In this document: piece by piece, positions 1 to 64,000 of the stretch
Layout: every line of letters begins with the position of its first letter
Position numbering within the stretch: position 1 is the stretch's first letter
NCBI GenBank assembly: GCA_045648885.1
Contig: JAZROV010000002.1
Location: 94,628 to 158,627, forward strand
DNA: 64,000 bases
Source of the DNA: Candidatus Enterousia sp.
GTDB taxonomy: Bacteria > Pseudomonadota > Alphaproteobacteria > Rs-D84
Direction: 5' to 3'
Notes under the pieces: generated by a model
Databases searched by the model: none
What the model was told of the DNA's origin: nothing
The model's input: only the letters and a program-made list of their open reading frames with translations
Program-made: the position numbers and the translations under genes

Positions 1-40
1 ATATCATAATAAAACGAAATCAACAGCGTTTTTAAAAGAA

Positions 41-2365
41 ATGTTTGCAAAATATTATGATGTTGAAACTTTTGATTTTGACCCGTATAAAGATGATATG
101 TCAAAACATTTTTTACCGTTAAAGGGCAAAAAATATGACGTAGTTGTAATTTTTCAGATAATGCCGGAATTAGATAAATTAAAAAAATATATCAAATTCA
201 AACACTGTGCGTTTTTCCCAATGTATGACGGTGTTCCACCACGCGACAATTCGATTTGGTATCAATATAGAAATGTAAATATAATCAATTTTTCAAAAAC
301 TTTACACGATGAATTAAAATTACTAGGTTTTTCATCTTTTTATTTTCAATTTTTTCCAAAGCCCATAGAAATAACAGACCAAGGTGATGAAAAATCTATC
401 TTTTTCTGGCAAAGAATAAATGCGATAAATATCAATACGCTTGAAAAACTGATTGATTTCAAGGGTATTAAACATATTCATTTTCATCACGCAATTGATC
501 CAAAACATACTTTCGTTGAACCGTCAGACAAAATTGCAAAAAAGGCGACACATTCAACATGGTTTGAAACGCGCGAAGATATGCAAAAACAAATGCAGAA
601 ATCTGCTGTTTATATTGCACCACGCGCATTTGAAGGTATCGGAATGTCTTTTTTAGAAGCGATGTCGATGGGGCGTTGTGTGATTGCACCAAACAATCCG
701 ACGATGAATGAATATATTGTGAACGGTGAAAATGGAATATTGTATGATTTAAATAACCCCATGCCGATTGATTTGTCTGATATTCGCGGTATTCAAAAAC
801 GTACTGAAAAATTCATCAAAGATGGATACGAAAAATGGGAATCAGAAAAGTGGAAAATTATAGATGTTTTGACACACAAGCCTGTCATAAATAAATCAAA
901 ATTAAATAACAAATATCTACAAAAACCAGACTTTGATAACCTTTATAATTTATTTGGAATATTGCCGATTATGCGCATAGTTGGACATAATTGGCACAAA
1001 GCATATAAATTATTTGGTTTTTTACCATTTTTGTTGATCAAAGGTAATGATTTTAGACGCCGTGTATATGTTTTTGGTTTGCCTGTTTTAAGAATAAAAG
1101 GTAATAAACCAGAAATAAAACCTGGACCCGTTAATAATATGCCAGCAGAAGTGACTATGAATTTGCAGAAAACACCAAACCCGAAAGGGCGTGTTTTGAT
1201 GGTTTTTCATATGAATTTTTTACGAAAAGATCAAGGTTGTTCAAATTATATATATGAAACCGCGATGTTGTTGAAAAAAATGGGCTATGCAATTGATTTT
1301 TTCTCAGCAGATTTGTTTAGTTTTAATGCATTTGGTGATTTGGCAGAATTAAATAAACGTGAAAAATTAATAGATAATTTTTATTTTGCAAATTATAAAA
1401 ATTCAACCAAATATGAAACGTCGTGGGATGTGCATGCATCTGATATAAACTGGGTTAACGATTTTACCCGCAGATTTTTTGAAAAAATAGTTACACAAAA
1501 TAAATATGATTATATTGATATACATTACATACAATGGGCAAATTTGTTGTTGAATCGTAAAAAGTTATTTCCAGATACTGTTGCTGTGTATCATTGTCAA
1601 GATAGCAATTTTATGCAAAAATTTTTAAACACTGTTGCAGATTTACCAACAACTGCAAATATTGTAGCAAATGCGTTTGCAAGTGAATATAAATCGTATG
1701 GTTTATTTGATAAATTTATGTGTATTTCATATGATGAAATGTTGTTTTGGCAAAAATTTTTCCAAAACAAAGAATTTTATTTTATGCCACATCCATTGAA
1801 CGCAATAAGATATGATAATAAAAAACATAAAGATATAGATGTATTATTTTTGGCGGCATATAATCCGTATAATTTACATGGTCTGCAATGGTTTGTTGAT
1901 GAGGTTTGTCCGCATTTAAGCAAAAATATAAAGATAACAGTTTGCGGACGTATAGTGCAGTTTTTGAAAACAAATAATCCAGAATATATAGACAAAATGA
2001 AAAATTTAGGTTTTAATTTAATTGATTATGCTAATAATTTGGAAGATTTGTATTCTAAAACAAAGATAGCAATGGTGCCTTTGTATGAAGGGACTGGTAT
2101 GAAAATTAAAACCATAGAGGCCATGTCACATAATATACCAATTGTGTCCAGAAGTGCCGGTGTTGATGGTTTTCCAGATAAAACAAATAATGGAATTTTA
2201 GTAACCGATGATCCACATCAGTTTGCAAAGTATTTGGAAAAATTGTACACAGATAAAAAGTTTTATAACAATATCAAAGATCGAGAATACGAATATTTTC
2301 AAACGCATTTTTCTAAAACAAATGTGCAAGATTTGATGAAACGTGTATTTGTTGTTAATAAATGA
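41..2365 (+). CDS. two-domain glycosyltransferase (GT-B/GT4-like N- and C-terminal domains) with central basic-hydrophobic repeats
   Basis: 774-aa ORF. N-terminal domain has EGIGMSFLEAMSMGRCVIAPN and the C-terminal domain has EGTGMKIKTIEAMSHNIPIV, both matching the GT4 E-x7-E-type nucleotide-sugar binding signature. The central region carries three LFGxLPxxxIKG repeats. Confidence 0.6.
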   Translation: MFAKYYDVETFDFDPYKDDMSKHFLPLKGKKYDVVVIFQIMPELDKLKKYIKFKHCAFFPMYDGVPPRDNSIWYQYRNVNIINFSKTLHDELKLLGFSSFYFQFFPKPIEITDQGDEKSIFFWQRINAININTLEKLIDFKGIKHIHFHHAIDPKHTFVEPSDKIAKKATHSTWFETREDMQKQMQKSAVYIAPRAFEGIGMSFLEAMSMGRCVIAPNNPTMNEYIVNGENGILYDLNNPMPIDLSDIRGIQKRTEKFIKDGYEKWESEKWKIIDVLTHKPVINKSKLNNKYLQKPDFDNLYNLFGILPIMRIVGHNWHKAYKLFGFLPFLLIKGNDFRRRVYVFGLPVLRIKGNKPEIKPGPVNNMPAEVTMNLQKTPNPKGRVLMVFHMNFLRKDQGCSNYIYETAMLLKKMGYAIDFFSADLFSFNAFGDLAELNKREKLIDNFYFANYKNSTKYETSWDVHASDINWVNDFTRRFFEKIVTQNKYDYIDIHYIQWANLLLNRKKLFPDTVAVYHCQDSNFMQKFLNTVADLPTTANIVANAFASEYKSYGLFDKFMCISYDEMLFWQKFFQNKEFYFMPHPLNAIRYDNKKHKDIDVLFLAAYNPYNLHGLQWFVDEVCPHLSKNIKITVCGRIVQFLKTNNPEYIDKMKNLGFNLIDYANNLEDLYSKTKIAMVPLYEGTGMKIKTIEAMSHNIPIVSRSAGVDGFPDKTNNGILVTDDPHQFAKYLEKLYTDKKFYNNIKDREYEYFQTHFSKTNVQDLMKRVFVVNK

Positions 2366-5300
2366 AAGAGAATAAAATGAAAAAACAATTAAACATATTG
2401 ATTGATGGACGCACTTTAAAATGGGGCTTATCTAAGGGTACGCGTAACGGTATTTTTTTCGTAACAAAAAATGTTTTTCAAGAATTAACGCAAAGAAACA
2501 ATGTAAACATACACATGTTTTTACCATGTGAAGATGCAAATTTATCAGATCAATTGATTAGTTTAATAGGTGCAAAATCTATGTCTGTTGTGACAGATCG
2601 AGATGATATGTCATCAATAGATGCATTTTTATCGCCATTGGAAAAAATACCGGATTGTGTGAAACAATATCCAAATATTTCGAATTATACAATATTATAT
2701 GATGTGACTCCGTTGATTTTTCCAATGTATTTTAAATCTGGGTCTACAGGTTGGTTTGAACAATTGGTGGCTTCATTAAATTTACAAGATTTCTATTTTT
2801 CAATTTCTGATTATACTAAATCTGATTTTTTAAGGTATTGTCCAAATTTAGATAGTGATAAAATTACAACAATACCTTTGTCGACAAATTTACCATATAA
2901 ACCAAATACAAAAGCAAAACAATTAGCGGCTGTGTGCAAAAAATATAATATACCAACCGACAAAAAATATCTTTTTTCCCTTTGTTCGCTGGAACCACGT
3001 AAAAATTTAATTCGTGCTGTAAAAACATTTTTGGATTTTATAAAAAAAAATAAAATCAATGATTTGGTTTATGTCTTGGGCGGTGGTGCGTGGAGCGGTT
3101 TTGTTGAAAAATTAGAAAAGGAAGTTCCAGATTATCAAAAATATTCTGATAAAATTATTCGTGCAGGCTATGTTGATGATGCTGATTTGGAAATTTTATA
3201 TTCCAACGCGTTGTGGTTTGTTTATACTTCGCAATACGAAGGTTTCGGTATGCCGCCATTAGAGGCAATGTCTTGCGGATGTCCTGTGATTACATCAAAT
3301 AATACCAGTTTGCCAGAAGTTGTTGGTGGGGCGGGTCAAATGATAGATTGGGACAGTGACGAACAACATGTTGCATCGTATGAAAAATATTATTTTGATG
3401 AAAAATATCGTAAATCAATGGCGAAAAAAGGGTTGGCACGTTCTAAAAAATTTTCATGGAAATCTGCCGTTGATATTATTTTAAATAAAATGAATGAAAT
3501 TGAAAAACGCAAATCAAACAAACCATTGGTGACTGTGGTCACAGGCTCTTTTAACCTGATTAAAAACGGTCGGCAGGAAACGTTTGCGCAAACAATAGAA
3601 TCTGTTCAAAAACAGACATATAAAAATATTGAACATATTGTGATTGACGGGGCTTCGACCGATGGCACAATCGATTTGTTAAAAGAATATGAAAAAAAAG
3701 GCCTTATTAAATACTATTCTGAACCAGACAAGGGTATTTATGATGCTATGAACAAAGGTATTTTAAAGGCCAAAGGAAAATATGTAGTTTGTTTGAACAG
3801 TGATGATTTTTATTCTGATGAACATGCGATTGAATGGTTAGTGAAAAAAGCAGAAGAACAAAATGCAGATGCTGTTTATGCTGATGCTGTGCGTGTTAAC
3901 CCAAAAACTTTGGCGGTTATAAATGTATGGCCAGGAAAAGGAAATTTCCAACCATGGAAACCGCAATTCCCGTGTCATCAAACATTTTTAATTAAAACAG
4001 ACGTAATGAAAGAATTAGGATTGTATAAATTAAAATACAAAGTGTGTGCGGATAATGCTTTTTTTTGTCGTTTGGAACAACATAATAAAAAAATTGCCGT
4101 GTTGGATAGAAAAATTATAACTTTTCGCGATGGTGGTTTTTCAAATGATAATATGGCTGTTGTAGAACAAGATAAAAAAGAGCTTTTGTTTGAAGAGTTG
4201 GGGCAATATCATAATTTAACAAAAGACGATTGTTCAAATTTGATTTTAAACAGATTTTGTTCTTTGCCTATTGATGATGCTATTAAATTAGGTGCTAAAC
4301 TTGAAAAATCAGAATGGGTTAAACAATATTTTAATATTTTATCTGATTATCATTTGCGCAATATACGTGTTCCAGATAAAACAGAAATAAATTGTGTTTT
4401 TAATTTATTTGATGTTTTTCGGTTATTTAAATATGAACAAACCAAAGATTTCGTGCGTTTAAAAATATTTGGTATCACAGTGTTTAAAATCAGAAAAACA
4501 TTATATTTTCAAAAATATTATTTGTTTGGGTTGCCTATTTTTAAAATAAATAATTTAACCCAGAAAAGAAATATACTGCAAAATATAATGTTTAAATTTG
4601 CAAATAAACAAAAAATATTCAAAAGAAATAAATTTTTATTGGTTGATAATACATTTAATAATACTGCCGAATTGACCGATAGTTTTGCTTTGTTTGAATA
4701 TTTACAGGCACATCCAAAATATAAAGATAAAAGTTATTATATTATAAACAAATTAAACGCACAATTTGACGAGATTGCAAAAAAATATCCGAACAATATT
4801 ATTCCGGTTGAACATGGTCGTTTAAATTGGTGTTTGCTTTGGAAAATGGTACGTGCAAAATATTGGATTGATTCATTCCAGGTTATTGGTTCTTTTGATC
4901 CAGATGGCGAGATTTGTAATGGACAAATCACAACTGTTTATGCACAACATGGTATCAATTATCTTAAACTGGGTTTTTTGGGTGATATGTCAATCAGTCC
5001 AAAATATTTTAATAAAATAATTTTCAGCAATGAAACAGAACGCGATTTATTCAAAAACTATTATGGCTATGACGATAAAAATACAATTATTGCGGGCTTG
5101 TCTCGTTGGGATTTAATGAAAGAGAAATCTGAAGAAAAAATAATTTTTGTGTTCTTTACTTTCCGAGATTATTTAAGAAAATTATCGGGAGATGCGATTG
5201 CTAAGACACGGTATTATGAAAATGTTTGCAGATTGTTAAATTCAAAAAAATTAAATGATTTGCTGAAAAAACATAACGTAAAATTATATGCAGCAGTTCA

Positions 5301-6189
5301 TCACGAAATGATAAATAATAAAACAATAAAAAATACTTTGTCGCATATCAATTTTATCGCAGATAAAGATATTGGTGAAATCAAACAAAAAGCGTCTATG
5401 TTGATTACTGATTTTTCCAGCATGTGTTTCGATTTTATGATAAAAGATAAACCTGTTGTTTTCTTCCACATAGATGCAGGTGATGAACTTTGTAAATTAT
5501 CGCCAGATAGTTATGAAAATGATTTAAATGTCGAATCTAAAAATGACGAACTTTATAATGTCTTTTACGATGTTGATGGTGTTTTAAATTCGATTGAATA
5601 TTATTTAAAACATAATTTTGAATTGGAAAAAGATAAAAAAGATAAACATTCAAAATTTTTCGCATATCAGCAAGATATTCGTCAACATATTATTGATGGT
5701 TTATTAAAATCGCCAGATAATATCTATAATGATGTTTTTCAATATGATTTATCTGATTTACCAGCGCTGCAATATGATACACAAATTATTTTCAATAATG
5801 ATATGCCTATGCATGTATATGGTTTAGCTGGCGCTGAACCATGGGGATGTTGGAGTGTTGATAAAAAATGCGCGATGGCTTTTAAATTACCAAATGAAAG
5901 TGAGGTTGTTTTGAAATTTGATTGTTCTGGATATGTCAATGATTTGCATCGAAATTTAATTGTAGATGTGTTTACTAATAATAAACGAAAAACACAATGG
6001 AAATTCAGATATGGCAAAACATTTAATGCACCAGAAATTAAAATTACTAAGCAAGATTGTGACGACAATAATATATGCAAAATCTATTTCGTTGTACGTA
6101 ATGCTAAATCTCCATATAAACTTGGCATCAGTAATGATAAGCGTTCTTTGGGAATCGGATTTAAGTCTTTGATAATTCATAAGTGTTAA
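2362..6189 (+). CDS. multidomain glycopolymer synthase: GT4 + GT2 + TagF-like CDP-glycerol/ribitol phosphotransferase + conserved C-terminal module
   Basis: 1275-aa ORF whose start overlaps the upstream stop by 4 nt (ATGA). GT4 motif EGFGMPPLEAMSCGCPVITSN. GT2 region VTGSFNLIKNGRQETFAQTIESVQKQTYKNIEHIVIDGASTDGT with DxD at CLNSDDF. TagB/TagF-like region ending ITDFSSMCFDFMIKDKPVVFF. C-terminal module PWGCW ... SPYKLGISNDKRSLGIGFKSL. Confidence 0.6.
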   Translation: MKENKMKKQLNILIDGRTLKWGLSKGTRNGIFFVTKNVFQELTQRNNVNIHMFLPCEDANLSDQLISLIGAKSMSVVTDRDDMSSIDAFLSPLEKIPDCVKQYPNISNYTILYDVTPLIFPMYFKSGSTGWFEQLVASLNLQDFYFSISDYTKSDFLRYCPNLDSDKITTIPLSTNLPYKPNTKAKQLAAVCKKYNIPTDKKYLFSLCSLEPRKNLIRAVKTFLDFIKKNKINDLVYVLGGGAWSGFVEKLEKEVPDYQKYSDKIIRAGYVDDADLEILYSNALWFVYTSQYEGFGMPPLEAMSCGCPVITSNNTSLPEVVGGAGQMIDWDSDEQHVASYEKYYFDEKYRKSMAKKGLARSKKFSWKSAVDIILNKMNEIEKRKSNKPLVTVVTGSFNLIKNGRQETFAQTIESVQKQTYKNIEHIVIDGASTDGTIDLLKEYEKKGLIKYYSEPDKGIYDAMNKGILKAKGKYVVCLNSDDFYSDEHAIEWLVKKAEEQNADAVYADAVRVNPKTLAVINVWPGKGNFQPWKPQFPCHQTFLIKTDVMKELGLYKLKYKVCADNAFFCRLEQHNKKIAVLDRKIITFRDGGFSNDNMAVVEQDKKELLFEELGQYHNLTKDDCSNLILNRFCSLPIDDAIKLGAKLEKSEWVKQYFNILSDYHLRNIRVPDKTEINCVFNLFDVFRLFKYEQTKDFVRLKIFGITVFKIRKTLYFQKYYLFGLPIFKINNLTQKRNILQNIMFKFANKQKIFKRNKFLLVDNTFNNTAELTDSFALFEYLQAHPKYKDKSYYIINKLNAQFDEIAKKYPNNIIPVEHGRLNWCLLWKMVRAKYWIDSFQVIGSFDPDGEICNGQITTVYAQHGINYLKLGFLGDMSISPKYFNKIIFSNETERDLFKNYYGYDDKNTIIAGLSRWDLMKEKSEEKIIFVFFTFRDYLRKLSGDAIAKTRYYENVCRLLNSKKLNDLLKKHNVKLYAAVHHEMINNKTIKNTLSHINFIADKDIGEIKQKASMLITDFSSMCFDFMIKDKPVVFFHIDAGDELCKLSPDSYENDLNVESKNDELYNVFYDVDGVLNSIEYYLKHNFELEKDKKDKHSKFFAYQQDIRQHIIDGLLKSPDNIYNDVFQYDLSDLPALQYDTQIIFNNDMPMHVYGLAGAEPWGCWSVDKKCAMAFKLPNESEVVLKFDCSGYVNDLHRNLIVDVFTNNKRKTQWKFRYGKTFNAPEIKITKQDCDDNNICKIYFVVRNAKSPYKLGISNDKRSLGIGFKSLIIHKC

Positions 6190-6210
6190 TAAAAAGGCAG
6201 TGGTGAAATC

Positions 6211-7176
6211 ATGAAAAAACAAACAAACAATTTAAGTAAAAAAACTGAGCATGTTGAAAATGTTCTGTATTTAGCGAATCAGAACGAAATTGAAAAGTTT
6301 TTTTCTGAATATGGTCAATATCATGGGCTTAGTCGGTATGATATCAACAGATTGGTTAACAATAATTTTCTTGGAATTCCATTAAATGAAGCTATTGAGT
6401 TGGGTGCAAAATTGGAACGGCCAGAATGGAAACAAGAATATTTTGATATTTTATTAAATAATCATATCTATTCAAAAAAACAAAATTTTTCAGTTATTGG
6501 TAATAGTATGCCTTTTGTGAAAAAATATTATTTGTTTGATTTATTGCTGTTGATGAAAACGAAGTTGAAATATGGTATTAAACGTTATTTGTTATTTGGC
6601 TTTTTGCCTTTGATTCGTATCAGGTATCAAGACAATAAATTAAAAGATATTTTATTGTTGTCTGTGATACCGTTTTTTTCCAATACATATGATAGTATTC
6701 GTTTGTTCGGTATACCGGTGTTTTTTAAACAAAAACTGAACGAAACTTATATTCCGATTAAACCGGGCTTTTACAGCACTGCTAGGATGTTAAAGTTTGT
6801 CTTGAAAGGGATGTTTGCTTGTGAAGCATGGGGTGCGTGGTCGCGTGGTGATTCGACATCTTTTTTATTAAAAACCGATGATAAATATATTGCAGAATTT
6901 GATGTGAAACCTTTTTGGGCCAAAGGTAAAGAAAAACAAATCGTGACAGTTTATCTGAATGGTCACAGAAAAAATAAATATGTTTTTGAAGCAGGACAAA
7001 AAATTCCAAAAATCAGTCTTGTTTTGCCTAAATCAGAAAGATTGCACATAATGTTTAAATATACAGATGTAAAATCACCAAAGGATTTAGGGTTATCTGC
7101 AGATGGACGCAAAATCACGATAGGGTTTAAATCGTTAGAAGTAAAAAATATCATGGACGAGAAACATAAATGTTAA
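6211..7176 (+). CDS. paralogous accessory protein sharing a linker region and the C-terminal module with the upstream polymerase
   Basis: 321 aa. The N-terminal segment (GQYHGLSRYDINRLV...AIELGAKLERPEWKQEYFDIL) aligns with residues about 620-690 of the 1275-aa protein. The C-terminus EAWGAWS...SPKDLGLSADGRKITIGFKSLEV is the conserved module. It carries LLFGFLPLIRIRY and IRLFGIPVFFKQK repeats. Confidence 0.5.
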   Translation: MKKQTNNLSKKTEHVENVLYLANQNEIEKFFSEYGQYHGLSRYDINRLVNNNFLGIPLNEAIELGAKLERPEWKQEYFDILLNNHIYSKKQNFSVIGNSMPFVKKYYLFDLLLLMKTKLKYGIKRYLLFGFLPLIRIRYQDNKLKDILLLSVIPFFSNTYDSIRLFGIPVFFKQKLNETYIPIKPGFYSTARMLKFVLKGMFACEAWGAWSRGDSTSFLLKTDDKYIAEFDVKPFWAKGKEKQIVTVYLNGHRKNKYVFEAGQKIPKISLVLPKSERLHIMFKYTDVKSPKDLGLSADGRKITIGFKSLEVKNIMDEKHKC

Positions 7177-8807
7177 AAAAACAAGAAACGCCATATTGTA
7201 AAAAATATTTTTTATTTGGAAAATGTATTTGGCAACACCGAAAGCCAATTAAAGAAATAGCAGAATATTTATTATCTGTGGTTTCAGATTCAATAAAATC
7301 TGAAATTGATAAATCAAATGCGGCTTTGCGGATGCTGTCTGATGCGATAGATAAAAAATTTTCAATTTTGAATGAATCTGATATTAAAAATGCAAATCAA
7401 ATTGATAAAATAAATTCAAATTTAAAAAAATATACTTTGAATACGCAAACGGATAATTTAAACCGCGCTGTTCAATTGTTGTCTGAAACTGTTGATGCAC
7501 GCTTTGATGTTTTGCAATCTGATGTTAAAGATTATATTAAAAATATATATGAAAAAGTCAGATATTTTAAAATATGCGACAATAAATTATTAATTGATGG
7601 TTTATACAACATAGAAGATTGGGGTGGATGGATAAATGAAACATGTAATATCTATTTGCGGTTTGATAAAAGTATAAAAAATGACGTTGATATTCAAATT
7701 GATATTTCTAGATTTAATACCAAATCAGAACAAGATCTAATTGTATTTATCAATGATGAGTTTTATCAAAAATTTGTAAATGTGTCTGGAAAGATTTTGG
7801 TACAAATACCATATCAAGATTTGATAAAACATGATTATAAAATTATTTTATCTTTTGTTGCCCCAAACCAAATTTCACCATTTGAATTAGGTGTTGGTAA
7901 TGATACTAGAAAATTAAGTTATGGTATTATCAGTATTGAATCAAATGCAGATGTCATATTGTCTGGGTTTGATTCAAAAAGTTTTTATGATTTCAATAAA
8001 TACACAACTTGTTTTATGCAAAATGAATGGTTGCAGTATATCTCAGAAGATTTAAATAATAACAAATTGCAAAATTTATATTGTGGTTTATCCAAAGACA
8101 GTGTTGATATATTGAATCTTTTAATGTATCGCAGACAAAATGAATATAAATTTTCTGGAATGGAATTATATCAAAAACATTTAGCGTGGACTAATGATGT
8201 TTCAAAATATAAAATTGTGAACAAAATTGGTTTTCAACCAGAAGTGTTCTTTTTCAAAAATGGTTTAAAATTTATTGACGATAAAATTATAGAAAGACAT
8301 TTATCAAATGGATGTATCATAGACGGTGGTGCCTGTAGTGGTGATTCTGCGTTGATGTTCGCTGAATATGATTTTGTTAAAAAAATTTATGCGTTTGAAC
8401 CAGTTAAAAATACATTTGCCGATATGGCAGAAACATTGACAATAAATAATTGTTCAAAAGCCGAAGCAATAAATGAGGGTTTGGGCGATAAAAACGGAAT
8501 TACAGAAATTATGGGTGAAAAATGTAAAGTCACAACATTGGATAATTTTGCAAAAAATAAAACTATATCATGTATAAAGTTAGACGTAGAAGGTATGGAA
8601 TATAAAGTAATTCAAGGGGCCTTAGAAACAATTAAACGTGATAAACCGTTGTTGTTGATTTGTATATATCATACACCAAAAGATTTTTTTGAAATAAAAC
8701 CGCTTATTGAATCTTTAAATTTAGGTTATAAATTCAAAGTTGTTGATACAGAACCGTGTAATTATGCGGTTGGTATTCATGCAATGTTGATTGGGTATAC
8801 GGAGTAA
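7170..8807 (+). CDS. coiled-coil / conserved-module / FkbM-family methyltransferase fusion protein
   Basis: 545 aa. The central DWGGWI...SPFELGVGNDTRKLSYGIISIES is the conserved module. The C-terminus IIDGGACSGDSALMFAEY...AFEP matches the FkbM/SAM-dependent methyltransferase signature. Start overlaps the previous stop. Confidence 0.55.
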   Translation: MLKKQETPYCKKYFLFGKCIWQHRKPIKEIAEYLLSVVSDSIKSEIDKSNAALRMLSDAIDKKFSILNESDIKNANQIDKINSNLKKYTLNTQTDNLNRAVQLLSETVDARFDVLQSDVKDYIKNIYEKVRYFKICDNKLLIDGLYNIEDWGGWINETCNIYLRFDKSIKNDVDIQIDISRFNTKSEQDLIVFINDEFYQKFVNVSGKILVQIPYQDLIKHDYKIILSFVAPNQISPFELGVGNDTRKLSYGIISIESNADVILSGFDSKSFYDFNKYTTCFMQNEWLQYISEDLNNNKLQNLYCGLSKDSVDILNLLMYRRQNEYKFSGMELYQKHLAWTNDVSKYKIVNKIGFQPEVFFFKNGLKFIDDKIIERHLSNGCIIDGGACSGDSALMFAEYDFVKKIYAFEPVKNTFADMAETLTINNCSKAEAINEGLGDKNGITEIMGEKCKVTTLDNFAKNKTISCIKLDVEGMEYKVIQGALETIKRDKPLLLICIYHTPKDFFEIKPLIESLNLGYKFKVVDTEPCNYAVGIHAMLIGYTE

Positions 8808-9063
8808 AAAATGGCAAAAAAACGAATATGTGTTATCGAAAGATGATAATCAAAAATATATTATTAAAAATATAGAAAAAGAATTTTTGAATGATTGGGT
8901 TACACCAATATTGCCGAGTGTCGAAAAAAAGTTAAAACTAGAAATAACAGATAGTTGGTACAATACAAAATATACAATTGATTTTATAAAAGCGACATAT
9001 GCTTATTATGACAAACATCCAGAATTGGTAAGTTTAAATAAACACATTGTTGATAATATTTAA
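8791..9063 (+). CDS. hypothetical small protein
   Basis: 90-aa ORF overlapping the end of the upstream gene by 17 nt. No recognisable motif. Confidence 0.2.
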   Translation: MGIRSKKWQKNEYVLSKDDNQKYIIKNIEKEFLNDWVTPILPSVEKKLKLEITDSWYNTKYTIDFIKATYAYYDKHPELVSLNKHIVDNI

Positions 9064-9068
9064 AAATT

Positions 9069-9100
9069 TTGTTTATTTTTTAACCAATTTGTGATATAAT
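9069..9100 (+). promoter_or_regulatory. candidate sigma70 promoter with extended -10 (TGaTATAAT) upstream of the tail-fibre-like gene
   Basis: tgtgatataat at 9090-9100, followed by a strong Shine-Dalgarno AAGGAG 7 nt before the ATG at 9188. Confidence 0.35.
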
Positions 9101-9187
9101 ACCAAACATAGGCGGTGATTTGTATCATCGCTGTTTTTTTGTGCCTGGTTTTTTATCAGGCGTTTTTTTATTATTTAAGGAGAAATA

Positions 9188-10378
9188 ATGTCTAGACAAA
9201 TACAAATCCGGCGCGGCAGTGCCGCTGAACACGATAATTTTACCGGTGCAATTGGCGAAATTACTATGGATACAACAAACAAAACTCTGCGTGTACATGA
9301 TGGGGTTACGGTTGGGGGTAATGAAATTATGTCAATGGATAAATTTTATTCAAATATAACGAATTGTATTACATGTATTCCACAAGATATAAATTTAAAA
9401 TTATCTGATGGGACATTGACTTTAAAGGCTGGTAGTAAATGTTATCTGAAAACAGACACAACTACACCAAGTATTGCTGTTTCATCTGATTTAACAACTA
9501 CACAAACAACGAATGGTAGTTATTTTGTGTTTTATGATGGAACTGGTTTGACGACAGCTTTGACTAATACGTATGATTATTCTAGTTTGCCAGATACATA
9601 TTCATTGCCTTTGGCGATAGTGACTGTTTCAGGAAATACTATATCGTCCATTGATCAAATATTTAATGGTTTTGGGTTTATTGGTGCTAAGGTTTTTGTT
9701 TTACCTGGTGTCAAAGGGTTGGCTCCAAATGGAAAAAATTCAGATGGAACTTTGAAAAATACAACTATTTCTATATCATCTGTAAAAATATCAGATACAT
9801 ATAATTCAAAATATGTTATGAATTCAGACGGTATAGTTCCTGCCAGTTATACAACGTATGTTGAACAGGACACCAAACCAAGTTTTTCTAATGGTGATTG
9901 GTATAATCCAGACGAAAATATTATGTATCAAATAGTCAATGGGGTTGCCATACCAAAGGTTAGATTATACGCGTTCGATGTTTTTGCAGCTGGCAGTGGT
10001 GTTCAACCGGCTATAGGAATAAAACTAAAACAAACATTTCATTCGTTAAGTTATGGTGACAAAGGTGTTGTTGCAGGTTGGAGTATGCCATCAGGTAAAA
10101 AAATATCTTTGACATTAGGGGCGTCGGATTCAACATACAAAGCACCAGCAAATGGTTGGTTTTATTTAGAAGCAATTGTTCCAACTAATGGGTATGCAGT
10201 TCGACTTGTTGCAACAGATGGGACTGCAAAGAAATCCCAAGTTCGTTCTGGTGCAAATAACCAATATTGTATTGTTCCATTATATCCCACATATGCTGGT
10301 GAAATAGTTCAGGTTCACTATGATGGAACTTTATCAAGCGTATCATTTTTATTTATTTATGCGCAAGGCGAAAAATAG
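9188..10378 (+). CDS. phage tail-fibre-like protein (conserved tail-fibre N-terminal motif)
   Basis: N-terminus IQIRRGSAAEHDNFTGAIGEITMDTTNKTLRVHDGVTVGG matches the RRGxAAxW...GEIGxETDTxKxKIGDGVT motif shared by phage tail fibre and hyaluronidase-type proteins. The remainder is Thr/Ser/Gly-rich and beta-rich. Confidence 0.5.
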   Translation: MSRQIQIRRGSAAEHDNFTGAIGEITMDTTNKTLRVHDGVTVGGNEIMSMDKFYSNITNCITCIPQDINLKLSDGTLTLKAGSKCYLKTDTTTPSIAVSSDLTTTQTTNGSYFVFYDGTGLTTALTNTYDYSSLPDTYSLPLAIVTVSGNTISSIDQIFNGFGFIGAKVFVLPGVKGLAPNGKNSDGTLKNTTISISSVKISDTYNSKYVMNSDGIVPASYTTYVEQDTKPSFSNGDWYNPDENIMYQIVNGVAIPKVRLYAFDVFAAGSGVQPAIGIKLKQTFHSLSYGDKGVVAGWSMPSGKKISLTLGASDSTYKAPANGWFYLEAIVPTNGYAVRLVATDGTAKKSQVRSGANNQYCIVPLYPTYAGEIVQVHYDGTLSSVSFLFIYAQGEK

Positions 10379-10387
10379 GAGAATAGA

Positions 10388-10735
10388 ATGTTTAAAGCAA
10401 TAAAAGATAATAAAATTATAGCAATCAGCGATACCGATTCAGAGTTTTTATGTATTGTGAAAGATACTGTGGAAGCAGATGATACCTGTGTTTGTGAAGA
10501 TTTTGGGCAATATAATGGTGAATATTTATTAAAATCCAAAATCCCAATTCCGACAAAAGAAGAACAAAGAGAAAAACGTGCGATGGCATATCGTGATGAA
10601 ATAGATCCAATAACTGCGCATATATCTCGGCTGCGTGATGAAGAACAATCAGAAGAAATTATTTCGGAAATATCAGATTTAATTTTAGAACGCGCACAAA
10701 AGGTTGCAGAAATAAAACAAACCTATCCGTATTAA
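10388..10735 (+). CDS. hypothetical acidic protein, possible tail-fibre assembly chaperone
   Basis: 115-aa ORF 10 nt downstream of the tail-fibre-like gene. The call rests on position only; a rho-independent terminator follows. Confidence 0.25.
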   Translation: MFKAIKDNKIIAISDTDSEFLCIVKDTVEADDTCVCEDFGQYNGEYLLKSKIPIPTKEEQREKRAMAYRDEIDPITAHISRLRDEEQSEEIISEISDLILERAQKVAEIKQTYPY

Positions 10736-10743
10736 AAATTTTT

Positions 10744-10776
10744 AACTGCATACGTTTGGCGTATGCAGTTTTTTTA
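10744..10776 (+). terminator. rho-independent terminator
   Basis: ctgcatacgtttggcgtatgcag hairpin followed by a T-run. Confidence 0.6.
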
Positions 10777-10832
10777 TATAAATCTTGATTGTATACATTT
10801 ATTTTTGTATGCTAAATCTAAAGTTATAATTA

Positions 10833-11903
10833 TTGGATAATGTAATTATGAAAAAAAAGTTATTATTTCTTGTTTTGGGGTTCATATTCGTTTTGACGAT
10901 ACTGTTATTTTTTGTGTTTGTCGAAACAAAACAAGCTGGTCCAGAAGATTTAATCATATATTTTAATAAAAATGGGAATATATCTGAATATAAAACAACA
11001 GGTTTTTCACATCCGGAAACAGACAGAACGTGGACCGATGGGCGAACAGCATCTATTGTTGTTCCATATAATAAAGTTCAAGATTATTTTGTGCGTGCCA
11101 CGTTTGATATCAACCCATTTTTGACTAAGAAAATAAAAAAACAAACTGTTAATGTTTTGGTAAACGATAAATTTGTAACAAAGTGGAATATTAGTAAGGC
11201 CGGAACTTATGCATTTGATTTGCCTGTTGATTTTGAAACAGATGATAATAAGATGACTATTAAATTTGAAATTCCTGATGCAAAAAGCCCTAAAGAATTA
11301 AAACTATCGTCTGATGCCCGTAAATTAGGCTTGGGAATGAAAAGATTAGTTTTATCGCAAGTTAGTCAAGAAAATCCGAATAATTACAAACATTATCATA
11401 TTGGCGACAGAATATATTTTAATGCTGGTGGAAATTCCAAACTTTATACTGGCACTGGTTGGTCATCGCAAGAAAAAGATTTTACTTGGACCGATGGAAA
11501 TGATGCTTATTTGAATTTATTTATAGAAGATGCGTTGGATAAAAAATTACAACTGAATATTTTTGGATACGGAATTTTTGAACAATCAGATGAATGTCAA
11601 AAGGTAACAGTATATGCAAATAATTCAGAATTAACAACATGGTGTTTGTCATGCCAAGACGATAATTATGCGGTTGAAATACCAGAAACAGTAATTGGTT
11701 ATGGAGCGGTTCAAATTAGATTACATATAGAAAAACCATTCGTTGCAAAACCAGATCCCAGACATTTAGGAGCGGCTGTGAAAAATGTTTATATTTCACA
11801 AGTGTTTGCAGCAAAAACAAAAGTTAAAATAGCGCGTTGGATAAAAAATAAAGTTTTGAAATCGTCTGATGCTAAGCCATCGCCCGATGCACCGATTGAA
11901 TGA
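10833..11903 (+). CDS. membrane-anchored protein with two tandem copies of the conserved C-terminal module
   Basis: N-terminal TM helix LLFLVLGFIFVLTILLFFVFV. Copy 1 is TDRTWTDGRTAS...SPKELKLSSDARKLGLGMKRLVLSQV. Copy 2 is KDFTWTDGNDAY...DPRHLGAAVKNVYISQV. Confidence 0.5.
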   Translation: MDNVIMKKKLLFLVLGFIFVLTILLFFVFVETKQAGPEDLIIYFNKNGNISEYKTTGFSHPETDRTWTDGRTASIVVPYNKVQDYFVRATFDINPFLTKKIKKQTVNVLVNDKFVTKWNISKAGTYAFDLPVDFETDDNKMTIKFEIPDAKSPKELKLSSDARKLGLGMKRLVLSQVSQENPNNYKHYHIGDRIYFNAGGNSKLYTGTGWSSQEKDFTWTDGNDAYLNLFIEDALDKKLQLNIFGYGIFEQSDECQKVTVYANNSELTTWCLSCQDDNYAVEIPETVIGYGAVQIRLHIEKPFVAKPDPRHLGAAVKNVYISQVFAAKTKVKIARWIKNKVLKSSDAKPSPDAPIE

Positions 11904-12126
11904 ATTTTGGACAAATCAATTTGACAATTTATTAATAAAATGTAATATTATTCTTAAGCGGCAGGTGTTCTGTCGTTTGGGTATCACTAACCCTTGTGTA
12001 CAGAAGTCAGCGATGACTGAAAAAATCTCCAACATTGGTTGGAGTGTGCGAATATATTGAATAAGCACAACAAATTCTGTACTTTGTTAGTGAACTCCAA
12101 CCACCAGGTATTTTTATGGTGGTTTT

Positions 12127-12486
12127 ATGTTTTATGGGGGTATAGATATGTCCGGAAAGGGTGGTTATATTACAGATACAGATAAAACCATCGGAAAACG
12201 TATTAAATTGCGCAGAATCATGCTTCGAATGACACAATCTGATTTGGCACAGATGTGTGGCATTTCTTTTCAGCAAATACAAAAATATGAATCTGGGGTG
12301 AATCGAATATCTTGTTCGCGATTGTTCAAAATAAGTCATGTATTAAATGTTCCAATTGAATTTTTCTTTGATAACATAAATGAAATGTACAGAACAGAAA
12401 CGCTGGAATTAATCGTTTTGTATTGGGCTTTGTCGAAAGATATCAGAAAAAATCTTGTTTTAAATGTAATTAAACAGTTCAGGTAA
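12127..12486 (+). CDS. XRE-family helix-turn-helix transcriptional regulator
   Basis: IGKRIKLRRIMLRMTQSDLAQMCGISFQQIQKYESGVNRIS is a classic HTH_3 (Cro/CI) signature. The true start may be the internal Met at 12148. Confidence 0.6.
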   Translation: MFYGGIDMSGKGGYITDTDKTIGKRIKLRRIMLRMTQSDLAQMCGISFQQIQKYESGVNRISCSRLFKISHVLNVPIEFFFDNINEMYRTETLELIVLYWALSKDIRKNLVLNVIKQFR

Positions 12487-12488
12487 TC

Positions 12489-12505
12489 TTGCGGGAGATG
12501 GATTT
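12489..12505. repeat. 17-bp direct duplication of the tRNA-fMet 3' end (att-like scar)
   Basis: ttgcgggagatggattt is identical at 12489-12505 and 12672-12688, the latter inside the tRNA. Confidence 0.6.
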
Positions 12506-12668
12506 ATTTCGCTTCGCTTCATTGGCGGCGGATTTTTGCGTTTCACGCAAACCGGCATACTGTCGTCTGCCTAATCCTTGCACTGAACCACCTTATCTCG
12601 GTGGCTCAAATTCAACACAACACACATTAAATAAAAAATACACCACAGGGGTGTATTTTTCATTTAAC

Positions 12669-12745
<77 letters not shown>

Positions 12746-12868
12746 ATGACAGTTGTGTATTATATCCATTTTTGTCAAGGTGTCAAATAAAAAGTTTTTA
12801 TTCTTGTTTTTTACGTATTGCCAATGCTTGCATTGTGTTTGTTTTGTTGCTAGACTTTCCCCCGTGGG

Positions 12869-13627
12869 GTGTGTTCAATGAAAAAATCACACAAAAGAAA
12901 AATTAAAAAATTTTTTAGATTGCTTTATGGCTGGGGCGTCGTTCAATGGGCGGCTGCGCTGGTTTATTATGTGCTGATTTGGTTCGTGTTCATTACATCT
13001 AAAAAGCAAATGTCAGGACTGGAAATTTTGCATGAATACGCCAAAAAACCTGCGATTTTTGTGTTTTGGCATGGGCGGACGATGATGTTGTCGCCGGTTA
13101 TATCTTTGGCGCGTGTTCGGGGGTATATTATTGCAGATAAACGCAAAGACGGTCGGGCGATTGCCAAAATGGAAAAATTATTCGGGTTAAAGACTATTTA
13201 TGGATCATCGCGTGATGGTGGCGTTTCTGTGCTGCGTAAAGGGGTGGCTGCCCTGCGTGGGGGGAAAAATTGTTTAGCCTTTTCGCCTGATGGGCCAAAT
13301 GGGCCGTCTATGCGGTTTCATGATGGGGCATTGTATTTTGCCAAGATGACTGGTGCGCCGATAATACCGGTTTGTTATTCGTGTTCGCGGCCGTGGTTTT
13401 TAAATCGTTGGGATCGGTATTTGCTGGCTAAACCTTTTTCGATTATCGCAGGAAATGTCGGAACGCCTATATTCATAGATGCCAAGACAAAGACAAATGA
13501 GTTTGAAAAAATTCGTAAAAATCTGGAAGATTTAATGGTCAAACAGGCGCGAGATTTGGACAGAAAATTTACTGATTTTACAGTAGAGCAAGATTTAACA
13601 CCTGAGAATTTTAGCGAGAAAAAATGA
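12869..13627 (+). CDS. DUF374-type lysophospholipid/lipid A acyltransferase-like protein
   Basis: FVFWHGRTMMLSPV...GKNCLAFSPDGPNGPSMRFHDGALYFAKMTGAPIIPV is typical of DUF374 proteins found next to lpxK/waaA. Translationally coupled to lpxK. Confidence 0.5.
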   Translation: MCSMKKSHKRKIKKFFRLLYGWGVVQWAAALVYYVLIWFVFITSKKQMSGLEILHEYAKKPAIFVFWHGRTMMLSPVISLARVRGYIIADKRKDGRAIAKMEKLFGLKTIYGSSRDGGVSVLRKGVAALRGGKNCLAFSPDGPNGPSMRFHDGALYFAKMTGAPIIPVCYSCSRPWFLNRWDRYLLAKPFSIIAGNVGTPIFIDAKTKTNEFEKIRKNLEDLMVKQARDLDRKFTDFTVEQDLTPENFSEKK

Positions 13628-14550
13628 AAACACCAAATTGGTTTTTAAAAAGAAATTTAATAAGTTTTTTACTTTACCCGCTTTCTGGGTTGTATTATGT
13701 TGCGTCCAGATGTGTTTTTGTTTTGCGGAAAAATCGTGAATATGTATCGCGTCGTCCTGTTATTTGTTTTGGCAATATTTTGGCTGGGGGGGTTGGTAAA
13801 ACACCGTTAGTTCGTGAGATGGCTCGTTTTTTTGATGCGCCGGTGGTTATGCGCGGATACAAAAAGACAAAATATACTGATAATGTTGGGGACGAAGCCA
13901 AAATGTTGATGAATGATGGAATTTTAGTGCATGTTGGAAATCGTAAAAGCAATCTGGTTTTATTAAATAAACAAAAATCAAATACCCCGATTATAATGGA
14001 TGATGGGTTTCAAAATTCGTCTATTAAAAAAGATATTTCTGTGTTGGTGTTTGATGAAAGTTTGGGGTTTGGAAACGGTTTTTTGTTGCCTGCGGGCCCA
14101 TTGCGTGAAAAACCGACAGCTATAAACCGCGCAGATGCCATTATCGTTATAAAAAGAAAAAAAATCGCAAAAAATTTTTATTTGCCAACTGATGTTCCTA
14201 TTTTTTATGCGACGACAAACGAAGATTGTCCGTATAATGCAAAAACTTCTGTGGTTGCTTTTGCAGGTATCGGATATCCAAAAAAATTTTTTGAAAATAC
14301 ACCATGTAAAATCGTGGCGCAACGTGTTTTCCCAGATCATTATCAATACACTGACCAAGATATTCACGATTTAATTAAATTGGCAGATGAAAAACATGCG
14401 CATTTATTGACGACTGAAAAAGATTGGGTTCGTTTACCAGATTGGGCAAAAGAAAAAATTGCTTTTTCGAAATTAAATATTCAAATTGAAAAAGATTTTT
14501 ACGATTGGATAAAGGAAAGGATACATGACAACAATAACAAAAAAAGTTAA
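13624..14550 (+). CDS. lpxK: tetraacyldisaccharide 4'-kinase
   Basis: P-loop GNILAGGVGKTPLV with length and context matching LpxK. ATGA overlap with the upstream gene. Confidence 0.7.
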   Translation: MKTPNWFLKRNLISFLLYPLSGLYYVASRCVFVLRKNREYVSRRPVICFGNILAGGVGKTPLVREMARFFDAPVVMRGYKKTKYTDNVGDEAKMLMNDGILVHVGNRKSNLVLLNKQKSNTPIIMDDGFQNSSIKKDISVLVFDESLGFGNGFLLPAGPLREKPTAINRADAIIVIKRKKIAKNFYLPTDVPIFYATTNEDCPYNAKTSVVAFAGIGYPKKFFENTPCKIVAQRVFPDHYQYTDQDIHDLIKLADEKHAHLLTTEKDWVRLPDWAKEKIAFSKLNIQIEKDFYDWIKERIHDNNNKKS

Positions 14551-15460
14551 AATATCCGGGGTTGGTATTCATTCTGGGTTGCCAGTTGATTTGGTTGTTT
14601 TGCCATCTAAGAAAAATGGGATTTTTTTTAAACGTGTTGATATGCCGGGTGCTGATTTAATTCCTGCCAGATTTGATAATGTTGGTGATACGTTTATGCG
14701 TAATACTACGATTGGCAAAAAAGATGGCGCACATGTTCAAACAATTGAACATTTGATGGCGACATTGTTTTTATTAGGTGTGGACAGTGCTGTTATCGAA
14801 ATCAATGGCCCCGAAACCCCGATTTTAGACGGCAGCGCCTATGAATTTTACAATGCGTTGAAAGACGCAGTCGGTAAAAAAACAAAAATGAAAAAAATCA
14901 TTGTTAAAAAGACAGTTGTTGCACACAGAAATGAATTAGCAAAACAATTACCTTTTTGGCGCCGTTTAAAGACGATAATTTTAAACCATACAGTTGGTCG
15001 GCGCGGAAATGGTTTCGTTAAATTGTCGCCAAATGACAAAGGATTATTTATCAATGCGACGTTGGTTTATCCTGATAAAATTATCGGGACACAATCGTTT
15101 TCTTGTGTGTTGGACGGAACAAAAAAATCTGTTGATAATTTTGTGAAAAATATTTCGAAATCTAGAACGTTTGGAAAATATTCTGAATGGGAATGGTTAA
15201 AGGCACACGGTATGGCACGTGGCGCAAATGAAAACAATATTATCGCGTTAAATGATTCAGGAGACGGAACATTGAATAAATTGCTGTATCCTGATGAATT
15301 TGTGCGGCATAAGATAATAGATGCTGTTGGCGATATGTTTACCAGTTCTGGATTTGTTTACGGTACGTTGGAATCGGTTAAAGGTTCGCATGCGTTAAAC
15401 AATTTGGTGTTAAGAAAATTATTCAGTGATAAATCTAATTATGAAATCATTGAAGAATAA
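14525..15460 (+). CDS. lpxC: UDP-3-O-acyl-N-acetylglucosamine deacetylase
   Basis: KISGVGIHSGLPV, HKIIDAVGDM and the zinc-deacetylase fold signature over about 310 aa. Confidence 0.8.
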   Translation: MTTITKKVKISGVGIHSGLPVDLVVLPSKKNGIFFKRVDMPGADLIPARFDNVGDTFMRNTTIGKKDGAHVQTIEHLMATLFLLGVDSAVIEINGPETPILDGSAYEFYNALKDAVGKKTKMKKIIVKKTVVAHRNELAKQLPFWRRLKTIILNHTVGRRGNGFVKLSPNDKGLFINATLVYPDKIIGTQSFSCVLDGTKKSVDNFVKNISKSRTFGKYSEWEWLKAHGMARGANENNIIALNDSGDGTLNKLLYPDEFVRHKIIDAVGDMFTSSGFVYGTLESVKGSHALNNLVLRKLFSDKSNYEIIEE

Positions 15461-15485
15461 AAAATTTTTTTAAGGAGGAAAGGCG

Positions 15486-15800
15486 ATGAAAAAAATAATG
15501 TTTATTTGTTTTGGTGTTTTGTTGGCGTCTTGTGCACAATCAACAAAAGAAGGCACGGGTTTAATAAGGGTAAACCAAGAACCAACAAATTGTGAATTTT
15601 TGTATGCTATTAAATCTGATTTTTCGGGGTATTCTGAACAAGACGCGTTCGATTTTGTGGAAAAAAGAATCGTGGAAGAAAACGGTTTTGGGGATACTTA
15701 TTACATCGAAAAACAAGATATTGCTGAAAATATCGGGGCGATATTTGGGCCAAAACATACCTATAAAATAAAAGCAAAAGTTTATAACTGTAAAAAATAA
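15486..15800 (+). CDS. small lipoprotein
   Basis: Signal peptide with lipobox LLASC. Confidence 0.4.
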   Translation: MKKIMFICFGVLLASCAQSTKEGTGLIRVNQEPTNCEFLYAIKSDFSGYSEQDAFDFVEKRIVEENGFGDTYYIEKQDIAENIGAIFGPKHTYKIKAKVYNCKK

Positions 15801-15892
15801 GTTTTTTATAGTGAGATAAGTGTGTTTTTATCTAATTTTCGTCTTTCTTTTTTTTTCGCGTTTATGTATAATAAATTTACATAGAGAGAGAA

Positions 15893-17140
15893 TTGATGAA
15901 ACAAGTCATAACCGTTCGTCGCAGAAAATATGCAACAGGTCTTTTTTGGCAGCCTGTAAATCCGGGCGTGACACCGTATCTTTATGCGCGACAATTGGTC
16001 GCAAAAAGCGATAAAAAATATACTCTGTTGACCGAATATAAATCGATGATCGGGTTGGCAGAATCGCGCGACGGTGTTCGGTCGGGAATGAATACTGCTG
16101 CGGCAGAGGTTATGAACGCATTTCCTGAATTTTCATCATTTTTGGGTGTTTTTCGTGTAGATAATCGGTTTTATCTGGTTGCGGTGCGTAATGGTGTTAT
16201 TATTCGTGATGTTTTGGTGGAAAAAGAAAGCGATGCCCGAAAATTATACGCTGAATTATCAAATATGCCAGATTGGGGGGCGTTGTTTGCCCCGTCAAGT
16301 TGGGGTATGCCTCGTTCCCAGGAAAAATTTTTGCAAGATATTGTGAAAAATGAATCTGTGGCACGGTTGCGTCAAATCAGTATTGTAAAATCTGTCGCGC
16401 CGTCAATTGTTTTGTTTTTAATTTTATTGGGTGTTGGTTTGTATTTTCTTTATTCTCCGTTGTTTAAATCTATGTCTGCGCCAAAAAGCACAGGGTTGAA
16501 TCCTGAATTGATGGCCGAATATCAAAAGCAATTGGAAGCGAAAAACCAAGAATTAGACAAAGAGTTTGAGATTGTAAAATCTGCATTGGTTTATCCATAT
16601 GATAATTTGCCCGATGTCATGGAACGGGCGCGGCTTTGTTATAAAGCAACCGGGTTTGTGATGCAGCCTGTGATGGGTTGGGACCAGAAAAATACAATGT
16701 GTGACGAAGAACATGTATCTGTGGTCTTTACGCGTGATTTTGGAACATTAAATGATTTTTATTTGGTTGGTGGTGATGTTATGCCGGGCGGTATAGTGCA
16801 CCAGGTATCTGATAATGAAATTCGTGTGCGTGCAAAATTGCCGGCATTAAAAACACATTCTTCGGTTGATGAACGTGACCAAGAAACGGCTATGCGTGAC
16901 ATAGTTTCTGTTTTTCAACAGGTAAATATGAAAGCGGGTATCAGGGCATCAAATGAAATTATTCGTAATAATAAAGAAAAAGCAACTGTGAATTTTATAG
17001 AAGTCAGCGCGAGTTCTAAATTAGTGCCGTCTGAATTTATGCAGATATTTAATGATTTTGATGGTGTTTATATGAAATCTGTTGGGTGGGATGCAAGAGA
17101 TAGAATCTGGAATTACAACGTTGTTATTTATACAAAATAA
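15893..17140 (+). CDS. bitopic inner-membrane assembly protein (GspL/PilO-like) of a T2SS/T4P-family apparatus
   Basis: 415 aa with an ~160-aa cytoplasmic domain, a single TM (SIVLFLILLGVGLYFLY) and a periplasmic domain. It lies directly upstream of the PilP-like, ATPase and platform genes. Confidence 0.35.
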   Translation: MMKQVITVRRRKYATGLFWQPVNPGVTPYLYARQLVAKSDKKYTLLTEYKSMIGLAESRDGVRSGMNTAAAEVMNAFPEFSSFLGVFRVDNRFYLVAVRNGVIIRDVLVEKESDARKLYAELSNMPDWGALFAPSSWGMPRSQEKFLQDIVKNESVARLRQISIVKSVAPSIVLFLILLGVGLYFLYSPLFKSMSAPKSTGLNPELMAEYQKQLEAKNQELDKEFEIVKSALVYPYDNLPDVMERARLCYKATGFVMQPVMGWDQKNTMCDEEHVSVVFTRDFGTLNDFYLVGGDVMPGGIVHQVSDNEIRVRAKLPALKTHSSVDERDQETAMRDIVSVFQQVNMKAGIRASNEIIRNNKEKATVNFIEVSASSKLVPSEFMQIFNDFDGVYMKSVGWDARDRIWNYNVVIYTK

Positions 17141-17152
17141 AAAGGTGAAAAA

Positions 17153-17824
17153 ATGTTAAAGAAAATCTGTTTTTATTTGTGCTTTGGTGTATTTTGTGTG
17201 TGCGTTGGTGTCAATGCGTATGCAGAAGAATTCGAAGAAGTTTTTATTGAAGAAAGAAGTCCAGATGAAATTTCTGCCCAGGCGTTGGAAGATTACCAGG
17301 TAGAAGGTTCTTTGTTTGAACGTATTACAAATCTGGAACAAGAAAAATTAGTTATGCAATTGGAAAAAGACCGTATCGAATTAGATTTGGCGTTGGACAG
17401 ATTGAACAAAGAAAAAATCAAAATCCAACAAGAATTAGAAGATATGTCTGGGCGTGCAGACCGTCAACAGCAAGAATTAGAATTGGCCAAGGCTCAATTG
17501 GAAGAACAAACCATGGAATTGAAACGCAAAATGGAAGCGTTGGATAACAGGGTAGAAGAAGCACCTGTACAAAGAGAAACGCCAAAAAGACAAGAAGAGC
17601 CAGTCGATACATCTGTGCAGATTGTTGGTAAATATAAATTATTAAATGTTGTTGGTGTTGGTAATCAATTACAGGCTACAATTCAAGATATTGCAACGGG
17701 TCAAAATAAACGCATAGCAGTTGGTAAGCAATTAGATGGATATACTGTCAAATCTATTTCGTTAAACGACGGAATTGTGTTTGAAAAAGATGGTGTTTCA
17801 GAAAATTTGAATGTTGGAAAATAA
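17153..17824 (+). CDS. PilP/GspC-HR-like periplasmic coiled-coil protein
   Basis: Signal peptide, a long coiled coil, and a C-terminal beta-domain VGKQLDGYTVKSISLNDGIVFEKDGVSENLNV. Confidence 0.35.
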   Translation: MLKKICFYLCFGVFCVCVGVNAYAEEFEEVFIEERSPDEISAQALEDYQVEGSLFERITNLEQEKLVMQLEKDRIELDLALDRLNKEKIKIQQELEDMSGRADRQQQELELAKAQLEEQTMELKRKMEALDNRVEEAPVQRETPKRQEEPVDTSVQIVGKYKLLNVVGVGNQLQATIQDIATGQNKRIAVGKQLDGYTVKSISLNDGIVFEKDGVSENLNVGK

Positions 17825-17827
17825 AAT

Positions 17828-19456
17828 ATGGCGAACGAAGATAATTCTTTTGTAGAAATGTCAAATAAACCGTCTGTGCCAGCCGGGTTGGAGAACGCGG
17901 GCAGTAAAGACATTTTGGAATATTTGTTTTCAAATGATAATAAATTGCTGACGGCGACATCTGCGGAATATGCTTTGTCAAAAGACACCCAAGGATTGGT
18001 TGCGTATTTTTCTGGTGGTGAAATAATTATATCCAGAACACATCGATATGATGGTCGCGTGTTGGCTTTCTTAGATTTATTGCATCGTAATAATATTGTA
18101 ACAAAACAGCCGTTTTATTCTGATTTGGCGTTGTTGTCAAATATTTATAAAACAAATGATCAACGTATTGGCGAAGCAGATGCATCACGTTTTGATTATG
18201 AAAACCAGATGCAGAAAGATTTTGTTGATATTATCGCGCGTGCGGCCGCTCAAAAGGTGTCTGATATTCACGTTGAAGTTGCAGACCAGACAACAATTTA
18301 TTTCCGTATTGATGGAAGTATGCAACCGGTTTTGGAATATAATTCTCAATGGGGGGAATCTTTTGTTCGTGCGGCATTTGCGTCTGCGGATATATCTAAT
18401 TCTTCGTATGCACAAAATGAATACCAGGCTGCCCAGAAAGACGGTCGAACCCCATTGCGTGGTACGCGTGATTTGTATTTGCCGTCGGCTGTGTTGGGGG
18501 TTCGTATGCAATTTAACCCGATTGCGTTCGGCAGTCAATATTTGGTTATGCGTTTGCTTTATGATAACCCCAGCGAAGGTATCAAAACCGAACAGGAATT
18601 TAATGATTATGAACAAAAATTATTGATGCGTTTGCGTTCGGCGCCAACAGGTTTGGTTGTGGTTGCAGGGCCTACATCTTCGGGTAAATCGACAACGCTG
18701 GTGCATAATATGGCGTTGATGTTGAAAGAACACAGATACGAAATCAATTTGATTACCGTGGAAGATCCGGCAGAACAGAAAATTTTCGGCGCGCATCAAA
18801 TGCCTGTGGTGAACGCGTCTAATGAAGAACAACGTGATGCGAAATTTACAGAAGCGTTGGCAGCGGCATTGCGAAGCGACCCTGATACAATGATGGTCGG
18901 TGAGGTTCGTACTTTGTCTGCGGCGCAATTGACGGTCAAAGGCGCGTTGTCTGGGCATAATGTGTGGACAACGTTGCATGCGAACTCTGCAATGGGTGCG
19001 TTGACGCGTTTGTTGGATATGGGGGTAGAAGCGTTTAAATTAAAAGACGAAACCATGATGCGTGGATTGGTTTCAATGCGTTTGTTTAAAAAACTTTGTC
19101 CGTATTGTCGTGAACGTTTGATTGATAAACCTGATTTGCCGGTGTATCAACGTATGAAAGAAGCGTTCGGTGATTTGGGACTGCAACAGGCGTTTGTTCG
19201 TGGCGCAGGTTGTGAAAATTGCAAGGGCGCAGGAACAATCGGGCGTATCAAAGCAGGCGAAATCATTTTAACAAACAGTGAATTTTTAAGTTTCGCACTG
19301 GCCGGTGAAACTGAAGCGGCTTTGCGCTATTGGCTTGAAAAATTAGACGGCAGAACATTGAAAGAAGCCGCCATAGAATTGATGTTAAAAGGTATCATCG
19401 GCGTGGACGAAGTAGAACGTTGGGTTGGATTGTTGGACAGACCGTGGGTATATTAA
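17828..19456 (+). CDS. type II secretion / type IV pilus assembly ATPase (GspE/PilB family)
   Basis: Walker A AGPTSSGKSTT, His box TTLHANSAMGAL, and a tetracysteine zinc motif CPYCRE...CENCKG. Confidence 0.8.
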   Translation: MANEDNSFVEMSNKPSVPAGLENAGSKDILEYLFSNDNKLLTATSAEYALSKDTQGLVAYFSGGEIIISRTHRYDGRVLAFLDLLHRNNIVTKQPFYSDLALLSNIYKTNDQRIGEADASRFDYENQMQKDFVDIIARAAAQKVSDIHVEVADQTTIYFRIDGSMQPVLEYNSQWGESFVRAAFASADISNSSYAQNEYQAAQKDGRTPLRGTRDLYLPSAVLGVRMQFNPIAFGSQYLVMRLLYDNPSEGIKTEQEFNDYEQKLLMRLRSAPTGLVVVAGPTSSGKSTTLVHNMALMLKEHRYEINLITVEDPAEQKIFGAHQMPVVNASNEEQRDAKFTEALAAALRSDPDTMMVGEVRTLSAAQLTVKGALSGHNVWTTLHANSAMGALTRLLDMGVEAFKLKDETMMRGLVSMRLFKKLCPYCRERLIDKPDLPVYQRMKEAFGDLGLQQAFVRGAGCENCKGAGTIGRIKAGEIILTNSEFLSFALAGETEAALRYWLEKLDGRTLKEAAIELMLKGIIGVDEVERWVGLLDRPWVY

Positions 19457-20531
19457 TATGACAAAATTAGATTATTGGTGGGCAAAATTTAGTTTCAGAT
19501 TTGATACGCAAAAGCGTATGGCGGTCAGTAATAAAATCGCGTCATTGTTACGGAATGATTTTACTTTGATGGATGCGTTGCATCGTATTGAAATGATTGA
19601 ATCTCAAAATGGTAAAAAACCAGATGAAGCCTTTGCCATAGCTATGCGTGAAATCCAAAAAAATATGGAACAGGGGATGAGTTTTTCTGAGGCTACGCGT
19701 GGGTGGGTACCCCCAGATGAAACGTTATTATTGATGTCTGGAAATATGTCCAGTTTGGTTATATCTTTGGAAAATGTTTCGCGCGTTGTCAACGGGGTCA
19801 GTCGCATTAAACGTGCCATGACATCTGCGCTGGCATATCCGTTATTTCTGTTGGTGTTGACAATCGGTATTATTGTTATGGTCGGTGTTTATTTGGTGCC
19901 ACCATTGACAGAGGCAGCAGGCAGCAACATTGTTTGGCACGGGTCTGCACGATCTTTGATTTGGGCGTCTGATTTTTCAAATAAATATCTTTATCCTTTT
20001 TCCATAGGTTTGGGGGTTGCGATTCTTTTGATATGGATATCGCTTGCAAATTGGACTGGTAAATTGCGGACTGTGTTTGATAATTATCCGCCGTGGAATA
20101 TATATAAACTGCAAATATCGGTCAGTTGGATGATGTCTTTGGCTGCTATGGTTTCTGCGGACGTTTCTGTCCCAGATGCAATGCGGTTGTTGGCTGATAA
20201 TTCAAATCGGTATTTGGCGAATATTTTAAATGAAGCGCTGCATTATATTTCAAACGGTGATAATTTAGGAACTGCATTGGCCCAGACTGGTAAAAAATTC
20301 CCCAGTGAAGAAATCATAGGTGATTTGACGATTTATTCTGATATGAATGATTTTGATAAAAATATTAATAAAATCGCTAATGATTATATGGAAAATGCAG
20401 TGCGTCGTATGGAATCTTTGTCCAGTGCTATGAATGCAGCGGGGATGGCGTTGGTATCCGTTGTTATGGGTTGGGTCGTGTTGGGAACTTTTGCAATGCA
20501 AGAGCAAATTACGGCCGTATTGACAACCTAG
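19425..20531 (+). CDS. GspF/PilC-like inner-membrane platform protein
   Basis: 368 aa with three predicted TM helices at GspF-like positions, located immediately after the GspE-family ATPase. Confidence 0.5.
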   Translation: MDCWTDRGYINMTKLDYWWAKFSFRFDTQKRMAVSNKIASLLRNDFTLMDALHRIEMIESQNGKKPDEAFAIAMREIQKNMEQGMSFSEATRGWVPPDETLLLMSGNMSSLVISLENVSRVVNGVSRIKRAMTSALAYPLFLLVLTIGIIVMVGVYLVPPLTEAAGSNIVWHGSARSLIWASDFSNKYLYPFSIGLGVAILLIWISLANWTGKLRTVFDNYPPWNIYKLQISVSWMMSLAAMVSADVSVPDAMRLLADNSNRYLANILNEALHYISNGDNLGTALAQTGKKFPSEEIIGDLTIYSDMNDFDKNINKIANDYMENAVRRMESLSSAMNAAGMALVSVVMGWVVLGTFAMQEQITAVLTT

Positions 20532-20552
20532 GTGAAAAAAATACATATAAAA

Positions 20553-20590
20553 AAACAGGCATCGTTTTCGAGATGCCTGTTCTTTTTTAT
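20553..20590. terminator. bidirectional rho-independent terminator
   Basis: acaggcatcgttttcgagatgcctgt hairpin with flanking T/A runs between convergent genes. Confidence 0.6.
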
Positions 20591-21159
20591 TATGCCATGA
20601 AAGGCAGGTTTTCAATCGTGCCTTCGGTCACACGGACATTCACGTCAATCAACATAAATACAGAATCGTTGCTGATTGAACCACGGTGTTTTATTACGTC
20701 TGGTGCCAAAAGGTGGCTGGTGTTCACGGTCAATTTTGTGACCAAATGATCATCATCCAATAATGTATAAATAGGCCCAATATCACGTGGTGTATTTTGA
20801 CCAATTTCATGTTCGTTTTGTGGGCAACGCAGGCCGTCCAGAATTGTTTTAACGCGATTATCGATATCTGAATGTGGCATACCAACAATTTCAGGATGCA
20901 TCAACAAGATATCCAATTCTGCAATCATTTTCAAATTTGGTGTGATGATTGGATTCCAGTCTATGCCACCAATATGACGGGTTATGCTGGGGCTTTTGTC
21001 TGCATCAGGGTCCATAAATTTGGTTAAATGATTCCATGGTTTGAAATCAACCAGTCTTTTTAATTGTGGATGGAATTGCATGCGAATGTCTGCGATATGT
21101 TGGGCCCGTTTTTTTGGGTTTGTTAAAATATCGCCAAAATATAATAATTTGAATTTCAT
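20590..21159 (-). CDS. hypothetical protein
   Basis: 189-aa ORF with no recognised motif. Confidence 0.4.
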   Translation of the reverse strand: MKFKLLYFGDILTNPKKRAQHIADIRMQFHPQLKRLVDFKPWNHLTKFMDPDADKSPSITRHIGGIDWNPIITPNLKMIAELDILLMHPEIVGMPHSDIDNRVKTILDGLRCPQNEHEIGQNTPRDIGPIYTLLDDDHLVTKLTVNTSHLLAPDVIKHRGSISNDSVFMLIDVNVRVTEGTIENLPFMA

Positions 21160-21165
21160 TTGTGT

Positions 21166-21480
21166 TTAGCCTTTTTGATTTTCAAGTTGTTGTTGGAATA
21201 TAGCTTGTGCCATTGGGTGCAAAAGCAGGCTGCCATTTCCTTTTGGTTTTAAAACAACCGGAGATTTGTGCCCGTTTAACACGAATGCAGTCTGGCGCAT
21301 ATAAAGTTTTTTCATCAATTTTTCTGCTTCGGCTGTGGTGATAGAGAATTTTTCACCGACTTTGCTGGGGCTTAAAAAATCATCCCTGGTAAACCCTTTT
21401 TCTGGTTTGAACGAAGAGCCAACATTTACCATGTTTTTTCTGGCTTCGGTTGTTGCAAATTTATCATGAACAGACTTCAT
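21166..21480 (-). CDS. hypothetical small basic protein
   Basis: 104-aa ORF, possibly DNA-binding, not recognised. Confidence 0.4.
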   Translation of the reverse strand: MKSVHDKFATTEARKNMVNVGSSFKPEKGFTRDDFLSPSKVGEKFSITTAEAEKLMKKLYMRQTAFVLNGHKSPVVLKPKGNGSLLLHPMAQAIFQQQLENQKG

Positions 21481-21578
21481 AATTTTTTCCTTTGTTTTTT
21501 TAGTTTTTTTCTTATTTTTTCTTGATAATTATAACATAAATTGCTATGTTTTGCATAGCAAAAAGAAAGGAATTTTAA

Positions 21579-23978
<2,400 letters not shown>

Positions 23979-24002
23979 AATCATAAAACCAAAGGGGGGA
24001 TT

Positions 24003-24368
24003 ATGAGCGACGATTATATAATAAATGAAGCCGGCGAAATAATCTTCAAAGACGGTGTTGATAGGGTTGAACCTGAACAAAAAGACCCCCTTTGGGTAGA
24101 GTATATAAAACTGGAATACGAAGTTGTAAATAATCATCGTAATCTAACCAAAGACCCTGTAAAAATTGCAAGATATAAAGAATTAAAAAAATATTTCGAT
24201 GACGAGAAAACTGATGTTGTGTCCGGCAAAAATCATGCTGATGGATACGCAGATGCATTAAACAAAGCCAGAGAAAAAATTAAACAAGAAATGATTGCGT
24301 CTGATGAATCGCCTGATAATTCTGTGTTATATACTGCGATAACCAATTTTAAAAAAAGAAATGAATAA
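24003..24368 (+). CDS. hypothetical protein
   Basis: 121-aa ORF. Confidence 0.3.
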   Translation: MSDDYIINEAGEIIFKDGVDRVEPEQKDPLWVEYIKLEYEVVNNHRNLTKDPVKIARYKELKKYFDDEKTDVVSGKNHADGYADALNKAREKIKQEMIASDESPDNSVLYTAITNFKKRNE

Positions 24369-25035
24369 TCTGTTTTCGGCTTCTTGGTTTTTTGATTTAG
24401 AATCACGGCTTCGTAAAATGGGGCTGGACAGTGATGACAAAACTTTCGATGAAATTCGCGAAATGTTGTTGCATCCAAAAAAATTATCGATGGATGAATT
24501 TGCTTCTGCCGTTGCCTATGTAATTCTGGCGGGCGGTTTTTCTCAAAAGACTGCAAAAAAAATTCATCAGATAATAATGGAAAAAATGCCTGAAAACCCA
24601 TGTGTAGACGATTTGTTAAAAATTTTTAATAATAAAAATAAAATCAATGCGATTAAAAAAGTTTGGGATAATCGAGAGATATATTGCACTGGGTTTTATA
24701 ATTGTAAAACATTAGATGAAAAATTAAATTATCTGGTTAAATTGCCGCATATTGGAAAGATAACAGCAAATCATTTGGCGCGAAATCTGGGTGAAAATGT
24801 TGTTAAATACGATATTTGGATCCAGCGTTTGGGAGTGCTGTACGGCGGAAACAGCCGCATAGCGCAAAAAATAGATAACGGAAATTTAGATTTTGGTATA
24901 AAAAATTTATGCGATGATATGTTTGAACATTTGGCACATGAAACAAATTTACCAATCGGATATATAGACGTTGTTTTATGGAAAAGCGCACAAAATGGTT
25001 TAATCAAGGAATTAAAAAATGGATGTAAAGATTGA
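24361..25035 (+). CDS. helix-hairpin-helix (HhH-GPD-like) putative DNA glycosylase
   Basis: LVKLPHIGKITANHLARNLG followed by VVKYDIW resembles the HhH plus Gly/Pro-Asp loop of EndoIII/AlkA-type enzymes. Overlaps ung by 17 nt. Confidence 0.35.
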   Translation: MNNLFSASWFFDLESRLRKMGLDSDDKTFDEIREMLLHPKKLSMDEFASAVAYVILAGGFSQKTAKKIHQIIMEKMPENPCVDDLLKIFNNKNKINAIKKVWDNREIYCTGFYNCKTLDEKLNYLVKLPHIGKITANHLARNLGENVVKYDIWIQRLGVLYGGNSRIAQKIDNGNLDFGIKNLCDDMFEHLAHETNLPIGYIDVVLWKSAQNGLIKELKNGCKD

Positions 25036-25684
25036 ACAGTCTTGGAAAGACGCTCTGAACAAAGAATTTGAAAAAGATTATTTTAAAAATCTGACCAATT
25101 TTGTGCGGGGTGAATATTTATCTGGGAAAACAATTTATCCGGCGGCGAAAAATATTTTTAATGCGTTTAATTTGTGTCCATTGACGGATGTCAAAGTTGT
25201 TATTATCGGCCAAGACCCATATCATGAACCTGGCCAGGCACACGGGCTTTGTTTTTCAGTAGAATCAGGTGTAGATTTGCCGCCGTCTTTGATGAATATT
25301 TACAAAGAAATCGAATCTGATTTAGGACACAAAAGTATCACAAATGGTGATTTGACCGCCTGGGCAAATCAGGGTGTGTTGTTGTTGAATGCTACTTTGA
25401 CTGTGCGGGCGCATGCGGCAGCATCACACGCAGGGCATGGTTGGGAAACATTTACAGATGCGGTTATCAAAACCGTTGCGGCAAACCAGAAAAATGTTGT
25501 TTATATGCTTTGGGGATCGTTCGCACAACAGAAAGCAGTCATGGTTGATAAAAATCAAAACTTGGTGTTGATGAGCGCACATCCATCACCATTGTCTGCG
25601 TATCGCGGATTTTTCGGTAATCATCATTTTTCACGTGCGAATGAATACCTGGTTCAACACGGCAAACAGCCGATAAATTGGTAG
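25019..25684 (+). CDS. ung: uracil-DNA glycosylase
   Basis: GQDPYH and HPSPLSA motifs with LLLNATLTV. Confidence 0.88.
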   Translation: MDVKIEQSWKDALNKEFEKDYFKNLTNFVRGEYLSGKTIYPAAKNIFNAFNLCPLTDVKVVIIGQDPYHEPGQAHGLCFSVESGVDLPPSLMNIYKEIESDLGHKSITNGDLTAWANQGVLLLNATLTVRAHAAASHAGHGWETFTDAVIKTVAANQKNVVYMLWGSFAQQKAVMVDKNQNLVLMSAHPSPLSAYRGFFGNHHFSRANEYLVQHGKQPINW

Positions 25685-25696
25685 ATTTTTGTGGAT

Positions 25697-26272
25697 TTAA
25701 TAATTGTATGTAAAGCCCAGACCGTAAAAAGCATATGAATGGTTTTCTTCGGCAGTGTTGGCATTCGAAAAATGTTGGATAAATAATTCCCCAGACCATT
25801 TGTCGTTAAAGTTGTATCCAAATAATACTTTGAATTCAAACAGTAATTTTGCACCCAGACGAGTGTTTTCTTTCGCCTGTAATCCCACGCCTGCACCCAT
25901 TCCAGCATATATTTTTTCGTATTTAAAAAGGGCGATATCTTCCGTCACATATGCCATAGGAACAGTATAATCAGGCCAATCCCAGCCGTATTTTTTATAT
26001 AACCCCAATGTTTCAGATATATTTATCGAACGACGCGCAGGAACGCGGAAAAATGTCGTCGGTTGAGAATATTGAAATGTGGCAATATAAAACGGAACAG
26101 GGCGTGTTGGGGGCGGTAACAAGATACCAGTGTCAAAACCCTGGCCAATGCCAAATGCAATTTGATTTTGGTATGTCCCCATGAATGGGTTGCGTTCAGG
26201 CAATATGCAAGAATCAGCCCAAGATATAATCGGACATATTACCATGAATAAAAATAAAATGGAGTGTTTCAT
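25697..26272 (-). CDS. small outer-membrane beta-barrel protein, PagL-like (possible lipid A deacylase)
   Basis: Signal peptide, alternating amphipathic beta-strands, a C-terminal aromatic residue (..TYNY) and an H-x-S-N motif (IQHFSNA) near the C-terminus. Confidence 0.35.
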   Translation of the reverse strand: MKHSILFLFMVICPIISWADSCILPERNPFMGTYQNQIAFGIGQGFDTGILLPPPTRPVPFYIATFQYSQPTTFFRVPARRSINISETLGLYKKYGWDWPDYTVPMAYVTEDIALFKYEKIYAGMGAGVGLQAKENTRLGAKLLFEFKVLFGYNFNDKWSGELFIQHFSNANTAEENHSYAFYGLGFTYNY

Positions 26273-26365
26273 GAGTAGTTATTTTACCATAAAAACAGTG
26301 GTAAAACAAATTGTTTTGCAATTATAGTTGCAAATCAGAAAAAGTTTGATATAATGCACCCTGCT

Positions 26366-26440
26366 GGCGGCGTAGCTCAGTGGTAGAGCAGAGGAATCAT
26401 AATCCTTTGGTCAGGGGTCCGAATCCCTTCGCCGCTACCA
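26366..26440 (+). tRNA. tRNA-Met (anticodon CAT; elongator Met or Ile2-type)
   Basis: GGCGGCGTAGCTCAGTGGTAGAGCAGAGGAATCATAATCCTTTGGTCAGGGGTCCGAATCCCTTCGCCGCTACCA folds as a cloverleaf with a 7-bp acceptor stem (G1-U72 wobble) and CAT in the anticodon loop. Confidence 0.8.
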
Positions 26441-26479
26441 AAATTCAAACCGGGTTTATCCCGGTTTTAATTTTGGTAT
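26396..26479. repeat. 84-bp direct repeat, copy A (3' half of tRNA-Met plus 39 bp downstream)
   Basis: Matches 29174-29257 with 2 mismatches. Confidence 0.7.
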
Positions 26480-26750
26480 TGGGATTTGGAGCACGATGAA
26501 GGGGTTCGACCCGCAGCAAAAAGGCGGGATAACGCCAGTTTGCCGTCAGGCAAATTTTGCAAGGGAGTGAAGCGCAGCGAAACAATCCCGAGCCGCATAG
26601 TATCAAAACCAAAAAACATGAATTTTGTTAAAACTGTCCAATCTTTACATAATTCTACACATCGACTATACGGCGGTTTACACGGTGTATATGTTGTAAA
26701 TTAGACAGTTTTATGATATAATGCCGAAAAGAAAAACAAAGGTTTTTATA

Positions 26751-27275
26751 ATGATTTATTACAATGAAAACGATATTTTAATCAGAGATTTGGTTGAATC
26801 TGATGCCGAAGTAATATCCCACGAAGAACATTTACAAGGGTTGCTAGACAAACAACCAGCTAGATATTTTCGTAGATTGAAAGACGTAGCAGACGGGAAA
26901 TGTGTTTCCTTGGTTGCTGAATACAAAGGTAATCCTGCTGGTTATATCAATGTCTATTTTGATTCACAATGGGGTGCATTTGCTGGTAAAGGTTGGCCAG
27001 AAATTATTGATATGAGAGTGCTGGAGAAATATCAAAAAAATGGTGTTGGTAATATGTTAATGAATATTGCAGAAGATATATCGAAAAAATATTCTGATAC
27101 TGTTTATTTGGGTGTTGGTGTAAATAGTAATTATGGTTCTGCATTCAGAATGTATGTTAAACACGGATTTGTCCCAGACGGTACTGGTTTGTGGAGAAAT
27201 GATGAACATTTAGAAAATTATACAGATATAAAATATGACGACGACGTTATTATTTATATGTCAAAGAAATTCTAA
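26751..27275 (+). CDS. GNAT-family N-acetyltransferase
   Basis: Motif A QKNGVGNMLMNIAE. The ATG at 26721 falls inside a TGaTATAAT -10 element, so 26751 (MIYYNE) is the likelier start. Confidence 0.55.
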   Translation: MIYYNENDILIRDLVESDAEVISHEEHLQGLLDKQPARYFRRLKDVADGKCVSLVAEYKGNPAGYINVYFDSQWGAFAGKGWPEIIDMRVLEKYQKNGVGNMLMNIAEDISKKYSDTVYLGVGVNSNYGSAFRMYVKHGFVPDGTGLWRNDEHLENYTDIKYDDDVIIYMSKKF

Positions 27276-28144
27276 TGGGTTTGAATATGAATGATTATTT
27301 AGCAATTATCAAAGAAACATTTCCTGAATTAAATATTCAAGATTTTTCTATTCTGGGAAAAGGTAATTTGGCTGCAACTTGTTTGGTTAATAAAAACATT
27401 GTTTTTAAAATTACAGGTTCAAGTGAAAAAGCCCTTAAAGATACAGAACACGAAATATACCTTTTGAAACTGATAAACCACAATCTGTCATTTAATATCC
27501 CTAAAATTCTTTATGACGGTAAAATAAACAATGGTGGTTGGGTGTTTGGTGAAAGTTTGTTGCCAGGAATCACTTATTCAAAAAAATTACACGACAGTTT
27601 TGACAAAAACACCCAGGTAGATATTCTAAGACAAATTGGCAAAGTTATGCACAAATTACATTCTATCAAAGTCAATGACGACAAGAAATTGTTGTTTGTG
27701 GGTGATTATAAACAAAATATTGCTATGTTTAACAAATACTTTTCTGACGAAGTTAAACAATGTTTCAGCCAATCAGATATTGAACGAATAAATACTGTTC
27801 GTGAAAGATATGAATATCTCTCTATTCATTATCCTATTGAATTGGTTTTGGTGCACGCTGATATGCATTTTGGTAATTTTATGTTTGATACAGAACACAA
27901 AAAGATTACTGGTTTAATAGATTTTGGTGCAGCACATTTCTCAGAACCAGCACGTGATATGCATTATTACTATGGCGAAGATATAAAACATATTTTGGAG
28001 GGTTATGGTGAAACTAAAGATATTTATTTACCAGAACGTCAGAAATTCCATTCCGTAACAAACTTTCTGGAAAATATAGGTGGATATATACAAGAAAACC
28101 TATCACCAGATAATGAAATACAAAAATTGTTAAGTATTCTATAA
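27275..28144 (+). CDS. APH-family phosphotransferase (aminoglycoside/antibiotic kinase-like fold)
   Basis: Brenner motif VHADMHFGNFMF and IDFGAAHFSEPARDMHY. The start overlaps the GNAT stop (TAATG). Confidence 0.6.
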   Translation: MGLNMNDYLAIIKETFPELNIQDFSILGKGNLAATCLVNKNIVFKITGSSEKALKDTEHEIYLLKLINHNLSFNIPKILYDGKINNGGWVFGESLLPGITYSKKLHDSFDKNTQVDILRQIGKVMHKLHSIKVNDDKKLLFVGDYKQNIAMFNKYFSDEVKQCFSQSDIERINTVRERYEYLSIHYPIELVLVHADMHFGNFMFDTEHKKITGLIDFGAAHFSEPARDMHYYYGEDIKHILEGYGETKDIYLPERQKFHSVTNFLENIGGYIQENLSPDNEIQKLLSIL

Positions 28145-28146
28145 AA

Positions 28147-28176
28147 CAAAAAACCGGTCGAACGACCGGTTTTGTA
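28147..28176. terminator. bidirectional terminator hairpin
   Basis: aaaaccggtcgaacgaccggtttt between convergent genes. Confidence 0.55.
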
Positions 28177-28183
28177 TTTCGTA

Positions 28184-28507
28184 TTATACTTCCCAAGATT
28201 TGGTTTGGTATGTATTGATCGTCCCATCAGCAGAAACAGATGTTTTCCATTTTGGATAATCGTCACATTTAGAACGATTATTTTCCCACTGTAATGGTAC
28301 CAAGTTGATAATATCATCTGTACCACCTTTTGATACCGGTTTTTGATGATCTATTTCCCAACCATATTGAGATTCACAATTACCGTATTCTGATTTTTTG
28401 ATCCAAGCACCAGCATAGTCTTTGCGCCAAACATCAGCTTGTTCAGTGTTTACTATCTTTGCTTTCTTCCAAACATCATCAACAGTTTTTTCTTCAAAAT
28501 ATGCCAT
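28184..28507 (-). CDS. HNH endonuclease
   Basis: WEIDHQKPVSKGGTDDIINLVPLQWENNRSK is an HNH motif. Confidence 0.55.
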   Translation of the reverse strand: MAYFEEKTVDDVWKKAKIVNTEQADVWRKDYAGAWIKKSEYGNCESQYGWEIDHQKPVSKGGTDDIINLVPLQWENNRSKCDDYPKWKTSVSADGTINTYQTKSWEV

Positions 28508-29173
28508 TTTTTACTCCTTGAGTTATGGCATCGGAAAAAACTTATTACAAATCTTATTTTTTTATGATACACTCATAAGCAAGTCGATATGTAGTCGGTT
28601 TTTTCCGATTATTTATTTTTCCACCGATTTTCATGGCAGTGAATTTCGGTGGGACTTTCAAAATCAACATGTGGACCATATTGATTTATCAAACACAATA
28701 TATAGTATTTCCGGTTTATTAACAATATGTAAAATGTGAAAAAATATCATTTTATACTTGCATTTTTGTAAAGCCCGATAACAGCGCTTTGTAGGCACCG
28801 ATTCGCTGCAGAAATCAGCAGTTTTTTTGTACAAAATACTCTGAAGTGTGGGATTTTTAAACAATTTTTGTTAAAAATAATTATTTTTGCCCGGAAAACC
28901 GATTCGTTTTATTGAATTTTTGGGTTCTTTTATGCAAATTATAGACATAAAAATCTCGTAATTCTAGTTTGGTGTTATTTGTGTTTAAAATCAAAATAAA
29001 ATCCATAATTACAGTTTCGGTTTAATGTGCGATGGGGTATGATAAAACTATAAACGCATAGTGTCTTTTTGTATGCATGGTTCTACATATTGACTACACG
29101 GGAAATTTTGGCGTGGCAGAAAATCGGCCACAACCCGCATAAATGCGTGTTATTCGGTTTTGTGTGTCAAAAC

Positions 29174-29257
29174 ATCATAATCCTTTGGTCAGGGGTCCGA
29201 ATCCCTTCGCCGCTACCAAAATTTAGACCGGGTTTATCCCGGTTTTAATTTTGGTAT
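29174..29257. repeat. 84-bp direct repeat, copy B (partial tRNA-Met 3' half plus flank); attR-like
   Basis: See copy A. It lacks the 5' half of the tRNA. Confidence 0.7.
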
Positions 29258-29371
29258 AGTCGCGAAAGATGAGGACCCTGGTCCGACAAAATAGCAGTTG
29301 AGAACAAGTGAAACGCCGTTCGAAACGTTGCGATTTGGAAAGGGGCCCGTTGCGAAGCAATGGGAATATAC

Positions 29372-29390
29372 AATCCCTTCGCCGCTACCA
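29372..29390. repeat. third 19-bp copy of the tRNA-Met 3' end
   Basis: aatcccttcgccgctacca matches 26422-26440. A hairpin terminator follows at 29398-29424. Confidence 0.6.
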
Positions 29391-29498
29391 AGATAACAAA
29401 CGACCCTTGTGGTCGTTTTTTATTTTGATATAATCGCGACGGATACCAAGAAAATTTCGCGTTTTTTCTCTTTTTTGTTTTTATTTTTTGTTTGATTT

Positions 29499-30134
29499 GT
29501 GTATGATTTTAATCAGTTAAAGGTTTTAATAATGAAAAAGATTGTCTATTATTTATTCATTTCAATTATCTTTTCATTGATGTTCACATTGGTAGATGTT
29601 TTAAATCGCCGGGTTGTAATAAATAATAAAACTGGCGTTGTCAGTGATTTGATAAATGGTGGATTAGGTCTGGGCAGTACAGGGTTAGGCAGTATAGGTT
29701 TTGGTGATTTTAATGTAAAACAAAATATGGATGCTAATTCGGTATGTACGGATGATAAACCTTTGTTGTTGACCAATGGTGAATGTGTTGCGTGCGATTA
29801 CATGTTGGATGAAAATACAGATGTTTTAATCGGATGTGAAAAATGTTCTGGGAATGCAAAATGTTTGTTGAAAATGGATGGTGAAGAAAAAAATAAAATT
29901 CAGCCGCGTATAAATAAACCGAGAATAGAAAGCAAACATAAATACAAATTGATAAAAATTACAGGTAGTGATGAAAATTTGCGCGGCGAAGTATTGGAAA
30001 CTCAGTCAGGACGTAAAAAATTCGTTTTTATTGGCGGTCTGGTTGATGGGGCGGTTGTAAAATCTGTTTCTGGAGACGGTAAAATCGTAGTTGAAAAAGA
30101 CGGCGAAAGCCAGAGTTTGGATATTGAAATGTAA
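29499..30134 (+). CDS. secreted/membrane-anchored protein with PilP-like C-terminal beta-domain
   Basis: N-terminal hydrophobic segment and a Cys-rich middle region. The C-terminus GGLVDGAVVKSVSGDGKIVVEKDGESQSLDI parallels the C-terminus of the 17153-17824 protein. The likely start is MKKIVYY at 29532. Confidence 0.4.
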   Translation: MYDFNQLKVLIMKKIVYYLFISIIFSLMFTLVDVLNRRVVINNKTGVVSDLINGGLGLGSTGLGSIGFGDFNVKQNMDANSVCTDDKPLLLTNGECVACDYMLDENTDVLIGCEKCSGNAKCLLKMDGEEKNKIQPRINKPRIESKHKYKLIKITGSDENLRGEVLETQSGRKKFVFIGGLVDGAVVKSVSGDGKIVVEKDGESQSLDIEM

Positions 30135-30378
30135 TATCGGCAATAATCTGTTTTTTATATTGCAACTTATATTTTTTAGGTTTAAAATATCGCGTATCAA
30201 AGGTTTTGTATGATGTGTTGATGCGATTAACGCCCGCGGAATGTCGTATAAAATTGAAAAAGCGAAAAAACTGGGGTGGCACCGCGCGAAAGAATCTTAG
30301 CGCCCCCGGGATGTAAGATTTGAATTGGTGCCGAAAAAATCTATTTTTTTTCAGGGCGCCACAAACAAGGGTGTAAAA

Positions 30379-32133
30379 ATGCTTTCTTTGAAATCAAAAT
30401 ACAGAACGCATACATGTGGTGAATTGAATGCGTCAAATGTTGGTGAAACTGTCACTTTGTCAGGATGGGTGCATCGTAAACGTGATCATGGATCGCTGCT
30501 TTTTATTGATTTGCGTGATAATTACGGTATCACCCAGATTGTGATTGACGGCGGAAATGATGATTTGGAACGCGTACGGCCTGAATCTGTGTTGCAGATT
30601 ACTGGTAAAGTCGTTGCACGTGATGCGTCCCAAAAAAACGATAAAATTCCAACCGGGGAAATAGAAGTCAGTGTTGAATCGTGGAAAGTTTTAACCGCTG
30701 CTGAAGTTTTACCATTCCAGGTCTTTGGCGATGATGACACTGTTGCGGAAGATTTACGTTTAAAATATCGCTATGTCGATTTGCGTCGTGACAGTCTGCA
30801 CAACAATATTTTGACGCGTAATCGCATTATGAAATTTTTGCGCGATAAAATGTGGGATATGGGATTTTCAGAATTCCAAACACCTATTTTGACTGTGTCC
30901 AGTCCAGAAGGTGCGCGCGATTATATCGTCCCAAGTCGTAATCATCATGGAATGTTTTATGCATTGCCCCAGGCACCTCAGCAATTTAAACAGTTGATTC
31001 AAATCGCTGGGTTTGATAGATATTTTCAAATTGCACCATGTTTCCGTGATGAAGATTTGCGTGCAGACAGATTGCTGGAATTTTATCAATTAGATTTGGA
31101 AATGTCTTTTGTTGATTTAAAAGATATCCAGGCGGTTGGTAATGAATTGATGCCTGAATTGATTAAAACTTTTGTTCCAGATGCAATTGTTGCACCAGAA
31201 ATTCCACATATCCCGTTTGATGAAGCGATGTTGAAATATGGGTCTGATAAACCTGATTTGCGCAATCCTATTTTAATCAGTGATGTGACGGAAATTTTCC
31301 GTGGCTCTGAATTCGGTATTTTCGCAAATGCAGTTGAAAATGGCAGTGTGGTTCGTGCGATTCCTGCACCAAACAGCGCAGATAAACCACGTTCTTGGTT
31401 CGATAAACTGGGTGAATATGCAACCAAAGAATTAGGATTGGGCGGTTTGGGTTATATTGTTTTTGCTGATGAAGCCAAGGGGCCAGTTGCAAAAAAATTA
31501 GATGCAGACCGTATTGCAAAACTGCGTGAAATTGCGGGGGATAATTCTTCGTTGTTCTTTGTTTGTGATACGCCAGAAAATGCAGCCAAAGCCGCAGGTA
31601 AATTGCGTATCAAATTGGGTGAAGATTTAAATCTGATAAATCCGCATGAATTTAAATTCTGTTGGATAGAAGATTTCCCAATGTATGAATTAAATGAAGA
31701 AACTGGCGCAATTGATTTTGGGCATAACCCGTTCAGTTTGCCAAAAGGTGAATTAGACGGTGATCCGTTGAAAATCAAAGCAAATCAATTTGATATGGTG
31801 TTAAATGGTGCTGAAATTTGCAGCGGCGGATTACGTAATTATAATCCTGAGACCATGGTCAAAGCGTTTGCCGTCGCGGGATATGGTCCAGAAGTTGTGA
31901 AAGAAAAATTCGGCGGAATGTATGCTGCGTTCCAATATGGTGCGCCACCACATGGCGGATGTGCTTTTGGAATTGACAGATTGGTGTCGATTATTTTAGG
32001 CACAACGAACCTGCGCGAAGTGGTTTTGTTCCCGACAAATCAACGTGGCCAAGATTTAATGTTAGGTGCACCACGTGAAGTCACAGAACAACAATTACGT
32101 GAAGTTCATATCCAGGTCAGAAAAAAGAATTAA
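30379..32133 (+). CDS. aspS: aspartate--tRNA ligase
   Basis: RTHTCGEL, FRDEDLRADR and GGCAFGIDRL class II motifs. The ORF track starts at 30325, but the Met at 30379 matches the canonical N-terminus. Confidence 0.85.
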   Translation: MLSLKSKYRTHTCGELNASNVGETVTLSGWVHRKRDHGSLLFIDLRDNYGITQIVIDGGNDDLERVRPESVLQITGKVVARDASQKNDKIPTGEIEVSVESWKVLTAAEVLPFQVFGDDDTVAEDLRLKYRYVDLRRDSLHNNILTRNRIMKFLRDKMWDMGFSEFQTPILTVSSPEGARDYIVPSRNHHGMFYALPQAPQQFKQLIQIAGFDRYFQIAPCFRDEDLRADRLLEFYQLDLEMSFVDLKDIQAVGNELMPELIKTFVPDAIVAPEIPHIPFDEAMLKYGSDKPDLRNPILISDVTEIFRGSEFGIFANAVENGSVVRAIPAPNSADKPRSWFDKLGEYATKELGLGGLGYIVFADEAKGPVAKKLDADRIAKLREIAGDNSSLFFVCDTPENAAKAAGKLRIKLGEDLNLINPHEFKFCWIEDFPMYELNEETGAIDFGHNPFSLPKGELDGDPLKIKANQFDMVLNGAEICSGGLRNYNPETMVKAFAVAGYGPEVVKEKFGGMYAAFQYGAPPHGGCAFGIDRLVSIILGTTNLREVVLFPTNQRGQDLMLGAPREVTEQQLREVHIQVRKKN

Positions 32134-32154
32134 TGTAATTGTGAATGATAAATA

Positions 32155-32188
32155 AAAACGCCTGCATTTTTTATGCAGGTGTTTTTTA
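32155..32188. terminator. rho-independent terminator between convergent aspS and asmA-like genes
   Basis: acgcctgcattttttatgcaggtgt hairpin with a T-run. Confidence 0.6.
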
Positions 32189-34669
32189 TTAAAATTTGTC
32201 ATGAGATTTTATAAAACTGCGCATATAATCGGGGTCAAAATTATTCATAATTTCATACAAATAATAATCACGATAATTGTCATCATACACAGTCAATTCG
32301 ATTGGTTCTGGGTTTGGTGATGTTCCGCGCAATATCAATTTAAAAGATGCAAACATTTTATCGTCATTTATTTTTAAATCGCCGATTGCATCAATGTGTC
32401 GCATAGATAATGCAATTGGTTGTGTGTTATTTATATCGCCCATATTATATGTTCCAACAATTCTCATTTTTTTGATTGGCATAGTGCCGCCGTCCAGTGC
32501 GCGGGCCAAGGCATATTCTGCATTTAATATTGTTATGTTGTCTGCAGATGCATAAAATTCTTGGAACCCCAGGCCGTGTAAAATTCCGCCATTAAACGTT
32601 GCATCAAATGTTCCAGATAAATTTTCACGAAAATCATGTGCTATTTTCCCAGATGTTTTCAATTTTATTTCAGCAGTGATTGCGGAATTCGACAGATTTA
32701 ACGGCATTTTATTTGGTAATAATTTTTCATCAATGACAAATTTATTTAATTGAATATTTATCGCGTAATTTGTGTTGTCTTTGTTGATAGTTGTTAATAA
32801 ATTACCACGATTTGAATCAGATATTGAAAAAGTTTGAGTGTTTTTCTTTAACGAATAAACAAAATTATTATATTCATTGTCGCGGTAAATCAAAGCGTTC
32901 GCAGACAATGCTATATTTGTATCAAAATTAAACGGCACAACAACGGGGGACGGATAAAAGAATGAATTTTGTTCGAAATTATTCATATATTTTTGTGAAA
33001 CAAAAGAATCAAGATTTAAAACATCTGTTTTTAATGTTATCGATTTATTCGATGCAGTGCCGATAAATTTATGTTTCGCGATTTCCAATGTTAAATCAGA
33101 AATTGTGCCTTTCTTGTAATTACCAGACAAAGTGTATGGTAAATCTGTCAAGAAATTCAGATTTGTGTCTGGAAACCAGACTTTGAAATTTTTGCCAACG
33201 ATATGAAAGTTGTCTTTGGTCACAGATATATTCCAATCCCCAGATTTTGGGACAAACATCATTGTTTCGTTTTCCCAAACAAAATCGCCAGTTTCATTGT
33301 ACATAGATTTTGGCAAAAATGGTAAATCTGCATTCAGCCAAGCCAGGTTTTTATTGTTGACAATATCGTATGTCACAGACGCTTTGTTGTTTTTAATTAT
33401 CATGGTTCCAGATGCGTCAGAAAAATTGAATTTGATTATGCCACTGGTTCCGAATCTTTTCGACGCATCAATAATCGTTTTTGTGTCTGGTAATTTTATT
33501 TTGCCGTTCACAGTTGCCAAAAATCCGTCGCGATTCACATGTAAATCACCAAATATTTTATTGTCGTATGAAAATTTTACACATGACCAATCGTTCGGTG
33601 TGCCATTAAATATACAAGTTGTTTTTTTACCGTTTTCCGACATTTCAATAGACAGATTATGTGCGCCATTTTTATCAATCGTTCCACCACGAATGTCCAA
33701 ATCGTCAGCAATCAATCTGTTTATTTTTACTTCATTATTTAACCCAACAATGTTTACATAAAGATGTTTGAATGTTTGTTTGATGAATTTTATTTTACCA
33801 TAAAAATCTAAATCAAAACTGGCGTTTCTTAATATTTCATAATCTTTCACAACAAAAGACATATCGTAATCTGCATTTTTATTTTGCAATTTGATGATTT
33901 TATATCCGTCGTCTTGCAAAGTGGCACTGCCCGTGATGCCGTTTGCGTGTATGTTTGAAAATTCTATCCCGTATTCGCCGTCCCATTTGATGTCTGCGGT
34001 TATAGGAAATCGTGCAGATATTTTTGGCTTTTCAAATTCAAACCACCTGTTTATATCTTGGGCGTTTATATTTATATGTGCAGTTGCAGTACCGTCTGGG
34101 AATAATGTCCCGGTTAATGTTAATTCATTATTTTTATTTTTTATTAAAAATTCGTTATTGATACATGTTATTTGATATCTGTGTTGGTCGGTTTCAACAT
34201 TTATCTTTGATGTGTTTTTTGAAAGTCTGGCGCGATTGACATAGTATTCTTTGTTTAAGAATTTGATTTTCGATTTTTTTATATTCACATTTGTATTCAT
34301 ATCAAATGGTGTGATTTTATCAAACATCAATGATGCACCCTTGATATTTATATCGCCAGAAATAGTCGCATTTTGCAGATTGAATATATTCCAAAATGGA
34401 ATTGTGAATTCGCATGCCGATATGACGCCATTTGGAACAAAGATATCGTGTGCGACAATAGTGGTTTGTCCCAAAAGACTGAAATTCACGTTGCCTTGGA
34501 TTTTTGCTGCAATACCTGTTTGTTTTAATATGATTTCTTCGATTTTAGGTTTAAGGGAATTCAAATGAATCATCGGGGGCACTGTTAAGATTAAAAGCAA
34601 TAAAAACCCCAGCCCTGCAATCGTGGCCCATAAAATACGATGTTTATGTTTTGGTCTTAAATGAAACAT
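32189..34669 (-). CDS. AsmA-family outer-membrane assembly protein
   Basis: 826 aa. The N-terminal TM and AsmA-like start ILWATIAGLGFLLLLILTVPPMIHLNSLKPKIEEIILKQTGIAAKIQG are followed by a long beta-rich repetitive body. Confidence 0.6.
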   Translation of the reverse strand: MFHLRPKHKHRILWATIAGLGFLLLLILTVPPMIHLNSLKPKIEEIILKQTGIAAKIQGNVNFSLLGQTTIVAHDIFVPNGVISACEFTIPFWNIFNLQNATISGDINIKGASLMFDKITPFDMNTNVNIKKSKIKFLNKEYYVNRARLSKNTSKINVETDQHRYQITCINNEFLIKNKNNELTLTGTLFPDGTATAHININAQDINRWFEFEKPKISARFPITADIKWDGEYGIEFSNIHANGITGSATLQDDGYKIIKLQNKNADYDMSFVVKDYEILRNASFDLDFYGKIKFIKQTFKHLYVNIVGLNNEVKINRLIADDLDIRGGTIDKNGAHNLSIEMSENGKKTTCIFNGTPNDWSCVKFSYDNKIFGDLHVNRDGFLATVNGKIKLPDTKTIIDASKRFGTSGIIKFNFSDASGTMIIKNNKASVTYDIVNNKNLAWLNADLPFLPKSMYNETGDFVWENETMMFVPKSGDWNISVTKDNFHIVGKNFKVWFPDTNLNFLTDLPYTLSGNYKKGTISDLTLEIAKHKFIGTASNKSITLKTDVLNLDSFVSQKYMNNFEQNSFFYPSPVVVPFNFDTNIALSANALIYRDNEYNNFVYSLKKNTQTFSISDSNRGNLLTTINKDNTNYAINIQLNKFVIDEKLLPNKMPLNLSNSAITAEIKLKTSGKIAHDFRENLSGTFDATFNGGILHGLGFQEFYASADNITILNAEYALARALDGGTMPIKKMRIVGTYNMGDINNTQPIALSMRHIDAIGDLKINDDKMFASFKLILRGTSPNPEPIELTVYDDNYRDYYLYEIMNNFDPDYMRSFIKSHDKF

Positions 34670-34730
34670 TCTCTTTCCTTGTATTTTTATTATAATGAAT
34701 TATATTAGATAAAGTGAATAAAAAAATAAC

Positions 34731-36728
34731 ATGAATAACAGAAAAAGTGTTTTTGAACTCGAATCTGATTTTGCGCCGATGGGGGACCAGCCAACGGCGA
34801 TATCTGAATTGGTTAATGGGGTTCGTGAAGGCCGTAAATCTCAGGTTTTATTGGGGGTGACGGGGTCTGGGAAAACATTTACTATGGCTAACGTTATTCA
34901 AAAATTGTCGCGGCCGACGATGATAATGGCGCCTAATAAGATTTTGGCAGCGCAGTTATATACAGAAATGAAATCATTTTTTCCGCGCAATCATGTCGAA
35001 TATTTTGTTTCTTTTTATGATTATTATCAACCCGAAGCCTATGTCCCCACAACAGATACATATATCGACAAAGATGCCGCTATCAATGAACAACTGGATC
35101 GTATGCGACACAGTGCGACACGCGCGATGTTGGAAGAAAAAGACGTTATTGTGGTTTCATCTGTGTCGTCTATTTATGGTATTGGGGCGCCTGAACAGTA
35201 TGCCCAGATGAAATTGGCGTTAAATGTCGGGGATAAAGTTTCTGAGAAAGATGTTATGCGCGCATTGGTCGATATTCAATACAAAAGAAACGATATCGGT
35301 TTTGCGCGTGGTGATTTTCGTGTGCGTGGTGATACTTTGGATATATTCCCATCGCATTCGATGGATCGTGCTTGGAAAGTATCTTTCTTTGGCGATGAAA
35401 TTGATGAAATTTGGGAATTTGATACGCTGACCGGTGGAAAATTATTTAAATTAGACCGAATTGTTATTTATCCAAATACACATTATGCAACGCCTATGCC
35501 GTCTGTGTTGCAGGCGATATCTCAAATCAGAATTGATTTAGAAGAACGTTTGAAATATTTTCACGACAATATGAAATTTGTTGAAGAACAAAGATTGCGT
35601 GAACGTGTGAATTTTGATATCGAAATGATGGAATCAACAGGGACGTGTCGTGGAATTGAAAATTATTCGCGATATATGACGGGACGTTTGCCGGGGCAAC
35701 CACCACCAACACTGTTTGAATATCTACCGAAAGATGCGGTTTTGTTTGTGGACGAAAGCCATGTTTCTGTTCCCCAGATTGGCGCGATGTCGCGTGGCGA
35801 TCGTGCGCGTAAAGAAACTTTGGCACAATACGGTTTTCGGTTGCCATCGTGTGTGGATAATCGACCGTTGACGTTTGAAGAATGGGATAATTTGCGGCCG
35901 CAAACTATATTCGTATCGGCTACGCCGGCACAATGGGAATTAGAACAATCAAATGGTATCGTTTCTGAACAATTAATTCGACCGACGGGATTATTAGACC
36001 CAATTTGTGATGTTCGGCCAACCGCACACCAAGTGGACGATTTATTGGGTGAAGTTAAAAAAACATCAGGTCGCGTGATTGTGACGACTTTGACCAAGAA
36101 AATGGCAGAACAATTGACTGATTATTTCGTCGAAAATGGCGTTCGGGCGCGGTATTTACATTCTGATATTGAAACGCTGGAACGTATAGATTTATTGCGT
36201 GATTTGCGTTTGGGAAAATATGATGTTTTGGTTGGAATAAATTTGCTGCGTGAAGGTTTGGATGTCCCGGAATGTGAATTGGTCGCGATTATGGACGCAG
36301 ACAAAGAAGGTTTTTTGCGGTCTACGCGTTCGCTGATTCAAACAATCGGACGTGCGGCGCGTAATGCAAATGGACGCGTGATTTTGTATGCCGATAAAAT
36401 AACAGATTCTATGCGGGTCGCGCTGGACGAGACTGCGCGTCGTCGTGAAAAGCAAGAAAAATACAATCGTGAACACAATATTACGCCGAAAACAGTTTCA
36501 AAGGCTGTGTTTGAAGAAGTGAAAATCAAAGAAGAAAAAACAGATAAAATAAAAAAGTTTGTTTACAGCAAAGATGGTGGTATTATGGACAAAGAATCTT
36601 TGCAACGCGAAATAAAGGTGTTAACCAAAAAGATGCATGCGTTTGCTGAAAATTTGGAATTTGAAGCGGCGGCCCAGTTGCGTGATACAATTCATAAAAT
36701 GGAAGACGATTTATTATTATTGGAATAA
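34731..36728 (+). CDS. uvrB: excinuclease ABC subunit B
   Basis: GVTGSGKTFTMA Walker A, helicase motifs and the C-terminal UVR domain. Confidence 0.92.
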   Translation: MNNRKSVFELESDFAPMGDQPTAISELVNGVREGRKSQVLLGVTGSGKTFTMANVIQKLSRPTMIMAPNKILAAQLYTEMKSFFPRNHVEYFVSFYDYYQPEAYVPTTDTYIDKDAAINEQLDRMRHSATRAMLEEKDVIVVSSVSSIYGIGAPEQYAQMKLALNVGDKVSEKDVMRALVDIQYKRNDIGFARGDFRVRGDTLDIFPSHSMDRAWKVSFFGDEIDEIWEFDTLTGGKLFKLDRIVIYPNTHYATPMPSVLQAISQIRIDLEERLKYFHDNMKFVEEQRLRERVNFDIEMMESTGTCRGIENYSRYMTGRLPGQPPPTLFEYLPKDAVLFVDESHVSVPQIGAMSRGDRARKETLAQYGFRLPSCVDNRPLTFEEWDNLRPQTIFVSATPAQWELEQSNGIVSEQLIRPTGLLDPICDVRPTAHQVDDLLGEVKKTSGRVIVTTLTKKMAEQLTDYFVENGVRARYLHSDIETLERIDLLRDLRLGKYDVLVGINLLREGLDVPECELVAIMDADKEGFLRSTRSLIQTIGRAARNANGRVILYADKITDSMRVALDETARRREKQEKYNREHNITPKTVSKAVFEEVKIKEEKTDKIKKFVYSKDGGIMDKESLQREIKVLTKKMHAFAENLEFEAAAQLRDTIHKMEDDLLLLE

Positions 36729-36732
36729 AAAA

Positions 36733-37137
36733 ATGAAAGAAAAAATTTATTATTTGAAAAATTTAGACGAAACACACGCGTGGGCGCGTGATTTTGCAAA
36801 AACACTGCATGCGCCGCAAACCGTGGCTTTGCACGGTGATTTGGGTATGGGAAAATCAGAGATTGCACGCGTTATAATTAAAACTTTGCGCGGGGAAGAT
36901 ACGGTTGTGCCATCGCCTACATTTACATTGGTGCAAAATTATGATGGTATTTCGCATTTTGATTTATACAGAATTGGCGATAAATCTGAATTGGAAGAAA
37001 TCGGTTTGAAATACGCAATTGATAATGATATTACTTTGATTGAATGGCCAGAAATAGCAATGGACATTTTACCGTCAAATACAATACATGTTTATATCAC
37101 ACAAGATGGTGATGGGCGTAAATTAATGCTTCAATAA
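36733..37137 (+). CDS. tsaE: tRNA threonylcarbamoyladenosine biosynthesis ATPase TsaE
   Basis: LHGDLGMGKSEIARVI P-loop. The start MKEKIYY at 36733 lies in the frame of the longer track ORF. Confidence 0.7.
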   Translation: MKEKIYYLKNLDETHAWARDFAKTLHAPQTVALHGDLGMGKSEIARVIIKTLRGEDTVVPSPTFTLVQNYDGISHFDLYRIGDKSELEEIGLKYAIDNDITLIEWPEIAMDILPSNTIHVYITQDGDGRKLMLQ

Positions 37138-38907
37138 ACTTTGCACCGCCAATGGGAAATCGGGCGCTTTGGCAAGGTATGAACCGCTGACCAATAAATT
37201 TGCACCTGCATCCCAACATAATTTTGCAGTTTCGGGATTTATTCCGCCGTCAACACTGATTAAATATTTCAATCCGTGTTTTTTTCGTGTGTAATCTAAC
37301 ATTTTTATTTTCTGTAAAACAGATGGATTGAATTCTTGACCTGCAGCCCCAGGTGTGACGGCCATTACCATTATTTCATCAATGTCTTTTAATATCGGAA
37401 CCAATATTTCCAGATTTGATTCAGGATTGACAGCAATTCCACAACGTTTGCCAGAATTTTTTATAACATTTATTGCATCGCGAACCCCGGCAGTGTTCGT
37501 AGATATTATAATCGTGTCTGCACCAGCATTTATCGCGTCACGCGCCCAGACAGATGGGCTTTCTGTCATTAAATGGACATGCAGATGCGCGTTTGTGTTG
37601 GTGCGAATCATTGCCAATTCATCAATGCCGCCTGCGATTTTATCAACATAAAATCCATCCATAATATCAACGTGAATCATTGATATGCCGCCGCTGGCAA
37701 ACAATGTATATGTCGATGGATCACGCATGTTAAAACAAAGCGTGCTGGGTAAAATAGGGATAAACTTCTTTTTCGGCTTTGTTTTTTTCTTGTGAAATAT
37801 TTTTGTAATTTTTTTTGCAATATTTTGAATCTTTATTTGTTTTTGTAAATACGCGTTGCGTTCAGGCATACGTAATTGCCAAATGTATTCAGACAATGCG
37901 TTGATAGATGCAGATTCACTTTGATTATCAACAGGCATATTAAATGCGCGTTCAAAAACAGTGTTAATGTTTTCTATGGCGGTTCCGCCGCCGGATAAAA
38001 CGATTTTTTCAGGTTTATATTGTGCAATATATTTTTTTGATTGTTCAAAGATTTCTTTGATTAATTCATAAAGTTTCGGAATAAAGATGTCGTTCACATC
38101 TGCCCGTGAAAATTTCGAAAATTTTTCATCTGATGATGCAGGTGTAAAACGGTCCATTTCATTTGGCATCGCGTTTGCAACCAACCTTTTTAATGTGTCC
38201 GCATCCATTGTTCCAATCTGTAATTGCAGTGCCAATGTGTTTGTAATATCGCGTTGGCCAAATTTTATTTTATTGAAATAAAGCGGACCGCGATTTGTCC
38301 ATATCGATACAGTCGTGAATTCTTCGCCCAAATCTATAAATAAAATTTTTTCGTTTTCGTGTCTGAAAACCGCGTTTTGTAAAAATGCAGAATCAAAAAA
38401 ACCCGCAGATTGAATGTGCGCGCGTCGCATTATGTCAGAAATATAACGGGTGCGTTCTTGTTCATATGAAATTACGCTGTATATAGATTTTAATTGTGTT
38501 GCAATATGTCCAACCGGTGTGTTTTTTATGTTTGATATTGTCGGTGTTCCGTAAAATACAGGTATCAAATGCATTAAATAAAAATCATCGGGTGGTGTTA
38601 TTTTTGCAATTTGATGTTTCAGGTCTAATTCGGATATTTTATGTTCATCGTTCCATGTAATTGTATCGGACACGGTTTGAAAATCACAAACCCCGAAATT
38701 CCCAGTCACAAAAGTAGAATCAAAATGTGTGTTTAATTGTTTTTCCAGTTCATCAACAACATGGTTCAAAGCAAAAATCGTATTAGTATTTTTTACAAAA
38801 TGCGTTGCAGATTGTATTATTTTCGCATTTTTTACAATATGTGCAAACCCACGGACACCATATGTGCCAATATCCAGACAAAGAAATGATGAATGTGTCA
38901 AATTCAT
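37123..38907 (-). CDS. in-frame fusion of FtsA-like actin-fold ATPase (N-terminal) and ribulose-phosphate 3-epimerase (C-terminal)
   Basis: N-terminal ~375 aa show actin-fold motifs LCLDIGTYGVRG, LFIDLGEEFTTVSIW and KIVLSGGGTAI, followed by a Lys-rich linker. The C-terminal part GISMIHVDIMDGFYV...ISVDGGINPETA is Rpe. The ORF overlaps the ftsQ stop by 4 nt. Confidence 0.55.
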   Translation of the reverse strand: MNLTHSSFLCLDIGTYGVRGFAHIVKNAKIIQSATHFVKNTNTIFALNHVVDELEKQLNTHFDSTFVTGNFGVCDFQTVSDTITWNDEHKISELDLKHQIAKITPPDDFYLMHLIPVFYGTPTISNIKNTPVGHIATQLKSIYSVISYEQERTRYISDIMRRAHIQSAGFFDSAFLQNAVFRHENEKILFIDLGEEFTTVSIWTNRGPLYFNKIKFGQRDITNTLALQLQIGTMDADTLKRLVANAMPNEMDRFTPASSDEKFSKFSRADVNDIFIPKLYELIKEIFEQSKKYIAQYKPEKIVLSGGGTAIENINTVFERAFNMPVDNQSESASINALSEYIWQLRMPERNAYLQKQIKIQNIAKKITKIFHKKKTKPKKKFIPILPSTLCFNMRDPSTYTLFASGGISMIHVDIMDGFYVDKIAGGIDELAMIRTNTNAHLHVHLMTESPSVWARDAINAGADTIIISTNTAGVRDAINVIKNSGKRCGIAVNPESNLEILVPILKDIDEIMVMAVTPGAAGQEFNPSVLQKIKMLDYTRKKHGLKYLISVDGGINPETAKLCWDAGANLLVSGSYLAKAPDFPLAVQSLLKH

Positions 38908-39593
38908 TTTTTCGTTTTTACCAAAATTCTGGCATTATCACGCATGTCTATGATATCAATGTCGCGTGATAATATTTGATGTGTTTGATTTAATACGCTG
39001 ATTTTATTCACCGCAGATGCAGGGGTGTTTTCGGGTAAATAAATTGTCGTGCCGTTTTTTGTGTGAATGTTCCAGCGGCGACCTTCGACCATGTTTATAT
39101 AATCTATGTATTCAGACAATCCAGATACGTTTGCAATTATATCGGTTAAATTGTCGGGTAATTCACCACTGAATACAATCGTGTTTTCATTTGGTGTTTC
39201 AAACGGAGTGTCTATTTTTGTTCCGTCATCAGATAATGGATAATACATTGCGCCATCGGTCCACATAGCGATTGCGTTGTGTTGTTTTGTCTTGATAATC
39301 AAATTCCCATTAGGTAAACGGCGTGTTGCGGCATTTTTTATCCATGGAATAGATACCACGCGATTGTTTATTTGATGCAAATCCAGACCACGCAGTGGGG
39401 TCCCATGACGAATTCCAACCGCCATGCCAATTGGTTCCAAATCGGCGTCCCTGTGGTCAGATGTTATTTCAATATGTTTCACCGTAGATATCGGTCCGCG
39501 CCCAAGGTAAGAGGTTATAATACGCGTCGCAAAATATATTGCCAACAAAATAGACAACACAAAATACAGCCAAAACAGCAATGATTTTTTCAT
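38904..39593 (-). CDS. ftsQ: cell division protein FtsQ
   Basis: N-terminal TM, POTRA-like IEITSDHRDADLEPI, and a position upstream of the ftsA-like gene. Confidence 0.65.
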   Translation of the reverse strand: MKKSLLFWLYFVLSILLAIYFATRIITSYLGRGPISTVKHIEITSDHRDADLEPIGMAVGIRHGTPLRGLDLHQINNRVVSIPWIKNAATRRLPNGNLIIKTKQHNAIAMWTDGAMYYPLSDDGTKIDTPFETPNENTIVFSGELPDNLTDIIANVSGLSEYIDYINMVEGRRWNIHTKNGTTIYLPENTPASAVNKISVLNQTHQILSRDIDIIDMRDNARILVKTKK

Positions 39594-39642
39594 AAGATTG
39601 ATTATATCACAATTTTATAAAATAGCCAACCAATACGATATT

Positions 39643-40026
39643 TTATTTTGCACGCAATAAATATCCGCGCTGTAACATGCATTTACGATAATATCCGGTT
39701 GTTTTTGATGCCTGGTTTGGCGGAACAGATAATAATGCGCGTTGGCCGACATCTTGGTATTCATTTGATTGGAATGTCACCCACAGACCGTCCCATTTTG
39801 GCATTTGTGCGCTTTGATTCGGGGACAATAACTTTGCAATTCGGGAACGCGGTTCATAATCTTTGCTTTTTATTCCCAGACAAGATTTATGGTCACGAAC
39901 AAACTGTTCCGTCGTGACAGCGTCATTTTCCCAATTTAATATTGTTGCATCGTCAATCGAACCATGGTTGACAGACGCACATGCCACTAAAAAAATAGGC
40001 AATAAAAATAAATATTTCATTCTCAT
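39643..40026 (-). CDS. small lipoprotein
   Basis: Lipobox FLVAC. Confidence 0.4.
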   Translation of the reverse strand: MRMKYLFLLPIFLVACASVNHGSIDDATILNWENDAVTTEQFVRDHKSCLGIKSKDYEPRSRIAKLLSPNQSAQMPKWDGLWVTFQSNEYQDVGQRALLSVPPNQASKTTGYYRKCMLQRGYLLRAK

Positions 40027-40103
40027 GTTATTATATTATAATTTAATTGCGTTCGGGGGGCAATAGTTTTTATAATGTAAAAAACAAAGGCAGGGAATAT
40101 ACC

Positions 40104-40427
40104 ATGGCAATAAATATTCAAAACTATGTAAAACTGGCAAATTTCTATAATGAAATGACGCGCGTTTTGTCTGCAATTTGTGTAGAAAAAGGCGGAATTG
40201 CGCTGGAAAATTATGTTGGACGTTTTTTTGCTGCCGATTGTTTGGAATATATTGTTGAATATGGAAAAAGATTAAAAAAATCTGGTGCACAATTAACAAA
40301 AGAAACACTGGATGTGATGGATTTGTTCGAAAAAAGATTTGAAACGGTCAAAGATTTTGTCACGCCAAATCAAAAACCTGTTTATGAAATGACGCTTGAA
40401 GAATTTGAAAAAATCATGAATATTTAA
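40104..40427 (+). CDS. hypothetical protein
   Basis: ORF 40047-40427. The Met at 40104 has a better RBS context. Confidence 0.3.
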   Translation: MAINIQNYVKLANFYNEMTRVLSAICVEKGGIALENYVGRFFAADCLEYIVEYGKRLKKSGAQLTKETLDVMDLFEKRFETVKDFVTPNQKPVYEMTLEEFEKIMNI

Positions 40428-40451
40428 CACTGGCAAAGAAAGGAAAGAAAT

Positions 40452-41777
40452 ATGACATTAAAAAAATATATAATTTTTGGACTTTTTATATGTGTCGGCC
40501 TGGGTGGGTGCGTGAAAAACGATTCTTTGGACACTGGTTATGACACGGTAAATGTTGTTGAAAATTTGGTCATAGATGAACGTTCTGTTCCAATTTTTCC
40601 GAAAAAGGCTGCGCTGACAACCGATACGGCACAACATTTTTCATTAGATTTACCAAAAAGATGCCGCGTTGATTGGAATAACCAGAGTATTGTTTCGGTT
40701 GTCCCCGAAGAAAAAGTCGAAATTGTTCGTTTGAATACTGGCGATGCATTGCCTGATTTAATGGTGTCTGATTATGAATTTAAAAATCGCTCTGTGAAAG
40801 ATGCGTTGGAAATTTTGTTGCAAGATACAGATATTTCTGTGTTGGAAGATTTGCCAATGTTGGAAAAAATAACAGGTACAATATCCAGTGGTTCCCTGCA
40901 AGATGCGGTTGATTTGATGACTAAATTGGGACGCGTGTATTATTCGTATGATGCAGAATTTGGCGAAATTCATTTAACTTCGCATGGTAAATGGATGATA
41001 AAAATGCCAAAAGACGAAACAATGATAATGGCTATGTTAGATGCAATGCGCGGTGGTGATGTGCGCAATTTGTTGGTCAACTGGCAAGATAAAACTGTTG
41101 TTTTCGAAGGTGATTATCAAACTGAACGCGAAGTAGCCAAATTGATAACAGATATTGCTGCAAAAAAATATGTTTTGGCGTGGGATATAGATGTATATCG
41201 CGTTTATCCGAAAACTGACAGTGCGATAGTTTGGATGGATATGTTGCCGGCATTCGGTGAAAAAAATATCAGAATGTCTATACCGGGGGTTGTTGGTCGG
41301 ACTTTGGTGGTCAGTCCAGAGATAAATACAAAAACACTGCAAGAATTTTTGTCGCGCCAGGCCAGTGTCGTTTTGATTTCCCAGGGGACTTTTGCGATAC
41401 CAAATGATTGGCAATCGCGATTTGATATCGGTCAATGCAGCAAAGAAGACAGATTAGAAACAGATTTAATAATTGGTGCGACGGGACATTACGGCGATTA
41501 CGGTGGATATAAAAAAATTGATGCGAAAATAGTGTTGGCAACGTCTAATGGCGAATTGTCTTCGTTCAAAATACCAACGAATATCGGTGATAATTATGTA
41601 ATTGTTGGTATCCCGACACATTCGTTTGTGACAACGCCGGAAACATTGATTTCTCCGTTTGCAGAATTAGTTGTGTTTATGTCGCCACGTTTGATATCTA
41701 TCGTTGATGACAGGGCGCATGTGTCGCGTATGACACCTCTTTATGGTGATGATTTGCGAGATTTTTTAGATCAATAG
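40452..41777 (+). CDS. outer-membrane lipoprotein, possibly secretin-like (TcpC/BfpB/PilN class)
   Basis: Lipobox GLGGC. A secretin-N/STN-like segment VKDALEILLQDTDISVLED. Near the C-terminus, ELVVFMSPRLI resembles the secretin domain ending. Confidence 0.35.
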   Translation: MTLKKYIIFGLFICVGLGGCVKNDSLDTGYDTVNVVENLVIDERSVPIFPKKAALTTDTAQHFSLDLPKRCRVDWNNQSIVSVVPEEKVEIVRLNTGDALPDLMVSDYEFKNRSVKDALEILLQDTDISVLEDLPMLEKITGTISSGSLQDAVDLMTKLGRVYYSYDAEFGEIHLTSHGKWMIKMPKDETMIMAMLDAMRGGDVRNLLVNWQDKTVVFEGDYQTEREVAKLITDIAAKKYVLAWDIDVYRVYPKTDSAIVWMDMLPAFGEKNIRMSIPGVVGRTLVVSPEINTKTLQEFLSRQASVVLISQGTFAIPNDWQSRFDIGQCSKEDRLETDLIIGATGHYGDYGGYKKIDAKIVLATSNGELSSFKIPTNIGDNYVIVGIPTHSFVTTPETLISPFAELVVFMSPRLISIVDDRAHVSRMTPLYGDDLRDFLDQ

Positions 41778-41786
41778 GATTATAAA

Positions 41787-43043
41787 ATGTTGTTTTCAAA
41801 ACTGGAAAGAAAAGTTGCTTTTCGATATATGGCCGCGAAAAAACGTGGATTTGGTTCTGTGGTTTCGTGGGTTTCGTTTATTGGTATTATGTTAGGTGTG
41901 GCAACTTTGATTGTTGTGATGTCTGTGATGGGCGGGTTTCATGAAACACTGCTTTCGCGCATTATTGGTATGAATGGGCATGTTGTGGTTTATCATCAAA
42001 ACGGAACAATTTCTGATTTCGATTTTTTAATTGAGAAAATGCGCCAAAACAAAGTCGTTGAAAAATATGCCACATCAATTGTCCCAATCGCAGAAGGACA
42101 AATTATGGCGTCCGCTAATGGTAATAATTCGGGCGCAATTGTGCGTGGAATTCGTATGCCTGATTTGATTGCGAAAACAAAGAATGGAACGCGTATCTAT
42201 GGCAAAAGTTTGGATAAAATAAATGATGGCGAATTGATAATCGGTTCGTCGCTTTCGCGCGCTTTGCGGGTGTCTGCGGGGGATAAAGTATCTTTGATTT
42301 CTGCGAATTCTGGAACTGCAACACCATTTGGAACAATGCCACGAATTATGGCTTATCCGGTGGTTTCTTCGTTCTTTGTCGGAATGTATGAATATGACAG
42401 TGGGTATATTTTTATGCCACTTGATACCGCACAAAAATATTTAAATATTGAAAATTCTGTGACGCATATCGATTTGTTTTTAACAGATGCGGAACAAAGT
42501 GAAGTTGTAGTCAAAGCATTAGATAACTTGTTGCCAGATGGTTTTGTCATTCGTGATTGGCGTGATTTAAATCGTGGGTTTGTGGGTGCTTTGCAGGTCG
42601 AATCCAGTGTGATGTTTTTAATTTTATTGTTGATAGTTATTGTTGCTGCTTTCAATATTATTTCGTCGCTGGTTATGTTGGTCAAAGATAAAAATAAAGA
42701 TATCGCAGTGTTGCGGACATTTGGTGTATCGCGTAAATCTATGATGAAAATATTCATTTTGTCTGGAACAACGATTGGAATCTTGGGTGCATTTTTTGGT
42801 ACTGTCTTGGGTGTATTGGTGGCGATATACATCGAACCAATTCGAAAGTTTTTCCAATACGTGACAGGACGTGATTTGTTTCCTGCCCAGTTATATTCGT
42901 TATCTGAATTACCATCTAAATTGATTCCATCGACGGTCGTCAGTATCGCGGTTATCGCAATAGCGTTGGCTTTCTTGGCTACGCTTTATCCTGCGTGGCG
43001 TGCGGCAAATACGGATCCGGTTGAAACATTGAAAAACGAATAG
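41787..43043 (+). CDS. lolE: lipoprotein-releasing system permease (LolC/LolE, FtsX family)
   Basis: N-terminal AFRYMAAKKRGFGSVVSWVSFIGI, four TM helices with a large periplasmic loop, and lolD immediately downstream. Confidence 0.75.
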   Translation: MLFSKLERKVAFRYMAAKKRGFGSVVSWVSFIGIMLGVATLIVVMSVMGGFHETLLSRIIGMNGHVVVYHQNGTISDFDFLIEKMRQNKVVEKYATSIVPIAEGQIMASANGNNSGAIVRGIRMPDLIAKTKNGTRIYGKSLDKINDGELIIGSSLSRALRVSAGDKVSLISANSGTATPFGTMPRIMAYPVVSSFFVGMYEYDSGYIFMPLDTAQKYLNIENSVTHIDLFLTDAEQSEVVVKALDNLLPDGFVIRDWRDLNRGFVGALQVESSVMFLILLLIVIVAAFNIISSLVMLVKDKNKDIAVLRTFGVSRKSMMKIFILSGTTIGILGAFFGTVLGVLVAIYIEPIRKFFQYVTGRDLFPAQLYSLSELPSKLIPSTVVSIAVIAIALAFLATLYPAWRAANTDPVETLKNE

Positions 43044-43047
43044 GGGC

Positions 43048-43764
43048 GTGACGATGGCAAGTATATTAAATTCTTTATCAAAAATTTCAAAGCGCGATGT
43101 TGTGTTGTCTGTTCGTGATATCAAAAAGACTTTTGTAGAAGGCGGGCAACCCTTAAAAGTTTTGCGTGGCGGTGGTTTCGATTTATATCGTGGTGAAATA
43201 ATCGCGTTGGTTGGACCAAGTGGCTCTGGAAAATCTACGCTGTTGCAATGTGTTGGGTTGCTGGATAAACCAACCAGTGGCGACATTTTTATTGATGGTT
43301 TGCCAATCGATAAAATCAGTGAAGAAACACGCACTGTATTGCGTCGGAAAAAAATTGGTTTTGTATATCAACGTCATAATTTGTTGTCTGATTTTACCGC
43401 GTTGGAAAATGTAGTTTTGCCGATGATGGCAAATGGTATAGATGAAGAAAACGGTAATATCCGTGCAATGAAACTATTGCGTGCGGCCAATGTAGCGCAT
43501 CGTGCATCGCATTTGCCGGGCGAAATGTCGGGGGGTGAACAACAACGTGTTGCGTTGGCGCGTGCGTTGGCGAATAATCCCCAGATTTTATTAGCAGACG
43601 AACCAACAGGATCTTTGGATCCACAACATGCCACGGGTGTTTTTGATTTGCTGTTAGATTTAGTGCGTAAAAATAATATGTCTATGTTATTCGTCACGCA
43701 TGATATGAATTTGGCAAAACGTGCGGACAGAACAATAACTATCCGTGACGGAATTGTAAAATAA
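43048..43764 (+). CDS. lolD: lipoprotein-releasing system ATP-binding protein
   Basis: GPSGSGKSTLL, LSGGEQQRVALARAL and LLADEPTGSLD. Confidence 0.85.
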   Translation: MTMASILNSLSKISKRDVVLSVRDIKKTFVEGGQPLKVLRGGGFDLYRGEIIALVGPSGSGKSTLLQCVGLLDKPTSGDIFIDGLPIDKISEETRTVLRRKKIGFVYQRHNLLSDFTALENVVLPMMANGIDEENGNIRAMKLLRAANVAHRASHLPGEMSGGEQQRVALARALANNPQILLADEPTGSLDPQHATGVFDLLLDLVRKNNMSMLFVTHDMNLAKRADRTITIRDGIVK

Positions 43765-43789
43765 TAAAAAAAACAACAGGAGAGATAGA

Positions 43790-44710
43790 ATGAAACAAAC
43801 AATAAAAACAAATGATACTAAAAATCGTGTATACGGCGTGATTGGCATGATTGCGCTGTTTTTGATGGGTGCAATTTTCGGATATATTATCAATGGTTCA
43901 GATCGGGTGAATCATTCAATGATGTCTGAAAGACAGTGCATGGAATTACAAGATCAAATAATGAACATGGTCAGAAATGTACATGCTTATGATGCACAAA
44001 AAATTGCGCAACTGGATAAAATGTTTTCTGAAAATTGTAATAATCGTGATTTTGGAAAAAATGTTGTTCAGCCAAAGCCTCAGCCAAAACCAATTGAAGA
44101 AAAATTGCCAGATACAACATGTGAAGCAATTGAAAAGTTATTAAAAGATGAATTGTATGACGAATCTGCACCAGATTGGGAGGCGCACAGAGATAATTCA
44201 GATGTTTATAATAGATTAGCAGAAAATGGTTGCGAAAAAAATAAAGAAATGTATCAAAAAATGGCTCAACGTGAAATAGAAATCGCCAAAGCGTTAAATA
44301 AATATGATGAACCTTTTGATGTTGATGTTATAGATAATGATGCGCGGTCAACTTGTGAAGAAATAGAACACGTTTTGACAATGCAGTTGCAATGTCGTGG
44401 GAAAAATGAAACATGTTTTGATGTTGATGACCATGTCAGAAACGCGCAAATTTATGCGAATTTGTCTGAACGTGGATGTGCTGAAAATTCGACAAAATAT
44501 AAAGATTTAGCAGCAAAAGAATTAGAAATCGCACGTGCGTTGACTGATGATAATATTGAACAAAATAAACACGAAGCAACCGAAATGGTTGAAACGTATA
44601 AACGTCTGCACATGCAACAGGAAGCAGCCAGAATGTTGGAAAAAGCAAAAAAATTGACCAATCCTGCGATTGATTTCATAATTGAATTAGAAAAAATCAT
44701 AGAAGAATAG
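43790..44710 (+). CDS. membrane-anchored protein with two ~65-aa Cys-containing internal repeats
   Basis: N-terminal TM. The repeats are CEAIEKLLKDE...NGCEKNKEMYQKMAQREIEIAKALNKYDE and CEEIEHVLTMQ...RGCAENSTKYKDLAAKELEIARALTDDN. Confidence 0.45.
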   Translation: MKQTIKTNDTKNRVYGVIGMIALFLMGAIFGYIINGSDRVNHSMMSERQCMELQDQIMNMVRNVHAYDAQKIAQLDKMFSENCNNRDFGKNVVQPKPQPKPIEEKLPDTTCEAIEKLLKDELYDESAPDWEAHRDNSDVYNRLAENGCEKNKEMYQKMAQREIEIAKALNKYDEPFDVDVIDNDARSTCEEIEHVLTMQLQCRGKNETCFDVDDHVRNAQIYANLSERGCAENSTKYKDLAAKELEIARALTDDNIEQNKHEATEMVETYKRLHMQQEAARMLEKAKKLTNPAIDFIIELEKIIEE

Positions 44711-44720
44711 GGGACCACAG

Positions 44721-44993
44721 ATGAAAATAGAACGTACCAGAAAAAATAACAAAAATATCATTAAATCGCGTCTTTGGTGGCTGGTGTTGTTTGCGTTTAT
44801 TTTTGGTTTTGCGACCGGTTATGTGACGCATTATTTAATTGTAAATTGGCATGGTTTCTGGGCGGTCTGTTCGGATGGCAATCGGCCTGATAAAAACGGT
44901 TGTTGTATGGGTGAAGTTTATACCGATGCAGGTGACGGTTGGATGGTTTGTTGTCCAGACGGGGGTGATAACTGTTTCCCACCGATTAAATAA
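44721..44993 (+). CDS. small membrane protein
   Basis: 90 aa with one TM helix and a Cys-rich tail. Confidence 0.3.
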   Translation: MKIERTRKNNKNIIKSRLWWLVLFAFIFGFATGYVTHYLIVNWHGFWAVCSDGNRPDKNGCCMGEVYTDAGDGWMVCCPDGGDNCFPPIK

Positions 44994-45007
44994 AAGGCTT
45001 AACAAGA

Positions 45008-45035
45008 AATCCGCCGTTTGTTGGCGGGTTTTTTG
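45008..45035. terminator. rho-independent terminator
   Basis: ccgccgtttgttggcgg with a T-run. Confidence 0.55.
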
Positions 45036-45758
45036 TTATTCAATTACAAAACTGCGCGGATAATAGTCACTGTAAAAACGACCGTCAATCGCTGTAAATT
45101 TCAGAACACAATAATTTGGATCTGTGGGGCCGCCGGGATAATATTCTGTATCCCCGTCACGCCAAATCATTTTTTTAGTTTCGATGTCTGTTAATACCTG
45201 CATCGTTCCGCGCAATAACATTCCTTTGAACCCGCGGTCGTCACAGAAATAAATACTAGCTTTTGCATTGTTTTTATAATGTGCGACGCGCAGGGAAAAA
45301 GTATTGGTCGTAAAATAGAATACTTTGATTCCTTCACGAACGCGCGGGGATAACATAGCCTTGGTACACGGAAAACCGTTTTCATCAACAGACGATATAT
45401 ATGTGATTGGCAATGTGTCTGCCATTGTCGAAATCATTTCTTTGATGCCAATCAACGCAGGATTTTCGATTTTTGTGTTCATGATATTCAGCCTATTGTG
45501 CCAACGTTTCAGATTTGGAAAATACATTTTCATTTGGCCGATATATTCTTCTTTGCTGATTGGTTGGGGCAGATTTTTGTTAACATCATTTATGAATTGC
45601 GCACAATGTTCAATCATTTCATCCATTGTAAAATCTTGTGTGAATTTGCCGTCTTTGTAGCAATAAATGCAATATTCTGAATTTTTTGTGCCATCAATAT
45701 TTGTTCCAAACAAAGATTCTTCAACCATAGGCATTCCGCAACTTTGACATATGTTCAT
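45036..45758 (-). CDS. zinc-ribbon plus PNPOx-like (FMN-binding split-barrel) domain protein
   Basis: CQSCGMP...CIYCY zinc ribbon at the N-terminus. The C-terminus resembles the pyridoxamine 5'-phosphate oxidase/general stress protein 26 family. Confidence 0.4.
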   Translation of the reverse strand: MNICQSCGMPMVEESLFGTNIDGTKNSEYCIYCYKDGKFTQDFTMDEMIEHCAQFINDVNKNLPQPISKEEYIGQMKMYFPNLKRWHNRLNIMNTKIENPALIGIKEMISTMADTLPITYISSVDENGFPCTKAMLSPRVREGIKVFYFTTNTFSLRVAHYKNNAKASIYFCDDRGFKGMLLRGTMQVLTDIETKKMIWRDGDTEYYPGGPTDPNYCVLKFTAIDGRFYSDYYPRSFVIE

Positions 45759-45850
45759 AATTATTTCCTTTCGTTATGTTGATGAATTGTAGCATTTAAT
45801 ATTTTTTATGTAAAATATAAATCTCTGTCAATTGGCAGAGTGTGTGTTTT

Positions 45851-45946
45851 GTGTGGGAGTATGCTTGCACAAATCGAGCAGAAAACAAGCAAGAATTTAC
45901 TGATTTAATGTTGCAGATAAAATTGTTCAAAGAGAAGTGGCTGTAA
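45851..45946 (+). pseudogene. P4-type integrase C-terminal fragment (scar) abutting an att-like core
   Basis: Translates to ...YACTNRAENKQEFTDLMLQIKLFKEKWL*, matching the AYNRAEY..ERR.MMQ.WADYL ending of P4-family tyrosine recombinases. It is preceded by ttttgtgtgggagt (tRNA-Tyr 3'-end-like). Confidence 0.35.
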
Positions 45947-45947
45947 A

Positions 45948-46498
45948 TTATTTCTTCTTAAATTTTGCAAAACAGTTAGTGTCACGAAAACGATTTTCAT
46001 ATACTAACCATCTGTCTTGTTTCAAAACACCTTCTAATTCGTATCCTAATTTTTTTGCTACGTTTACAGAATTTTTATTTAACACATCGTTATGAATAAT
46101 TATTTTATTAAAACCATTTCTAAACAATTCTTGTTCCAATAAACGCACAGATTCCATAACATAGCCGTTTCCACGATAGTCATTTGCCAACCAAAAACCT
46201 AATGCGACTTTTTTATTTTTTATATCAACTTCTACAGCACCGCAACTGCCTATAATCACATTATTTAATACAATTGCATACTCATAGGCATCGTTATTAT
46301 CCCATTTTTTATCAGATTGAATTAAAAAATTATGTGTATCTTTTTCGGATTTTGTATCGTTTAACCACTGCATCCAAGGCAACAAGAAATTTCTATTTTG
46401 AACCAAAACTTCATACATCAATTTCGCATTATCTAATGTTGGTTCCAAATGCATCAATGTGATTCTTGGACCTTTTAATACATATTTCATAATATCTC
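45948..46498 (-). CDS. GNAT N-acetyltransferase (RimJ/RimL-like)
   Basis: PRITLMHLEPTLDNAKLMYEVL...LLPWMQW and a GNAT core. The longer track ORF (to 46664) probably over-extends, and the Met at 46498 fits the family N-terminus. Confidence 0.5.
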
Positions 46499-46593
46499 CT
46501 TTTGATACGAATTGTATCATAATTTTATTTGTATTTGAAACTAAAACCGCCTTGGTGGATTCGAACGGAGCAAACACTTGGAAATCTAAAGAA

Positions 46594-46725
46594 AAACCGC
46601 ACTTTTTAAGTTCGGTGTATCTTTTGGTGGGAGTGGGTGGATTGGCTCGGTCAAAGACCTGCACCGCATTCGTTAGCGCTCAAACTGCGTTTACACTTGT
46701 TTTCGCTTACTCATAGACGAACCAA
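46594..46725. repeat. ~130-bp direct repeat, copy 1, containing a tRNA-Tyr 3'-end fragment (tggtgggagtgggtggatt)
   Basis: Near-identical to 47816-47947. Confidence 0.7.
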
Positions 46726-46808
46726 ATGAACTTCGTTTATATGGCCGAATACCATAAACCACATCACAGCAAAAACAAAAACCAACCGCAAGGGTTGGTT
46801 TGTGCTTT

Positions 46809-46904
46809 TGGTGGGATACCGCTTGCATTAATCGAGCAAAAAACAAACAACTATTCACCGATTTGATGCAACGGGTAAAAGAATTTAAAGAAAAATGGTT
46901 ATGA
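46809..46904 (+). pseudogene. second P4-type integrase C-terminal fragment abutting an att-like core
   Basis: ...WWDTACINRAKNKQLFTDLMQRVKEFKEKWL*. The att-like core ttttggtggga precedes it. Confidence 0.35.
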
Positions 46905-46983
46905 TTTCACCTGTGGGTGAAATTGAAAAAAATAGAAAGGTATGATACAATTATGATAAGAATAATAAAAAAGGTGATGTTTA

Positions 46984-47748
46984 ATGGCTATTATACTTGG
47001 TGGTGGCGGCAGTGCAGAACAAACCATTATTACAAATAAGTTATTTGAGAGTTTGATAGATTCTAAGAAACCAATTTTGTATATTCCTTTGGCATGGAAT
47101 CATTATGATGAAGGTTATCAAAATTGTAAGAAGTTTTTAATTGGAGAATTTTGCAATATTAAACATGGTGAAATAGAAGTTGTACAATCTGCCGATGAAA
47201 TTTTAAATAAAAATTTGTTTGATTATTCTGCTATTTTTATAGGTGGTGGGAATACCTATAAATTATTAAAAGGATTGAAAGATAGTGGTGCGTTTGGAAA
47301 AATAAAACAGTATACTGATAACGGTGGTATAGTTTATGGTGGCAGTGCTGGTGCGGCAATATTTGGAAAAGATATTGATTCTATTTTGTATATGGATACA
47401 AATAATGTTGGATTAAAAGATACAAATGGCTTTAATTCTTTGTTCGGTTTTTCGCTTACTGTACATTATACAAATCAAAGTGAGGAGAAGCATAAAAAAG
47501 CCACAGAATATTTAATAGAATATTCTATGCGTGAACCGATAATCGCGTTACCAGAAGAAGATAGCCTTTATACAGATGGAAAAATTGTAAAAATTGTTGG
47601 AACAAGACCTTGGTATATTTTTAATAAAGGCAAAAGTATACAATTAAACCCAGGTGTTGAATATAAAAAGGCTAATTTTACCAACATTGTAAAGAATGTT
47701 GGTGTATTCGAACAGAGCAAAGTATTGGAAAACCGGAGCATTCGATAA
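46984..47748 (+). CDS. S51-family peptidase (PepE/cyanophycinase-like)
   Basis: IFIGGGNTYKLL and the catalytic serine context GGSAGAAIFG. Confidence 0.55.
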   Translation: MAIILGGGGSAEQTIITNKLFESLIDSKKPILYIPLAWNHYDEGYQNCKKFLIGEFCNIKHGEIEVVQSADEILNKNLFDYSAIFIGGGNTYKLLKGLKDSGAFGKIKQYTDNGGIVYGGSAGAAIFGKDIDSILYMDTNNVGLKDTNGFNSLFGFSLTVHYTNQSEEKHKKATEYLIEYSMREPIIALPEEDSLYTDGKIVKIVGTRPWYIFNKGKSIQLNPGVEYKKANFTNIVKNVGVFEQSKVLENRSIR

Positions 47749-47815
47749 TCAGTAAAAATTAGTTGTTTTCAAAAACGCCATTATCGAACTCGTAAAATTA
47801 TTAGAAATCCAACAA

Positions 47816-47947
47816 AAAACCGCACTTTTTAAGTTCGGTGTATCTTTTGGTGGGAGTGGGTGGATTGGCTCGGTCAAAGACCTGCACCGCATTCGTTAGC
47901 GCTCAAACTGCGTTTACACTTGTTTTCGCTTACTCATAGTCGAACCA
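47816..47947. repeat. ~130-bp direct repeat, copy 2, containing a tRNA-Tyr 3'-end fragment
   Basis: See 46594-46725. Confidence 0.7.
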
Positions 47948-48030
47948 AACAAACTGCGTTTGTATGGTCTAATACCACAAACCACGACCGACAAAATAAA
48001 AAATGCACCCGTTGGGTGCATTTTTTGTTT

Positions 48031-48117
48031 TGGTGGGAGTGGGTGGATTCGAACCACCTCAGTCGTAAGACAACAGATTTACAGTCTGCCCCGGCTCTCC
48101 AACTCCGGCGCACGCCC
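48031..48117 (-). tRNA. tRNA-Tyr (anticodon GTA), long variable arm
   Basis: The reverse complement GGGCGTGCGCCGGAGTTGGAGAGCCGGGGCAGACTGTAAATCTGTTGTCTTACGACTGAGGTGGTTCGAATCCACCCACTCCCACCA has the GCAGACTGTAAATCTG anticodon arm, as in bacterial tRNA-Tyr. It has one C4·U69 acceptor mismatch. Confidence 0.7.
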
Positions 48118-48151
48118 AGAACTCTTTGTCCGCCTTTGGCAAGACATTCTG

Positions 48152-48226
48152 TGGTGCGAGCAGCGGGAATCGAACCCGCATTTCAAGCTTGGAAGGCTTG
48201 CATTCTAGCCCTTGAACTATGCTCGC
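48152..48226 (-). tRNA. tRNA-Gly (anticodon TCC)
   Basis: The reverse complement GCGAGCATAGTTCAAGGGCTAGAATGCAAGCCTTCCAAGCTTGAAATGCGGGTTCGATTCCCGCTGCTCGCACCA is a clean cloverleaf. Confidence 0.8.
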
Positions 48227-48301
48227 TATGAATTCAAAGCCCTGTAATTATATCTTATTTTTTTCTGAACGCAAGCATTTATTCAACCCAGATTATCTGG
48301 T

Positions 48302-49507
48302 TTAATCTCTTTCTTTGCTTTGGCTTTTCATGTGTTTTTTCATTTTCATTACACGATTATATGATTCACGAATTCTGGAACGTTTTATTTTCCCGTCACG
48401 AACCAATTTAGCAATCGTTTGGTTTACATCACGACCACGATTTTTATCGAAAGTCAAATTATTTCCGAAAACCAAAATGTCATTACCTGCATTGATTGCC
48501 ATTTCAATGGCGGTCTCCGTTCCGTATTTATTTGATATTGCGCCCATGTCCATATCGTCTGAAACAATCACACCGTCAAAGCCCATATCACGAACCATTT
48601 GAATTGTTTTTTTAGAAAGTGATGCAGGCAAAGTATCAAAATTATTATTGATTACATGTGCAACCATAACCATTGTGTATGGGGAAGAATCTTTTAATAA
48701 TTCACGATATGGTTCCAATTCATAATCTTGGTATGTGTTTGTTATGTCGGTCAATCCTTCGTGAGTGTCGCCGGCCGCGCTGCCATGTCCGGGGAAATGT
48801 TTAAAAGAATAGGCGATGTTTGCGTCGGCCAGGCCGTTTGCAAATGCGCGACCATGTTTTGTGACGATTTTTGGGTCGGCGGAAAAACTTCTTTCTTTTG
48901 CGCCAATGGCCGGAGATTGTGGGTTTACATCTACATCTAACAATGGTGCAAAATCAACATTTATACCCAAATCAGATAAACGTTTGCCCAAATCGTATGA
49001 AATTTCATAGGTTGTTTTTGCATCGCCCTGTGCTAATTGTTTATGTGACGGAATCGGTGCAAAACCATGTTCTGATTTTAAACGTTGAACATTGCCACCT
49101 TCTTGGTCTACTGCGATGAAAAGTTTTTGTGGTGCGATTGATTGCAGTTGCGTTGTCAACTGTTTTACCTGGGCCATGTCTTTGATGTTCGATGAAAATA
49201 TTTGCTGTTTCGCTTCTGCCATGGTCATACCCTTGGCCAACAGACCAGAAACATCAATATCAAACAAAATTACACCACCAATTTGGCCGCGTTTGATTTG
49301 ATTGCTGATTGCGGCAAATTCTTCGGCGTTTTCGCCCATGCCGTCACCGTGAAAGCCAGTGATTATCATTTGACCAGCCATTTTTTCAACAGATGGTCTG
49401 AGACAATAATATCCAGATAAACATCCCAAAAAAACCATTGCCAACAACATAGGAATAAATTTTTTCATATTATTTTTTTTTATGTTTTTTTGTTGCATAA
49501 TTTGCAC
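48302..49507 (-). CDS. nagZ: beta-N-acetylhexosaminidase (GH3, NagZ-like), exported
   Basis: KHFPGHGSAAGDTHEG, the GH3 catalytic region and an N-terminal signal sequence. Confidence 0.65.
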   Translation of the reverse strand: MQIMQQKNIKKNNMKKFIPMLLAMVFLGCLSGYYCLRPSVEKMAGQMIITGFHGDGMGENAEEFAAISNQIKRGQIGGVILFDIDVSGLLAKGMTMAEAKQQIFSSNIKDMAQVKQLTTQLQSIAPQKLFIAVDQEGGNVQRLKSEHGFAPIPSHKQLAQGDAKTTYEISYDLGKRLSDLGINVDFAPLLDVDVNPQSPAIGAKERSFSADPKIVTKHGRAFANGLADANIAYSFKHFPGHGSAAGDTHEGLTDITNTYQDYELEPYRELLKDSSPYTMVMVAHVINNNFDTLPASLSKKTIQMVRDMGFDGVIVSDDMDMGAISNKYGTETAIEMAINAGNDILVFGNNLTFDKNRGRDVNQTIAKLVRDGKIKRSRIRESYNRVMKMKKHMKSQSKERD

Positions 49508-49552
49508 CTTTTCGTTTTTTATTATATGTCAATTCTGGGTTGTTGCAAGAAT

Positions 49553-51184
49553 TTATTCTTCGATTTCAACACTGTCGATATATTTACGAGAAATGTTTTC
49601 CAGTTTCACAGGTTGATATTCGGGGTTGGATATAGTTTCATTGTCATCGTGTGAAACACTGATAACAGTTTCTGTTTTTGGTTCGTTTGTTGATGATGCA
49701 ACATGTTTTGCACCGATGTTCTTTGTTTTATATTTTTGCTGTTTTGTTAAATCTTCGGGAATATTTATGTAATCACCCGGATTTATGCCATAGTCACTGA
49801 TTTCGCGTTCAGGCACAGTTTTTGTCCCGTTTGTGTGAACGTTATAAAGCGGAACCAAGAAATTATTTGGAGCATTTTTGATTGTTTTTGGTGTTCCAGA
49901 ACCGTCTAATTCCATTATGCGCAAAGCGCGTTCAGATTCCCCGGTTGGTTGGATTCTGAATGCACCAAATGCACCGATATATCCACTGGGGTCAAAGAAA
50001 TAGGCCGGTCCAGATTTTTGTGAATATATCATGCCCAATGCCAGATTGGCAGCATCATATCCAAATGCAGAAAGATAATCAGGGCGCGTTCCCAATACCA
50101 TATCTTGCAGTGCGATAAAACTGTCTGAGATTTCAGGCAATGTTGCATATTTTGCGCCTGCCATTGTGAAATCAGATGTGACAGCAGAATCGTGCCAAAG
50201 CGTTGTTCCATAGAATTTGATATCACGATTGCTGATTCCGTAATAGCGTAAAAATGATGCCAATTTTTTTGAATCATCGCCGTTGCCCAAGAATAAAATT
50301 GCGTCGTATGGAATCTTGCCTAATGTTTCAGAACGAGAAATATGTTCCAATTGATGTGATAAATTTGATTTTAATTCGCCGGATAATTCTTCGTTTGTTA
50401 AAATGTCAGATAAAACCTCACGCGCGCGGGTGTTGGCTGCGCTGCGGATTTTATACAAAGATGCGCGCATCGCGACGTCTTTGATAGAATCTGATTTGCC
50501 GGCATCATAGTAAAATATACCAATGGCTGGAATGTCGTATAAATTTGCCGCCATGTCTGCCAAAGAAACCATCTTTTCCCCAGACGCATCATTTGGTGCG
50601 AATATTATCATATTTTTGATTTTATCGTTTTGCATTTGGCGAATGATTGTTTCAATACTTTGTGTCGGAATTAAATTTACAGTCATAACGCCGTCGCCCA
50701 ATGCATCTGTATCAGATGTGAAAGATATTACCGGCAGACTGGACGGTTTGATGTCGTGTAATAATTTTGCGTCTTCACCAAAAAGTGGGCCGATTATTAC
50801 GTCCGGGTCTGTGGATAATGCTTTGTTCATTATTTCATATCGTTTGTCCATATCACCAGACAAATCAAAGAACGAAATTTTTACATTGTTTTTGGGTTTG
50901 CGCAAAAATGCGGTTTCAATTGATGTTTTTATTTCGTTGCCATGTGCTTTGGCAATACCACTGGATGGCAATAACACGGCGATATCTGCCCCAGGGCCAG
51001 CGTCGTCAGATCCATAAAGTGATGATGAATAAATAAAGCTGTCTTGGACATCGGTCGGATTTGATGTGCCGGTCGCGTTATATCGTCCGACCCCAGAATC
51101 AAATACATCGCCGCCACAGCCGGCTAATAAACCTGTTAACCCAATAAAAATTAAAAATTTATTCATAGACATTGAAAAACCCAT
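49553..51184 (-). CDS. lpoA: penicillin-binding protein activator LpoA-like lipoprotein (periplasmic-binding-protein type I fold)
   Basis: Lipobox LLAGC and a LivJ-like PBP1 fold. It is divergent from rsmI, as lpoA(yraM)-rsmI(yraL) is in enterobacteria. Confidence 0.45.
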   Translation of the reverse strand: MGFSMSMNKFLIFIGLTGLLAGCGGDVFDSGVGRYNATGTSNPTDVQDSFIYSSSLYGSDDAGPGADIAVLLPSSGIAKAHGNEIKTSIETAFLRKPKNNVKISFFDLSGDMDKRYEIMNKALSTDPDVIIGPLFGEDAKLLHDIKPSSLPVISFTSDTDALGDGVMTVNLIPTQSIETIIRQMQNDKIKNMIIFAPNDASGEKMVSLADMAANLYDIPAIGIFYYDAGKSDSIKDVAMRASLYKIRSAANTRAREVLSDILTNEELSGELKSNLSHQLEHISRSETLGKIPYDAILFLGNGDDSKKLASFLRYYGISNRDIKFYGTTLWHDSAVTSDFTMAGAKYATLPEISDSFIALQDMVLGTRPDYLSAFGYDAANLALGMIYSQKSGPAYFFDPSGYIGAFGAFRIQPTGESERALRIMELDGSGTPKTIKNAPNNFLVPLYNVHTNGTKTVPEREISDYGINPGDYINIPEDLTKQQKYKTKNIGAKHVASSTNEPKTETVISVSHDDNETISNPEYQPVKLENISRKYIDSVEIEE

Positions 51185-51222
51185 TTTTTGTATGCTATTA
51201 TTCTACTACAAAAGGATTAAAA

Positions 51223-52011
51223 ATGCAATCAGGGCTTTATGTCGTTGGAACACCAATTGGAAATTTATCTGATATGTCGCCGCGTGCGATTGAAACACTG
51301 AAAAATGTTGATTTAATTGCAGCTGAAGATACGCGGGTGTTTTCTAAATTGGCAAAACATTTTGATATAAAAACACGCGTTGTTTCATGTCATGAACATA
51401 ATGAACGTGATATAGTTGACGGTTTAATTGCAAAAATTCAAAGCGGAATGGCAATTGCAACCGTTTCTGATGCAGGAATGCCGGGCGTCAGTGATCCGGG
51501 ATTTCGTATTATACATGCTGCGCGTCGTGGGGGTGTTGATGTGTTTATGGTGCCGGGGGCGACGGCTGCGATATCTGCGCTGGTGTTATCTGGTTTTCCA
51601 ACGGACAGATTTACATTCTGTGGTTTTTTTGATGAAAAAAAAGTGCGCGAAGATAACAAAATTCGGCATACAATTATTTATTACGAAAGTCCAAATCGTA
51701 TTATGGATACTATTAAATTGTTGGCCCAGGTTATGCCTGAACGGCAAATTGCGATTGTTCGTGAAATTACTAAAATTCACGAAGAAACAATTATTGGATA
51801 TCCGGCTGATTTAATCAATATAGAATCGCCACGTGGCGAAATTGTTATTGTTGTAGGGCCGGCCCCAGATAAAAAAATGTCAGATGATGAAATATCACAA
51901 ATTGTAAATGATATCGTTGCAAATTCTACAAAATCCGCAGCGGCTCAATTGGCCGCTGTGTCCGGAATTTCAAAGAAAGAAGCATATAAAAAATTGGTGA
52001 AAAATAAATGA
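51223..52011 (+). CDS. rsmI: 16S rRNA (cytidine1402-2'-O)-methyltransferase
   Basis: LYVVGTPIGNLSDMSPRAIETLKNVDLIAAEDTR is a tetrapyrrole-methylase-fold RsmI signature. The track ORF starts at 51172; the Met at 51223 fits the family. Confidence 0.8.
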   Translation: MQSGLYVVGTPIGNLSDMSPRAIETLKNVDLIAAEDTRVFSKLAKHFDIKTRVVSCHEHNERDIVDGLIAKIQSGMAIATVSDAGMPGVSDPGFRIIHAARRGGVDVFMVPGATAAISALVLSGFPTDRFTFCGFFDEKKVREDNKIRHTIIYYESPNRIMDTIKLLAQVMPERQIAIVREITKIHEETIIGYPADLINIESPRGEIVIVVGPAPDKKMSDDEISQIVNDIVANSTKSAAAQLAAVSGISKKEAYKKLVKNK

Positions 52012-52562
52012 TAAAATTTGTTGGTTCTTTTTCAACAGTTAAATCTTTGCCGCGAACAATGTTTCCTGAATACGCATTCGTTGGGCGCAGTAATGTTGGT
52101 AAATCGTCGCTTATCAATGCGATTGTTGAAGAACATGTTGCGCGGACATCTAATACGCCAGGGCGTACGCAAAGTTTGAATTTATTTAATGTTGATGACA
52201 AAACGATGATTGTAGATTTGCCTGGTTATGGTTATGCCCGTGTGTCCAAAGTGGAATCAGTAAAATGGTTGGAAAGATTAGAAGAATATTTATTAAATCG
52301 TTCGCAATTACGTCGATTGTTCATTTTGATAGATTCGCGGGTTGGTGCAAAAGATTCTGATTTAGAATTGATGGAATTTTGTGATGCAAATGGAATTTGC
52401 TATCAGGTTGTTTATACAAAAAAAGACAAACGCGTGCGTGAAAAAAATCAGTTGAATTTATCGCATGAAAATCATCCCGCGATGATTGAAAATATTCTCG
52501 AAACATCGGCCGAGAAAAAAATCGGTCTGGATGAATTAAAGGAAATTATTGGTGTTAAATAA
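52008..52562 (+). CDS. engB: ribosome biogenesis GTP-binding protein YihA/EngB
   Basis: FVGRSNVGKSSLINAI, DLPGYGYA and YTKKDK G-motifs. Confidence 0.8.
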   Translation: MIKFVGSFSTVKSLPRTMFPEYAFVGRSNVGKSSLINAIVEEHVARTSNTPGRTQSLNLFNVDDKTMIVDLPGYGYARVSKVESVKWLERLEEYLLNRSQLRRLFILIDSRVGAKDSDLELMEFCDANGICYQVVYTKKDKRVREKNQLNLSHENHPAMIENILETSAEKKIGLDELKEIIGVK

Positions 52563-55041
52563 AAATGTTTTTAATGTTTCAGACCCAACGCATATTACAG
52601 ATGCGCTTTGGTCCATGATTGAAAAACATAAAAATAATTTTTCAGATGTTTTGATTTTTCTGCCTTCGCGGCGCGCAGTGCGTGGCGTGGAACGTATGAT
52701 TGTTGAAAAAATCGGGCATGCTGTTGTTCTCCCGAATTTAATACCGCTGGGGACAGGGGTTGAAGATGATGAATTTGATGATTGTGATTTTGATACTGTA
52801 TCAAATCAAGAGCGCATAGTCGTTTTATCCGAATTATTATCGATGGATGCGAATATAAAAAATATGTCGTCTGGTTTGCCGATAGCCTGTGATTTTGTTC
52901 GTATGCAAGATTATTTGAATAACGAAGGTATTGATATTCGTGATATAAATTGGGCAACGCTGGTTGATGAAAAATATTCAAATCATTTTCAAAACAAAGC
53001 AAAAATCTTAGACATATTAAAACAATTACCAAATGACAGAAAAACAATTACTCAAAAGCGAAATGATGATATTCGTGCGTGGATAAAAAATTTAGATAAA
53101 TATAAACTGGTTATTGTGTGTGGGTCAACTGGTTCTGTGCCTGCGACATGTGATTTAATGTGTGAGATTGTGCGTCGTGATAATGGTCGAATTATTTTGT
53201 CTGGGAAAATATCTGGAAATACATCTGATTTTACATTGGATACAAACCCATATAATTCAGAATATAAATTTTTACAGAAATTAAATTTATCAATTGATGA
53301 TGTGCAAACGATTGATGTTGGTAAAAATGATGTTATTGATATTATGAATATCGCGTTTTCAAATTCTGGTACGCATATTGATAAAAATTTAGATAATTGT
53401 AAATTGATTGAATGTGCGCGCGAAAGTGAAGAGGCGCGTGTTGCGACCGAAATAACGCGTCGCGCGATAAAAGAAAATAAATCTGTGTTGATAATTACAC
53501 CAGATGCGGCTGCAAATCAAAGAATGAAAATGGAAATGGCACGTCGTGGCGTGGATGCTGATTTTTCTTCGGGAATATCGGGAACCATGACTGATTTAGG
53601 TCGCGCGATATTAAATTTATTTGATGATTTTGCTCAAAATTTAAAATTTAAATTTGAAGATTTATATGCAGATGCAAATTACAATTTATTTGATATGTTG
53701 GTTAAATTTGTTGATGAAAACGAAAAAGATATTTTTCATCCACAATTTAAAATTGAAAATGATGATGATATCGCAATTTGGGAAAATATAAAAAACTTAT
53801 CCAATATTTTATGCGAAAATAATATCAGATTAAATTTACAGGATGCTCGTGCGTTTGTTGCGGACGCCATTGGTACTGTGTCCGTACGTGATAAAAAAGT
53901 ACAAGATTGTCGTGTTTGTGTTTTGGGGACGATTGAATCGCGTATGCAGACGGCTGATGTTGTTATATTGACGGGGTTGAACGAAGGAATGTTTCCGGCC
54001 CAGGGATATGAAAATTCATGGCTGCCGCGCGATGTTGCAAAGAAAATAGGTCTGCCGTCGCCAAATCGCAAAGTGTCTTTGATGGCGTTAGATTTTATGA
54101 CTTTGTCGTGTGGCCCAGAAGTTTATTGGTTGCGTTCAAAGCAATCTGGGGGGGCGTTGACAACCGAATCCAGGTTTTTATCCCGTGTACGTGTGGCAAT
54201 TGGCGATGTAAAAAACGATGATGAAATTTTAAATTTTGTTCGCAATCAAGATAATGTTGAATATAAACCATTGGATTATTCACCGCCAATTCCGCCGATT
54301 GATAAAAGTGATGTTTATGTGACGGAAATTGAATTGTTGATTCATAACCCATATGCGTTTTATGCAAAACATATTTTAAGATTGAAACATATGGATGATT
54401 ATTGGGTTTTGCCAGATGCGCGTGATTTCGGAATTTTGGTGCATGATGTAATTGAAAACGCGACCGATTTTAATGCGGATAGTTTAATTCGTGAAATGGA
54501 CGCACGTGCAAAAGACATATTAAAAGATAACCATGTTTTATTTTATTTTTGGCATAAACGTTTTTGTGAAATTGCGCCATTTGTTGAAAAATATTTTGAA
54601 AATAAAAAAATTGAACATATCGAAGTTTTGGGTAGCGTAAATATCGCCGGGCGTAATGTTCGTGCGCGGGCTGATTTGATTTGGGACGGTGTTGTTATGG
54701 ATATTAAAACCGGGGGGGCACCATCTAAAAAACAATTACTGGATGGAACAATGCCACAAATTGCGCTGGAAGGATACATAATGCAATCTGGTGGTTTTCC
54801 AATAAAAATGCGTGATGTTTCGATAACCCCAGTTCTGCAATTTTTACAATTAAAAAATGGCGACGTTGGTTTGATTGAATATGATGGCGATATTGCGCAA
54901 GAGATGATAGATAACACAATTCAAAAAGTGAAAGAATTATTCGGACAATACAGTGGTGATATGCCGGTCGCATACGAATATCGTGACAGTGTCGGTGTTA
55001 AATATCATGAATGGGATGATTTAGCGCGCGCAGATGATTGA
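52549..55041 (+). CDS. AddB-like PD-(D/E)XK nuclease family protein (no adjacent addA)
   Basis: 830 aa. The C-terminal D...DIKTGGAPSKK is a RecB-type nuclease motif. The N-terminus lacks a Walker A. Confidence 0.4.
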   Translation: MVLNKNVFNVSDPTHITDALWSMIEKHKNNFSDVLIFLPSRRAVRGVERMIVEKIGHAVVLPNLIPLGTGVEDDEFDDCDFDTVSNQERIVVLSELLSMDANIKNMSSGLPIACDFVRMQDYLNNEGIDIRDINWATLVDEKYSNHFQNKAKILDILKQLPNDRKTITQKRNDDIRAWIKNLDKYKLVIVCGSTGSVPATCDLMCEIVRRDNGRIILSGKISGNTSDFTLDTNPYNSEYKFLQKLNLSIDDVQTIDVGKNDVIDIMNIAFSNSGTHIDKNLDNCKLIECARESEEARVATEITRRAIKENKSVLIITPDAAANQRMKMEMARRGVDADFSSGISGTMTDLGRAILNLFDDFAQNLKFKFEDLYADANYNLFDMLVKFVDENEKDIFHPQFKIENDDDIAIWENIKNLSNILCENNIRLNLQDARAFVADAIGTVSVRDKKVQDCRVCVLGTIESRMQTADVVILTGLNEGMFPAQGYENSWLPRDVAKKIGLPSPNRKVSLMALDFMTLSCGPEVYWLRSKQSGGALTTESRFLSRVRVAIGDVKNDDEILNFVRNQDNVEYKPLDYSPPIPPIDKSDVYVTEIELLIHNPYAFYAKHILRLKHMDDYWVLPDARDFGILVHDVIENATDFNADSLIREMDARAKDILKDNHVLFYFWHKRFCEIAPFVEKYFENKKIEHIEVLGSVNIAGRNVRARADLIWDGVVMDIKTGGAPSKKQLLDGTMPQIALEGYIMQSGGFPIKMRDVSITPVLQFLQLKNGDVGLIEYDGDIAQEMIDNTIQKVKELFGQYSGDMPVAYEYRDSVGVKYHEWDDLARADD

Positions 55042-55809
55042 TTAAATTTCAAGCATTAATCCACAATGGTCGGTCGGTTTGTTGGCCAGGCGGGGGTCTA
55101 TATCTATTTCGCAATTTTTAACCATTTTTATTGCGGTTTTATTGCAAAGGAAATAGTCTAAACGAAGCCCCTGTTTGTTTTCAACTGTATCGCGGCCGCG
55201 ATAACCATACCATGTGTAATCTATATCGTTCGGATGTTTGTTGCGCCATGCGTCGACCCATCCCATATCCAGCCATTGTTGCATTATTTCGCGGGCGGCA
55301 GGTGCGGAAATAGATGATCCAACATAACCACGTGGGTTCCAAATGTCGCGGTCTTTGATTGCGACATTAAAGTCCCCGCCGATAATAACCGGTTCTTCGG
55401 AATCTATATATTGTTCCAGGTATTTAGTAAATGCATTCATCCAATCAATTTTATATGGAAATTTTGGCGATTCAATACAATCGCCATTTGGCATATACAC
55501 ATTGATTATACGAATGCGTCCGTCAATTACACATTCGAGGAATCTCGCGTTTACATCTGGATATGTCGGCAGACCCATTGTGACATCTTCGATAGAATTT
55601 TTAGAGAAAGTTGCGACGCCATTCCATGATTTTTGTCCGAATACTTTGATATTATACCCAAATTCATCGAATATATTGTGCGGAAAATTTGCTGTTTCGA
55701 CCTTTAATTCTTGGACCAATATAGTGTCATATTCGTTTTTGCGCAAAATATCCATAAAACTTTCGATATGGGCGCGTATAGAATTGATATTCAGTGTCAG
55801 TATTTTCAT
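55042..55809 (-). CDS. xth: exodeoxyribonuclease III
   Basis: MKILTLNINSIRA, and EEP-fold motifs QELK, GDFN and PTDHCGL. Confidence 0.82.
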   Translation of the reverse strand: MKILTLNINSIRAHIESFMDILRKNEYDTILVQELKVETANFPHNIFDEFGYNIKVFGQKSWNGVATFSKNSIEDVTMGLPTYPDVNARFLECVIDGRIRIINVYMPNGDCIESPKFPYKIDWMNAFTKYLEQYIDSEEPVIIGGDFNVAIKDRDIWNPRGYVGSSISAPAAREIMQQWLDMGWVDAWRNKHPNDIDYTWYGYRGRDTVENKQGLRLDYFLCNKTAIKMVKNCEIDIDPRLANKPTDHCGLMLEI

Positions 55810-55879
55810 ATTTGCAATCTTTATTTTGTAATACTATAATACACATTGTCCGATATAAAAACAACAAGGATTTTATGTT

Positions 55880-57460
55880 ATGAATATGTATCAAGTGTTA
55901 AAGCAAGTGGCGCAAGAATCGCCAAATGCTTTGTTTTTGGTACGCGAAAAAATCAGTTTTAAACAGGCTATGACCCTGATTCATGCACGGGCAAATACGC
56001 TGCATAAACTGGGGGTAAAATTCGGTGATGTTGTTGGTTTGTTGGCACATAATATACCTGAATTTCCTTTGACTCTTTTTGCGTGCTGGTATTTGGGGGC
56101 AACTGTTTTGTTGCTGGACACAAATTTAACACCGTTTGAATATGATAATATGACGAAAACGGTCGGTTGCAAATTGGTGTGTGCTGAAAAATCTTTCTTT
56201 TATGATACTAAAAAATTTAAGTTTTTTGATATTCAAACGCCAGATGATGGTGTGGATAAAGATTTAAAGCCGGCCAAAGTAGATGAAAATGATATTGCAA
56301 CTATGTCGTTTACATCTGGGTCAACCGGTACACCAAAGGTTGTTCCGTTGACGCACGGGAATTTGAAGACGTCGTCTGATTGTTATTCGGACATGGGGCA
56401 ATGGATACATAAAAATGAAATTATGTATGGATTTTTGCCGCTTTATCATGTGTTTGGTTTTGCAGCGGGGATTTTAGCGCCTTTGCATTTCCATATGGGA
56501 ATTTTATTACAGCCGACGGTGAATCCGAAAAATATTTTGGACGATTTTAAAACATATCGGCCACATTGTATTCCTGCGGTGCCACGCCTTTATGAGGTTT
56601 TTCGTAATAAAATAATCGAAGGTATCAAAGCGCAACACAAATGGTGGTTGGTTTCGTTTGTTTTGAAAAACCAAAAGTTTTTGAAAAAAATCGGCATGGG
56701 CTGGTTGGTGCGAATGATTCAAAAGCCTTTGTTGGCGATATTCGGTGGACGTGTGAATCTGATGATTGCAGGTGGTGCCGCTACAAAACCGGAAGTCGAA
56801 AGTTTCTATGAATCTTTGGGGTTGGCATTTGTCCAGGGATATGGAATGACTGAAACGGTTGGACCGTTTTGTTGTTCGCGTCCGGTCAAACACCGTGTAC
56901 CGTTTGCGTTTGGAACGCCGGTCGGATGTTCAGAATGCACTATTCGTGATATGGATGAAAACGGTGTTGGAACACTTTGGGTGCGTGGACCGAATGTCTT
57001 TCGTGGATATTTGAATAATAAATCTGCGAACGATGAATCTTTTGATAAAGATGGTTGGTTCAACACTGGTGATTTGGTCTATATGGATAAAAACAAACAA
57101 TATCATTTCGCAGGTCGTAAAAAACAAGTCATTGTTTTAGACAGTGGTAAAAATGTTTATCCTGATGAATTAGAAGGTTTGTTCATTGAAATCGAAGGCG
57201 TCAAAAATGTTGCGGTTTTTGAACACAAAGTGAATAATAAAACTGTCACATATGGCGTATTCCAGGTGGACGAAGATATGACCATGGAAAAGCTGGCTAA
57301 GGCCGTTGCAGAGGCAAACAAAAAAGTCGCGTCCTATAAATGGGTGACGCATTTTGCAATGACAACGGAAGATTTACCGATGACCAGTACTCAAAAGATT
57401 AAACATCATGTTGTTCGTCAGAATTTAATTGATGGAAAATATCCGAACAAACATGAATAA
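55880..57460 (+). CDS. AMP-dependent acyl-CoA synthetase/ligase, paralog 1
   Basis: TSGSTGTPKVV, GYGMTETVGP, TGDLVYMD and GRKKQVIVLDSGKNVYPDELE ANL-superfamily motifs. Confidence 0.75.
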   Translation: MNMYQVLKQVAQESPNALFLVREKISFKQAMTLIHARANTLHKLGVKFGDVVGLLAHNIPEFPLTLFACWYLGATVLLLDTNLTPFEYDNMTKTVGCKLVCAEKSFFYDTKKFKFFDIQTPDDGVDKDLKPAKVDENDIATMSFTSGSTGTPKVVPLTHGNLKTSSDCYSDMGQWIHKNEIMYGFLPLYHVFGFAAGILAPLHFHMGILLQPTVNPKNILDDFKTYRPHCIPAVPRLYEVFRNKIIEGIKAQHKWWLVSFVLKNQKFLKKIGMGWLVRMIQKPLLAIFGGRVNLMIAGGAATKPEVESFYESLGLAFVQGYGMTETVGPFCCSRPVKHRVPFAFGTPVGCSECTIRDMDENGVGTLWVRGPNVFRGYLNNKSANDESFDKDGWFNTGDLVYMDKNKQYHFAGRKKQVIVLDSGKNVYPDELEGLFIEIEGVKNVAVFEHKVNNKTVTYGVFQVDEDMTMEKLAKAVAEANKKVASYKWVTHFAMTTEDLPMTSTQKIKHHVVRQNLIDGKYPNKHE

Positions 57461-57490
57461 AAGATTTGGTTTTTATAAAAGGATGAAAAG

Positions 57491-59071
57491 ATGAATATGT
57501 ATGATTTATTACTTAAAAATGTAAAACGCAACCCGGATACTGTATTTCTGGTTCGCGAAAATGTGAATTTTAAAGATTTTGAAAAAATGGTGCGTGCGCG
57601 TGCGACAACTTTGCATAATGCGGGCGTGAAAGCTGGCGATGCGGTTGGTTTGTTGTCGCATAACATACCGCAATTTCCATTGACACTGTTTGCAATTTGG
57701 TATTTGGGGGCACGTGTGTTGCTGTTGGATACAAATTTAACTGCGACTGAATATGATAATATGACGCATTTAACAGATTGCAAATTGGTGTGTGCTGAAA
57801 AATCTTTCTTTTACGATGCCAAAGGTTTTAAATTTTTTGATATAGAAACAGAAGATAAAAAGACAGACGAAAAATTAAAACAATATCAATCAAAAGATGA
57901 CGATATTGCAACTTTGTCTTTCACATCTGGATCAACCGGTGTGCCAAAGATTGTGCCGTTGACACATTTTAATTTGGTTTCGTGTTCTGATAATTTGGAA
58001 TATTTAAATCAATGGTTAAAACCTGGTGAAATATTTTATGCGTTTTTGCCGCTTTATCATGTGTTTGGTTTCGCAGTTGGATTTTTAGCACCACTGCATT
58101 TCGGTATGGGAATATTGTTGCAATCGACAATCAATCCAAATGCGATATTGCAAGATTTTGCGCAATATAAACCACATGTTATTCCGGCTGTGCCGAAATT
58201 GTGGGAAATTTTCCGCAAAAAGATTATCGAAGGAATCAAAGCCAAAAAGAAGTGGGCGTTGGTTTCTTTCATTATGAATAATCAGAAATTATTGCGGGCA
58301 ATCGGTTTGGGTAAATTGGTTGATAAAGTTTTAACCCAGATTCGTTCTGTGTTCGGTGGTCGTGCCAGATTGCTGGTGGCGGGTGGTGCCGCTACAAAAC
58401 CGGAAGTGGAAAAATTCTATACTCAATTGGGTATGGCGTTCGTCCAGGGTTATGGTTTGACTGAAACCGTGGGACCAATCTGTTGTTCGAAACCATTGAA
58501 AAAACGTGTTGCATATGCGTTCGGTGCACCGATGGGTGATACAGAATGTCAAATTCGCAATAAAGACGAAAATGGTATTGGAATGCTTTGGGTGCGCGGT
58601 AACCAGATTTTGGGTGGTTATTTGAATAACGCAGATGCAAACAAAGACTGTTTCGACAAAGACGGATTTTTCTGCACTGGCGATTTGGTGTCTGTTGATA
58701 AAAACGGTGAATACCATTTTGCAGGTCGTAAAAAACAAGTTATTGTTTTGGACAGTGGTAAAAATGTTTATCCTGATGAACTGGAAGGTTTGTTCATTGA
58801 AATTCCAGGCGTGAAAAATGTTGCGGTCTTTGAACACGAAGTTGGTGGCAAAACTGTTGCATACGGTGTGTTCAGCGTCGAAGAGGGCATGACGATGGAT
58901 AAATTGGCGGCGGCTGTGGCGGCCACGAACAAAAAGGTTGCGTCTTATAAGTGGGTGACGCATTTTGCGATGACGACCGATGATTTGCCAGTGACCAGCA
59001 CTCAAAAGATTAAACATCACGTTGTGCGTCAATGGTTGATTGATGGTAAATATACACAAAGACATGAATAG
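57491..59071 (+). CDS. AMP-dependent acyl-CoA synthetase/ligase, paralog 2
   Basis: Same motifs as paralog 1. Identical length (526 aa) with long identical stretches. Confidence 0.75.
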   Translation: MNMYDLLLKNVKRNPDTVFLVRENVNFKDFEKMVRARATTLHNAGVKAGDAVGLLSHNIPQFPLTLFAIWYLGARVLLLDTNLTATEYDNMTHLTDCKLVCAEKSFFYDAKGFKFFDIETEDKKTDEKLKQYQSKDDDIATLSFTSGSTGVPKIVPLTHFNLVSCSDNLEYLNQWLKPGEIFYAFLPLYHVFGFAVGFLAPLHFGMGILLQSTINPNAILQDFAQYKPHVIPAVPKLWEIFRKKIIEGIKAKKKWALVSFIMNNQKLLRAIGLGKLVDKVLTQIRSVFGGRARLLVAGGAATKPEVEKFYTQLGMAFVQGYGLTETVGPICCSKPLKKRVAYAFGAPMGDTECQIRNKDENGIGMLWVRGNQILGGYLNNADANKDCFDKDGFFCTGDLVSVDKNGEYHFAGRKKQVIVLDSGKNVYPDELEGLFIEIPGVKNVAVFEHEVGGKTVAYGVFSVEEGMTMDKLAAAVAATNKKVASYKWVTHFAMTTDDLPVTSTQKIKHHVVRQWLIDGKYTQRHE

Positions 59072-59131
59072 TTTGATTTTGCGCCTGGGGGTATTTTTCC
59101 CCCAGACGCAATTTAAAAAAAGGTTTGTATT

Positions 59132-60712
59132 ATGAATATGTATCAAAAATTGGAAAATGCAGCAAATCAATGGCCGGAAAATTTATTTCTGGTGCGCGAA
59201 GGTGTAACGTATTCTCAATTTATTCAACAGGTGCGTGCGCGTGCAGCAACTTTGAACGAATTAGGAATTAAACATGGTGATGTGGTTGGTGTTTTATCTC
59301 ATAATTTACCACAATTTCCTTTGACGCTGTTTGCAATTTGGTATTTGGGTGGTGTTGTTTTAATGCTGGATACGAATTTGACGCCTTTTGAATATGATAA
59401 TATGGCGCAAATTGCAAATTGCAAATATGTTTGTGCGGAACCATCGTTTTTCTATAAAACAGATAAATTCAAATTTATAGATATAACACGCAAAGACGGG
59501 GATATAGATTATGATTTGCGTCCATATCCATCTGAATCAACGGATATTGCGACTATGTCTTTCACATCGGGGTCAACCGGCACGCCAAAGGTTGTTCCGT
59601 TAACACATTTTAATTTAACAGAATGTGCAAATTCATTGGAAGATATGTCTGATTATTATCATTCTGGTGAAATAATGTATGGCTTTTTGCCACTTTATCA
59701 TATCTTTGGTTTCGCGGTTTGCATATTGGGGACAATTCAATATGGGGGCGGTCTGGTATTACAGCCGGTTATAAACCCAAAATATATTTTGGACGATTTT
59801 CAAAAATTCAAACCACACGTTATCCCAATCGTGCCACGCGTTTTGGAATTGTTCCGTAATAAAATTATCGATGGAATGAAACAGCAAAAAAAATGGCGCG
59901 TTGCATCGTTCATTTTGAATAACCAAAAAACTTTGAAAGATATGGGGCTAGATTTCGTTGTTCGCAAAGTCCAAGAACCATTGTTGGCTATTTTCGGTGG
60001 ACGTGTAAAATTGCTGATTGCGGGTGGTGCGGCCACAAAACCAGAGGTTGAAAATTTCTATGAATCACTTGGACTGGCGTTTATCCAGGGTTATGGTTTA
60101 ACCGAAACTGTTGGGCCAATTTGTATTTCAAAACCGACAAACAAACGTATGCCATATTCTGTGGGTGCATCTACATCAAACAACGAATGCGAAATTCGTG
60201 ACAAAGATGAAAATGGCGTCGGTGTTTTGTGGGTGCGTGGACACCAGGTGTTTAATGGATACCTGAATAATCCAGAAGTCAATGCGACAGTTTTTGATGA
60301 AAATGGCTTTTTCAATACTGGCGATATGATGTACATGGATAAAAACGGCGAATTGCATTTTGCAGGTCGTAAAAAACAAGTCATCGTTTTGGACAGTGGT
60401 AAAAATGTTTATCCTGATGAACTGGAAGGTTTATTCATGGAAATTCCAGGCGTTAAAAATGTTGCGGTCTTTGAACACAAAGTTGGCGATAAAACCGTTG
60501 CATACGGCGTATTCCAGGTTGATGAAAATATGACGCTGGAAAAATTGTCGGCCGAAGTTGCAAACGCAAACAAAAAGGTTGCATCCTATAAATGGGTGAC
60601 GCATTTTGCGATGACAACGGATGATTTACCAATGACCAGCACGCAAAAGGTTAAACATCATCTGGTGCGACAAAATTTGATTGACGGTAAATATCCAGAC
60701 AGAAAGGAATAA
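59132..60712 (+). CDS. AMP-dependent acyl-CoA synthetase/ligase, paralog 3
   Basis: Same motifs as paralog 1, 526 aa. A terminator lies downstream at 60716-60745. Confidence 0.75.
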   Translation: MNMYQKLENAANQWPENLFLVREGVTYSQFIQQVRARAATLNELGIKHGDVVGVLSHNLPQFPLTLFAIWYLGGVVLMLDTNLTPFEYDNMAQIANCKYVCAEPSFFYKTDKFKFIDITRKDGDIDYDLRPYPSESTDIATMSFTSGSTGTPKVVPLTHFNLTECANSLEDMSDYYHSGEIMYGFLPLYHIFGFAVCILGTIQYGGGLVLQPVINPKYILDDFQKFKPHVIPIVPRVLELFRNKIIDGMKQQKKWRVASFILNNQKTLKDMGLDFVVRKVQEPLLAIFGGRVKLLIAGGAATKPEVENFYESLGLAFIQGYGLTETVGPICISKPTNKRMPYSVGASTSNNECEIRDKDENGVGVLWVRGHQVFNGYLNNPEVNATVFDENGFFNTGDMMYMDKNGELHFAGRKKQVIVLDSGKNVYPDELEGLFMEIPGVKNVAVFEHKVGDKTVAYGVFQVDENMTLEKLSAEVANANKKVASYKWVTHFAMTTDDLPMTSTQKVKHHLVRQNLIDGKYPDRKE

Positions 60713-60715
60713 ATA

Positions 60716-60745
60716 AAAACGGGCAAATCGCCCGTTTTTATTTTC
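60716..60745. terminator. bidirectional rho-independent terminator
   Basis: aacgggcaaatcgcccgtt hairpin with a T-run. Confidence 0.6.
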
Positions 60746-62030
60746 CCAAACATAATCTGGAAAATGTCATATCCGCAATTTCGTTGGTTGTAATTACACC
60801 AAGTATTTTCCCAATCGCATCGGCGGCGTGACGAATGTATTCTGAAAATATATCGTAATTGCCGTTGTATTTATTTACTGCATTGGTCAATTCATTTATT
60901 GCGTCGGTCAATAATTCATATGTGCGTTCATTTATTGCCACACGTGATTCGCTGCCCGACATTAAATTATTCATTTTTTGTTTTATTGTGTTTAAGAGTA
61001 TATCAAAACCTTCATCTTTTTTCACAGACGTATAAATCACGTTTTTATTGTTTTTGTTTTTTATCAAATCAGATTTATTTATAACCGTGATTTCATTCTT
61101 ATTTATGTGTTTTGGAACATCGTTATAAACGTGAATAACCAGGTCTGAATTTTCGATTTCTTGATGGGTTCTTTCGATGCCTATTTTTTCAATAGTGTCC
61201 GTTGATTCGCGGATTCCTGCCGTATCCGACAAATTGACCAGATATCCATCGATGTCCAATTGTGTTGATACTACATCACGCGTAGTGCCCGCGATATCAG
61301 AAACAATTGCACGGTTATACCCAACCAGTTTATTAAATATAGATGATTTGCCAACGTTTGTTTCGCCAATCAAAGTTATATTAAAACCGTTACGCAATGC
61401 GCGATTTGCGCGAAAACCATCAATTGCAGATTTTAATTCATTCAATAAATTTTGTGTTTCAAATAATATCTTTTTATCAATGTCTTTTGGTAAATCGTCA
61501 CTGTCGTAATCAAGAATGGCCGCCCCATACGCGGATATTTCAATCATTTTGTTGCGCCAATCGGCATAGATTCGTGAATCGCCGCCGGTCAACGATTTCA
61601 GCGCGCTTTGTCGTTGTTTGTCGGTTTGTGCGTCCAAAAGTGCGATTAAACCATCTACATCGGTTAAATCCATTTTGTTGTTATAAAATGCGCGTCTTGA
61701 AAATTCACCACGCGTTGCAATTCGTGCGCCATGTGCGCGCAAAAAATTAAAGATTTTATTTATTACTGCGGGTGAACCATGTGAATGAATTTCGATAATG
61801 TCTTCGCCAGTGAAAGAATGGGGCGCAGCAAAAAACACAACAACACATTGGTCAATTAAATCGCCATTATCATCGCGCAGGTTTGTAAAATATGCATGAC
61901 GTGTATCGAATTTGTTTTTGTTTATAATGTGTCCAAAAAGTTCGGATAAATTATTACCGCTGATGCGGATGACTGCGACGCCTGATTTTCCTGGCGCAGA
62001 TGATAATGCAAATATTGTGTCGTTATTCAT
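60738..62030 (-). CDS. mnmE: tRNA modification GTPase MnmE
   Basis: GETNVGKSS G-domain and the C-terminal CLGK tetrapeptide. Confidence 0.85.
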   Translation of the reverse strand: MNNDTIFALSSAPGKSGVAVIRISGNNLSELFGHIINKNKFDTRHAYFTNLRDDNGDLIDQCVVVFFAAPHSFTGEDIIEIHSHGSPAVINKIFNFLRAHGARIATRGEFSRRAFYNNKMDLTDVDGLIALLDAQTDKQRQSALKSLTGGDSRIYADWRNKMIEISAYGAAILDYDSDDLPKDIDKKILFETQNLLNELKSAIDGFRANRALRNGFNITLIGETNVGKSSIFNKLVGYNRAIVSDIAGTTRDVVSTQLDIDGYLVNLSDTAGIRESTDTIEKIGIERTHQEIENSDLVIHVYNDVPKHINKNEITVINKSDLIKNKNNKNVIYTSVKKDEGFDILLNTIKQKMNNLMSGSESRVAINERTYELLTDAINELTNAVNKYNGNYDIFSEYIRHAADAIGKILGVITTNEIADMTFSRLCLGK

Positions 62031-62035
62031 TTTTG

Positions 62036-62608
62036 TTATTTCCCGCTGATTTCTTTCAGTGCCAATGGAACCAATTTTGAAATGTCCAGGTCTGGATTTT
62101 TGGATACCAATTTTTGCGCTATATCAATAATATCCATACGGCGATATCCCAAGCTTTCCAATGCAGCCAACAAATCGGGCAGGGCGCCACCACCATTGTC
62201 ATCCCCAAAATCAAAGGATGCGCCGCCCATTTTGTTTTTTAATTCTACTATGATTTTTTCGGCAACTTTCTTACCGACGCCCGGTGCGGTCGCAATTGTT
62301 TTTGCATCCCCGGTTGCAATTGCGGTCATCAATGTATCGGTTTTTATAGTAGACATGATTGCCAATGCAACACGCGGTCCAACCCCAGATACAGTCGTCA
62401 ATTGGTTGAATAAATTTTGGCCGGCCAATGTCCCAAACCCAAACAGACGTATTGAATCTTCGCGCACAATCGTTTCAATCCAAAGCGCGATATTCGATTT
62501 CAAAGTCAATATTTCCGGTGTATAGACTTTGTATCCAACCCCGCCAGTCATTAAAATCACAAAATCAGGTCCGATATAATCAATTACACCTTGCAATTTT
62601 CCAATCAT
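62036..62608 (-). CDS. ruvA: Holliday junction branch migration protein RuvA
   Basis: MIGKLQGV..., an HhH pair and ~190 aa. Confidence 0.85.
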   Translation of the reverse strand: MIGKLQGVIDYIGPDFVILMTGGVGYKVYTPEILTLKSNIALWIETIVREDSIRLFGFGTLAGQNLFNQLTTVSGVGPRVALAIMSTIKTDTLMTAIATGDAKTIATAPGVGKKVAEKIIVELKNKMGGASFDFGDDNGGGALPDLLAALESLGYRRMDIIDIAQKLVSKNPDLDISKLVPLALKEISGK

Positions 62609-62658
62609 TTGTTATCCTTTTGTTGTAATTTTAATATAATAAAATCAAAAGGTCAAAT

Positions 62659-63375
62659 ATGAGTGGACACAGCAAATGGCACAACATCCAACACAAAAAA
62701 GGATTGGTTGATGCGGCGCGCAGTGGTTTATTTACTAAATTAGCGCGTGAAATAACTATGGCGGCGAAATTGGGTGATAAAAATCCAGATAATAACCCAA
62801 GATTGCGTTTGGCGATTTTACAAGCACGTAAAAATTCTATGCCGAATGATAATATTAAACGTGCAATTGAAAAAGCATCGGGCGCAAATACTGATAATTT
62901 TGTGGCGGTGCGATACGAAGGATATGGCCCGAACGCTGTGCCGGTTATTGTGGAAGCGTTAACCGATAATCCGCGTCGGACGGTGCCTGAAATTCGTAAT
63001 ATCTTTGCCAAAAACGGTGGCAATATGGGCGAAGAAGGTTCGGTCGTGTTTATGTTTTCGCATGTGGGCCAGATTATGTATCCTGCATCAATCGGAAAGA
63101 CCGAAGATGAAATGATGGAATTGGTTATGGAAGTTGACGCCGATAATTTGGAAACATCCGAAGAAGGCTTTATCATCACAACCAAAACCGATAATTTTAT
63201 GAATGTTCAAAAAGCGTTGAGCGATAAATTGGGTGAACCAGAAAATGCAGAAATTACATGGGTTCCAAATATGCCGGTTGATTTAGACGACGAAAATTAT
63301 GCGAAATTAGAAAAATTGGTCGATGCGCTGGATGAAAATGATGATGTGCAGAAAGTATTCACTGCCGCCGCATAA
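62659..63375 (+). CDS. yebC: YebC/PmpR-family transcriptional regulator
   Basis: MSGHSKWHNIQHKK N-terminus. Confidence 0.85.
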   Translation: MSGHSKWHNIQHKKGLVDAARSGLFTKLAREITMAAKLGDKNPDNNPRLRLAILQARKNSMPNDNIKRAIEKASGANTDNFVAVRYEGYGPNAVPVIVEALTDNPRRTVPEIRNIFAKNGGNMGEEGSVVFMFSHVGQIMYPASIGKTEDEMMELVMEVDADNLETSEEGFIITTKTDNFMNVQKALSDKLGEPENAEITWVPNMPVDLDDENYAKLEKLVDALDENDDVQKVFTAAA

Positions 63376-63560
63376 ATTAAATATAATTATTCATCTGCTC
63401 GTTGTCGGCGCGTTTATGTAACGTTTGTACACTGCACTTGCCGATACTTCGCATCTAAACAATTCTATTTAATTTTGATATCGGCGCATCTGCGCCGTTT
63501 TAATTTATTTCAAAAAACCGGCAAATGCCGGTATTTTTTTATTGTAATAATGAAAATCGA

Positions 63561-64000
63561 TTATTGATTTGCAGGTTTTTGTTCTGCTGATTTTGCTGCA
63601 TTCATTCTTTGTTCGTACAGCGCTTCGAAATCAACCATTTGCAAAGTCAATGGTTGGAACCCAGATTCAGATGTTAAACGTGTGACCAATGCACGGACAG
63701 ACGGGAACAAAATTGTTGGAACGTCAATCAATAATGTTCTGCGTTTGGTTTCTTCGTCTTGTTCTTCGTATTGGACCATTCCAGTATATGTCGATTCAAT
63801 CATAAATATAGATTTGTTATCTTTGTCCAATTTAGAATGAACGCGTGTCACCAAATCAACCATGTATAAATTGTTTTCAGAACCTTTGATATTTATATCA
63901 ATGTTGATTTCGATTTTTGCCTGGCCGTTGTCTTGTTTAAAGAATAATTCAGGCACATTTGGGCTTTCAAAAGAGATGTCTTTTAAGAATTGAGAGATAA
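63561..64000 (-). CDS. secB: protein-export chaperone SecB (5' end beyond window)
   Basis: VPTILFPSVRALVTRLTSESGFQPLTLQMVDFEALY matches the SecB core. The ORF runs off the window end. Confidence 0.6.
   Translation of the reverse strand, partial: ISQFLKDISFESPNVPELFFKQDNGQAKIEINIDINIKGSENNLYMVDLVTRVHSKLDKDNKSIFMIESTYTGMVQYEEQDEETKRRTLLIDVPTILFPSVRALVTRLTSESGFQPLTLQMVDFEALYEQRMNAAKSAEQKPANQ

Follow-up and report, generated by a model that had tools for sequence, protein, structure and literature searches.

An in-frame fusion of an FtsA-like protein and ribulose-phosphate 3-epimerase, encoded directly after ftsQ, is conserved in Candidatus Enterousia and related Alphaproteobacteria

The gene that follows ftsQ in a 64-kb stretch of Candidatus Enterousia DNA (the window, that is, the whole of the DNA analysed) encodes a single continuous polypeptide, in which an FtsA-fold domain is followed by a long helix, a Lys-rich linker and the barrel of ribulose-phosphate 3-epimerase (Rpe). 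This arrangement is best explained as a genuine and ancient gene fusion, kept by selection, that joins FtsA, an internal helix, a linker and Rpe in one polypeptide, and a probability of roughly 0.8 was assigned to this reading. The features of the region are listed in Table 1. In the junction DNA (positions 37650–37950) neither a stop codon nor a frameshift was found and the frame was continuous. The initial annotation had described a 594-aa minus-strand ORF that overlaps the ftsQ stop codon by 4 nt and runs in frame from an ftsA-like part into rpe; the ATGA was read in the sequence, and the intact ORF, the junction and the conservation of the architecture bear this description out. The overlap suggests translational coupling of ftsQ and the fusion. 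By estimate, the two genes are spaced by −4 in 33 of the 80 related loci, most of the remainder lying within a few bases of it, and an overlap of the ATGA type is also present at L001, L002, L085 and L087.

Table 1. Features of the fusion gene, its product and the adjacent genes, with positions in the window.
Feature	Coordinates	Strand	Description and basis
tsaE	36733..37137	+	Convergent; TsaE PF02367 111 bits, TIGR00150 91 bits
ftsA::rpe fusion ORF	37123..38907	−	594 aa plus stop; ORF list and junction DNA; conserved architecture
Ribulose-phosphate 3-epimerase (beta/alpha)8 barrel, complete	37126..37761	−	Residues 383–594; PF00834, NF004076, phmmer, Foldseek
Basic disordered linker	37762..37788	−	Residues 374–382, KKTKPKKKF; low pLDDT, family comparison
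Amphipathic basic helix	37789–37830	−	Residues 360–373, IQNIAKKITKIFHK; C-terminal part of the long helix; hydrophobic moment (muH)
Long helix	37789..37869	−	Residues 347–373; DSSP helix 347–371 in the AF2 model
FtsA-like actin-fold core	37870..38907	−	Residues 1–346; PF14450, TIGR01174, PDB profile, Foldseek, AF2 model
ATGA overlap of ftsQ stop and fusion start	38904..38907	−	TGA of ftsQ within the ATG-A of the fusion, 4 nt
ftsQ	38904..39593	−	229 aa; N-terminal transmembrane segment, POTRA and FtsQ/DivIB C-terminal domains
Predicted lipoprotein gene	39643..40026	−	127 aa; signal peptide with lipobox-like LVAC; directly upstream of ftsQ

The architecture of about 590 aa was carried by at least 120 protein clusters from several sources in a database search, the best 120 being all 592–601 aa long, with PF14450 and PF00834 and 71–98% identity. 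Profile search of genome contigs showed relatives encoded in 141 GTDB species genomes, of which 80 were kept. All 76 complete ORFs among these, from genomes labelled Candidatus Enterousia or Alphaproteobacteria, were fusions of 589–598 aa; the Rpe domain was present in 78 of the 80 and the remaining two end at contig edges. A library clustered at 50% identity yielded about 20 further representatives with both domains (542–623 aa), with identity in the FtsA part down to about 25%. The AF2 model of the whole protein had a pLDDT of 90.4, and its best structural matches were solved FtsA proteins, with Rpe in second place; its pTM was 0.63, and the relative placement of the two halves cannot be taken from it.

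The C-terminal domain scored 148.8 bits with Ribul_P_3_epim PF00834 (residues 402–578; cut-off 21.1) and 182.6 bits with NF004076 rpe (above the cut-off of 165), and 158.7 bits with TIGR01163, under the equivalog cut-off of 212.6. It begins at about residue 383 (IPILPSTL, strand beta1). Against the Rpe structure 2FLI, phmmer gave an E value of 6e-37 with HxDxMDG, HLM and DGG aligned, and Foldseek gave a TM of 0.92–0.93 and an rmsd of 1.4–1.5 Å over 211 columns. The metal and catalytic tetrad H412, D414, H445 and D553 aligned with HIDIMDG, HLM and VDGG of that structure, and the phosphate loop reads PGAAGQ versus PGFGGQ. No usable start for a separate Rpe was found before strand beta1. From residue 383 onwards the first in-frame ATG is codon 394, which is not preceded by a Shine-Dalgarno-like sequence and sits within the barrel; the earlier statement that a complete Rpe domain lacks its own start codon was thus correct. 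On the basis of the sequence and the model, the barrel is apparently catalytic.

The tetrad is gone in two deep lineages that retain the domain, P0136 (Y/T/H/C) and P0130 (N/D/N/Y), and catalysis is thus not the sole reason for keeping it. These lineages, together with the persistence of the fusion over very deep divergence, favour a new joint function, in which Rpe would serve the divisome mainly in a structural or regulatory role, clustering several FtsA units and their membrane helices, or sensing pentose-phosphate levels and so coupling division or envelope (Kdo/LPS precursor) synthesis to metabolism. Rpe enzymes form dimers or hexamers, the bacterial enzyme being hexameric, and solved Rpe entries hold many chains (12 in 2FLI, 6 in 1TQJ). 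In Caulobacter, the metabolic enzymes GdhZ and KidO regulate the Z-ring. On the other hand, neither the tetrad nor the substrate loops vary within the Enterousia clade, and 30 of 32 diverse members still have the tetrad, a pattern that a working enzyme predicts; P0136 and P0130 have also decayed in their FtsA motifs and may simply be degenerating, and oligomerisation or sensing is without direct evidence. This joint function is accordingly considered unlikely. It is rather improbable that Rpe plays an active part in the divisome and is more than a passenger enzyme, either by oligomerisation that clusters FtsA and its membrane helices or by pentose-phosphate binding that gates FtsA; if true, the pentose-phosphate pool would govern division, and perhaps the supply of Kdo/LPS precursors, in an organism that has to import most metabolites. 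In a more extreme form of this reading, these bacteria would have lost ftsZ, and FtsA-Rpe would function without a Z-ring.

The N-terminal domain matched PF14450 (FtsA) at residues 190–330, its 45.5 bits exceeding the 31.8 required. The FtsA equivalog models were matched weakly, with 75 bits for TIGR01174 at residues 46–342 (cut-off 175.85) and 19 bits for NF007009 (cut-off 409). SHS2_FTSA PF02491 was not matched in the window protein itself in the Pfam search; among the 32 diverse family members, PF14450 was detected in 25 and PF02491 in 10. In the PDB profile search the six best matches were all FtsA (E 4e-25 to 1.6e-16), compared with 6e-11 for MreB and 3e-10 for PilM, and the alignment spanned residues 8–338, including the 1C motif LHxIP...NPxG. 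In the Foldseek search against the PDB the best 19 matches were all FtsA (358–393 columns, target TM 0.66–0.77), the TM for PilM being 0.56–0.59. The model had a pLDDT of about 90–95 across this core, and the predicted fold, from the model, Foldseek and the profile alignment, is actin-like with subdomain 1C in place of 1B.

The motifs of the nucleotide site were located at D12-x-G14-T15, D192-x-G194...T198 and G306-G307-G308, and their residues are invariant in the Enterousia clade and mostly retained in deep members, D12 and D192 being lost in the sub-clade of P0145, P0147 and P0149. The 1C-domain signature H113-x-I-P116 ... P131-x-G133 conforms to an invariant HxIP...PxG. The phosphate-2 loop is D-L-G-E-E-F-T versus D-I-G-G-G-T, and ATP binding is for this reason not assured. 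The FtsA part is highly divergent, with 14–18% identity to solved FtsAs.

The protein encoded by ftsQ passed both Pfam cut-offs, with 27.8 bits for POTRA_1 and 40.7 bits for FtsQ_DivIB_C. An FtsQ homologue was encoded directly upstream of the fusion and on the same strand in 79 of the 80 related loci; deep members retain the pair, which is preceded by ftsI in one of them (L083). The 127-aa predicted lipoprotein, with no Pfam or NCBIfam match, may be encoded by the first gene of the operon, and 58 of the 80 loci have a homologue upstream in the same orientation. At the other side, the division operon ends at tsaE, the 3′ end of which overlaps that of the fusion by 15 nt; the start of tsaE is likely M33 of the listed ORF, giving 134 aa as in relatives, whose tsaE products are 132–134 aa in an identical arrangement. 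Of the two neighbours that ftsA has in a dcw cluster, ftsQ is in place, and no ftsZ follows the fusion in the window or in any of the related loci. The FtsZ signature GGGTG[ST]G was absent from the whole window, as was any second Rpe or FtsA-like ORF, and ftsZ was not found within ±10 kb in 89 related loci by Pfam gene lists and by tblastn, for which an approximate E. coli FtsZ sequence was the query and 83 sequences, 1.45 Mb in all, were covered. The genes lpxK (13624–14550) and lpxC (14525–15460) adjoin each other about 22 kb from the fusion. The gene order reported in the initial annotation was therefore recovered: the ftsQ-ftsA-ftsZ-(lpxC) series is broken, tsaE is next on the other strand, and lpxC lies at a distance beside lpxK. 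The window also encodes a protein with an Mtd_N domain; a diversity-generating retroelement near it was rejected, with no repeats of at least 40 nt and no reverse-transcriptase domain in the adjacent ORF.

The weak equivalog scores, the weak PilM_2 and MreB_Mbl matches, the absence of ftsZ after the gene and the presence of type IV pilus/T2SS-like genes in the same window (15.9–20.5 kb) could be read as signs that the N-terminal domain is not the FtsA of the cell. It would then be a PilM-type pilus protein or a paralogue that scaffolds or regulates Rpe, the real FtsA being elsewhere or absent. However, FtsA was the best match by every method and over the whole domain including 1C, whereas the PilM and MreB profile matches were confined to its C-terminal half. 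The difference in Foldseek TM, the SHS2_FTSA matches within the family, the place directly after ftsQ (after ftsI-ftsQ in L083), the FtsA-style amphipathic tail described below and the lack of linkage to the pilus genes also argue against this explanation, which is considered very unlikely. That the N-terminal part is FtsA-like, as first annotated, and not another actin-fold protein was sustained by the PDB profile and Foldseek searches.

The bacterial Z-ring is anchored to the membrane mainly by FtsA, whose helix at the extreme C-terminus is taken to be the tether. In the fusion, residues 360–373 had a muH of 0.78, the highest hydrophobic moment in the protein, the medians being 0.56 for canonical FtsA C-termini (n = 97 tails) and 0.44 for background segments. 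Among 75 family members, the equivalent segment ranked first of all 14-mers in 29 and within the top five in 42. Residues 360–373 resemble canonical FtsA tails in sequence style, with comparable or higher strength. Since this segment is strongly amphipathic and has the style of those tails, it was interpreted as the FtsA membrane-targeting helix, retained as an internal element and predicted to bind the membrane. The proposal that the fusion had replaced this helix was not upheld, as a segment of this kind is retained just before the linker.

The Lys-rich string KKITKIFHKKKTKPKKKF corresponds to residues 365–382 and, as initially noted, leads straight into Rpe. The pLDDT was below 50 at residues 372–379, and the linker is variable across the family yet stays rich in Lys and Arg; its DNA is A-rich, with the homopolymer runs A8 and A7. 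A disordered and very basic linker would suit a precursor that is split into FtsA, with a C-terminal helix, and free Rpe, by proteolysis of the linker or by transcriptional or translational slippage on poly-A, and an additional A at the A7 run was computed to give a 392-aa product that ends soon after the helix. Against this, slippage yields no free Rpe and neither a protease site nor an internal start is evident. Only 32 of 77 relatives carry a run of at least seven A in the linker; slippage is therefore not a conserved feature, and stand-alone FtsA produced by it was ruled out as a conserved mechanism. The chance that such a precursor is made is judged to be slim.

Between the window and its closest relative (L087), dN/dS was 0.03 in the FtsA part, 0.056 in the linker and 0.032 in Rpe. 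In 24 further pairs the values were 0.04–0.11 for the FtsA part and 0.016–0.084 for Rpe, and across pairs the linker ranged from 0.05 to 0.3. These values indicate that both halves are under strong purifying selection. An artefact, in which a sequencing or assembly error erased an ftsA stop codon or a frameshift, or a pseudogene decaying after a rearrangement that broke the dcw cluster, might be suspected from the error-prone A runs and from the reduced genome of the organism (PMC12306168), but is already refuted by the frame and length shared by the independent clusters and all complete orthologues, by the persistence of the fusion at 25–45% identity, where the DNA is entirely different, by the dN/dS of about 0.03 on either side of the junction and by that paper, which reports no accumulation of pseudogenes in these genomes. 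An error at the junction, foreseen as a possible refutation, is countered by the same reading frame in hundreds of independent assemblies; inactivation of ftsA by a rearrangement, also proposed at first, disagrees with a dN/dS of 0.03–0.11 in an FtsA part kept in every orthologue examined.

According to the ancient fusion preferred here, the stop codon of ftsA would have been lost in a lineage including Candidatus Enterousia (GTDB order Rs-D84; reduced-genome gut Alphaproteobacteria), so that ftsA reads into rpe, and ftsZ would have gone from the position after ftsA. The product would be a single polypeptide of about 65 kDa, in which an FtsA core and an internal amphipathic helix are connected to a complete Rpe barrel by a short disordered linker of Lys and Arg. 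Its gene would be transcribed together with ftsQ, and the ATGA overlap probably couples the translation of the two. The FtsA part would keep the role of FtsA, binding nucleotide, reaching the membrane via the helix and linking the Z-ring to the late divisome, and the Rpe part would be the ribulose-5-P/xylulose-5-P epimerase of the cell, tethered at the inner membrane face. FtsZ binding, enzyme activity and an uncleaved protein are predicted from sequence. Such a tether may be beneficial, or the fusion may have arisen neutrally during genome reduction and then become locked in.

The fusion protein is named only ‘ribulose-phosphate 3-epimerase’ in the databases, and surveys of Rs-D84 or Enterousia will therefore score FtsA as missing, while metabolic reconstructions will overlook an Rpe tethered to FtsA. 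No paper describing a fusion of FtsA with ribulose-phosphate 3-epimerase, or joining Rs-D84 with FtsZ, was found in the literature. The non-oxidative steps of the pentose-phosphate pathway are reported to be encoded in most Rs-D84 genomes (PMC12306168, mSphere 2025), and because of its database name the fusion is probably the rpe counted in that survey, the text of which makes no mention of FtsZ or FtsA. An entire order of bacteria has kept a 24-kDa enzyme behind the FtsA helix over very deep divergence, which shows that this helix can function internally or is at any rate tolerated there. In addition, the fusion is a ‘Rosetta-stone’ hint that pentose-phosphate metabolism and division may be linked.

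In comparison with canonical FtsA (TIGR01174; Thermotoga maritima 1E4F/4A2A, Staphylococcus aureus 3WQT, Vibrio maritimus 7Q6F, E. coli 7Q6D), the fusion shares the actin-like fold with the 1C subdomain and its HxIP...PxG motif, the nucleotide-site motifs DxGT, DxG...T and GGG, the gene position directly after ftsQ and an amphipathic basic helix about 15 residues past the core. It differs in its low identity to the solved proteins and its score under the equivalog cut-off, in a core about 35 residues shorter, in GEEF instead of GGGT in the phosphate-2 loop, in the internal position of the helix, followed by an enzyme domain of 212 aa, and in the lack of ftsZ after the gene.

With Rpe (PF00834, NF004076; Streptococcus pyogenes 2FLI, potato 1RPX, Synechocystis 1TQJ) it shares the full (beta/alpha)8 barrel (35% identity to 2FLI, TM 0.92, rmsd 1.4 Å), the His/Asp/His/Asp tetrad, the methionine cushion M416, M447 and M515 and the DGG and GS phosphate loops. 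The epimerase of the fusion is distinguished by the missing start and an N-terminus joined to FtsA by the basic linker, by the PGAAGQ loop, by the beta1 motif PSTLCFN versus PSiLsaD and by its score under the TIGR01163 cut-off.

Caulobacter GdhZ and KidO, B. subtilis UgtP and E. coli OpgH are metabolic enzymes that moonlight as division regulators. As in these systems, an enzyme of central metabolism would be in physical contact with the FtsZ/FtsA machinery. The known regulators are proteins in their own right and bind FtsZ reversibly, whereas the enzyme described here is joined covalently to FtsA and is at most a candidate regulator.

The ORF that the initial annotation had described as an in-frame ftsA-like::rpe fusion, and the one preceding it, were both present and overlapped by 4 nt (ATGA), and neither a stop nor a frameshift was detected at the fusion junction (37650-37950). 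The best-supported reading is that of a bifunctional protein, in which an internal amphipathic helix would anchor the FtsA function and a ribulose-phosphate 3-epimerase (Rpe) competent for catalysis would be tethered beside the membrane, the gene presumably being expressed with ftsQ. Binding of ATP, of the membrane and of FtsZ, enzyme activity and an intact polypeptide would be expected of such a protein. The Rpe barrel starts at about residue 383 (IPILPSTL) and, as previously stated, has no start codon of its own; the first in-frame ATG past its start is codon 394, without a Shine-Dalgarno-like sequence, and thus Rpe can be made solely as part of the fusion. Also as described, lpxC is not downstream of the fusion, where the convergent tsaE is located, and lpxK and lpxC adjoin at 13.6-15.5 kb. 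No FtsZ-like protein, second Rpe or second FtsA was found in the 64-kb window, including the annotation of its other large ORFs. The longest tsaE ORF (166 aa) includes a stretch at 36637-36732 and begins within the end of uvrB; since TsaE has 132-134 aa in relatives, translation probably begins with the ATG at 36733.

Features of the fusion locus and of other gene sets in the window
Feature	Coordinates	Strand	Size	Characteristics
Mtd_N-domain gene	9188-10378	+	396 aa	N-terminal 'Major tropism determinant' Mtd_N, 55 bits, above cut-off
DUF374-lpxK-lpxC	12869-15460	+		lpxK/lpxC overlap of 26 nt
Type IV pilus/T2SS-like set	15893-20531	+		PilO-family accessory protein, T2SSE ATPase, T2SSF platform protein
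tsaE				converges on the fusion 3' end, 15-nt overlap
Fusion ORF	37123-38907	-	594 aa	matches to FtsA and Rpe models
ftsQ	38904-39593	-	229 aa	POTRA_1 and FtsQ_DivIB_C, each above cut-off
lolC-ftsQ gene set	39643-41777			conserved in 58/80 related loci
 first protein	between lolC and ftsQ		441 aa	signal/lipoprotein-like N-terminus
 second protein	between lolC and ftsQ		126 aa	
 third protein	directly upstream of ftsQ		127 aa	predicted lipoprotein
AMP-binding enzyme genes	55880-60712	+	526 aa each	three tandem paralogues, PF00501, 212-222 bits

The fusion ORF is not an artefact. The best 120 database clusters were all of 592-601 aa, with 71-98% identity and both domains in every one; sources naming them give 'ribulose-phosphate 3-epimerase', from 'Alphaproteobacteria bacterium' MAGs. 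The fusion sequences are public, labelled Rpe only. When GTDB was scanned with a single genome for each species, 141 genomes with a relative were found, 80 of which were kept; most of the latter have Candidatus Enterousia sp., Alphaproteobacteria bacterium or uncultured proteobacterium as their title and come from rumen, horse, sheep, yak, goat and human gut. All complete fusion ORFs in these loci had 589-598 aa (76/76), the Rpe domain was present in 78/80, the remaining two running off the contig end, and ftsQ was located upstream on the same strand in 79/80. When the FtsA part alone was used as HMMER query against a library clustered at 50% identity, about 20 further representatives (542-623 aa, FtsA-part identity 25-66%) were recovered, also ending in an Rpe domain, and ordinary FtsAs (~400-440 aa) came up only under about 62 bits. 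The neighbourhood of the deep members is recognisably shared (lolCD, a conserved ~435-aa protein of unknown function, ftsQ, tsaE and lpxK-lpxC), with ftsI before ftsQ in one of them.

NCBI lists Candidatus Enterousia as an alphaproteobacterial genus whose placement is uncertain, and GTDB assigns it to order Rs-D84. Rs-D84 bacteria live in the gut and have genomes of about 0.7-1.6 Mb, in which most biosynthetic pathways are absent, glycolysis is incomplete, non-oxidative pentose-phosphate steps are encoded in most members, and MreB, RodA and MrdA are present (PMC12306168). That study makes no mention of FtsZ, FtsA or the FtsA-Rpe fusion, and no paper describing the fusion was found in a full-text literature search. 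The alphaproteobacterial ftsQ-ftsA::rpe locus also occurs in two records titled 'uncultured Muribaculaceae bacterium', L076 (OZ246409.1, a complete chromosome of 716,531 bp) and L052; their organism label looks wrong.

Several other gene sets of the window were recorded. The three proteins encoded between lolC and ftsQ had no Pfam or NCBIfam match, and their genes are syntenic lineage-wide, including the deep loci L085 and L089. The DUF374-lpxK-lpxC block is conserved in the lineage (L085 and L088); in L088, the ftsQ-like gene and the fusion follow it after about 2 kb. Some members thus have lpxC close to division genes, on the side opposite to its canonical position after ftsZ. Two adjacent AMP-binding copies are also found in the deep relative L083, and three such paralogues are striking for a genome below 1 Mb. 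The Mtd_N domain is known from targets of phage diversity-generating retroelements; here its gene is surrounded by glycosyltransferase genes, and neither a template/variable repeat of at least 40 nt nor a reverse transcriptase was found near it. Type IV pili have been reported for UBA9783 genomes and not for Rs-D84 (PMC12306168).

The FtsA-like nature of the N-terminal half was borne out. PF14450 matched residues 190-330 (45.5 bits, cut-off 31.8) and TIGR01174 residues 46-342 (75 bits, under the equivalog cut-off). When a profile was built from 11 diverse FtsA-like parts and used as query, the first six PDB matches were FtsA entries (E 4e-25 to 1.6e-16) covering nearly the whole domain, while MreB (6e-11) and PilM (3e-10) matched the C-terminal half only; the 1C-domain motif LHxIP...NPxG is visible in the alignment to PDB FtsAs. 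Residues H113, P116, D95, D172 and D252 were invariant in 32/32 diverse members. In the AlphaFold2 model (32 family sequences; mean pLDDT 90.4, pTM 0.63), the top 19 Foldseek matches in the PDB were all FtsA (target TM 0.66-0.77), with PilM at 0.56-0.59, and Rpe followed FtsA in the ranking (Streptococcus pyogenes Rpe, 2FLI: TM 0.92, rmsd 1.4 Å, 35% identity).

The Rpe half matched PF00834 (148.8 bits) and NF004076 (182.6 bits, cut-off 165) and aligned to 2FLI with E 6e-37, with HxDxMDG, HLM and DGG identical. The Enterousia clade shows no variation in the tetrad H412/D414/H445/D553, which is kept in 30/32 diverse members and lost in the deep members P0136 and P0130; two lineages keeping a catalytically dead domain hint at a structural role for it. 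In the sub-clade of P0145, P0147 and P0149 (deep members of the fusion family, alignment A4), the FtsA phosphate-1 Asp D12 is replaced by Y and the phosphate-2 Asp D192 by N or H, with the Rpe tetrad intact. From these two sets of losses, constraint seems to have been relaxed on different halves of the fusion in different lineages.

Inactivation of ftsA by a rearrangement, one of the two explanations initially offered, is contradicted by the selection data, as neither half of the fusion is decaying. Against L087, the closest relative with DNA available (97.6% amino-acid identity), dN/dS was 0.03 for the FtsA part (59 synonymous and 8 non-synonymous changes), 0.056 for the linker and 0.032 for the Rpe part; 24 further pairs (>85% identity) gave 0.04-0.11 and 0.016-0.084 for the FtsA and Rpe parts, respectively. 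As for the bifunctional protein, it would have originated, probably, by loss of the ftsA stop codon after rpe came downstream of ftsA, in an ancestor whose ftsZ would already have moved away from this position.

The other explanation, that the fusion had replaced the membrane-targeting helix, did not hold either. The model has a helix at 347-371 followed by a disordered stretch (372-379), and the 14-mer 360-373, IQNIAKKITKIFHK, has the protein's maximum helical hydrophobic moment, 0.78, against 0.57 on the same scale for the E. coli FtsA tail. The highest moment found here in each family member has a median of 0.68, compared with 0.56 for the last 30 residues of ordinary FtsA (97 representatives) and 0.44 for random internal segments (95th percentile 0.64); the region is the single top window in 29/75 complete members and among the top five in 42/75. 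The four most divergent members have no clear helix, and the basic linker is still there. From the high moment at 360-373 and the likeness to ordinary FtsA tails, we conclude that the membrane-targeting helix was retained, with Rpe added behind it via a Lys/Arg linker: fusion helices, for example LKSNFEKLIKLFKR and WRKTIRKIITRLTK, look like ordinary tails, for example GIFSKIMNFMKNI and FLKKLLNSIKRMW. The two domains are of well-known families; new are the architecture and the internal placement of the membrane helix.

Follow-up and report, generated by a model that had tools for sequence, protein, structure and literature searches.

The region between 45.8 and 48.1 kb of the window, the 64-kb stretch of DNA that was analysed and within which all coordinates are given, holds one example of a hitherto undescribed kind of array, made up of very small mobile cassettes that carry a single gene each and no integrase of their own. 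A probability of roughly three in four is assigned to this reading, a small array of integrase-less gene cassettes anchored at tRNA-Tyr. As a class, the locus is an integron-like variant of the tRNA-anchored additive islands. It contains an old and degenerate cassette with a GNAT acetyltransferase gene (cassette A) and an intact member of the standard cassette type with a peptidase S51 gene (cassette B). The short ORFs of the region, which an earlier note had taken for scars of P4-type integrases, are the conserved 5' module of the cassette family.

The tRNA-Tyr array in the window

The anchor of the array is tRNA-Tyr(gta) (48031-48117, minus strand), on which ARAGORN and Rfam agree with the earlier note. 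The last 7 nt of this gene, CCCACCA, form the recombination core, which reads TGGTGGG on the plus strand. A terminator scan placed the intrinsic terminator of the tRNA, with a 13-bp stem, at 47998-48026 (minus strand). tRNA-Gly(tcc) (48152-48226, minus strand; ARAGORN and Rfam) lies next to tRNA-Tyr at almost every array locus, and tRNA-Tyr itself is intact, with covarying stems, in every array locus that retains it.

Three exact copies of the 19-mer TGGTGGGAGTGGGTGGATT lie in the window (46625, 47848 and 48031, all on the plus strand); no further copy was found in the 64 kb, even when three mismatches were allowed. TTTTGGTGGGA occurs exactly four times (46622, 46806, 47845 and 48028), at a chance expectation of about 0.03. 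A fifth copy of this type, TTTTGTGTGGGAGT, is the degenerate core a (45845-45858, plus strand), in which TGGTGGG has a 1-nt insertion and which is probably no longer recombinable. Cores b (46622-46643) and d (47845-47866), both on the plus strand, consist of TTT and a perfect copy of the 3'-terminal 19 nt of tRNA-Tyr, and are also the 3' ends of the elements X1 and X2, respectively. Core c (46809-46815, plus strand), a TGGTGGG sequence, is the left junction of cassette B. The tRNA 3'-end copies reported previously are two exact 19-nt copies and two shorter cores besides the tRNA. At the left boundary of the array, the leftmost junction has a bidirectional terminator-like hairpin (45823-45840; terminator scan, both strands) as its 'native terminator' partner. 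Such a hairpin stands directly before the core at the leftmost junctions of 52 arrays.

The 5' module of cassette A (45847-45946, plus strand) is 84 % identical to that of locus L001 and is truncated: only module positions 1-93 are present, and the hairpin and promoter have been lost. The 34-codon ORFs at 45842-45946 and 46800-46904, which overlap the modules of cassettes A and B, are homologous (71 % nucleotide identity; tblastn E = 2e-12) and have no other match in the 64-kb window. The cargo of cassette A is the GNAT gene (45948-46520, minus strand; Pfam Acetyltransf_3, E = 5.5e-17), which is opposite in orientation to its module and has its own promoter-like site at 46539-46511 (promoter scan). 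A 77 %-identical homologue is present in L033, outside its recognisable array. In the 3' module of the cassette, named preD (46545-46621, plus strand), there are a TTCGAAC motif and a hairpin of terminator type, ACCGCAC...GTTCGGT, with a G>T change that is also present in the second copy.

Cassette B is separated from X1 by a bidirectional terminator hairpin (46779-46801; terminator scan). Its 5' module (46809-46927, plus strand) has three parts: an invariant stretch of ~30 nt that includes the hairpin GCTTG-CATTAAT-CGAGC, ~60 nt with coding-like substitutions, and the hairpin ATTTCACC-TGTG-GGTGAAAT. The best-scoring site in the promoter scan, a sigma-70-like promoter for the S51 gene (46923-46951, plus strand; TTGAAA-17-TACAAT with TG upstream), is followed by that gene (46984-47748, plus strand; Pfam Peptidase_S51, E = 6.5e-27), of which the final ~17 codons extend into the 3' module. 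The preD of cassette B (47749-47845, plus strand) has a terminator-type hairpin and is 89 % identical to that of L003. Both cargo genes named in the earlier note were thereby recovered; its description of them as 'surviving cargo' does not suit the S51 unit, which is intact, of standard type and 95-97 % identical in other species. Copies of this cassette in L003/L004, L006 and L012 are 94.7-96.7 % identical to it. Identity of this level extends over four genomes in which the flanks are unrelated, and the adjoining spacer is ~72 % identical.

The direct repeats of ~130 bp seen earlier are real and in fact longer, with 86 % identity over 228 nt (46561-46788 versus 47784-48011); a 125-nt tract within them, close to the coordinates first given, is 100 % identical (46592-46716 and 47815-47939). 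Since this perfect tract lies in a context of ~80 % identity, homologous recombination also shapes the array. As checked within the 64-kb window, the repeats do not belong to a genome-wide REP-like family. They are not inert att debris: for the most part they are a conserved, structured, tRNA-like element with strong covariation, X, present as X1 (46625-46775, minus strand) and X2 (47848-47998, minus strand). Read in the tRNA sense, X1 has two hairpins, GGTTCGA, a two-helix insert and then AATCCACCCACTCCCACCA. In alignments of X, 96 % of the cells are paired versus 71 % in shuffles (13-42 % when partners were slid by one to three columns), and the covariation score is 0.78 versus 0.28, a value attained by none of 500 shuffles. 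Double changes were found in 12 of the 15 pairs, so that the structure of this presumptive non-coding RNA is backed by compensatory changes. ARAGORN detects just the four tRNAs of the window and does not report X as a tRNA or tmRNA. X has no match in Rfam at E ≤ 1, nor in permissive mode on 236 nt. A further element with a tmRNA-like layout, Y, was found at other loci. X and Y carry 15- to 19-nt copies of the tRNA 3' end at their left ends. Since the 3' end of X equals the last 19 nt of tRNA-Tyr, X offers the same target as the tRNA. Its left breakpoint lies in the T loop rather than in the 7-bp core, and X could therefore be a remnant of a different, T-loop-integrating element.

A cassette family in Rs-D84 genomes

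A scan for the DNA pattern revealed the same layout, downstream of tRNA-Tyr, in 28 species-representative MAGs and 37 metagenome contigs. The MAGs belong to the order Rs-D84, that is, Candidatus Enterousia and relatives, gut Alphaproteobacteria with reduced genomes. The arrays hold one to three cassettes, and the 62 complete cassettes measure 564-2056 bp (median 924). On the plus strand, each consists of the TGGTGGG core, a 5' module of ~100 nt, often a promoter, one or two cargo genes and a conserved 3' module of ~95 nt that ends in a bidirectional terminator and is followed by the next core. A hairpin and a sigma-70-type promoter follow the module in about half of the copies; a promoter-like motif is present downstream of 37 of 78 modules versus 2.5 % of control windows. 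The cargo is oriented as the module in 63 % of the cassettes and inverted in 37 %. The 88 cargo ORFs fall into 69 clusters and match Pfam families such as GNAT, S51, GT2, Asp/Glu racemase, Fic/DOC, cupin, HxlR and S41, among others, while about half of them have no Pfam match. The Pfam scans detected no recombinase among the cargo, so that the units do not have the integrase that autonomous tRNA-island units carry.

Both ends of every cassette are TGGTGGG, the complement of the tRNA acceptor end with its CCA. This sequence plus a T run is the only one common to all five junction classes: 3' module/core/module (n = 34), native terminator/core/module (n = 52), 3' module/core/tRNA (n = 13), 3' module/core/X, Y or other sequence (n = 28) and terminator/core/tRNA (n = 30). 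TGGTGGG alone is what the four att-type junctions have in common. The 13 direct junctions between a 3' module and the tRNA reveal insertion at the tRNA 3' end with regeneration of the tRNA, and the units are bounded by direct repeats of that end, as in tRNA-anchored additive islands. At L025, one cassette is located at tRNA-Leu(tag), which has nothing but TGGTGGG in common with tRNA-Tyr. Cassettes move between genomes: L003 matches L006 at 96.5 % identity along 5,058 nt, their homology ends right after TGGTGGGAGT, the core, and beyond this point L006 has extra cassettes on the tRNA side. Moreover, the same cassettes lie beside different neighbours in L018/L068 and in L024/L027.

The 5' module, the recombinase and alternative explanations

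The earlier note read the locus as a graveyard, in which three or more elements of P4 type, prophages or islands, had integrated at a single tRNA and decayed, with the short ORFs as integrase scars. Its account of repeated insertion at the tRNA-Tyr 3' end holds up; older inserts were displaced from the tRNA, and the leftmost unit is degenerate. The ORFs have coding-like substitutions and a common stop codon, and by eye ACxNRAxNKQxFxDLM resembles AYNRAEY..RR.MMQ. Larger elements also use this tRNA elsewhere, namely a prophage-like element in L009 and L053 and, in L005, an island with a 17-nt tRNA fragment. An integrase origin of the peptide is nevertheless not supported. Profile searches gave no family in Pfam at E ≤ 1, only a family of unknown function in PHROGs (E = 0.036) and, in PDB, a best match at E = 1.5 to a non-recombinase; no recombinase was among the matches, the very outcome that the earlier note had named as speaking against it. 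The position of the candidate catalytic Tyr is occupied by Y, S, T, N or A. Among 5.8 billion proteins, a word-indexed search found 41 matches of 35-83 aa, and an exhaustive profile search with HMMER across 1.84 billion representatives gave 32 matches of 43-119 aa, none of them a longer protein with the module as its C-terminus. On the contigs of these matches, the module is followed, in unchanged order, by cargo, 3' module and tRNA-Tyr/Gly, and conservation of the short ORFs always begins at the tRNA-derived FWWE encoded by TTTTGGTGGGA. Some 80 cassettes that differ in unrelated cargo but have a standard 3' module all begin with this ~100-nt module, a pattern that independent decay would not yield. 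With, in addition, an S51 unit that is intact and nearly identical across species, and a terminator rather than coding sequence upstream of the core at cassette-cassette junctions, a graveyard is very improbable.

In the 5' module, the first ~30 nt do not vary, third codon positions included, and a 5-bp/7-nt hairpin within them occupies the place that the T arm has in a tRNA. RNAalifold revealed no conserved fold in the module. In the middle ~60 nt, third-position entropy is 0.74 versus 0.46, and pN/pS is 0.41 in the FWWE frame versus 0.75-1.1 in other frames. As a consequence of this coding-like pattern, a role as a binding site alone is insufficient. The coding-like part might be the detached 3' end of a gene, either that of the missing recombinase or another gene of the element, with an ORF that spans attP in an autonomous parent, of which the cassettes would be non-autonomous derivatives exchanging modules with it. 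ORFs that span attP are known for SSV1-type archaeal integrases and the Myxococcus phage Mx8. The third-position excess and the amphipathic-helix-like conservative replacements in the FWWE frame fit this idea, as does a frame that continues directly from the core. Once integration had split such a gene, assemblies would show no more than fragments of it, which could explain the absence of a full-length protein. Yet the antisense wobble-sharing frame scores almost as well (pN/pS 0.52; synonymous fraction 0.51 versus 0.47), and the invariance of the first 30 nt extends to third positions. No N-terminal partner ORF abuts the tRNA-side core in ~65 loci, where that side is in every case a 3' module with its terminator, X, Y or else a native terminator, and no viral contig carries the module. 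A detached gene end is consequently considered unlikely, if somewhat less so than the other alternatives.

The search for a recombinase covered 576 kb of array-flanking DNA from 66 non-redundant array loci (71 sequences) with 1,379 six-frame ORFs. Neither tblastn with XerC, XerD, lambda Int and IntI1 nor a crude catalytic-domain HMM detected a tyrosine recombinase in it, although a very divergent integrase could escape these queries and an HMM built from four sequences. With gamma-delta resolvase and IS200 TnpA as tblastn queries, a single small serine recombinase was found, in an unrelated island of L005. Precomputed Pfam annotation of three 20-kb loci likewise showed no linked recombinase. 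As there is none within the 576 kb, the enzyme acts in trans; the shared core of 7 bp makes a tyrosine recombinase the most likely type.

Homology alone might also account for the cassettes, with the module, the 3' module and the tRNA serving as arms for swaps after DNA uptake and no dedicated site-specific recombination. Comparable swapping by homologous recombination is known from replacement islands and from 'minimal mobile elements'. The identical 125-nt tract points to recent homologous exchange in the window, the length of the conserved flanks, ~100 nt, suffices for RecA, and a nearby recombinase was not found in the 576 kb. However, the cassette at tRNA-Leu shares just 7 bp with the usual target, junctions with unrelated native terminators, X, Y and the prophage-like element all break exactly at TGGTGGG, and the L003/L006 homology ends at the core. 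Homologous recombination would, moreover, delete rather than build tandem arm repeats, and this explanation is held to be improbable. Least probable of all is a chromosomal integron or CALIN in which the 3' module/core/module site is an unusual attC. The short, mostly single-gene cassettes, the conserved recombination sites and the diverse, largely unknown cargo, including GNAT and Fic/DOC, are shared with integrons, but no IntI or other tyrosine recombinase lies in the 576 kb around the 66 loci, and the junction core is TGGTGGG in a tRNA gene instead of GTTRRRY. The site has a conserved sequence and, as its hairpin, a simple terminator (7-bp stem), and is not a long imperfect palindrome of conserved structure and variable sequence, the module has no conserved fold, about half of the cassettes have a promoter of their own, and 37 % of all cassettes are inverted.

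For the cassette array favoured here, the following route is proposed. A circular cassette, in which 3' module, TGGTGGG and 5' module are joined, would recombine site-specifically with the terminator/TGGTGGG/tRNA site, the crossover falling inside the 7 bp that encode the final three bases of the acceptor stem together with the discriminator base and CCA. Insertion would regenerate the tRNA, which would gain the terminator of the cassette, and older inserts would be pushed away from it; the module would act as a recombinase-binding arm. The sampled loci are module-positive ones only, and among them neither a circular cassette nor an empty site was observed. From the order of the units in the window, the oldest insert would be cassette A, of which the core has mutated, the module is truncated and the cargo inverted, followed by X1, cassette B and X2; a recent gene conversion or duplication would then have produced the 125 nt that are identical at the two 3'-module/core/X junctions. 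More tentatively, and as a whole rather doubtful, the system may be a new, integron-analogous way of gene capture by tRNA mimicry. The cassette site would imitate the acceptor end and T arm of tRNA-Tyr (TGGTGGG and the 5-bp/7-nt hairpin), an unlinked recombinase would insert cassettes after CCCACCA of tRNA-Tyr and occasionally of tRNA-Leu, the 3' ends of X and Y would be extra landing pads, and the missing recombinase gene may have its split 3' end in the coding-like part of the module.

Significance and comparison with known systems

Genomes this small are usually poor in mobile elements. The cassette system would explain how accessory genes are sampled by these bacteria, including acetyltransferases, peptidases, glycosyltransferases, Fic toxins and many unknowns. 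Rs-D84/Enterousia genomes are below 1 Mb, and the bacteria are thought to depend on partner cells (PMC12306168). If the tRNA-mimicry proposal is true, the cassettes would be the main route of gene gain in this obligate-partner lineage with its sub-megabase genomes. The cassette system would also be a second natural solution, beside integrons, to capturing genes one by one at a fixed site that is neutral for expression. With a core of 7 bp, short conserved arms and a tRNA as target, it could be developed into a compact tool for integration when its recombinase is known. Two structured tRNA-like elements that had not been catalogued, X and Y, also emerged from the analysis of the locus.

A close parallel is fGI-2 of 'Ca. 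Methylopumilus', an additive flexible genomic island with recurring copies of the last 20 bp of tRNA-Lys (PMC10872708). Both are variable islands of variable size beside one tRNA gene in a small genome, with recurring tRNA 3'-end copies, mostly hypothetical cargo and growth by successive insertion at the same site. The present arrays differ in their standardised building blocks, cassettes of 0.56-2.1 kb that have a conserved module at either end, a terminator and often a promoter of their own, in a shared core of just 7 bp at the CCA end, and in the recurrence of one cassette type across at least 28 species. Tycheposons of Prochlorococcus also target tRNAs (doi 10.1101/2020.12.28.424599), and tandem island arrays have been reported at other tRNA genes or ssrA, for example in Dehalococcoides (PMC3146451). 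They share with the cassettes tRNA-targeted insertion, tandem stacking in which newcomers displace older elements, and a role as the main source of flexible genes in lineages with few other mobile elements. Such elements have their own tyrosine or serine recombinase, usually replication genes, and a size of several to tens of kb; the cassettes, at ~1 kb, contain neither recombinase nor replication genes.

CIMEs are non-autonomous, att-bounded elements that arise as sporadic deletion derivatives of ICEs, and IMEX and pdif modules depend on Xer, a recombinase supplied in trans. All of these resemble the cassettes in being segments between recombination sites that are mobilised in trans. Unlike CIMEs, the cassettes form a uniform family; unlike that of Xer modules, their site resembles dif, by eye, only in GGTGCG; and unlike either, it lies in a tRNA gene. 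Integrons, with IntI, attI and attC, likewise form arrays of short, mostly one-gene cassettes without their own recombinase, with extremely diverse cargo and the newest cassette adjoining the primary site. In contrast to integrons, the arrays described here lack an integrase beside them and use the 3' end of a tRNA gene as their primary site. Their sites have a conserved sequence instead of being attC-like palindromes, and the cassettes often have a promoter, always have a terminator and carry cargo in mixed orientation.

The tRNA-Tyr locus and its repeats

ARAGORN and Rfam agree in placing a tRNA-Tyr(gta) gene at 48031-48117 on the minus strand, as the earlier note had read it, and a tRNA-Gly(tcc) gene at 48152-48226 on the same strand. 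The last 19 nt of tRNA-Tyr, which read TGGTGGGAGTGGGTGGATT on the plus strand, occur as three exact plus-strand copies in the 64-kb window (46625, 47848 and, as the gene itself, 48031), and no additional copy was found there even when three mismatches were allowed. A shorter core, TTTTGGTGGGA, is present four times in the window (46622, 46806, 47845 and 48028), and a fifth, degenerate copy with a 1-nt insertion is located at 45845. The multiple 3'-end copies seen previously are borne out by these sites, two of the exact 19-nt copies lying beyond the gene. The direct repeats, described before as ~130 bp long, extend upon alignment to 228 nt at 86% identity and enclose a 125-nt tract that is 100% identical (46592-46716 and 47815-47939) in a context of roughly 80%. 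The GNAT and S51 peptidase genes interleaved with the repeats were also confirmed, by Pfam; in exact-protein look-ups, the GH3 and S51 proteins of the window were absent from the records. Intrinsic terminators were predicted by a terminator scan at 45823-45840, 46779-46801 and 47998-48026.

A C4:U69 mismatch is present in the acceptor stem of tRNA-Tyr in the window and in 23 other tRNA-anchored loci from MAGs and metagenome contigs (such loci are denoted by L numbers below), that is, in every genome examined. It was considered as an integration scar and discarded: because it is universal in the clade and because the neighbouring pair 6:67 and the T stem covary in the same loci, it is a lineage feature and not an integration artefact. 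In the window (47982-48042), the tRNA 3' end recurs just past the tRNA-Tyr terminator in inverted and partly degenerate form (29 nt, 83% complementarity). Inverted copies are also found at equivalent sites in other loci, and those of the loci carrying spacer Y (see below) are perfect over 13-16 nt. Owing to this inversion the tRNA end, the terminator and the downstream copy can fold as one long hairpin. Elsewhere in the window, at 55880-60712, a gene of the acyl/aryl-CoA ligase type seems to have been triplicated in tandem: three ORFs in a row (55880-57460, 57491-59071 and 59132-60712) each encode exactly 526 aa, and their syntenic counterpart in L001 is AMP-binding (PF00501).

A probable family of tRNA-anchored cassettes

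Two short ORFs of the window, at 45842-45946 and 46800-46904, have their frame and stop position in common and are 71% identical at the DNA level; no further matches to them were found within the window. They had been taken for C-terminal scars of P4-type integrases, a reading made to depend on similarity of the remnant peptides to tyrosine recombinase C-termini. Their peptides had no Pfam match at E <= 1 and none in PHROGs or PDB sequences. Among 5.8 billion proteins, a word-indexed search retrieved 41 relatives, none of them outside 35-83 aa, and when 1.84 billion representatives were searched exhaustively with an HMMER profile, all 32 matches measured 43-119 aa. In every match, conservation starts exactly at FWWE, the translation of TTTTGGTGGGA, and the parts upstream of it are unrelated translations of terminators or spacers. 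The position of the would-be catalytic Tyr is occupied by Y, S, T, N or A. As the peptides are without recombinase similarity, the integrase-scar reading fails on these sequence comparisons.

Contigs encoding the small ORFs instead share one recurring layout adjoining tRNA-Tyr/tRNA-Gly. A DNA-pattern scan detected this layout again in 37 metagenome contigs from rumen and gut and in 28 MAGs that represent species and carry the label Alphaproteobacteria or Candidatus Enterousia. With the tRNA at the right on the minus strand, a unit consists of TGGTGGG, a conserved 5' module of ~100 nt (the short ORF), one or two cargo ORFs and a 3' module of ~95 nt ('preD') terminating in the hairpin AAACCGCAC-N7-GTGCGGTGTATCTTT, after which the next TGGTGGG follows. 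Loci contain one to three modules. Complete cassettes (n=62) range from 564 to 2056 bp with a median of 924 bp, and their longest ORF runs in the direction of the module in 39 and opposite to it in 23. A repeat at 46552-46584 resembling the C-terminus of S51 is no more than the 3' module; the reading frame of S51 runs into this module by chance.

The 88 cargo ORFs fall into 69 clusters, and about half are without a Pfam match. The others include GNAT, S51, GT2 glycosyltransferase, Asp/Glu racemase, P-loop kinase-like, DUF3419, two Fic/DOC, cupin, HxlR, serine hydrolase, T5orf172, S41 and PNPOx proteins; no recombinase was present among the Pfam-scanned cargo. Directly after the module, a promoter-like motif is present in 37 of 78 cases, as compared to 2.5% of control windows. 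The best such site of the window, TTGAAA-17-TACAAT with TG, lies between the module of the S51 cassette (B) and the S51 start.

All TGGTGGG sites with a recognisable flanking arm were sorted into five classes of junction: 3' module/core/module (n=34), unrelated native terminators/core/module (n=52), 3' module/core/tRNA-Tyr body (n=13), 3' module/core/other sequence (n=28) and native terminator/core/tRNA-Tyr (n=30). The classes are the attP-, attL-, attR- and attB-like combinations that recombination within TGGTGGG should yield, and beyond this heptamer only a T run is common to all five. On the tRNA strand this core reads CCCACCA and comprises the final three bases of the acceptor stem, the discriminator base and CCA. 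One cassette, in L025 (5625-6480), is located at the 3' end of tRNA-Leu(tag) rather than tRNA-Tyr, and the two tRNA ends have only CCCACCA in common at the junction. Between L003 and L006, identity is 96.5% along 5,058 nt that comprise the left flank and the S51 cassette, and it breaks off immediately past TGGTGGGAGT; on the tRNA side of this break L006 carries more cassettes and L003 a spacer and the tRNA. The S51 cassette of the window is 96.7% identical to that of L006, 95.4% to that of L012 and 94.7% to those of L003/L004, in which the flanking genes are others and the adjacent spacer is only ~72% identical. The same cassettes beside different neighbours were also observed in L018/L068 and L024/L027. 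No contig with terminal overlap or a long internal direct repeat, as for circular cassettes, was found. Taken as an explanation of the locus, a tRNA-Tyr cassette array is given a probability of about three in four. No description of the cassette family was found in the literature; the papers in which Enterousia appears are on metabolism and genome reduction.

The first ~30 nt of the module past the core (N4-5, then GCTTGCAYTAATCGAGCAGAAAA) are almost invariant, and as this includes third codon positions, the constraint here acts at the DNA level. They contain a 5-bp stem with a 7-nt loop beginning five bases past TGGTGGG, a geometry shared by the tRNA T arm, GGTGG-ATTCGAA-CCACC, which begins four bases past TGGTGGG. 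We infer that the module hairpin mimics the T arm; the stem being invariant, covariation is no guide. The next ~60 nt display a 3-nt periodicity (entropy by codon position 0.46, 0.46 and 0.74), with a pN/pS of 0.41 in the FWWE frame versus 0.75-1.1 in most other frames; because the antisense frame sharing the wobble position scores nearly as well (0.52), this coding-like signal may belong to either strand. Translation of the ORF in the integrated state looks unlikely, since by eye the only start codons are GTG/TTG inside the upstream terminator stem and there is no Shine-Dalgarno sequence. No plausible start codon, upstream partner ORF or parent protein was found for the module. A structured RNA was considered and rejected: RNAalifold on 79 unique copies gave essentially no structure on either strand.

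Spacer elements and the probable history of the window

Three parts make up the ~130-bp repeat: ~35 nt from the end of a 3' module, the tRNA fragment of 19 nt and, from a spacer of 160 nt named X (46625-46775 and 47848-47998), the first ~70 nt. In many MAGs, spacers resembling X separate the last cassette from the tRNA-Tyr terminator; that of L001 is on the far side of the cassette. In the tRNA sense X contains two hairpins, GGTTCGA, an insert of ~75 nt and AATCCACCCACTCCCACCA, with a terminator behind it. From 12 copies, RNAalifold predicted 15 pairs in the insert, 12 of which show compensatory double changes. The cells are paired in 96% of cases, versus 71% in shuffles and 13-42% with slid partners, and the covariation score of 0.78 (versus 0.28) was reached by 0 of 500 shuffles. 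Neither ARAGORN nor Rfam (E <= 1; permissive mode) called X a known RNA. Judged by this pairing and covariation X is a conserved structured element rather than inert debris and, because of its G-U pairs, most likely an RNA in the tRNA sense. As it ends in the tRNA-Tyr 3' sequence and a terminator, X presents the same insertion target as the gene.

In the window, the first copy (X1) adjoins the GNAT cassette (A) and the second (X2) cassette B. The perfect 125-nt tract, together with a G>T change common to both 3'-module hairpins, points to recent gene conversion or duplication between the two repeat copies. Copies of X may arise either by insertion of a small element with a breakpoint in the T loop or by duplication of X. 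The most likely inferred order of events is that cassette A was inserted, X1 was added, cassette B was inserted and X2 was added. Cassette A has decayed: its core is mutated, its module is cut at position 93 and its hairpin and promoter are lost. Its GNAT gene, on the opposite strand, has its own promoter-like site; a 77%-identical homologue is present in L033 outside the recognisable array. Of the interpretation in the earlier note, repeated insertion stands, whereas integrase scars and passive decay do not.

Relatives vary in the genes that separate the first recognisable cassette from a conserved gene of ~90 aa (window 44721-45758, L001 6206-9799, L005 7190-9957, L033 397-3069). They are of the types Zn-ribbon/PNPOx (in the window at 45036-45758), PNP_UDP_1 with S41, and GNAT with TfoX_N, include the L033 homologue of the GNAT of cassette A, and may be older cassettes with lost ends.

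A second spacer family, Y, of 160-210 nt, lies between cassettes and tRNA-Tyr outside the window (L005 12860-13095, L006 5969-6195, L017 6394-6620, and L015, L026, L031, L032, L033, L063 and L069). The two ends of Y in the tRNA sense, GGG(G/A)GYGGGTGG (5') and CCACCCRC(T)CCC-ACCA (3'), pair to give a minihelix of 11-12 bp that leaves unpaired the same T as in tRNA-Tyr. The RNAalifold energy of Y is -38.9, and its interior has covarying hairpins and a short conserved ORF-like stretch ending within a long hairpin: one frame has a stop codon in 10/10 copies and another reads G(E/D)Y(E/A)(N/D)(E/T)(Q/H)LxK(S/F/Y)* in 8/10. The layout is reminiscent of tmRNA, although Y is without a T loop. ARAGORN and Rfam (E <= 1, permissive mode) made no call save a weak tmRNA_permuted match (E = 0.64) that covers the 3' end of tRNA-Tyr together with the start of Y.

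The putative recombinase and comparison with known systems

XerC, XerD, lambda Int, IntI1, gamma-delta resolvase and IS200 TnpA were used in tblastn against 576 kb (the window and 70 loci), and a crude HMM of tyrosine-recombinase catalytic domains was run against 1,379 six-frame ORFs. The sole match was a small serine recombinase in an unrelated island of L005; precomputed Pfam annotations of three 20-kb loci were in line with this result. From these searches, the putative cassette recombinase is therefore unlinked to the array. The L005 island (13095-20156) follows a 17-nt tRNA-Tyr fragment with its breakpoint in the T loop, encodes the serine recombinase (Resolvase + HTH), a MORN-repeat protein, PLDc_2 and DUF3768, and represents another class of insert at this tRNA.

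Tyrosine recombinases have an overlap region of 6-8 bp, with which the 7-bp common core fits. A dif-like site for XerCD was rejected, only GGTGCG of the XerC arm matching by eye. Putative phage-borne integrases acting in trans are a candidate source, because a prophage-like element encoding a ParB_N-N6_N4 methylase and DUF5681 adjoins the same core, TGGTGG(A/G) joined to GTTGTAAATTAGTACGG, in two different contigs (L009, native coordinates 1105-3860, and L053, 1-4607). A 346-aa ORF by the core in L053 was rejected as integrase, having no Pfam match and no recombinase motifs. In viral contigs the module went unmatched whether or not the core was included, as did the left end of the prophage-like element, and 80 IMG/VR relatives of the ParB-methylase (<=51% identity) carried no tRNA-Tyr fragment and no 3'-module-like site.

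A variable island beside one tRNA, with partial tRNA copies in a streamlined genome, is a general phenomenon already known: 'Ca. Methylopumilus' has an additive flexible genomic island with 20-bp tRNA-Lys repeats (PMC10872708). Additive islands and tycheposons belong to the same phenomenon as the tRNA-Tyr array but, where characterised, they have their own recombinase and are much larger than the tRNA-Tyr cassettes. The array does not classify as an integron, with no intI in the 576 kb searched, no attC and a tRNA as primary site; in function, however, it works like one.

Follow-up and report, generated by a model that had tools for sequence, protein, structure and literature searches.

Borrelia is not known to synthesise fatty acids. 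In Borrelia burgdorferi, two CoA ligases for fatty acids, bb0137 and bb0593, act together with the PlsC protein bb0037 (PMC8929704). Acyl-ACP synthetases, such as AasS of Vibrio harveyi, Aas of E. coli and AasC of Chlamydia, charge fatty acids of external origin for use in lipid synthesis, as a bypass around FASII or in its place (PMC12086093, PMC6167442). Within the ANL (AMP-binding) superfamily, FAALs are recognised by an N-terminal-domain insertion of ~20 aa together with a helix that blocks the CoA pocket; non-FAAL ANL enzymes take either thiol, and FAAL-like domains joined to lysophospholipid acyltransferases have been mentioned in bacteria (PMC8460268). Enterousia (order Rs-D84) is a widespread uncultured alphaproteobacterial lineage of gut and rumen with a reduced genome and poorly understood nutrient acquisition. 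Its genomes are under 1 Mb, and pathways that make lipids, amino acids and nucleotides are missing from them, as are the TCA cycle and respiration (PMC12306168).

We analysed a 64,000-nt stretch of Candidatus Enterousia sp. DNA from contig JAZROV010000002.1, referred to here as the window. The preliminary description had reported three head-to-tail paralogs of exactly 526 aa, and three such ORFs are indeed found on the + strand:

55880..57460, + strand: copy A, 526-aa ANL ligase, orthologous to the gene that opens the A-B-C triplet in related genomes
57491..59071, + strand: copy B, 526-aa ANL ligase, furthest derived of the three at paralog-specific sites
59132..60712, + strand: copy C, 526-aa ANL ligase, the conservative copy and ortholog of the single gene in single-copy Enterousia species

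The three proteins align without gaps, with amino-acid identities of 68 % (A/B), 67 % (A/C) and 64.5 % (B/C). Their common length is no sign of recent duplication, since 526 aa is also the exact length of 122 of 140 family members drawn from 80 related loci. All three match PF00501 (AMP-binding) in Pfam with E of about 1e-63 to 1e-66 and scores of 212-222 bits against a gathering score of 29.9, placing them in the ANL superfamily. Motifs A3 (SFTSGSTGTPKV), A5 (QGYGMTETV), A7 (NTGDL), A8 (AGRKKQVIVLDSGKNVYPDELE) and A10 (TSTQK) occur in each copy, and K506 of A10 aligns with the catalytic Lys of 4CL by HMMER. An AF2 model (pLDDT 83.2, pTM 0.77) has the two-domain ANL fold, with a large N-terminal domain and a C-terminal domain of ~120 aa, and Foldseek matched it to more than 50 ANL structures with probability 1.00. 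PP-binding and acyltransferase domains were absent in the Pfam search, and the proteins stand alone. By sequence, A, B and C are ANL ligase paralogs with intact catalytic motifs, in keeping with the proposed AMP-dependent ligases.

Comparison with relatives, one of the checks suggested beforehand, identifies a lineage-specific expansion from one to two to three copies at a fixed locus. The triplet recurs with 1:1 orthology at the same xth/mnmE locus, always adjoining xth, in some 28 MAGs of Candidatus Enterousia from different projects, each assembled independently; a single copy was counted at 43 loci, two copies at five and the order C-B-A at two. Most other Enterousia species carry one C-like copy there. 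C-like and single-copy genes form one clade (93/100 bootstraps), the paralog clades have bootstraps of 95-100, and a tree of six flanking proteins brings the multi-copy species together. Around the locus lie xth, addB, mnmE and ruvA, unrelated housekeeping genes, so the context gives no functional hint. Among MAGs with a habitat label, most of those with three copies come from rumen or reticulum, and most of those with a single copy from hindgut or faeces.

Each copy is under strong purifying selection. Ortholog dN/dS is 0.04-0.09 with dS >1, synonymous sites being saturated (copy A, 0.066-0.089; copy B, 0.053-0.098); copy C has the lowest ortholog dN (median 0.066), and dN between paralogs is 0.25-0.28. 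Overall, the locus is a real and fairly ordinary gene-family expansion with old, diverged copies.

Two blocks of near-identical sequence had drawn attention to the triplet:

A 57110..57193; B 58721-58804; C 60362-60445, + strand: first identical block, ANL motif A8, codons 411-438, AGRKKQVIVLDSGKNVYPDELEGLF
A 57320..57379; B 58931-58990; C 60572-60631, + strand: second identical block, codons 481-500, KKVASYKWVTHFAMTTEDLP

Residues 411-438 read AGRKKQVIVLDSGKNVYPDELEGLF(I/M)EI, with position 436 alone varying among the copies, and residues 481-500 read KKVASYKWVTHFAMTT(E/D)DLP, with position 497 alone varying; the second block runs into the A10 motif with Lys506. Present as described, the blocks are nevertheless not special to the triplet but represent the A8 and pre-A10 motifs, which the whole subfamily conserves. 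Mean column conservation of the A8 block is 94 % over the 140 family members, and its core VLDSGKNVYP[DE]ELE is also found in ANL-PCP-PlsC fusion relatives. Within-genome synonymous divergence is locally lowered in the A8 block, most clearly for B vs C, a slight additional signal that weakly suggests short-tract gene conversion.

The copies were said to diverge in their substrate-binding N-terminal half, and the identity profile agrees, with 59-64 % over residues 1-404 and 84 % over residues 405-526. Thirty-nine sites are fixed within the A, B and C orthologs yet differ between paralogs. All lie in residues 17-407, clustering at 151-175, 201-250, 276-300 and 326-350, and none of the 39 falls in the C-terminal domain. 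Of these sites, 19 in copy B, 16 in copy A and 9 in copy C differ from the single-copy consensus. Fixed sites 296 and 330 align, in a remote alignment to an aromatic-acid ligase, with the pocket residues Lys303 and Val338 of Populus 4CL1.

The N-terminal domain also carries a family-specific element:

A 56591..56764; B 58202-58375; C 59843-60016, + strand: segment spanning a three-helix insertion of ~35 aa, codons 238-295

The insertion follows the 'VPR' helix and precedes the 'GGR...AGGA' strand, with helices at residues 255-263, 265-270 and 274-287 modelled at a pLDDT of about 89-93, and contains a GLG motif. This segment has the lowest conservation between paralogs (52-60 % identity). The insertion is missing from 4CL, where the alignment jumps from q237/t281 to q296/t303, and from E. 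coli FadD and Aas. Assignment to the FAALs was considered and rejected: the A5-A7 segment is ~10 residues shorter than in 4CL (q316-407 vs t372-473), residues 211-215, which correspond to the FAAL helix by approximate mapping, form a loop in the AF2 model, and the sole insertion lies elsewhere, at 252-290.

The nearest informative relatives outside the genus are AMP-binding + PP-binding + PlsC fusions of 815-850 aa, with 35-37 % identity over the whole ligase and E = 1e-88 to 1e-96 (for example P0129, P0131, P0133, P0134 and P0138). In an alignment of A, B and C with the proteins P0121, P0125, P0128 and P0130 and five fusions, all have in common the A8 sequence VLDSGKNVYP[DE]ELE, the A10 sequence LPxTST[QK]K and the GLG insertion, and in a rooted NJ tree the Enterousia clade falls within the group that holds the fusions. 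A, B and C belong to an uncharacterised ANL subfamily that includes ANL-PCP-PlsC fusions, and the fusions suggest glycerolipid acylation via a carrier thiol.

Signals flanking the genes bear on the proposal of one operon:

55812..55840, + strand: TTGCAA-17 nt-TATAAT, a promoter-like site within the 70 bp that separate xth from A, ~40 nt 5' of the A start codon
57461..57490, + strand: A-B spacer of 30 nt with AAGGA before the B start codon, unstructured (MFE -2.7 kcal/mol, z = -0.4)
59079..59111, + strand: GC-rich hairpin GCGCCTGGGGG-loop-CCCCCAGACGC in the 60-nt B-C spacer (-23.8 kcal/mol, z = -3.4)
60711..60743, bidirectional: intrinsic terminator AAAAACGGGC-AAATC-GCCCGTTTTT, common to copy C (+) and mnmE (-)

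The promoter-like site is the top site in 54900-61000, with 10/12 consensus matches; it counts as a consensus match only, because the regional number of sites is not above that in shuffles. The terminator expected directly 3' of copy C is there, with a T-run and a stability (-21.1 kcal/mol, z = -6.5) that 0/200 shuffles equalled. The B-C hairpin has no U-tract behind it and is unique in the window; about 11 of 26 orthologous loci have hairpins of other sequence in the B-C spacer, and none has one in the A-B spacer. This element may act as a partial terminator, as a processing site or in mRNA stability. The single good promoter-like site 5' of A and the terminator 3' of C make A-B-C plausible as one operon, a view that the stable B-C hairpin qualifies.

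We favour, with moderate confidence, a reading in which the genes encode three specialised fatty-acid salvage ligases that feed envelope-lipid synthesis in a genome of ~0.9 Mb whose fatty-acid synthesis is reportedly incomplete; that the substrates are fatty acids, that specificities differ and which acceptor is used are each inferred. A single ancestral gene beside xth would have duplicated in place, with copy C retaining the ancestral character and copies A and B acquiring altered residues lining the acyl pocket and in the family-specific helical insertion. Given these changes, the trio would most likely split fatty acids by chain length, unsaturation or hydroxylation. Each ligase would bind a free fatty acid and ATP and form an acyl-adenylate in the N-terminal domain, the C-terminal domain's rotation would move the acyl group onto a 4'-phosphopantetheine thiol, and the products would pass to envelope-lipid acyltransferases acting on phospholipid, lipid A or lipoprotein. 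Among the purposes put forward at the outset, scavenging of different fatty acids is the most plausible, given a scavenging lifestyle and a reduced genome; nothing was found to link the genes to glycopolymer decoration.

LpxC, LpxK, PagL and LolCD are encoded in the window, and LpxD and FabZ score above curated cut-offs on an Enterousia contig (locus L055). Since both are encoded, enzymes that consume acyl-ACP, and hence an ACP, exist in the lineage, and because FabZ is among them the reported lack of fatty-acid synthesis may be incomplete. Genes for acpP, plsX, plsY and plsC were not found in 1.6 Mb of Enterousia DNA, which covers a small fraction of any one genome. Judged from sequence relationships, holo-ACP is slightly favoured over CoA as acceptor, which would make these enzymes acyl-ACP synthetases: ACP is at least as likely as CoA because the nearest multidomain relatives load an in-cis carrier fused to PlsC. 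As non-FAAL ANL enzymes take either thiol, the acceptor is not decidable from sequence alone.

A tentative alternative, differing only in this acceptor, is that the three are classical FadD-type acyl-CoA synthetases that supply acyl-CoA to acyl-CoA-accepting acyltransferases. A family member is labelled 'long-chain acyl-CoA synthetase' by JGI, the top NCBIfam and PDB matches are CoA ligases, and copy C is nearer E. coli FadD (27 % full-length identity, E = 1e-38) than Aas (24 % over 345 aa, E = 3e-15). The proteins also lack the FAAL-type insertion, with the short A5-to-A7 segment and the 211-215 loop noted above, and CoA is used in Enterousia, with Pta/AckA in some genomes (PMC12306168). The CoA-ligase family matches, however, all fall far under curated cut-offs: no curated NCBIfam cut-off is reached by A, B or C, the top model being NF004837 (205-218 bits vs 476), and none scores above the FadD model NF006523 (136-154 vs 884). 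The "acyl-CoA ligase" of the preliminary description thus stands as a ligase, while its CoA part is a default label. Respiratory chains and the TCA cycle are moreover reported absent (PMC12306168), so that the classical catabolic use of acyl-CoA through beta-oxidation-fed respiration is missing; acyl-ACP is required by LpxD and FabZ, and in the closest multidomain relatives the acyl acceptor is a carrier domain and not CoA.

A more far-reaching form of the salvage reading, which we regard as unlikely, is that A, B and C are acyl-ACP synthetases, stand-alone equivalents of the ANL-PCP-PlsC fusions, and jointly take over the de novo supply of acyl-ACP in a diderm still making lipid A. A first paralog would serve 3-hydroxy or otherwise unusual acids for LpxA and LpxD, and the others the saturated and unsaturated chains arising from rumen lipolysis and biohydrogenation, and the rise from one to three copies would be an adaptation to a foregut rich in free fatty acids.

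It is improbable that the substrates are not fatty acids at all but other carboxylic acids plentiful in rumen or gut, for example phenylpropionate or phenylacetate, branched short-chain acids or dicarboxylates, activated for some salvage or detoxification route. By sequence and structure, ligases for 4-coumarate, o-succinylbenzoate, feruloyl, oxalate and malonate substrates match best, ANL specificity is not reliably transferable at 20-27 % identity, and the paralogs differ at pocket positions. Against this, the FadD fatty-acid signature region (FadD 431-455) is about half identical in copy C (12/25; NGFFNTGDMMYMDKNGELHFAGRKK), with much overlap with generic A7/A8, and the nearest informative relatives are joined to a glycerolipid (PlsC-type) acyltransferase. 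The reduced metabolism offers aryl-CoA or short-chain acyl-CoA no obvious downstream use, and the window showed no genes of menaquinone or aromatic pathways.

Functional redundancy for dosage, with the sequence differences as neutral drift, is very improbable. In its favour, the copies agree in every catalytic motif and are 84 % identical in the C-terminal domain, but three lineages have each been kept under purifying selection across species with saturated synonymous sites, the paralog-fixed differences sit in discrete N-domain segments, dN between paralogs is 0.25-0.28, and long survival of redundant copies is unlikely in so reduced a genome. An assembly artefact from an expanded or collapsed repeat has a negligible chance of being correct and is refuted by the comparative data, as nothing was found in its favour, nucleotide identity among these genuinely diverged copies is only 70-71 % with a longest exact common run of 47 nt, and the same arrangement recurs in the MAGs described above.

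A family grown to three copies, each under strong purifying selection, in ~0.9 Mb marks an indispensable function, most plausibly the uptake of foreign fatty acids for the cell's own envelope. Should the ligases turn out to be acyl-ACP synthetases that prefer different chains, they would account for the making of phospholipid and lipid A in a diderm whose fatty-acid synthesis is incomplete, and would open a first way into the function of a large unannotated ANL subfamily, ligase-carrier-acyltransferase fusions included. The case also cautions against the automatic "acyl-CoA ligase" label.

Among known systems, 4CL and MenE are the top PDB matches by sequence (E = 1e-32 to 1e-35) and by fold, and served as templates for pocket mapping; they differ from the Enterousia ligases in their aromatic substrates and in lacking the helical insertion. 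With the oxalyl-CoA and malonyl-CoA ligases, also non-fatty-acid enzymes, they are the nearest solved structures (at most 23 % identity), and ttLC-FACS ranks 33rd in Foldseek. E. coli FadD/FACS resembles A, B and C in ANL fold, core motifs, stand-alone state and size, and differs in having no ~35-aa helical insertion; the Enterousia ligases, for their part, have no beta-oxidation context. The acyl-ACP synthetases are alike in fold and in the proposed role, with no close sequence kinship to a characterised member, as seen for Aas and for AasS (8i8d; Foldseek rank 48, 18 % identity). The ANL-PCP-PlsC fusions share A8, A10 and the insertion, and unlike the Enterousia ligases carry PP-binding and acyltransferase domains. 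Borrelia burgdorferi offers a parallel in role: it is host-dependent, has limited biosynthesis and uses more than one fatty-acid ligase for lipid and lipoprotein synthesis (PMC8929704), with bb0137 and bb0593 not in tandem, unlike the Enterousia trio.

The three ligase genes of the window, copies A, B and C, lie head to tail, and each encodes a protein of exactly 526 residues, as the preliminary description had it. A promoter-like site precedes the first gene, and a hairpin lies between the second and third:

55812-55840: promoter-like site TTGCAA-17-TATAAT upstream of copy A, the best such site in the region
55880-57460, forward strand: copy A, 526-aa ORF (ORF listing)
57491-59071, forward strand: copy B, 526-aa ORF (ORF listing)
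59079-59111: hairpin without a U-tract in the B-C spacer (-23.8 kcal/mol, z = -3.4)
59132-60712, forward strand: copy C, 526-aa ORF (ORF listing)

The spacers measure 30 nt between A and B and 60 nt between B and C. All three products match the Pfam AMP-binding family (PF00501, E ~1e-63 to 1e-66), with the ANL core motifs A3, A5, A7 and A8 and the A10 lysine, K506, intact. Their pairwise alignments are gap-free, with 68, 67 and 64.5% of amino acids identical, and the genes are 70-71% identical in nucleotides. Along the alignment, residues 1-404 (the N-terminal domain) are 59-64% identical among copies, whereas residues 405-526 (the C-terminal domain) reach 84%, which upholds the proposed divergence of the N-terminal half. 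Equal length is a property of the family, since 122 of the 140 family proteins extracted also have exactly 526 residues.

A scan with each species represented by one genome gave 281 relatives; we retained 80 loci, all from uncultured alphaproteobacteria or "Candidatus Enterousia" MAGs of rumen, gut or faecal origin. The closed genome among them measures 958,618 bp and carries a single copy; genomes below 1 Mb are reported for Enterousia (GTDB order Rs-D84; PMC12306168). In the window, the array is flanked by divergent xth (55042-55809, reverse strand) and by mnmE (60738-62030, reverse strand), with rsmI, engB, an addB-like gene, ruvA, yebC and secB further out; these are housekeeping genes, functionally unlinked to the ligases. 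Ligase genes occur in one, two or three copies and adjoin xth in every related locus, usually with mnmE-ruvA-yebC downstream. A single C-like copy is found at 43 loci and two copies at five. The A-B-C order, with clear 1:1 orthology, occurs at about 28 loci (three complete ORFs in 24), where identity to the window copies is 80-89% for A, 78-90% for B and 83-93% for C. Where a MAG's title gives its body site, three-copy loci come mostly from rumen or reticulum and single-copy loci predominantly from colon, caecum, rectum or faeces, a correlation confounded with phylogeny. Copy C of MAG RUG11949 is broken into two ORFs of 241 and 355 aa that overlap (L015, 13210-13935 and 13701-14768), which reflects either pseudogenisation by frameshift or an error of sequencing.

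An assembly artefact of near-identical repeats, or a recent duplication, is ruled out by the ~70% nucleotide identity, the saturated synonymous divergence and the orthologous triplets in ~28 MAGs. In an outgroup-rooted neighbour-joining tree (100 bootstraps), support is 100 for the monophyly of the tandem-locus genes, for A, for B together with the middle genes of C-B-A loci, and for the C-like genes of all multi-copy species; it is 93 for C-like plus single-copy genes, and 12-40% for the deeper order of duplication. A tree of six concatenated flanking proteins places the A-B-C species in one clade, beside the C-B-A and C-A species, with single-copy species standing apart from multi-copy ones. 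Because of the 1:1 orthology and these two trees, we assign the triplet to the common ancestor of that entire clade of species. The conservative copy is C, whose ortholog in other species is the lone gene; the history is either one early duplication followed by losses, or stepwise gains with accelerated A and B. Gene order varies among sister loci: C-like then A-like at L029, L032 and L038, A-like then C-like at L028, and C-like, B-like and another third copy at two loci, L045 and L056. These loci keep the same flanking genes with gene orientation unchanged, so a simple inversion cannot explain them; independent duplications or whole-gene conversion are possible sources. The array is a real, ancient, lineage-specific tandem expansion of an acid-activating enzyme, an ordinary kind of finding.

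Comparison of the window with 11 orthologous triplets shows each copy to be under purifying constraint, at dN/dS of 0.04-0.10 and dS above 1. Paralogs differ from one another by a dN of 0.25-0.28, and their dS has reached saturation (~1.0-1.3). We called a site paralog-specific if every ortholog set (A, B and C) conserved it to 90% or more and the sets differed from one another at it. There are 39, spanning residues 17 to 407, clustered at 151-175, 201-250, 276-300 and 326-350, with none in the C-terminal domain; B departs from the single-copy consensus at 19 of them, A at 16 and C at nine. By HMMER alignment, sites 296 (I/V/I) and 330 (F/I/I) correspond to Lys303 and Val338 of Populus 4-coumarate:CoA ligase (4CL1), and residues 192 and 196 to its Tyr236 and Ser240, four residues that we take to line the substrate pocket. 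The divergence does not extend beyond the substrate-binding domain.

The identical stretches noted earlier among the copies are present at residues 411-438 and 481-500, with one variable position in each, but they are not specific to the triplet: they correspond to motif A8 and the strand running into A10. Protein constraint is their main explanation, since the block columns are ~94% conserved across 140 family members and are largely common to distant relatives. Concerted evolution was mostly rejected as their source, its signal being limited to codons 405-450. There, the median proportion of B-C synonymous differences is 0.42 within a genome against 0.56 between genomes, and the within-genome value is the lower in 24 of 25 genomes, compared with 15-19 of 25 for other 46-codon blocks. 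In the window, B-C dS is 0.20 in this segment against ~1.2 in codons 1-404. For A-B and A-C, a comparable decrease shows up only in the set of 12 genomes whose copies all have 526 residues. The pattern is consistent with sporadic gene conversion over short tracts within the best-conserved block; the remainder of each gene evolves independently.

Transcription as one operon had been proposed from the terminator, and a strong bidirectional terminator does lie directly after C; with the promoter-like site upstream of A it speaks for the proposal, which the stable hairpin inside the B-C spacer qualifies. An AAGG(A) sequence precedes the start codon of each gene. Stable, GC-rich B-C hairpins of mutually unrelated sequence, most without a U-tract, occur at about 11 of 26 orthologous loci (the window, L001, L003, L004, L009, L010, L012, L014, L019, L024 and L076), and none occurs in the A-B spacer at any of the 26. 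The most probable arrangement is a single operon that contains an attenuating or stabilising element.

Several other features of the window deserve mention. A surface-glycan cluster (41-8807 and 10833-11903) has a GC content of 28-32% against ~38% elsewhere and was possibly acquired horizontally. It encodes GT1 and GT2 glycosyltransferases, an FkbM methyltransferase, a 1275-aa protein that combines GT1, GT2 and CDP-glycerol glycerophosphotransferase domains, and a DUF7024-like module (SPxxLGxSxDxRxLGxG) seen by eye in four ORFs; Pfam recovers the module in three of the four, near or below the 24.4-bit cut-off, and finds nothing in 6211-7176. Between the cluster genes lies a 396-aa protein (9188-10378, forward strand) of phage receptor-binding or DGR-target type, with a major tropism determinant N-terminal domain (Mtd_N, PF18454, E = 6e-15); no reverse transcriptase was noticed near it. 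Genes at 15893-20531 (forward strand) recall a type IV pilus or T2SS: besides a T2SSE ATPase (17828-19456) and a membrane protein like PilC/GspF (19425-20531), they encode a coiled-coil protein and a PilO-like accessory protein; type IV pili are reported only for the UBA9783 lineage (PMC12306168). Directly downstream of ftsQ (38904-39593, reverse strand), a 594-aa ORF (37123-38907, reverse strand) unusually joins a cell-division protein, FtsA (PF14450, residues 190-330), to a pentose-phosphate enzyme, ribulose-phosphate 3-epimerase (PF00834, residues 402-578).

The organism is a diderm that makes lipid A, since the window encodes LpxC, LpxK, PagL, LolC/LolD, a DUF374 protein and an AsmA-like protein:

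12869-15460 (forward strand) and 25697-26272 (reverse strand): DUF374 protein, LpxK, LpxC and PagL-like lipid A 3-O-deacylase

Lipid A is still built, and its deacylation is possible, in a reduced-genome organism with incomplete fatty-acid synthesis. Within 1.6 Mb of Enterousia sequence, which covers only a small fraction of each genome, our lipid-gene search found only LpxD and FabZ, both above curated cut-offs and both in L055, a single-copy locus; E. coli AcpP, PlsX, PlsY, PlsC, FabD, FabF, FabG, FabH and LpxB queries gave no tblastn matches in the same DNA. In L055, lpxD and fabZ (17994-19501) lie ~6.5 kb downstream of the ligase gene, with lspA, yidC, infB and nusA between, and lysS rather than lpxA follows. 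Enterousia fatty-acid synthesis is reported as "incomplete" (PMC12306168), and with FabZ present, "no fatty-acid synthesis" should be taken in that sense. LpxD and FabZ are ACP-dependent, which implies an ACP. A lpxD-fabZ-lpxA cluster was sought around full-length LpxI proteins, with which these genes did not cluster, and the small ORFs near LpxI are not ACP. A few kb from lpxI, the Enterousia contigs L084 and L085 (2882-4961) carry Phage_capsid_2, Phage_T7_Capsid and a cell-wall hydrolase, possibly a prophage remnant in a genome below 1 Mb.

To place the ligases, we searched 1.84 billion cluster representatives exhaustively with HMMER. The family is isolated, with full-length relatives next appearing at only 35-43% identity; several of these are proteins of 815-850 aa. 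The five scanned (P0129, P0131, P0133, P0134 and P0138) are fusions with AMP-binding, PP-binding (carrier protein) and PlsC-type acyltransferase domains. By their predicted domains, these must pass an acyl group to the carrier thiol and on to a glycerolipid acceptor; this route suggests that the subfamily acts in lipid acylation through a phosphopantetheine arm. One further relative is a fourth, distant ANL paralog of 529 aa, 43% identical to copy C:

L081, 10001-11590: P0121, adjoining nrdD/nrdG, in Enterousia assembly GCA_045530935.1, which also contains the single-copy tandem locus L058

Nothing informative emerged from the gene neighbourhoods of P0121, P0125 and P0129, which served as outgroup ligases. 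An ANL-LplA fusion, P0124, was dropped, its contig being a single one of 3.9 kb and its downstream 78-aa ORF not an ACP.

The preliminary description had the copies as acyl-CoA ligases that might, for instance, scavenge different host fatty acids. The ANL paralogy and the N-domain divergence stand, and the likeliest role is salvage from outside of different fatty acids that go into envelope lipids, a reading we judge slightly more probable than not. The acyl-CoA label should be provisional: no curated NCBIfam cut-off is reached by the copies, nor by any of the next relatives, and the best model, a long-chain-fatty-acid-CoA ligase subfamily, scores 205-218 bits against a cut-off of 476. For the acyl acceptor we lean to ACP, because the fusion relatives carry a carrier domain, because the ACP-dependent consumers LpxD and FabZ are present, and because respiratory chains and the TCA cycle, the outlet of beta-oxidation, are reported absent. 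CoA as the acceptor is a serious rival, though the less likely of the two.

Among solved structures, the best relatives are 4CL, MenE and oxalyl-CoA and malonyl-CoA ligases, at no more than 23% identity. An AlphaFold model from a 58-sequence alignment (pLDDT 83.2) shows an ordinary ANL fold supplemented by three helices around residues 252-290, a segment that alignments show to be absent from 4CL, E. coli FadD and the E. coli acyl-ACP synthetase Aas. Membership of the fatty acyl-AMP ligases was rejected, the FAAL-type insertion or helix (PMC8460268) being absent. Identity of copy C is 27% to FadD (E = 1e-38), whose signature region at 431-455 it matches at 12 of 25 positions, and 24% to the Aas synthetase domain over 345 aa (E = 3e-15). 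With the carrier-acyltransferase fusions, the Enterousia enzymes have in common the unusual A8 motif VLDSGKNVYP[DE]ELE, the A10 motif LPxTSTQK and the helical insertion.
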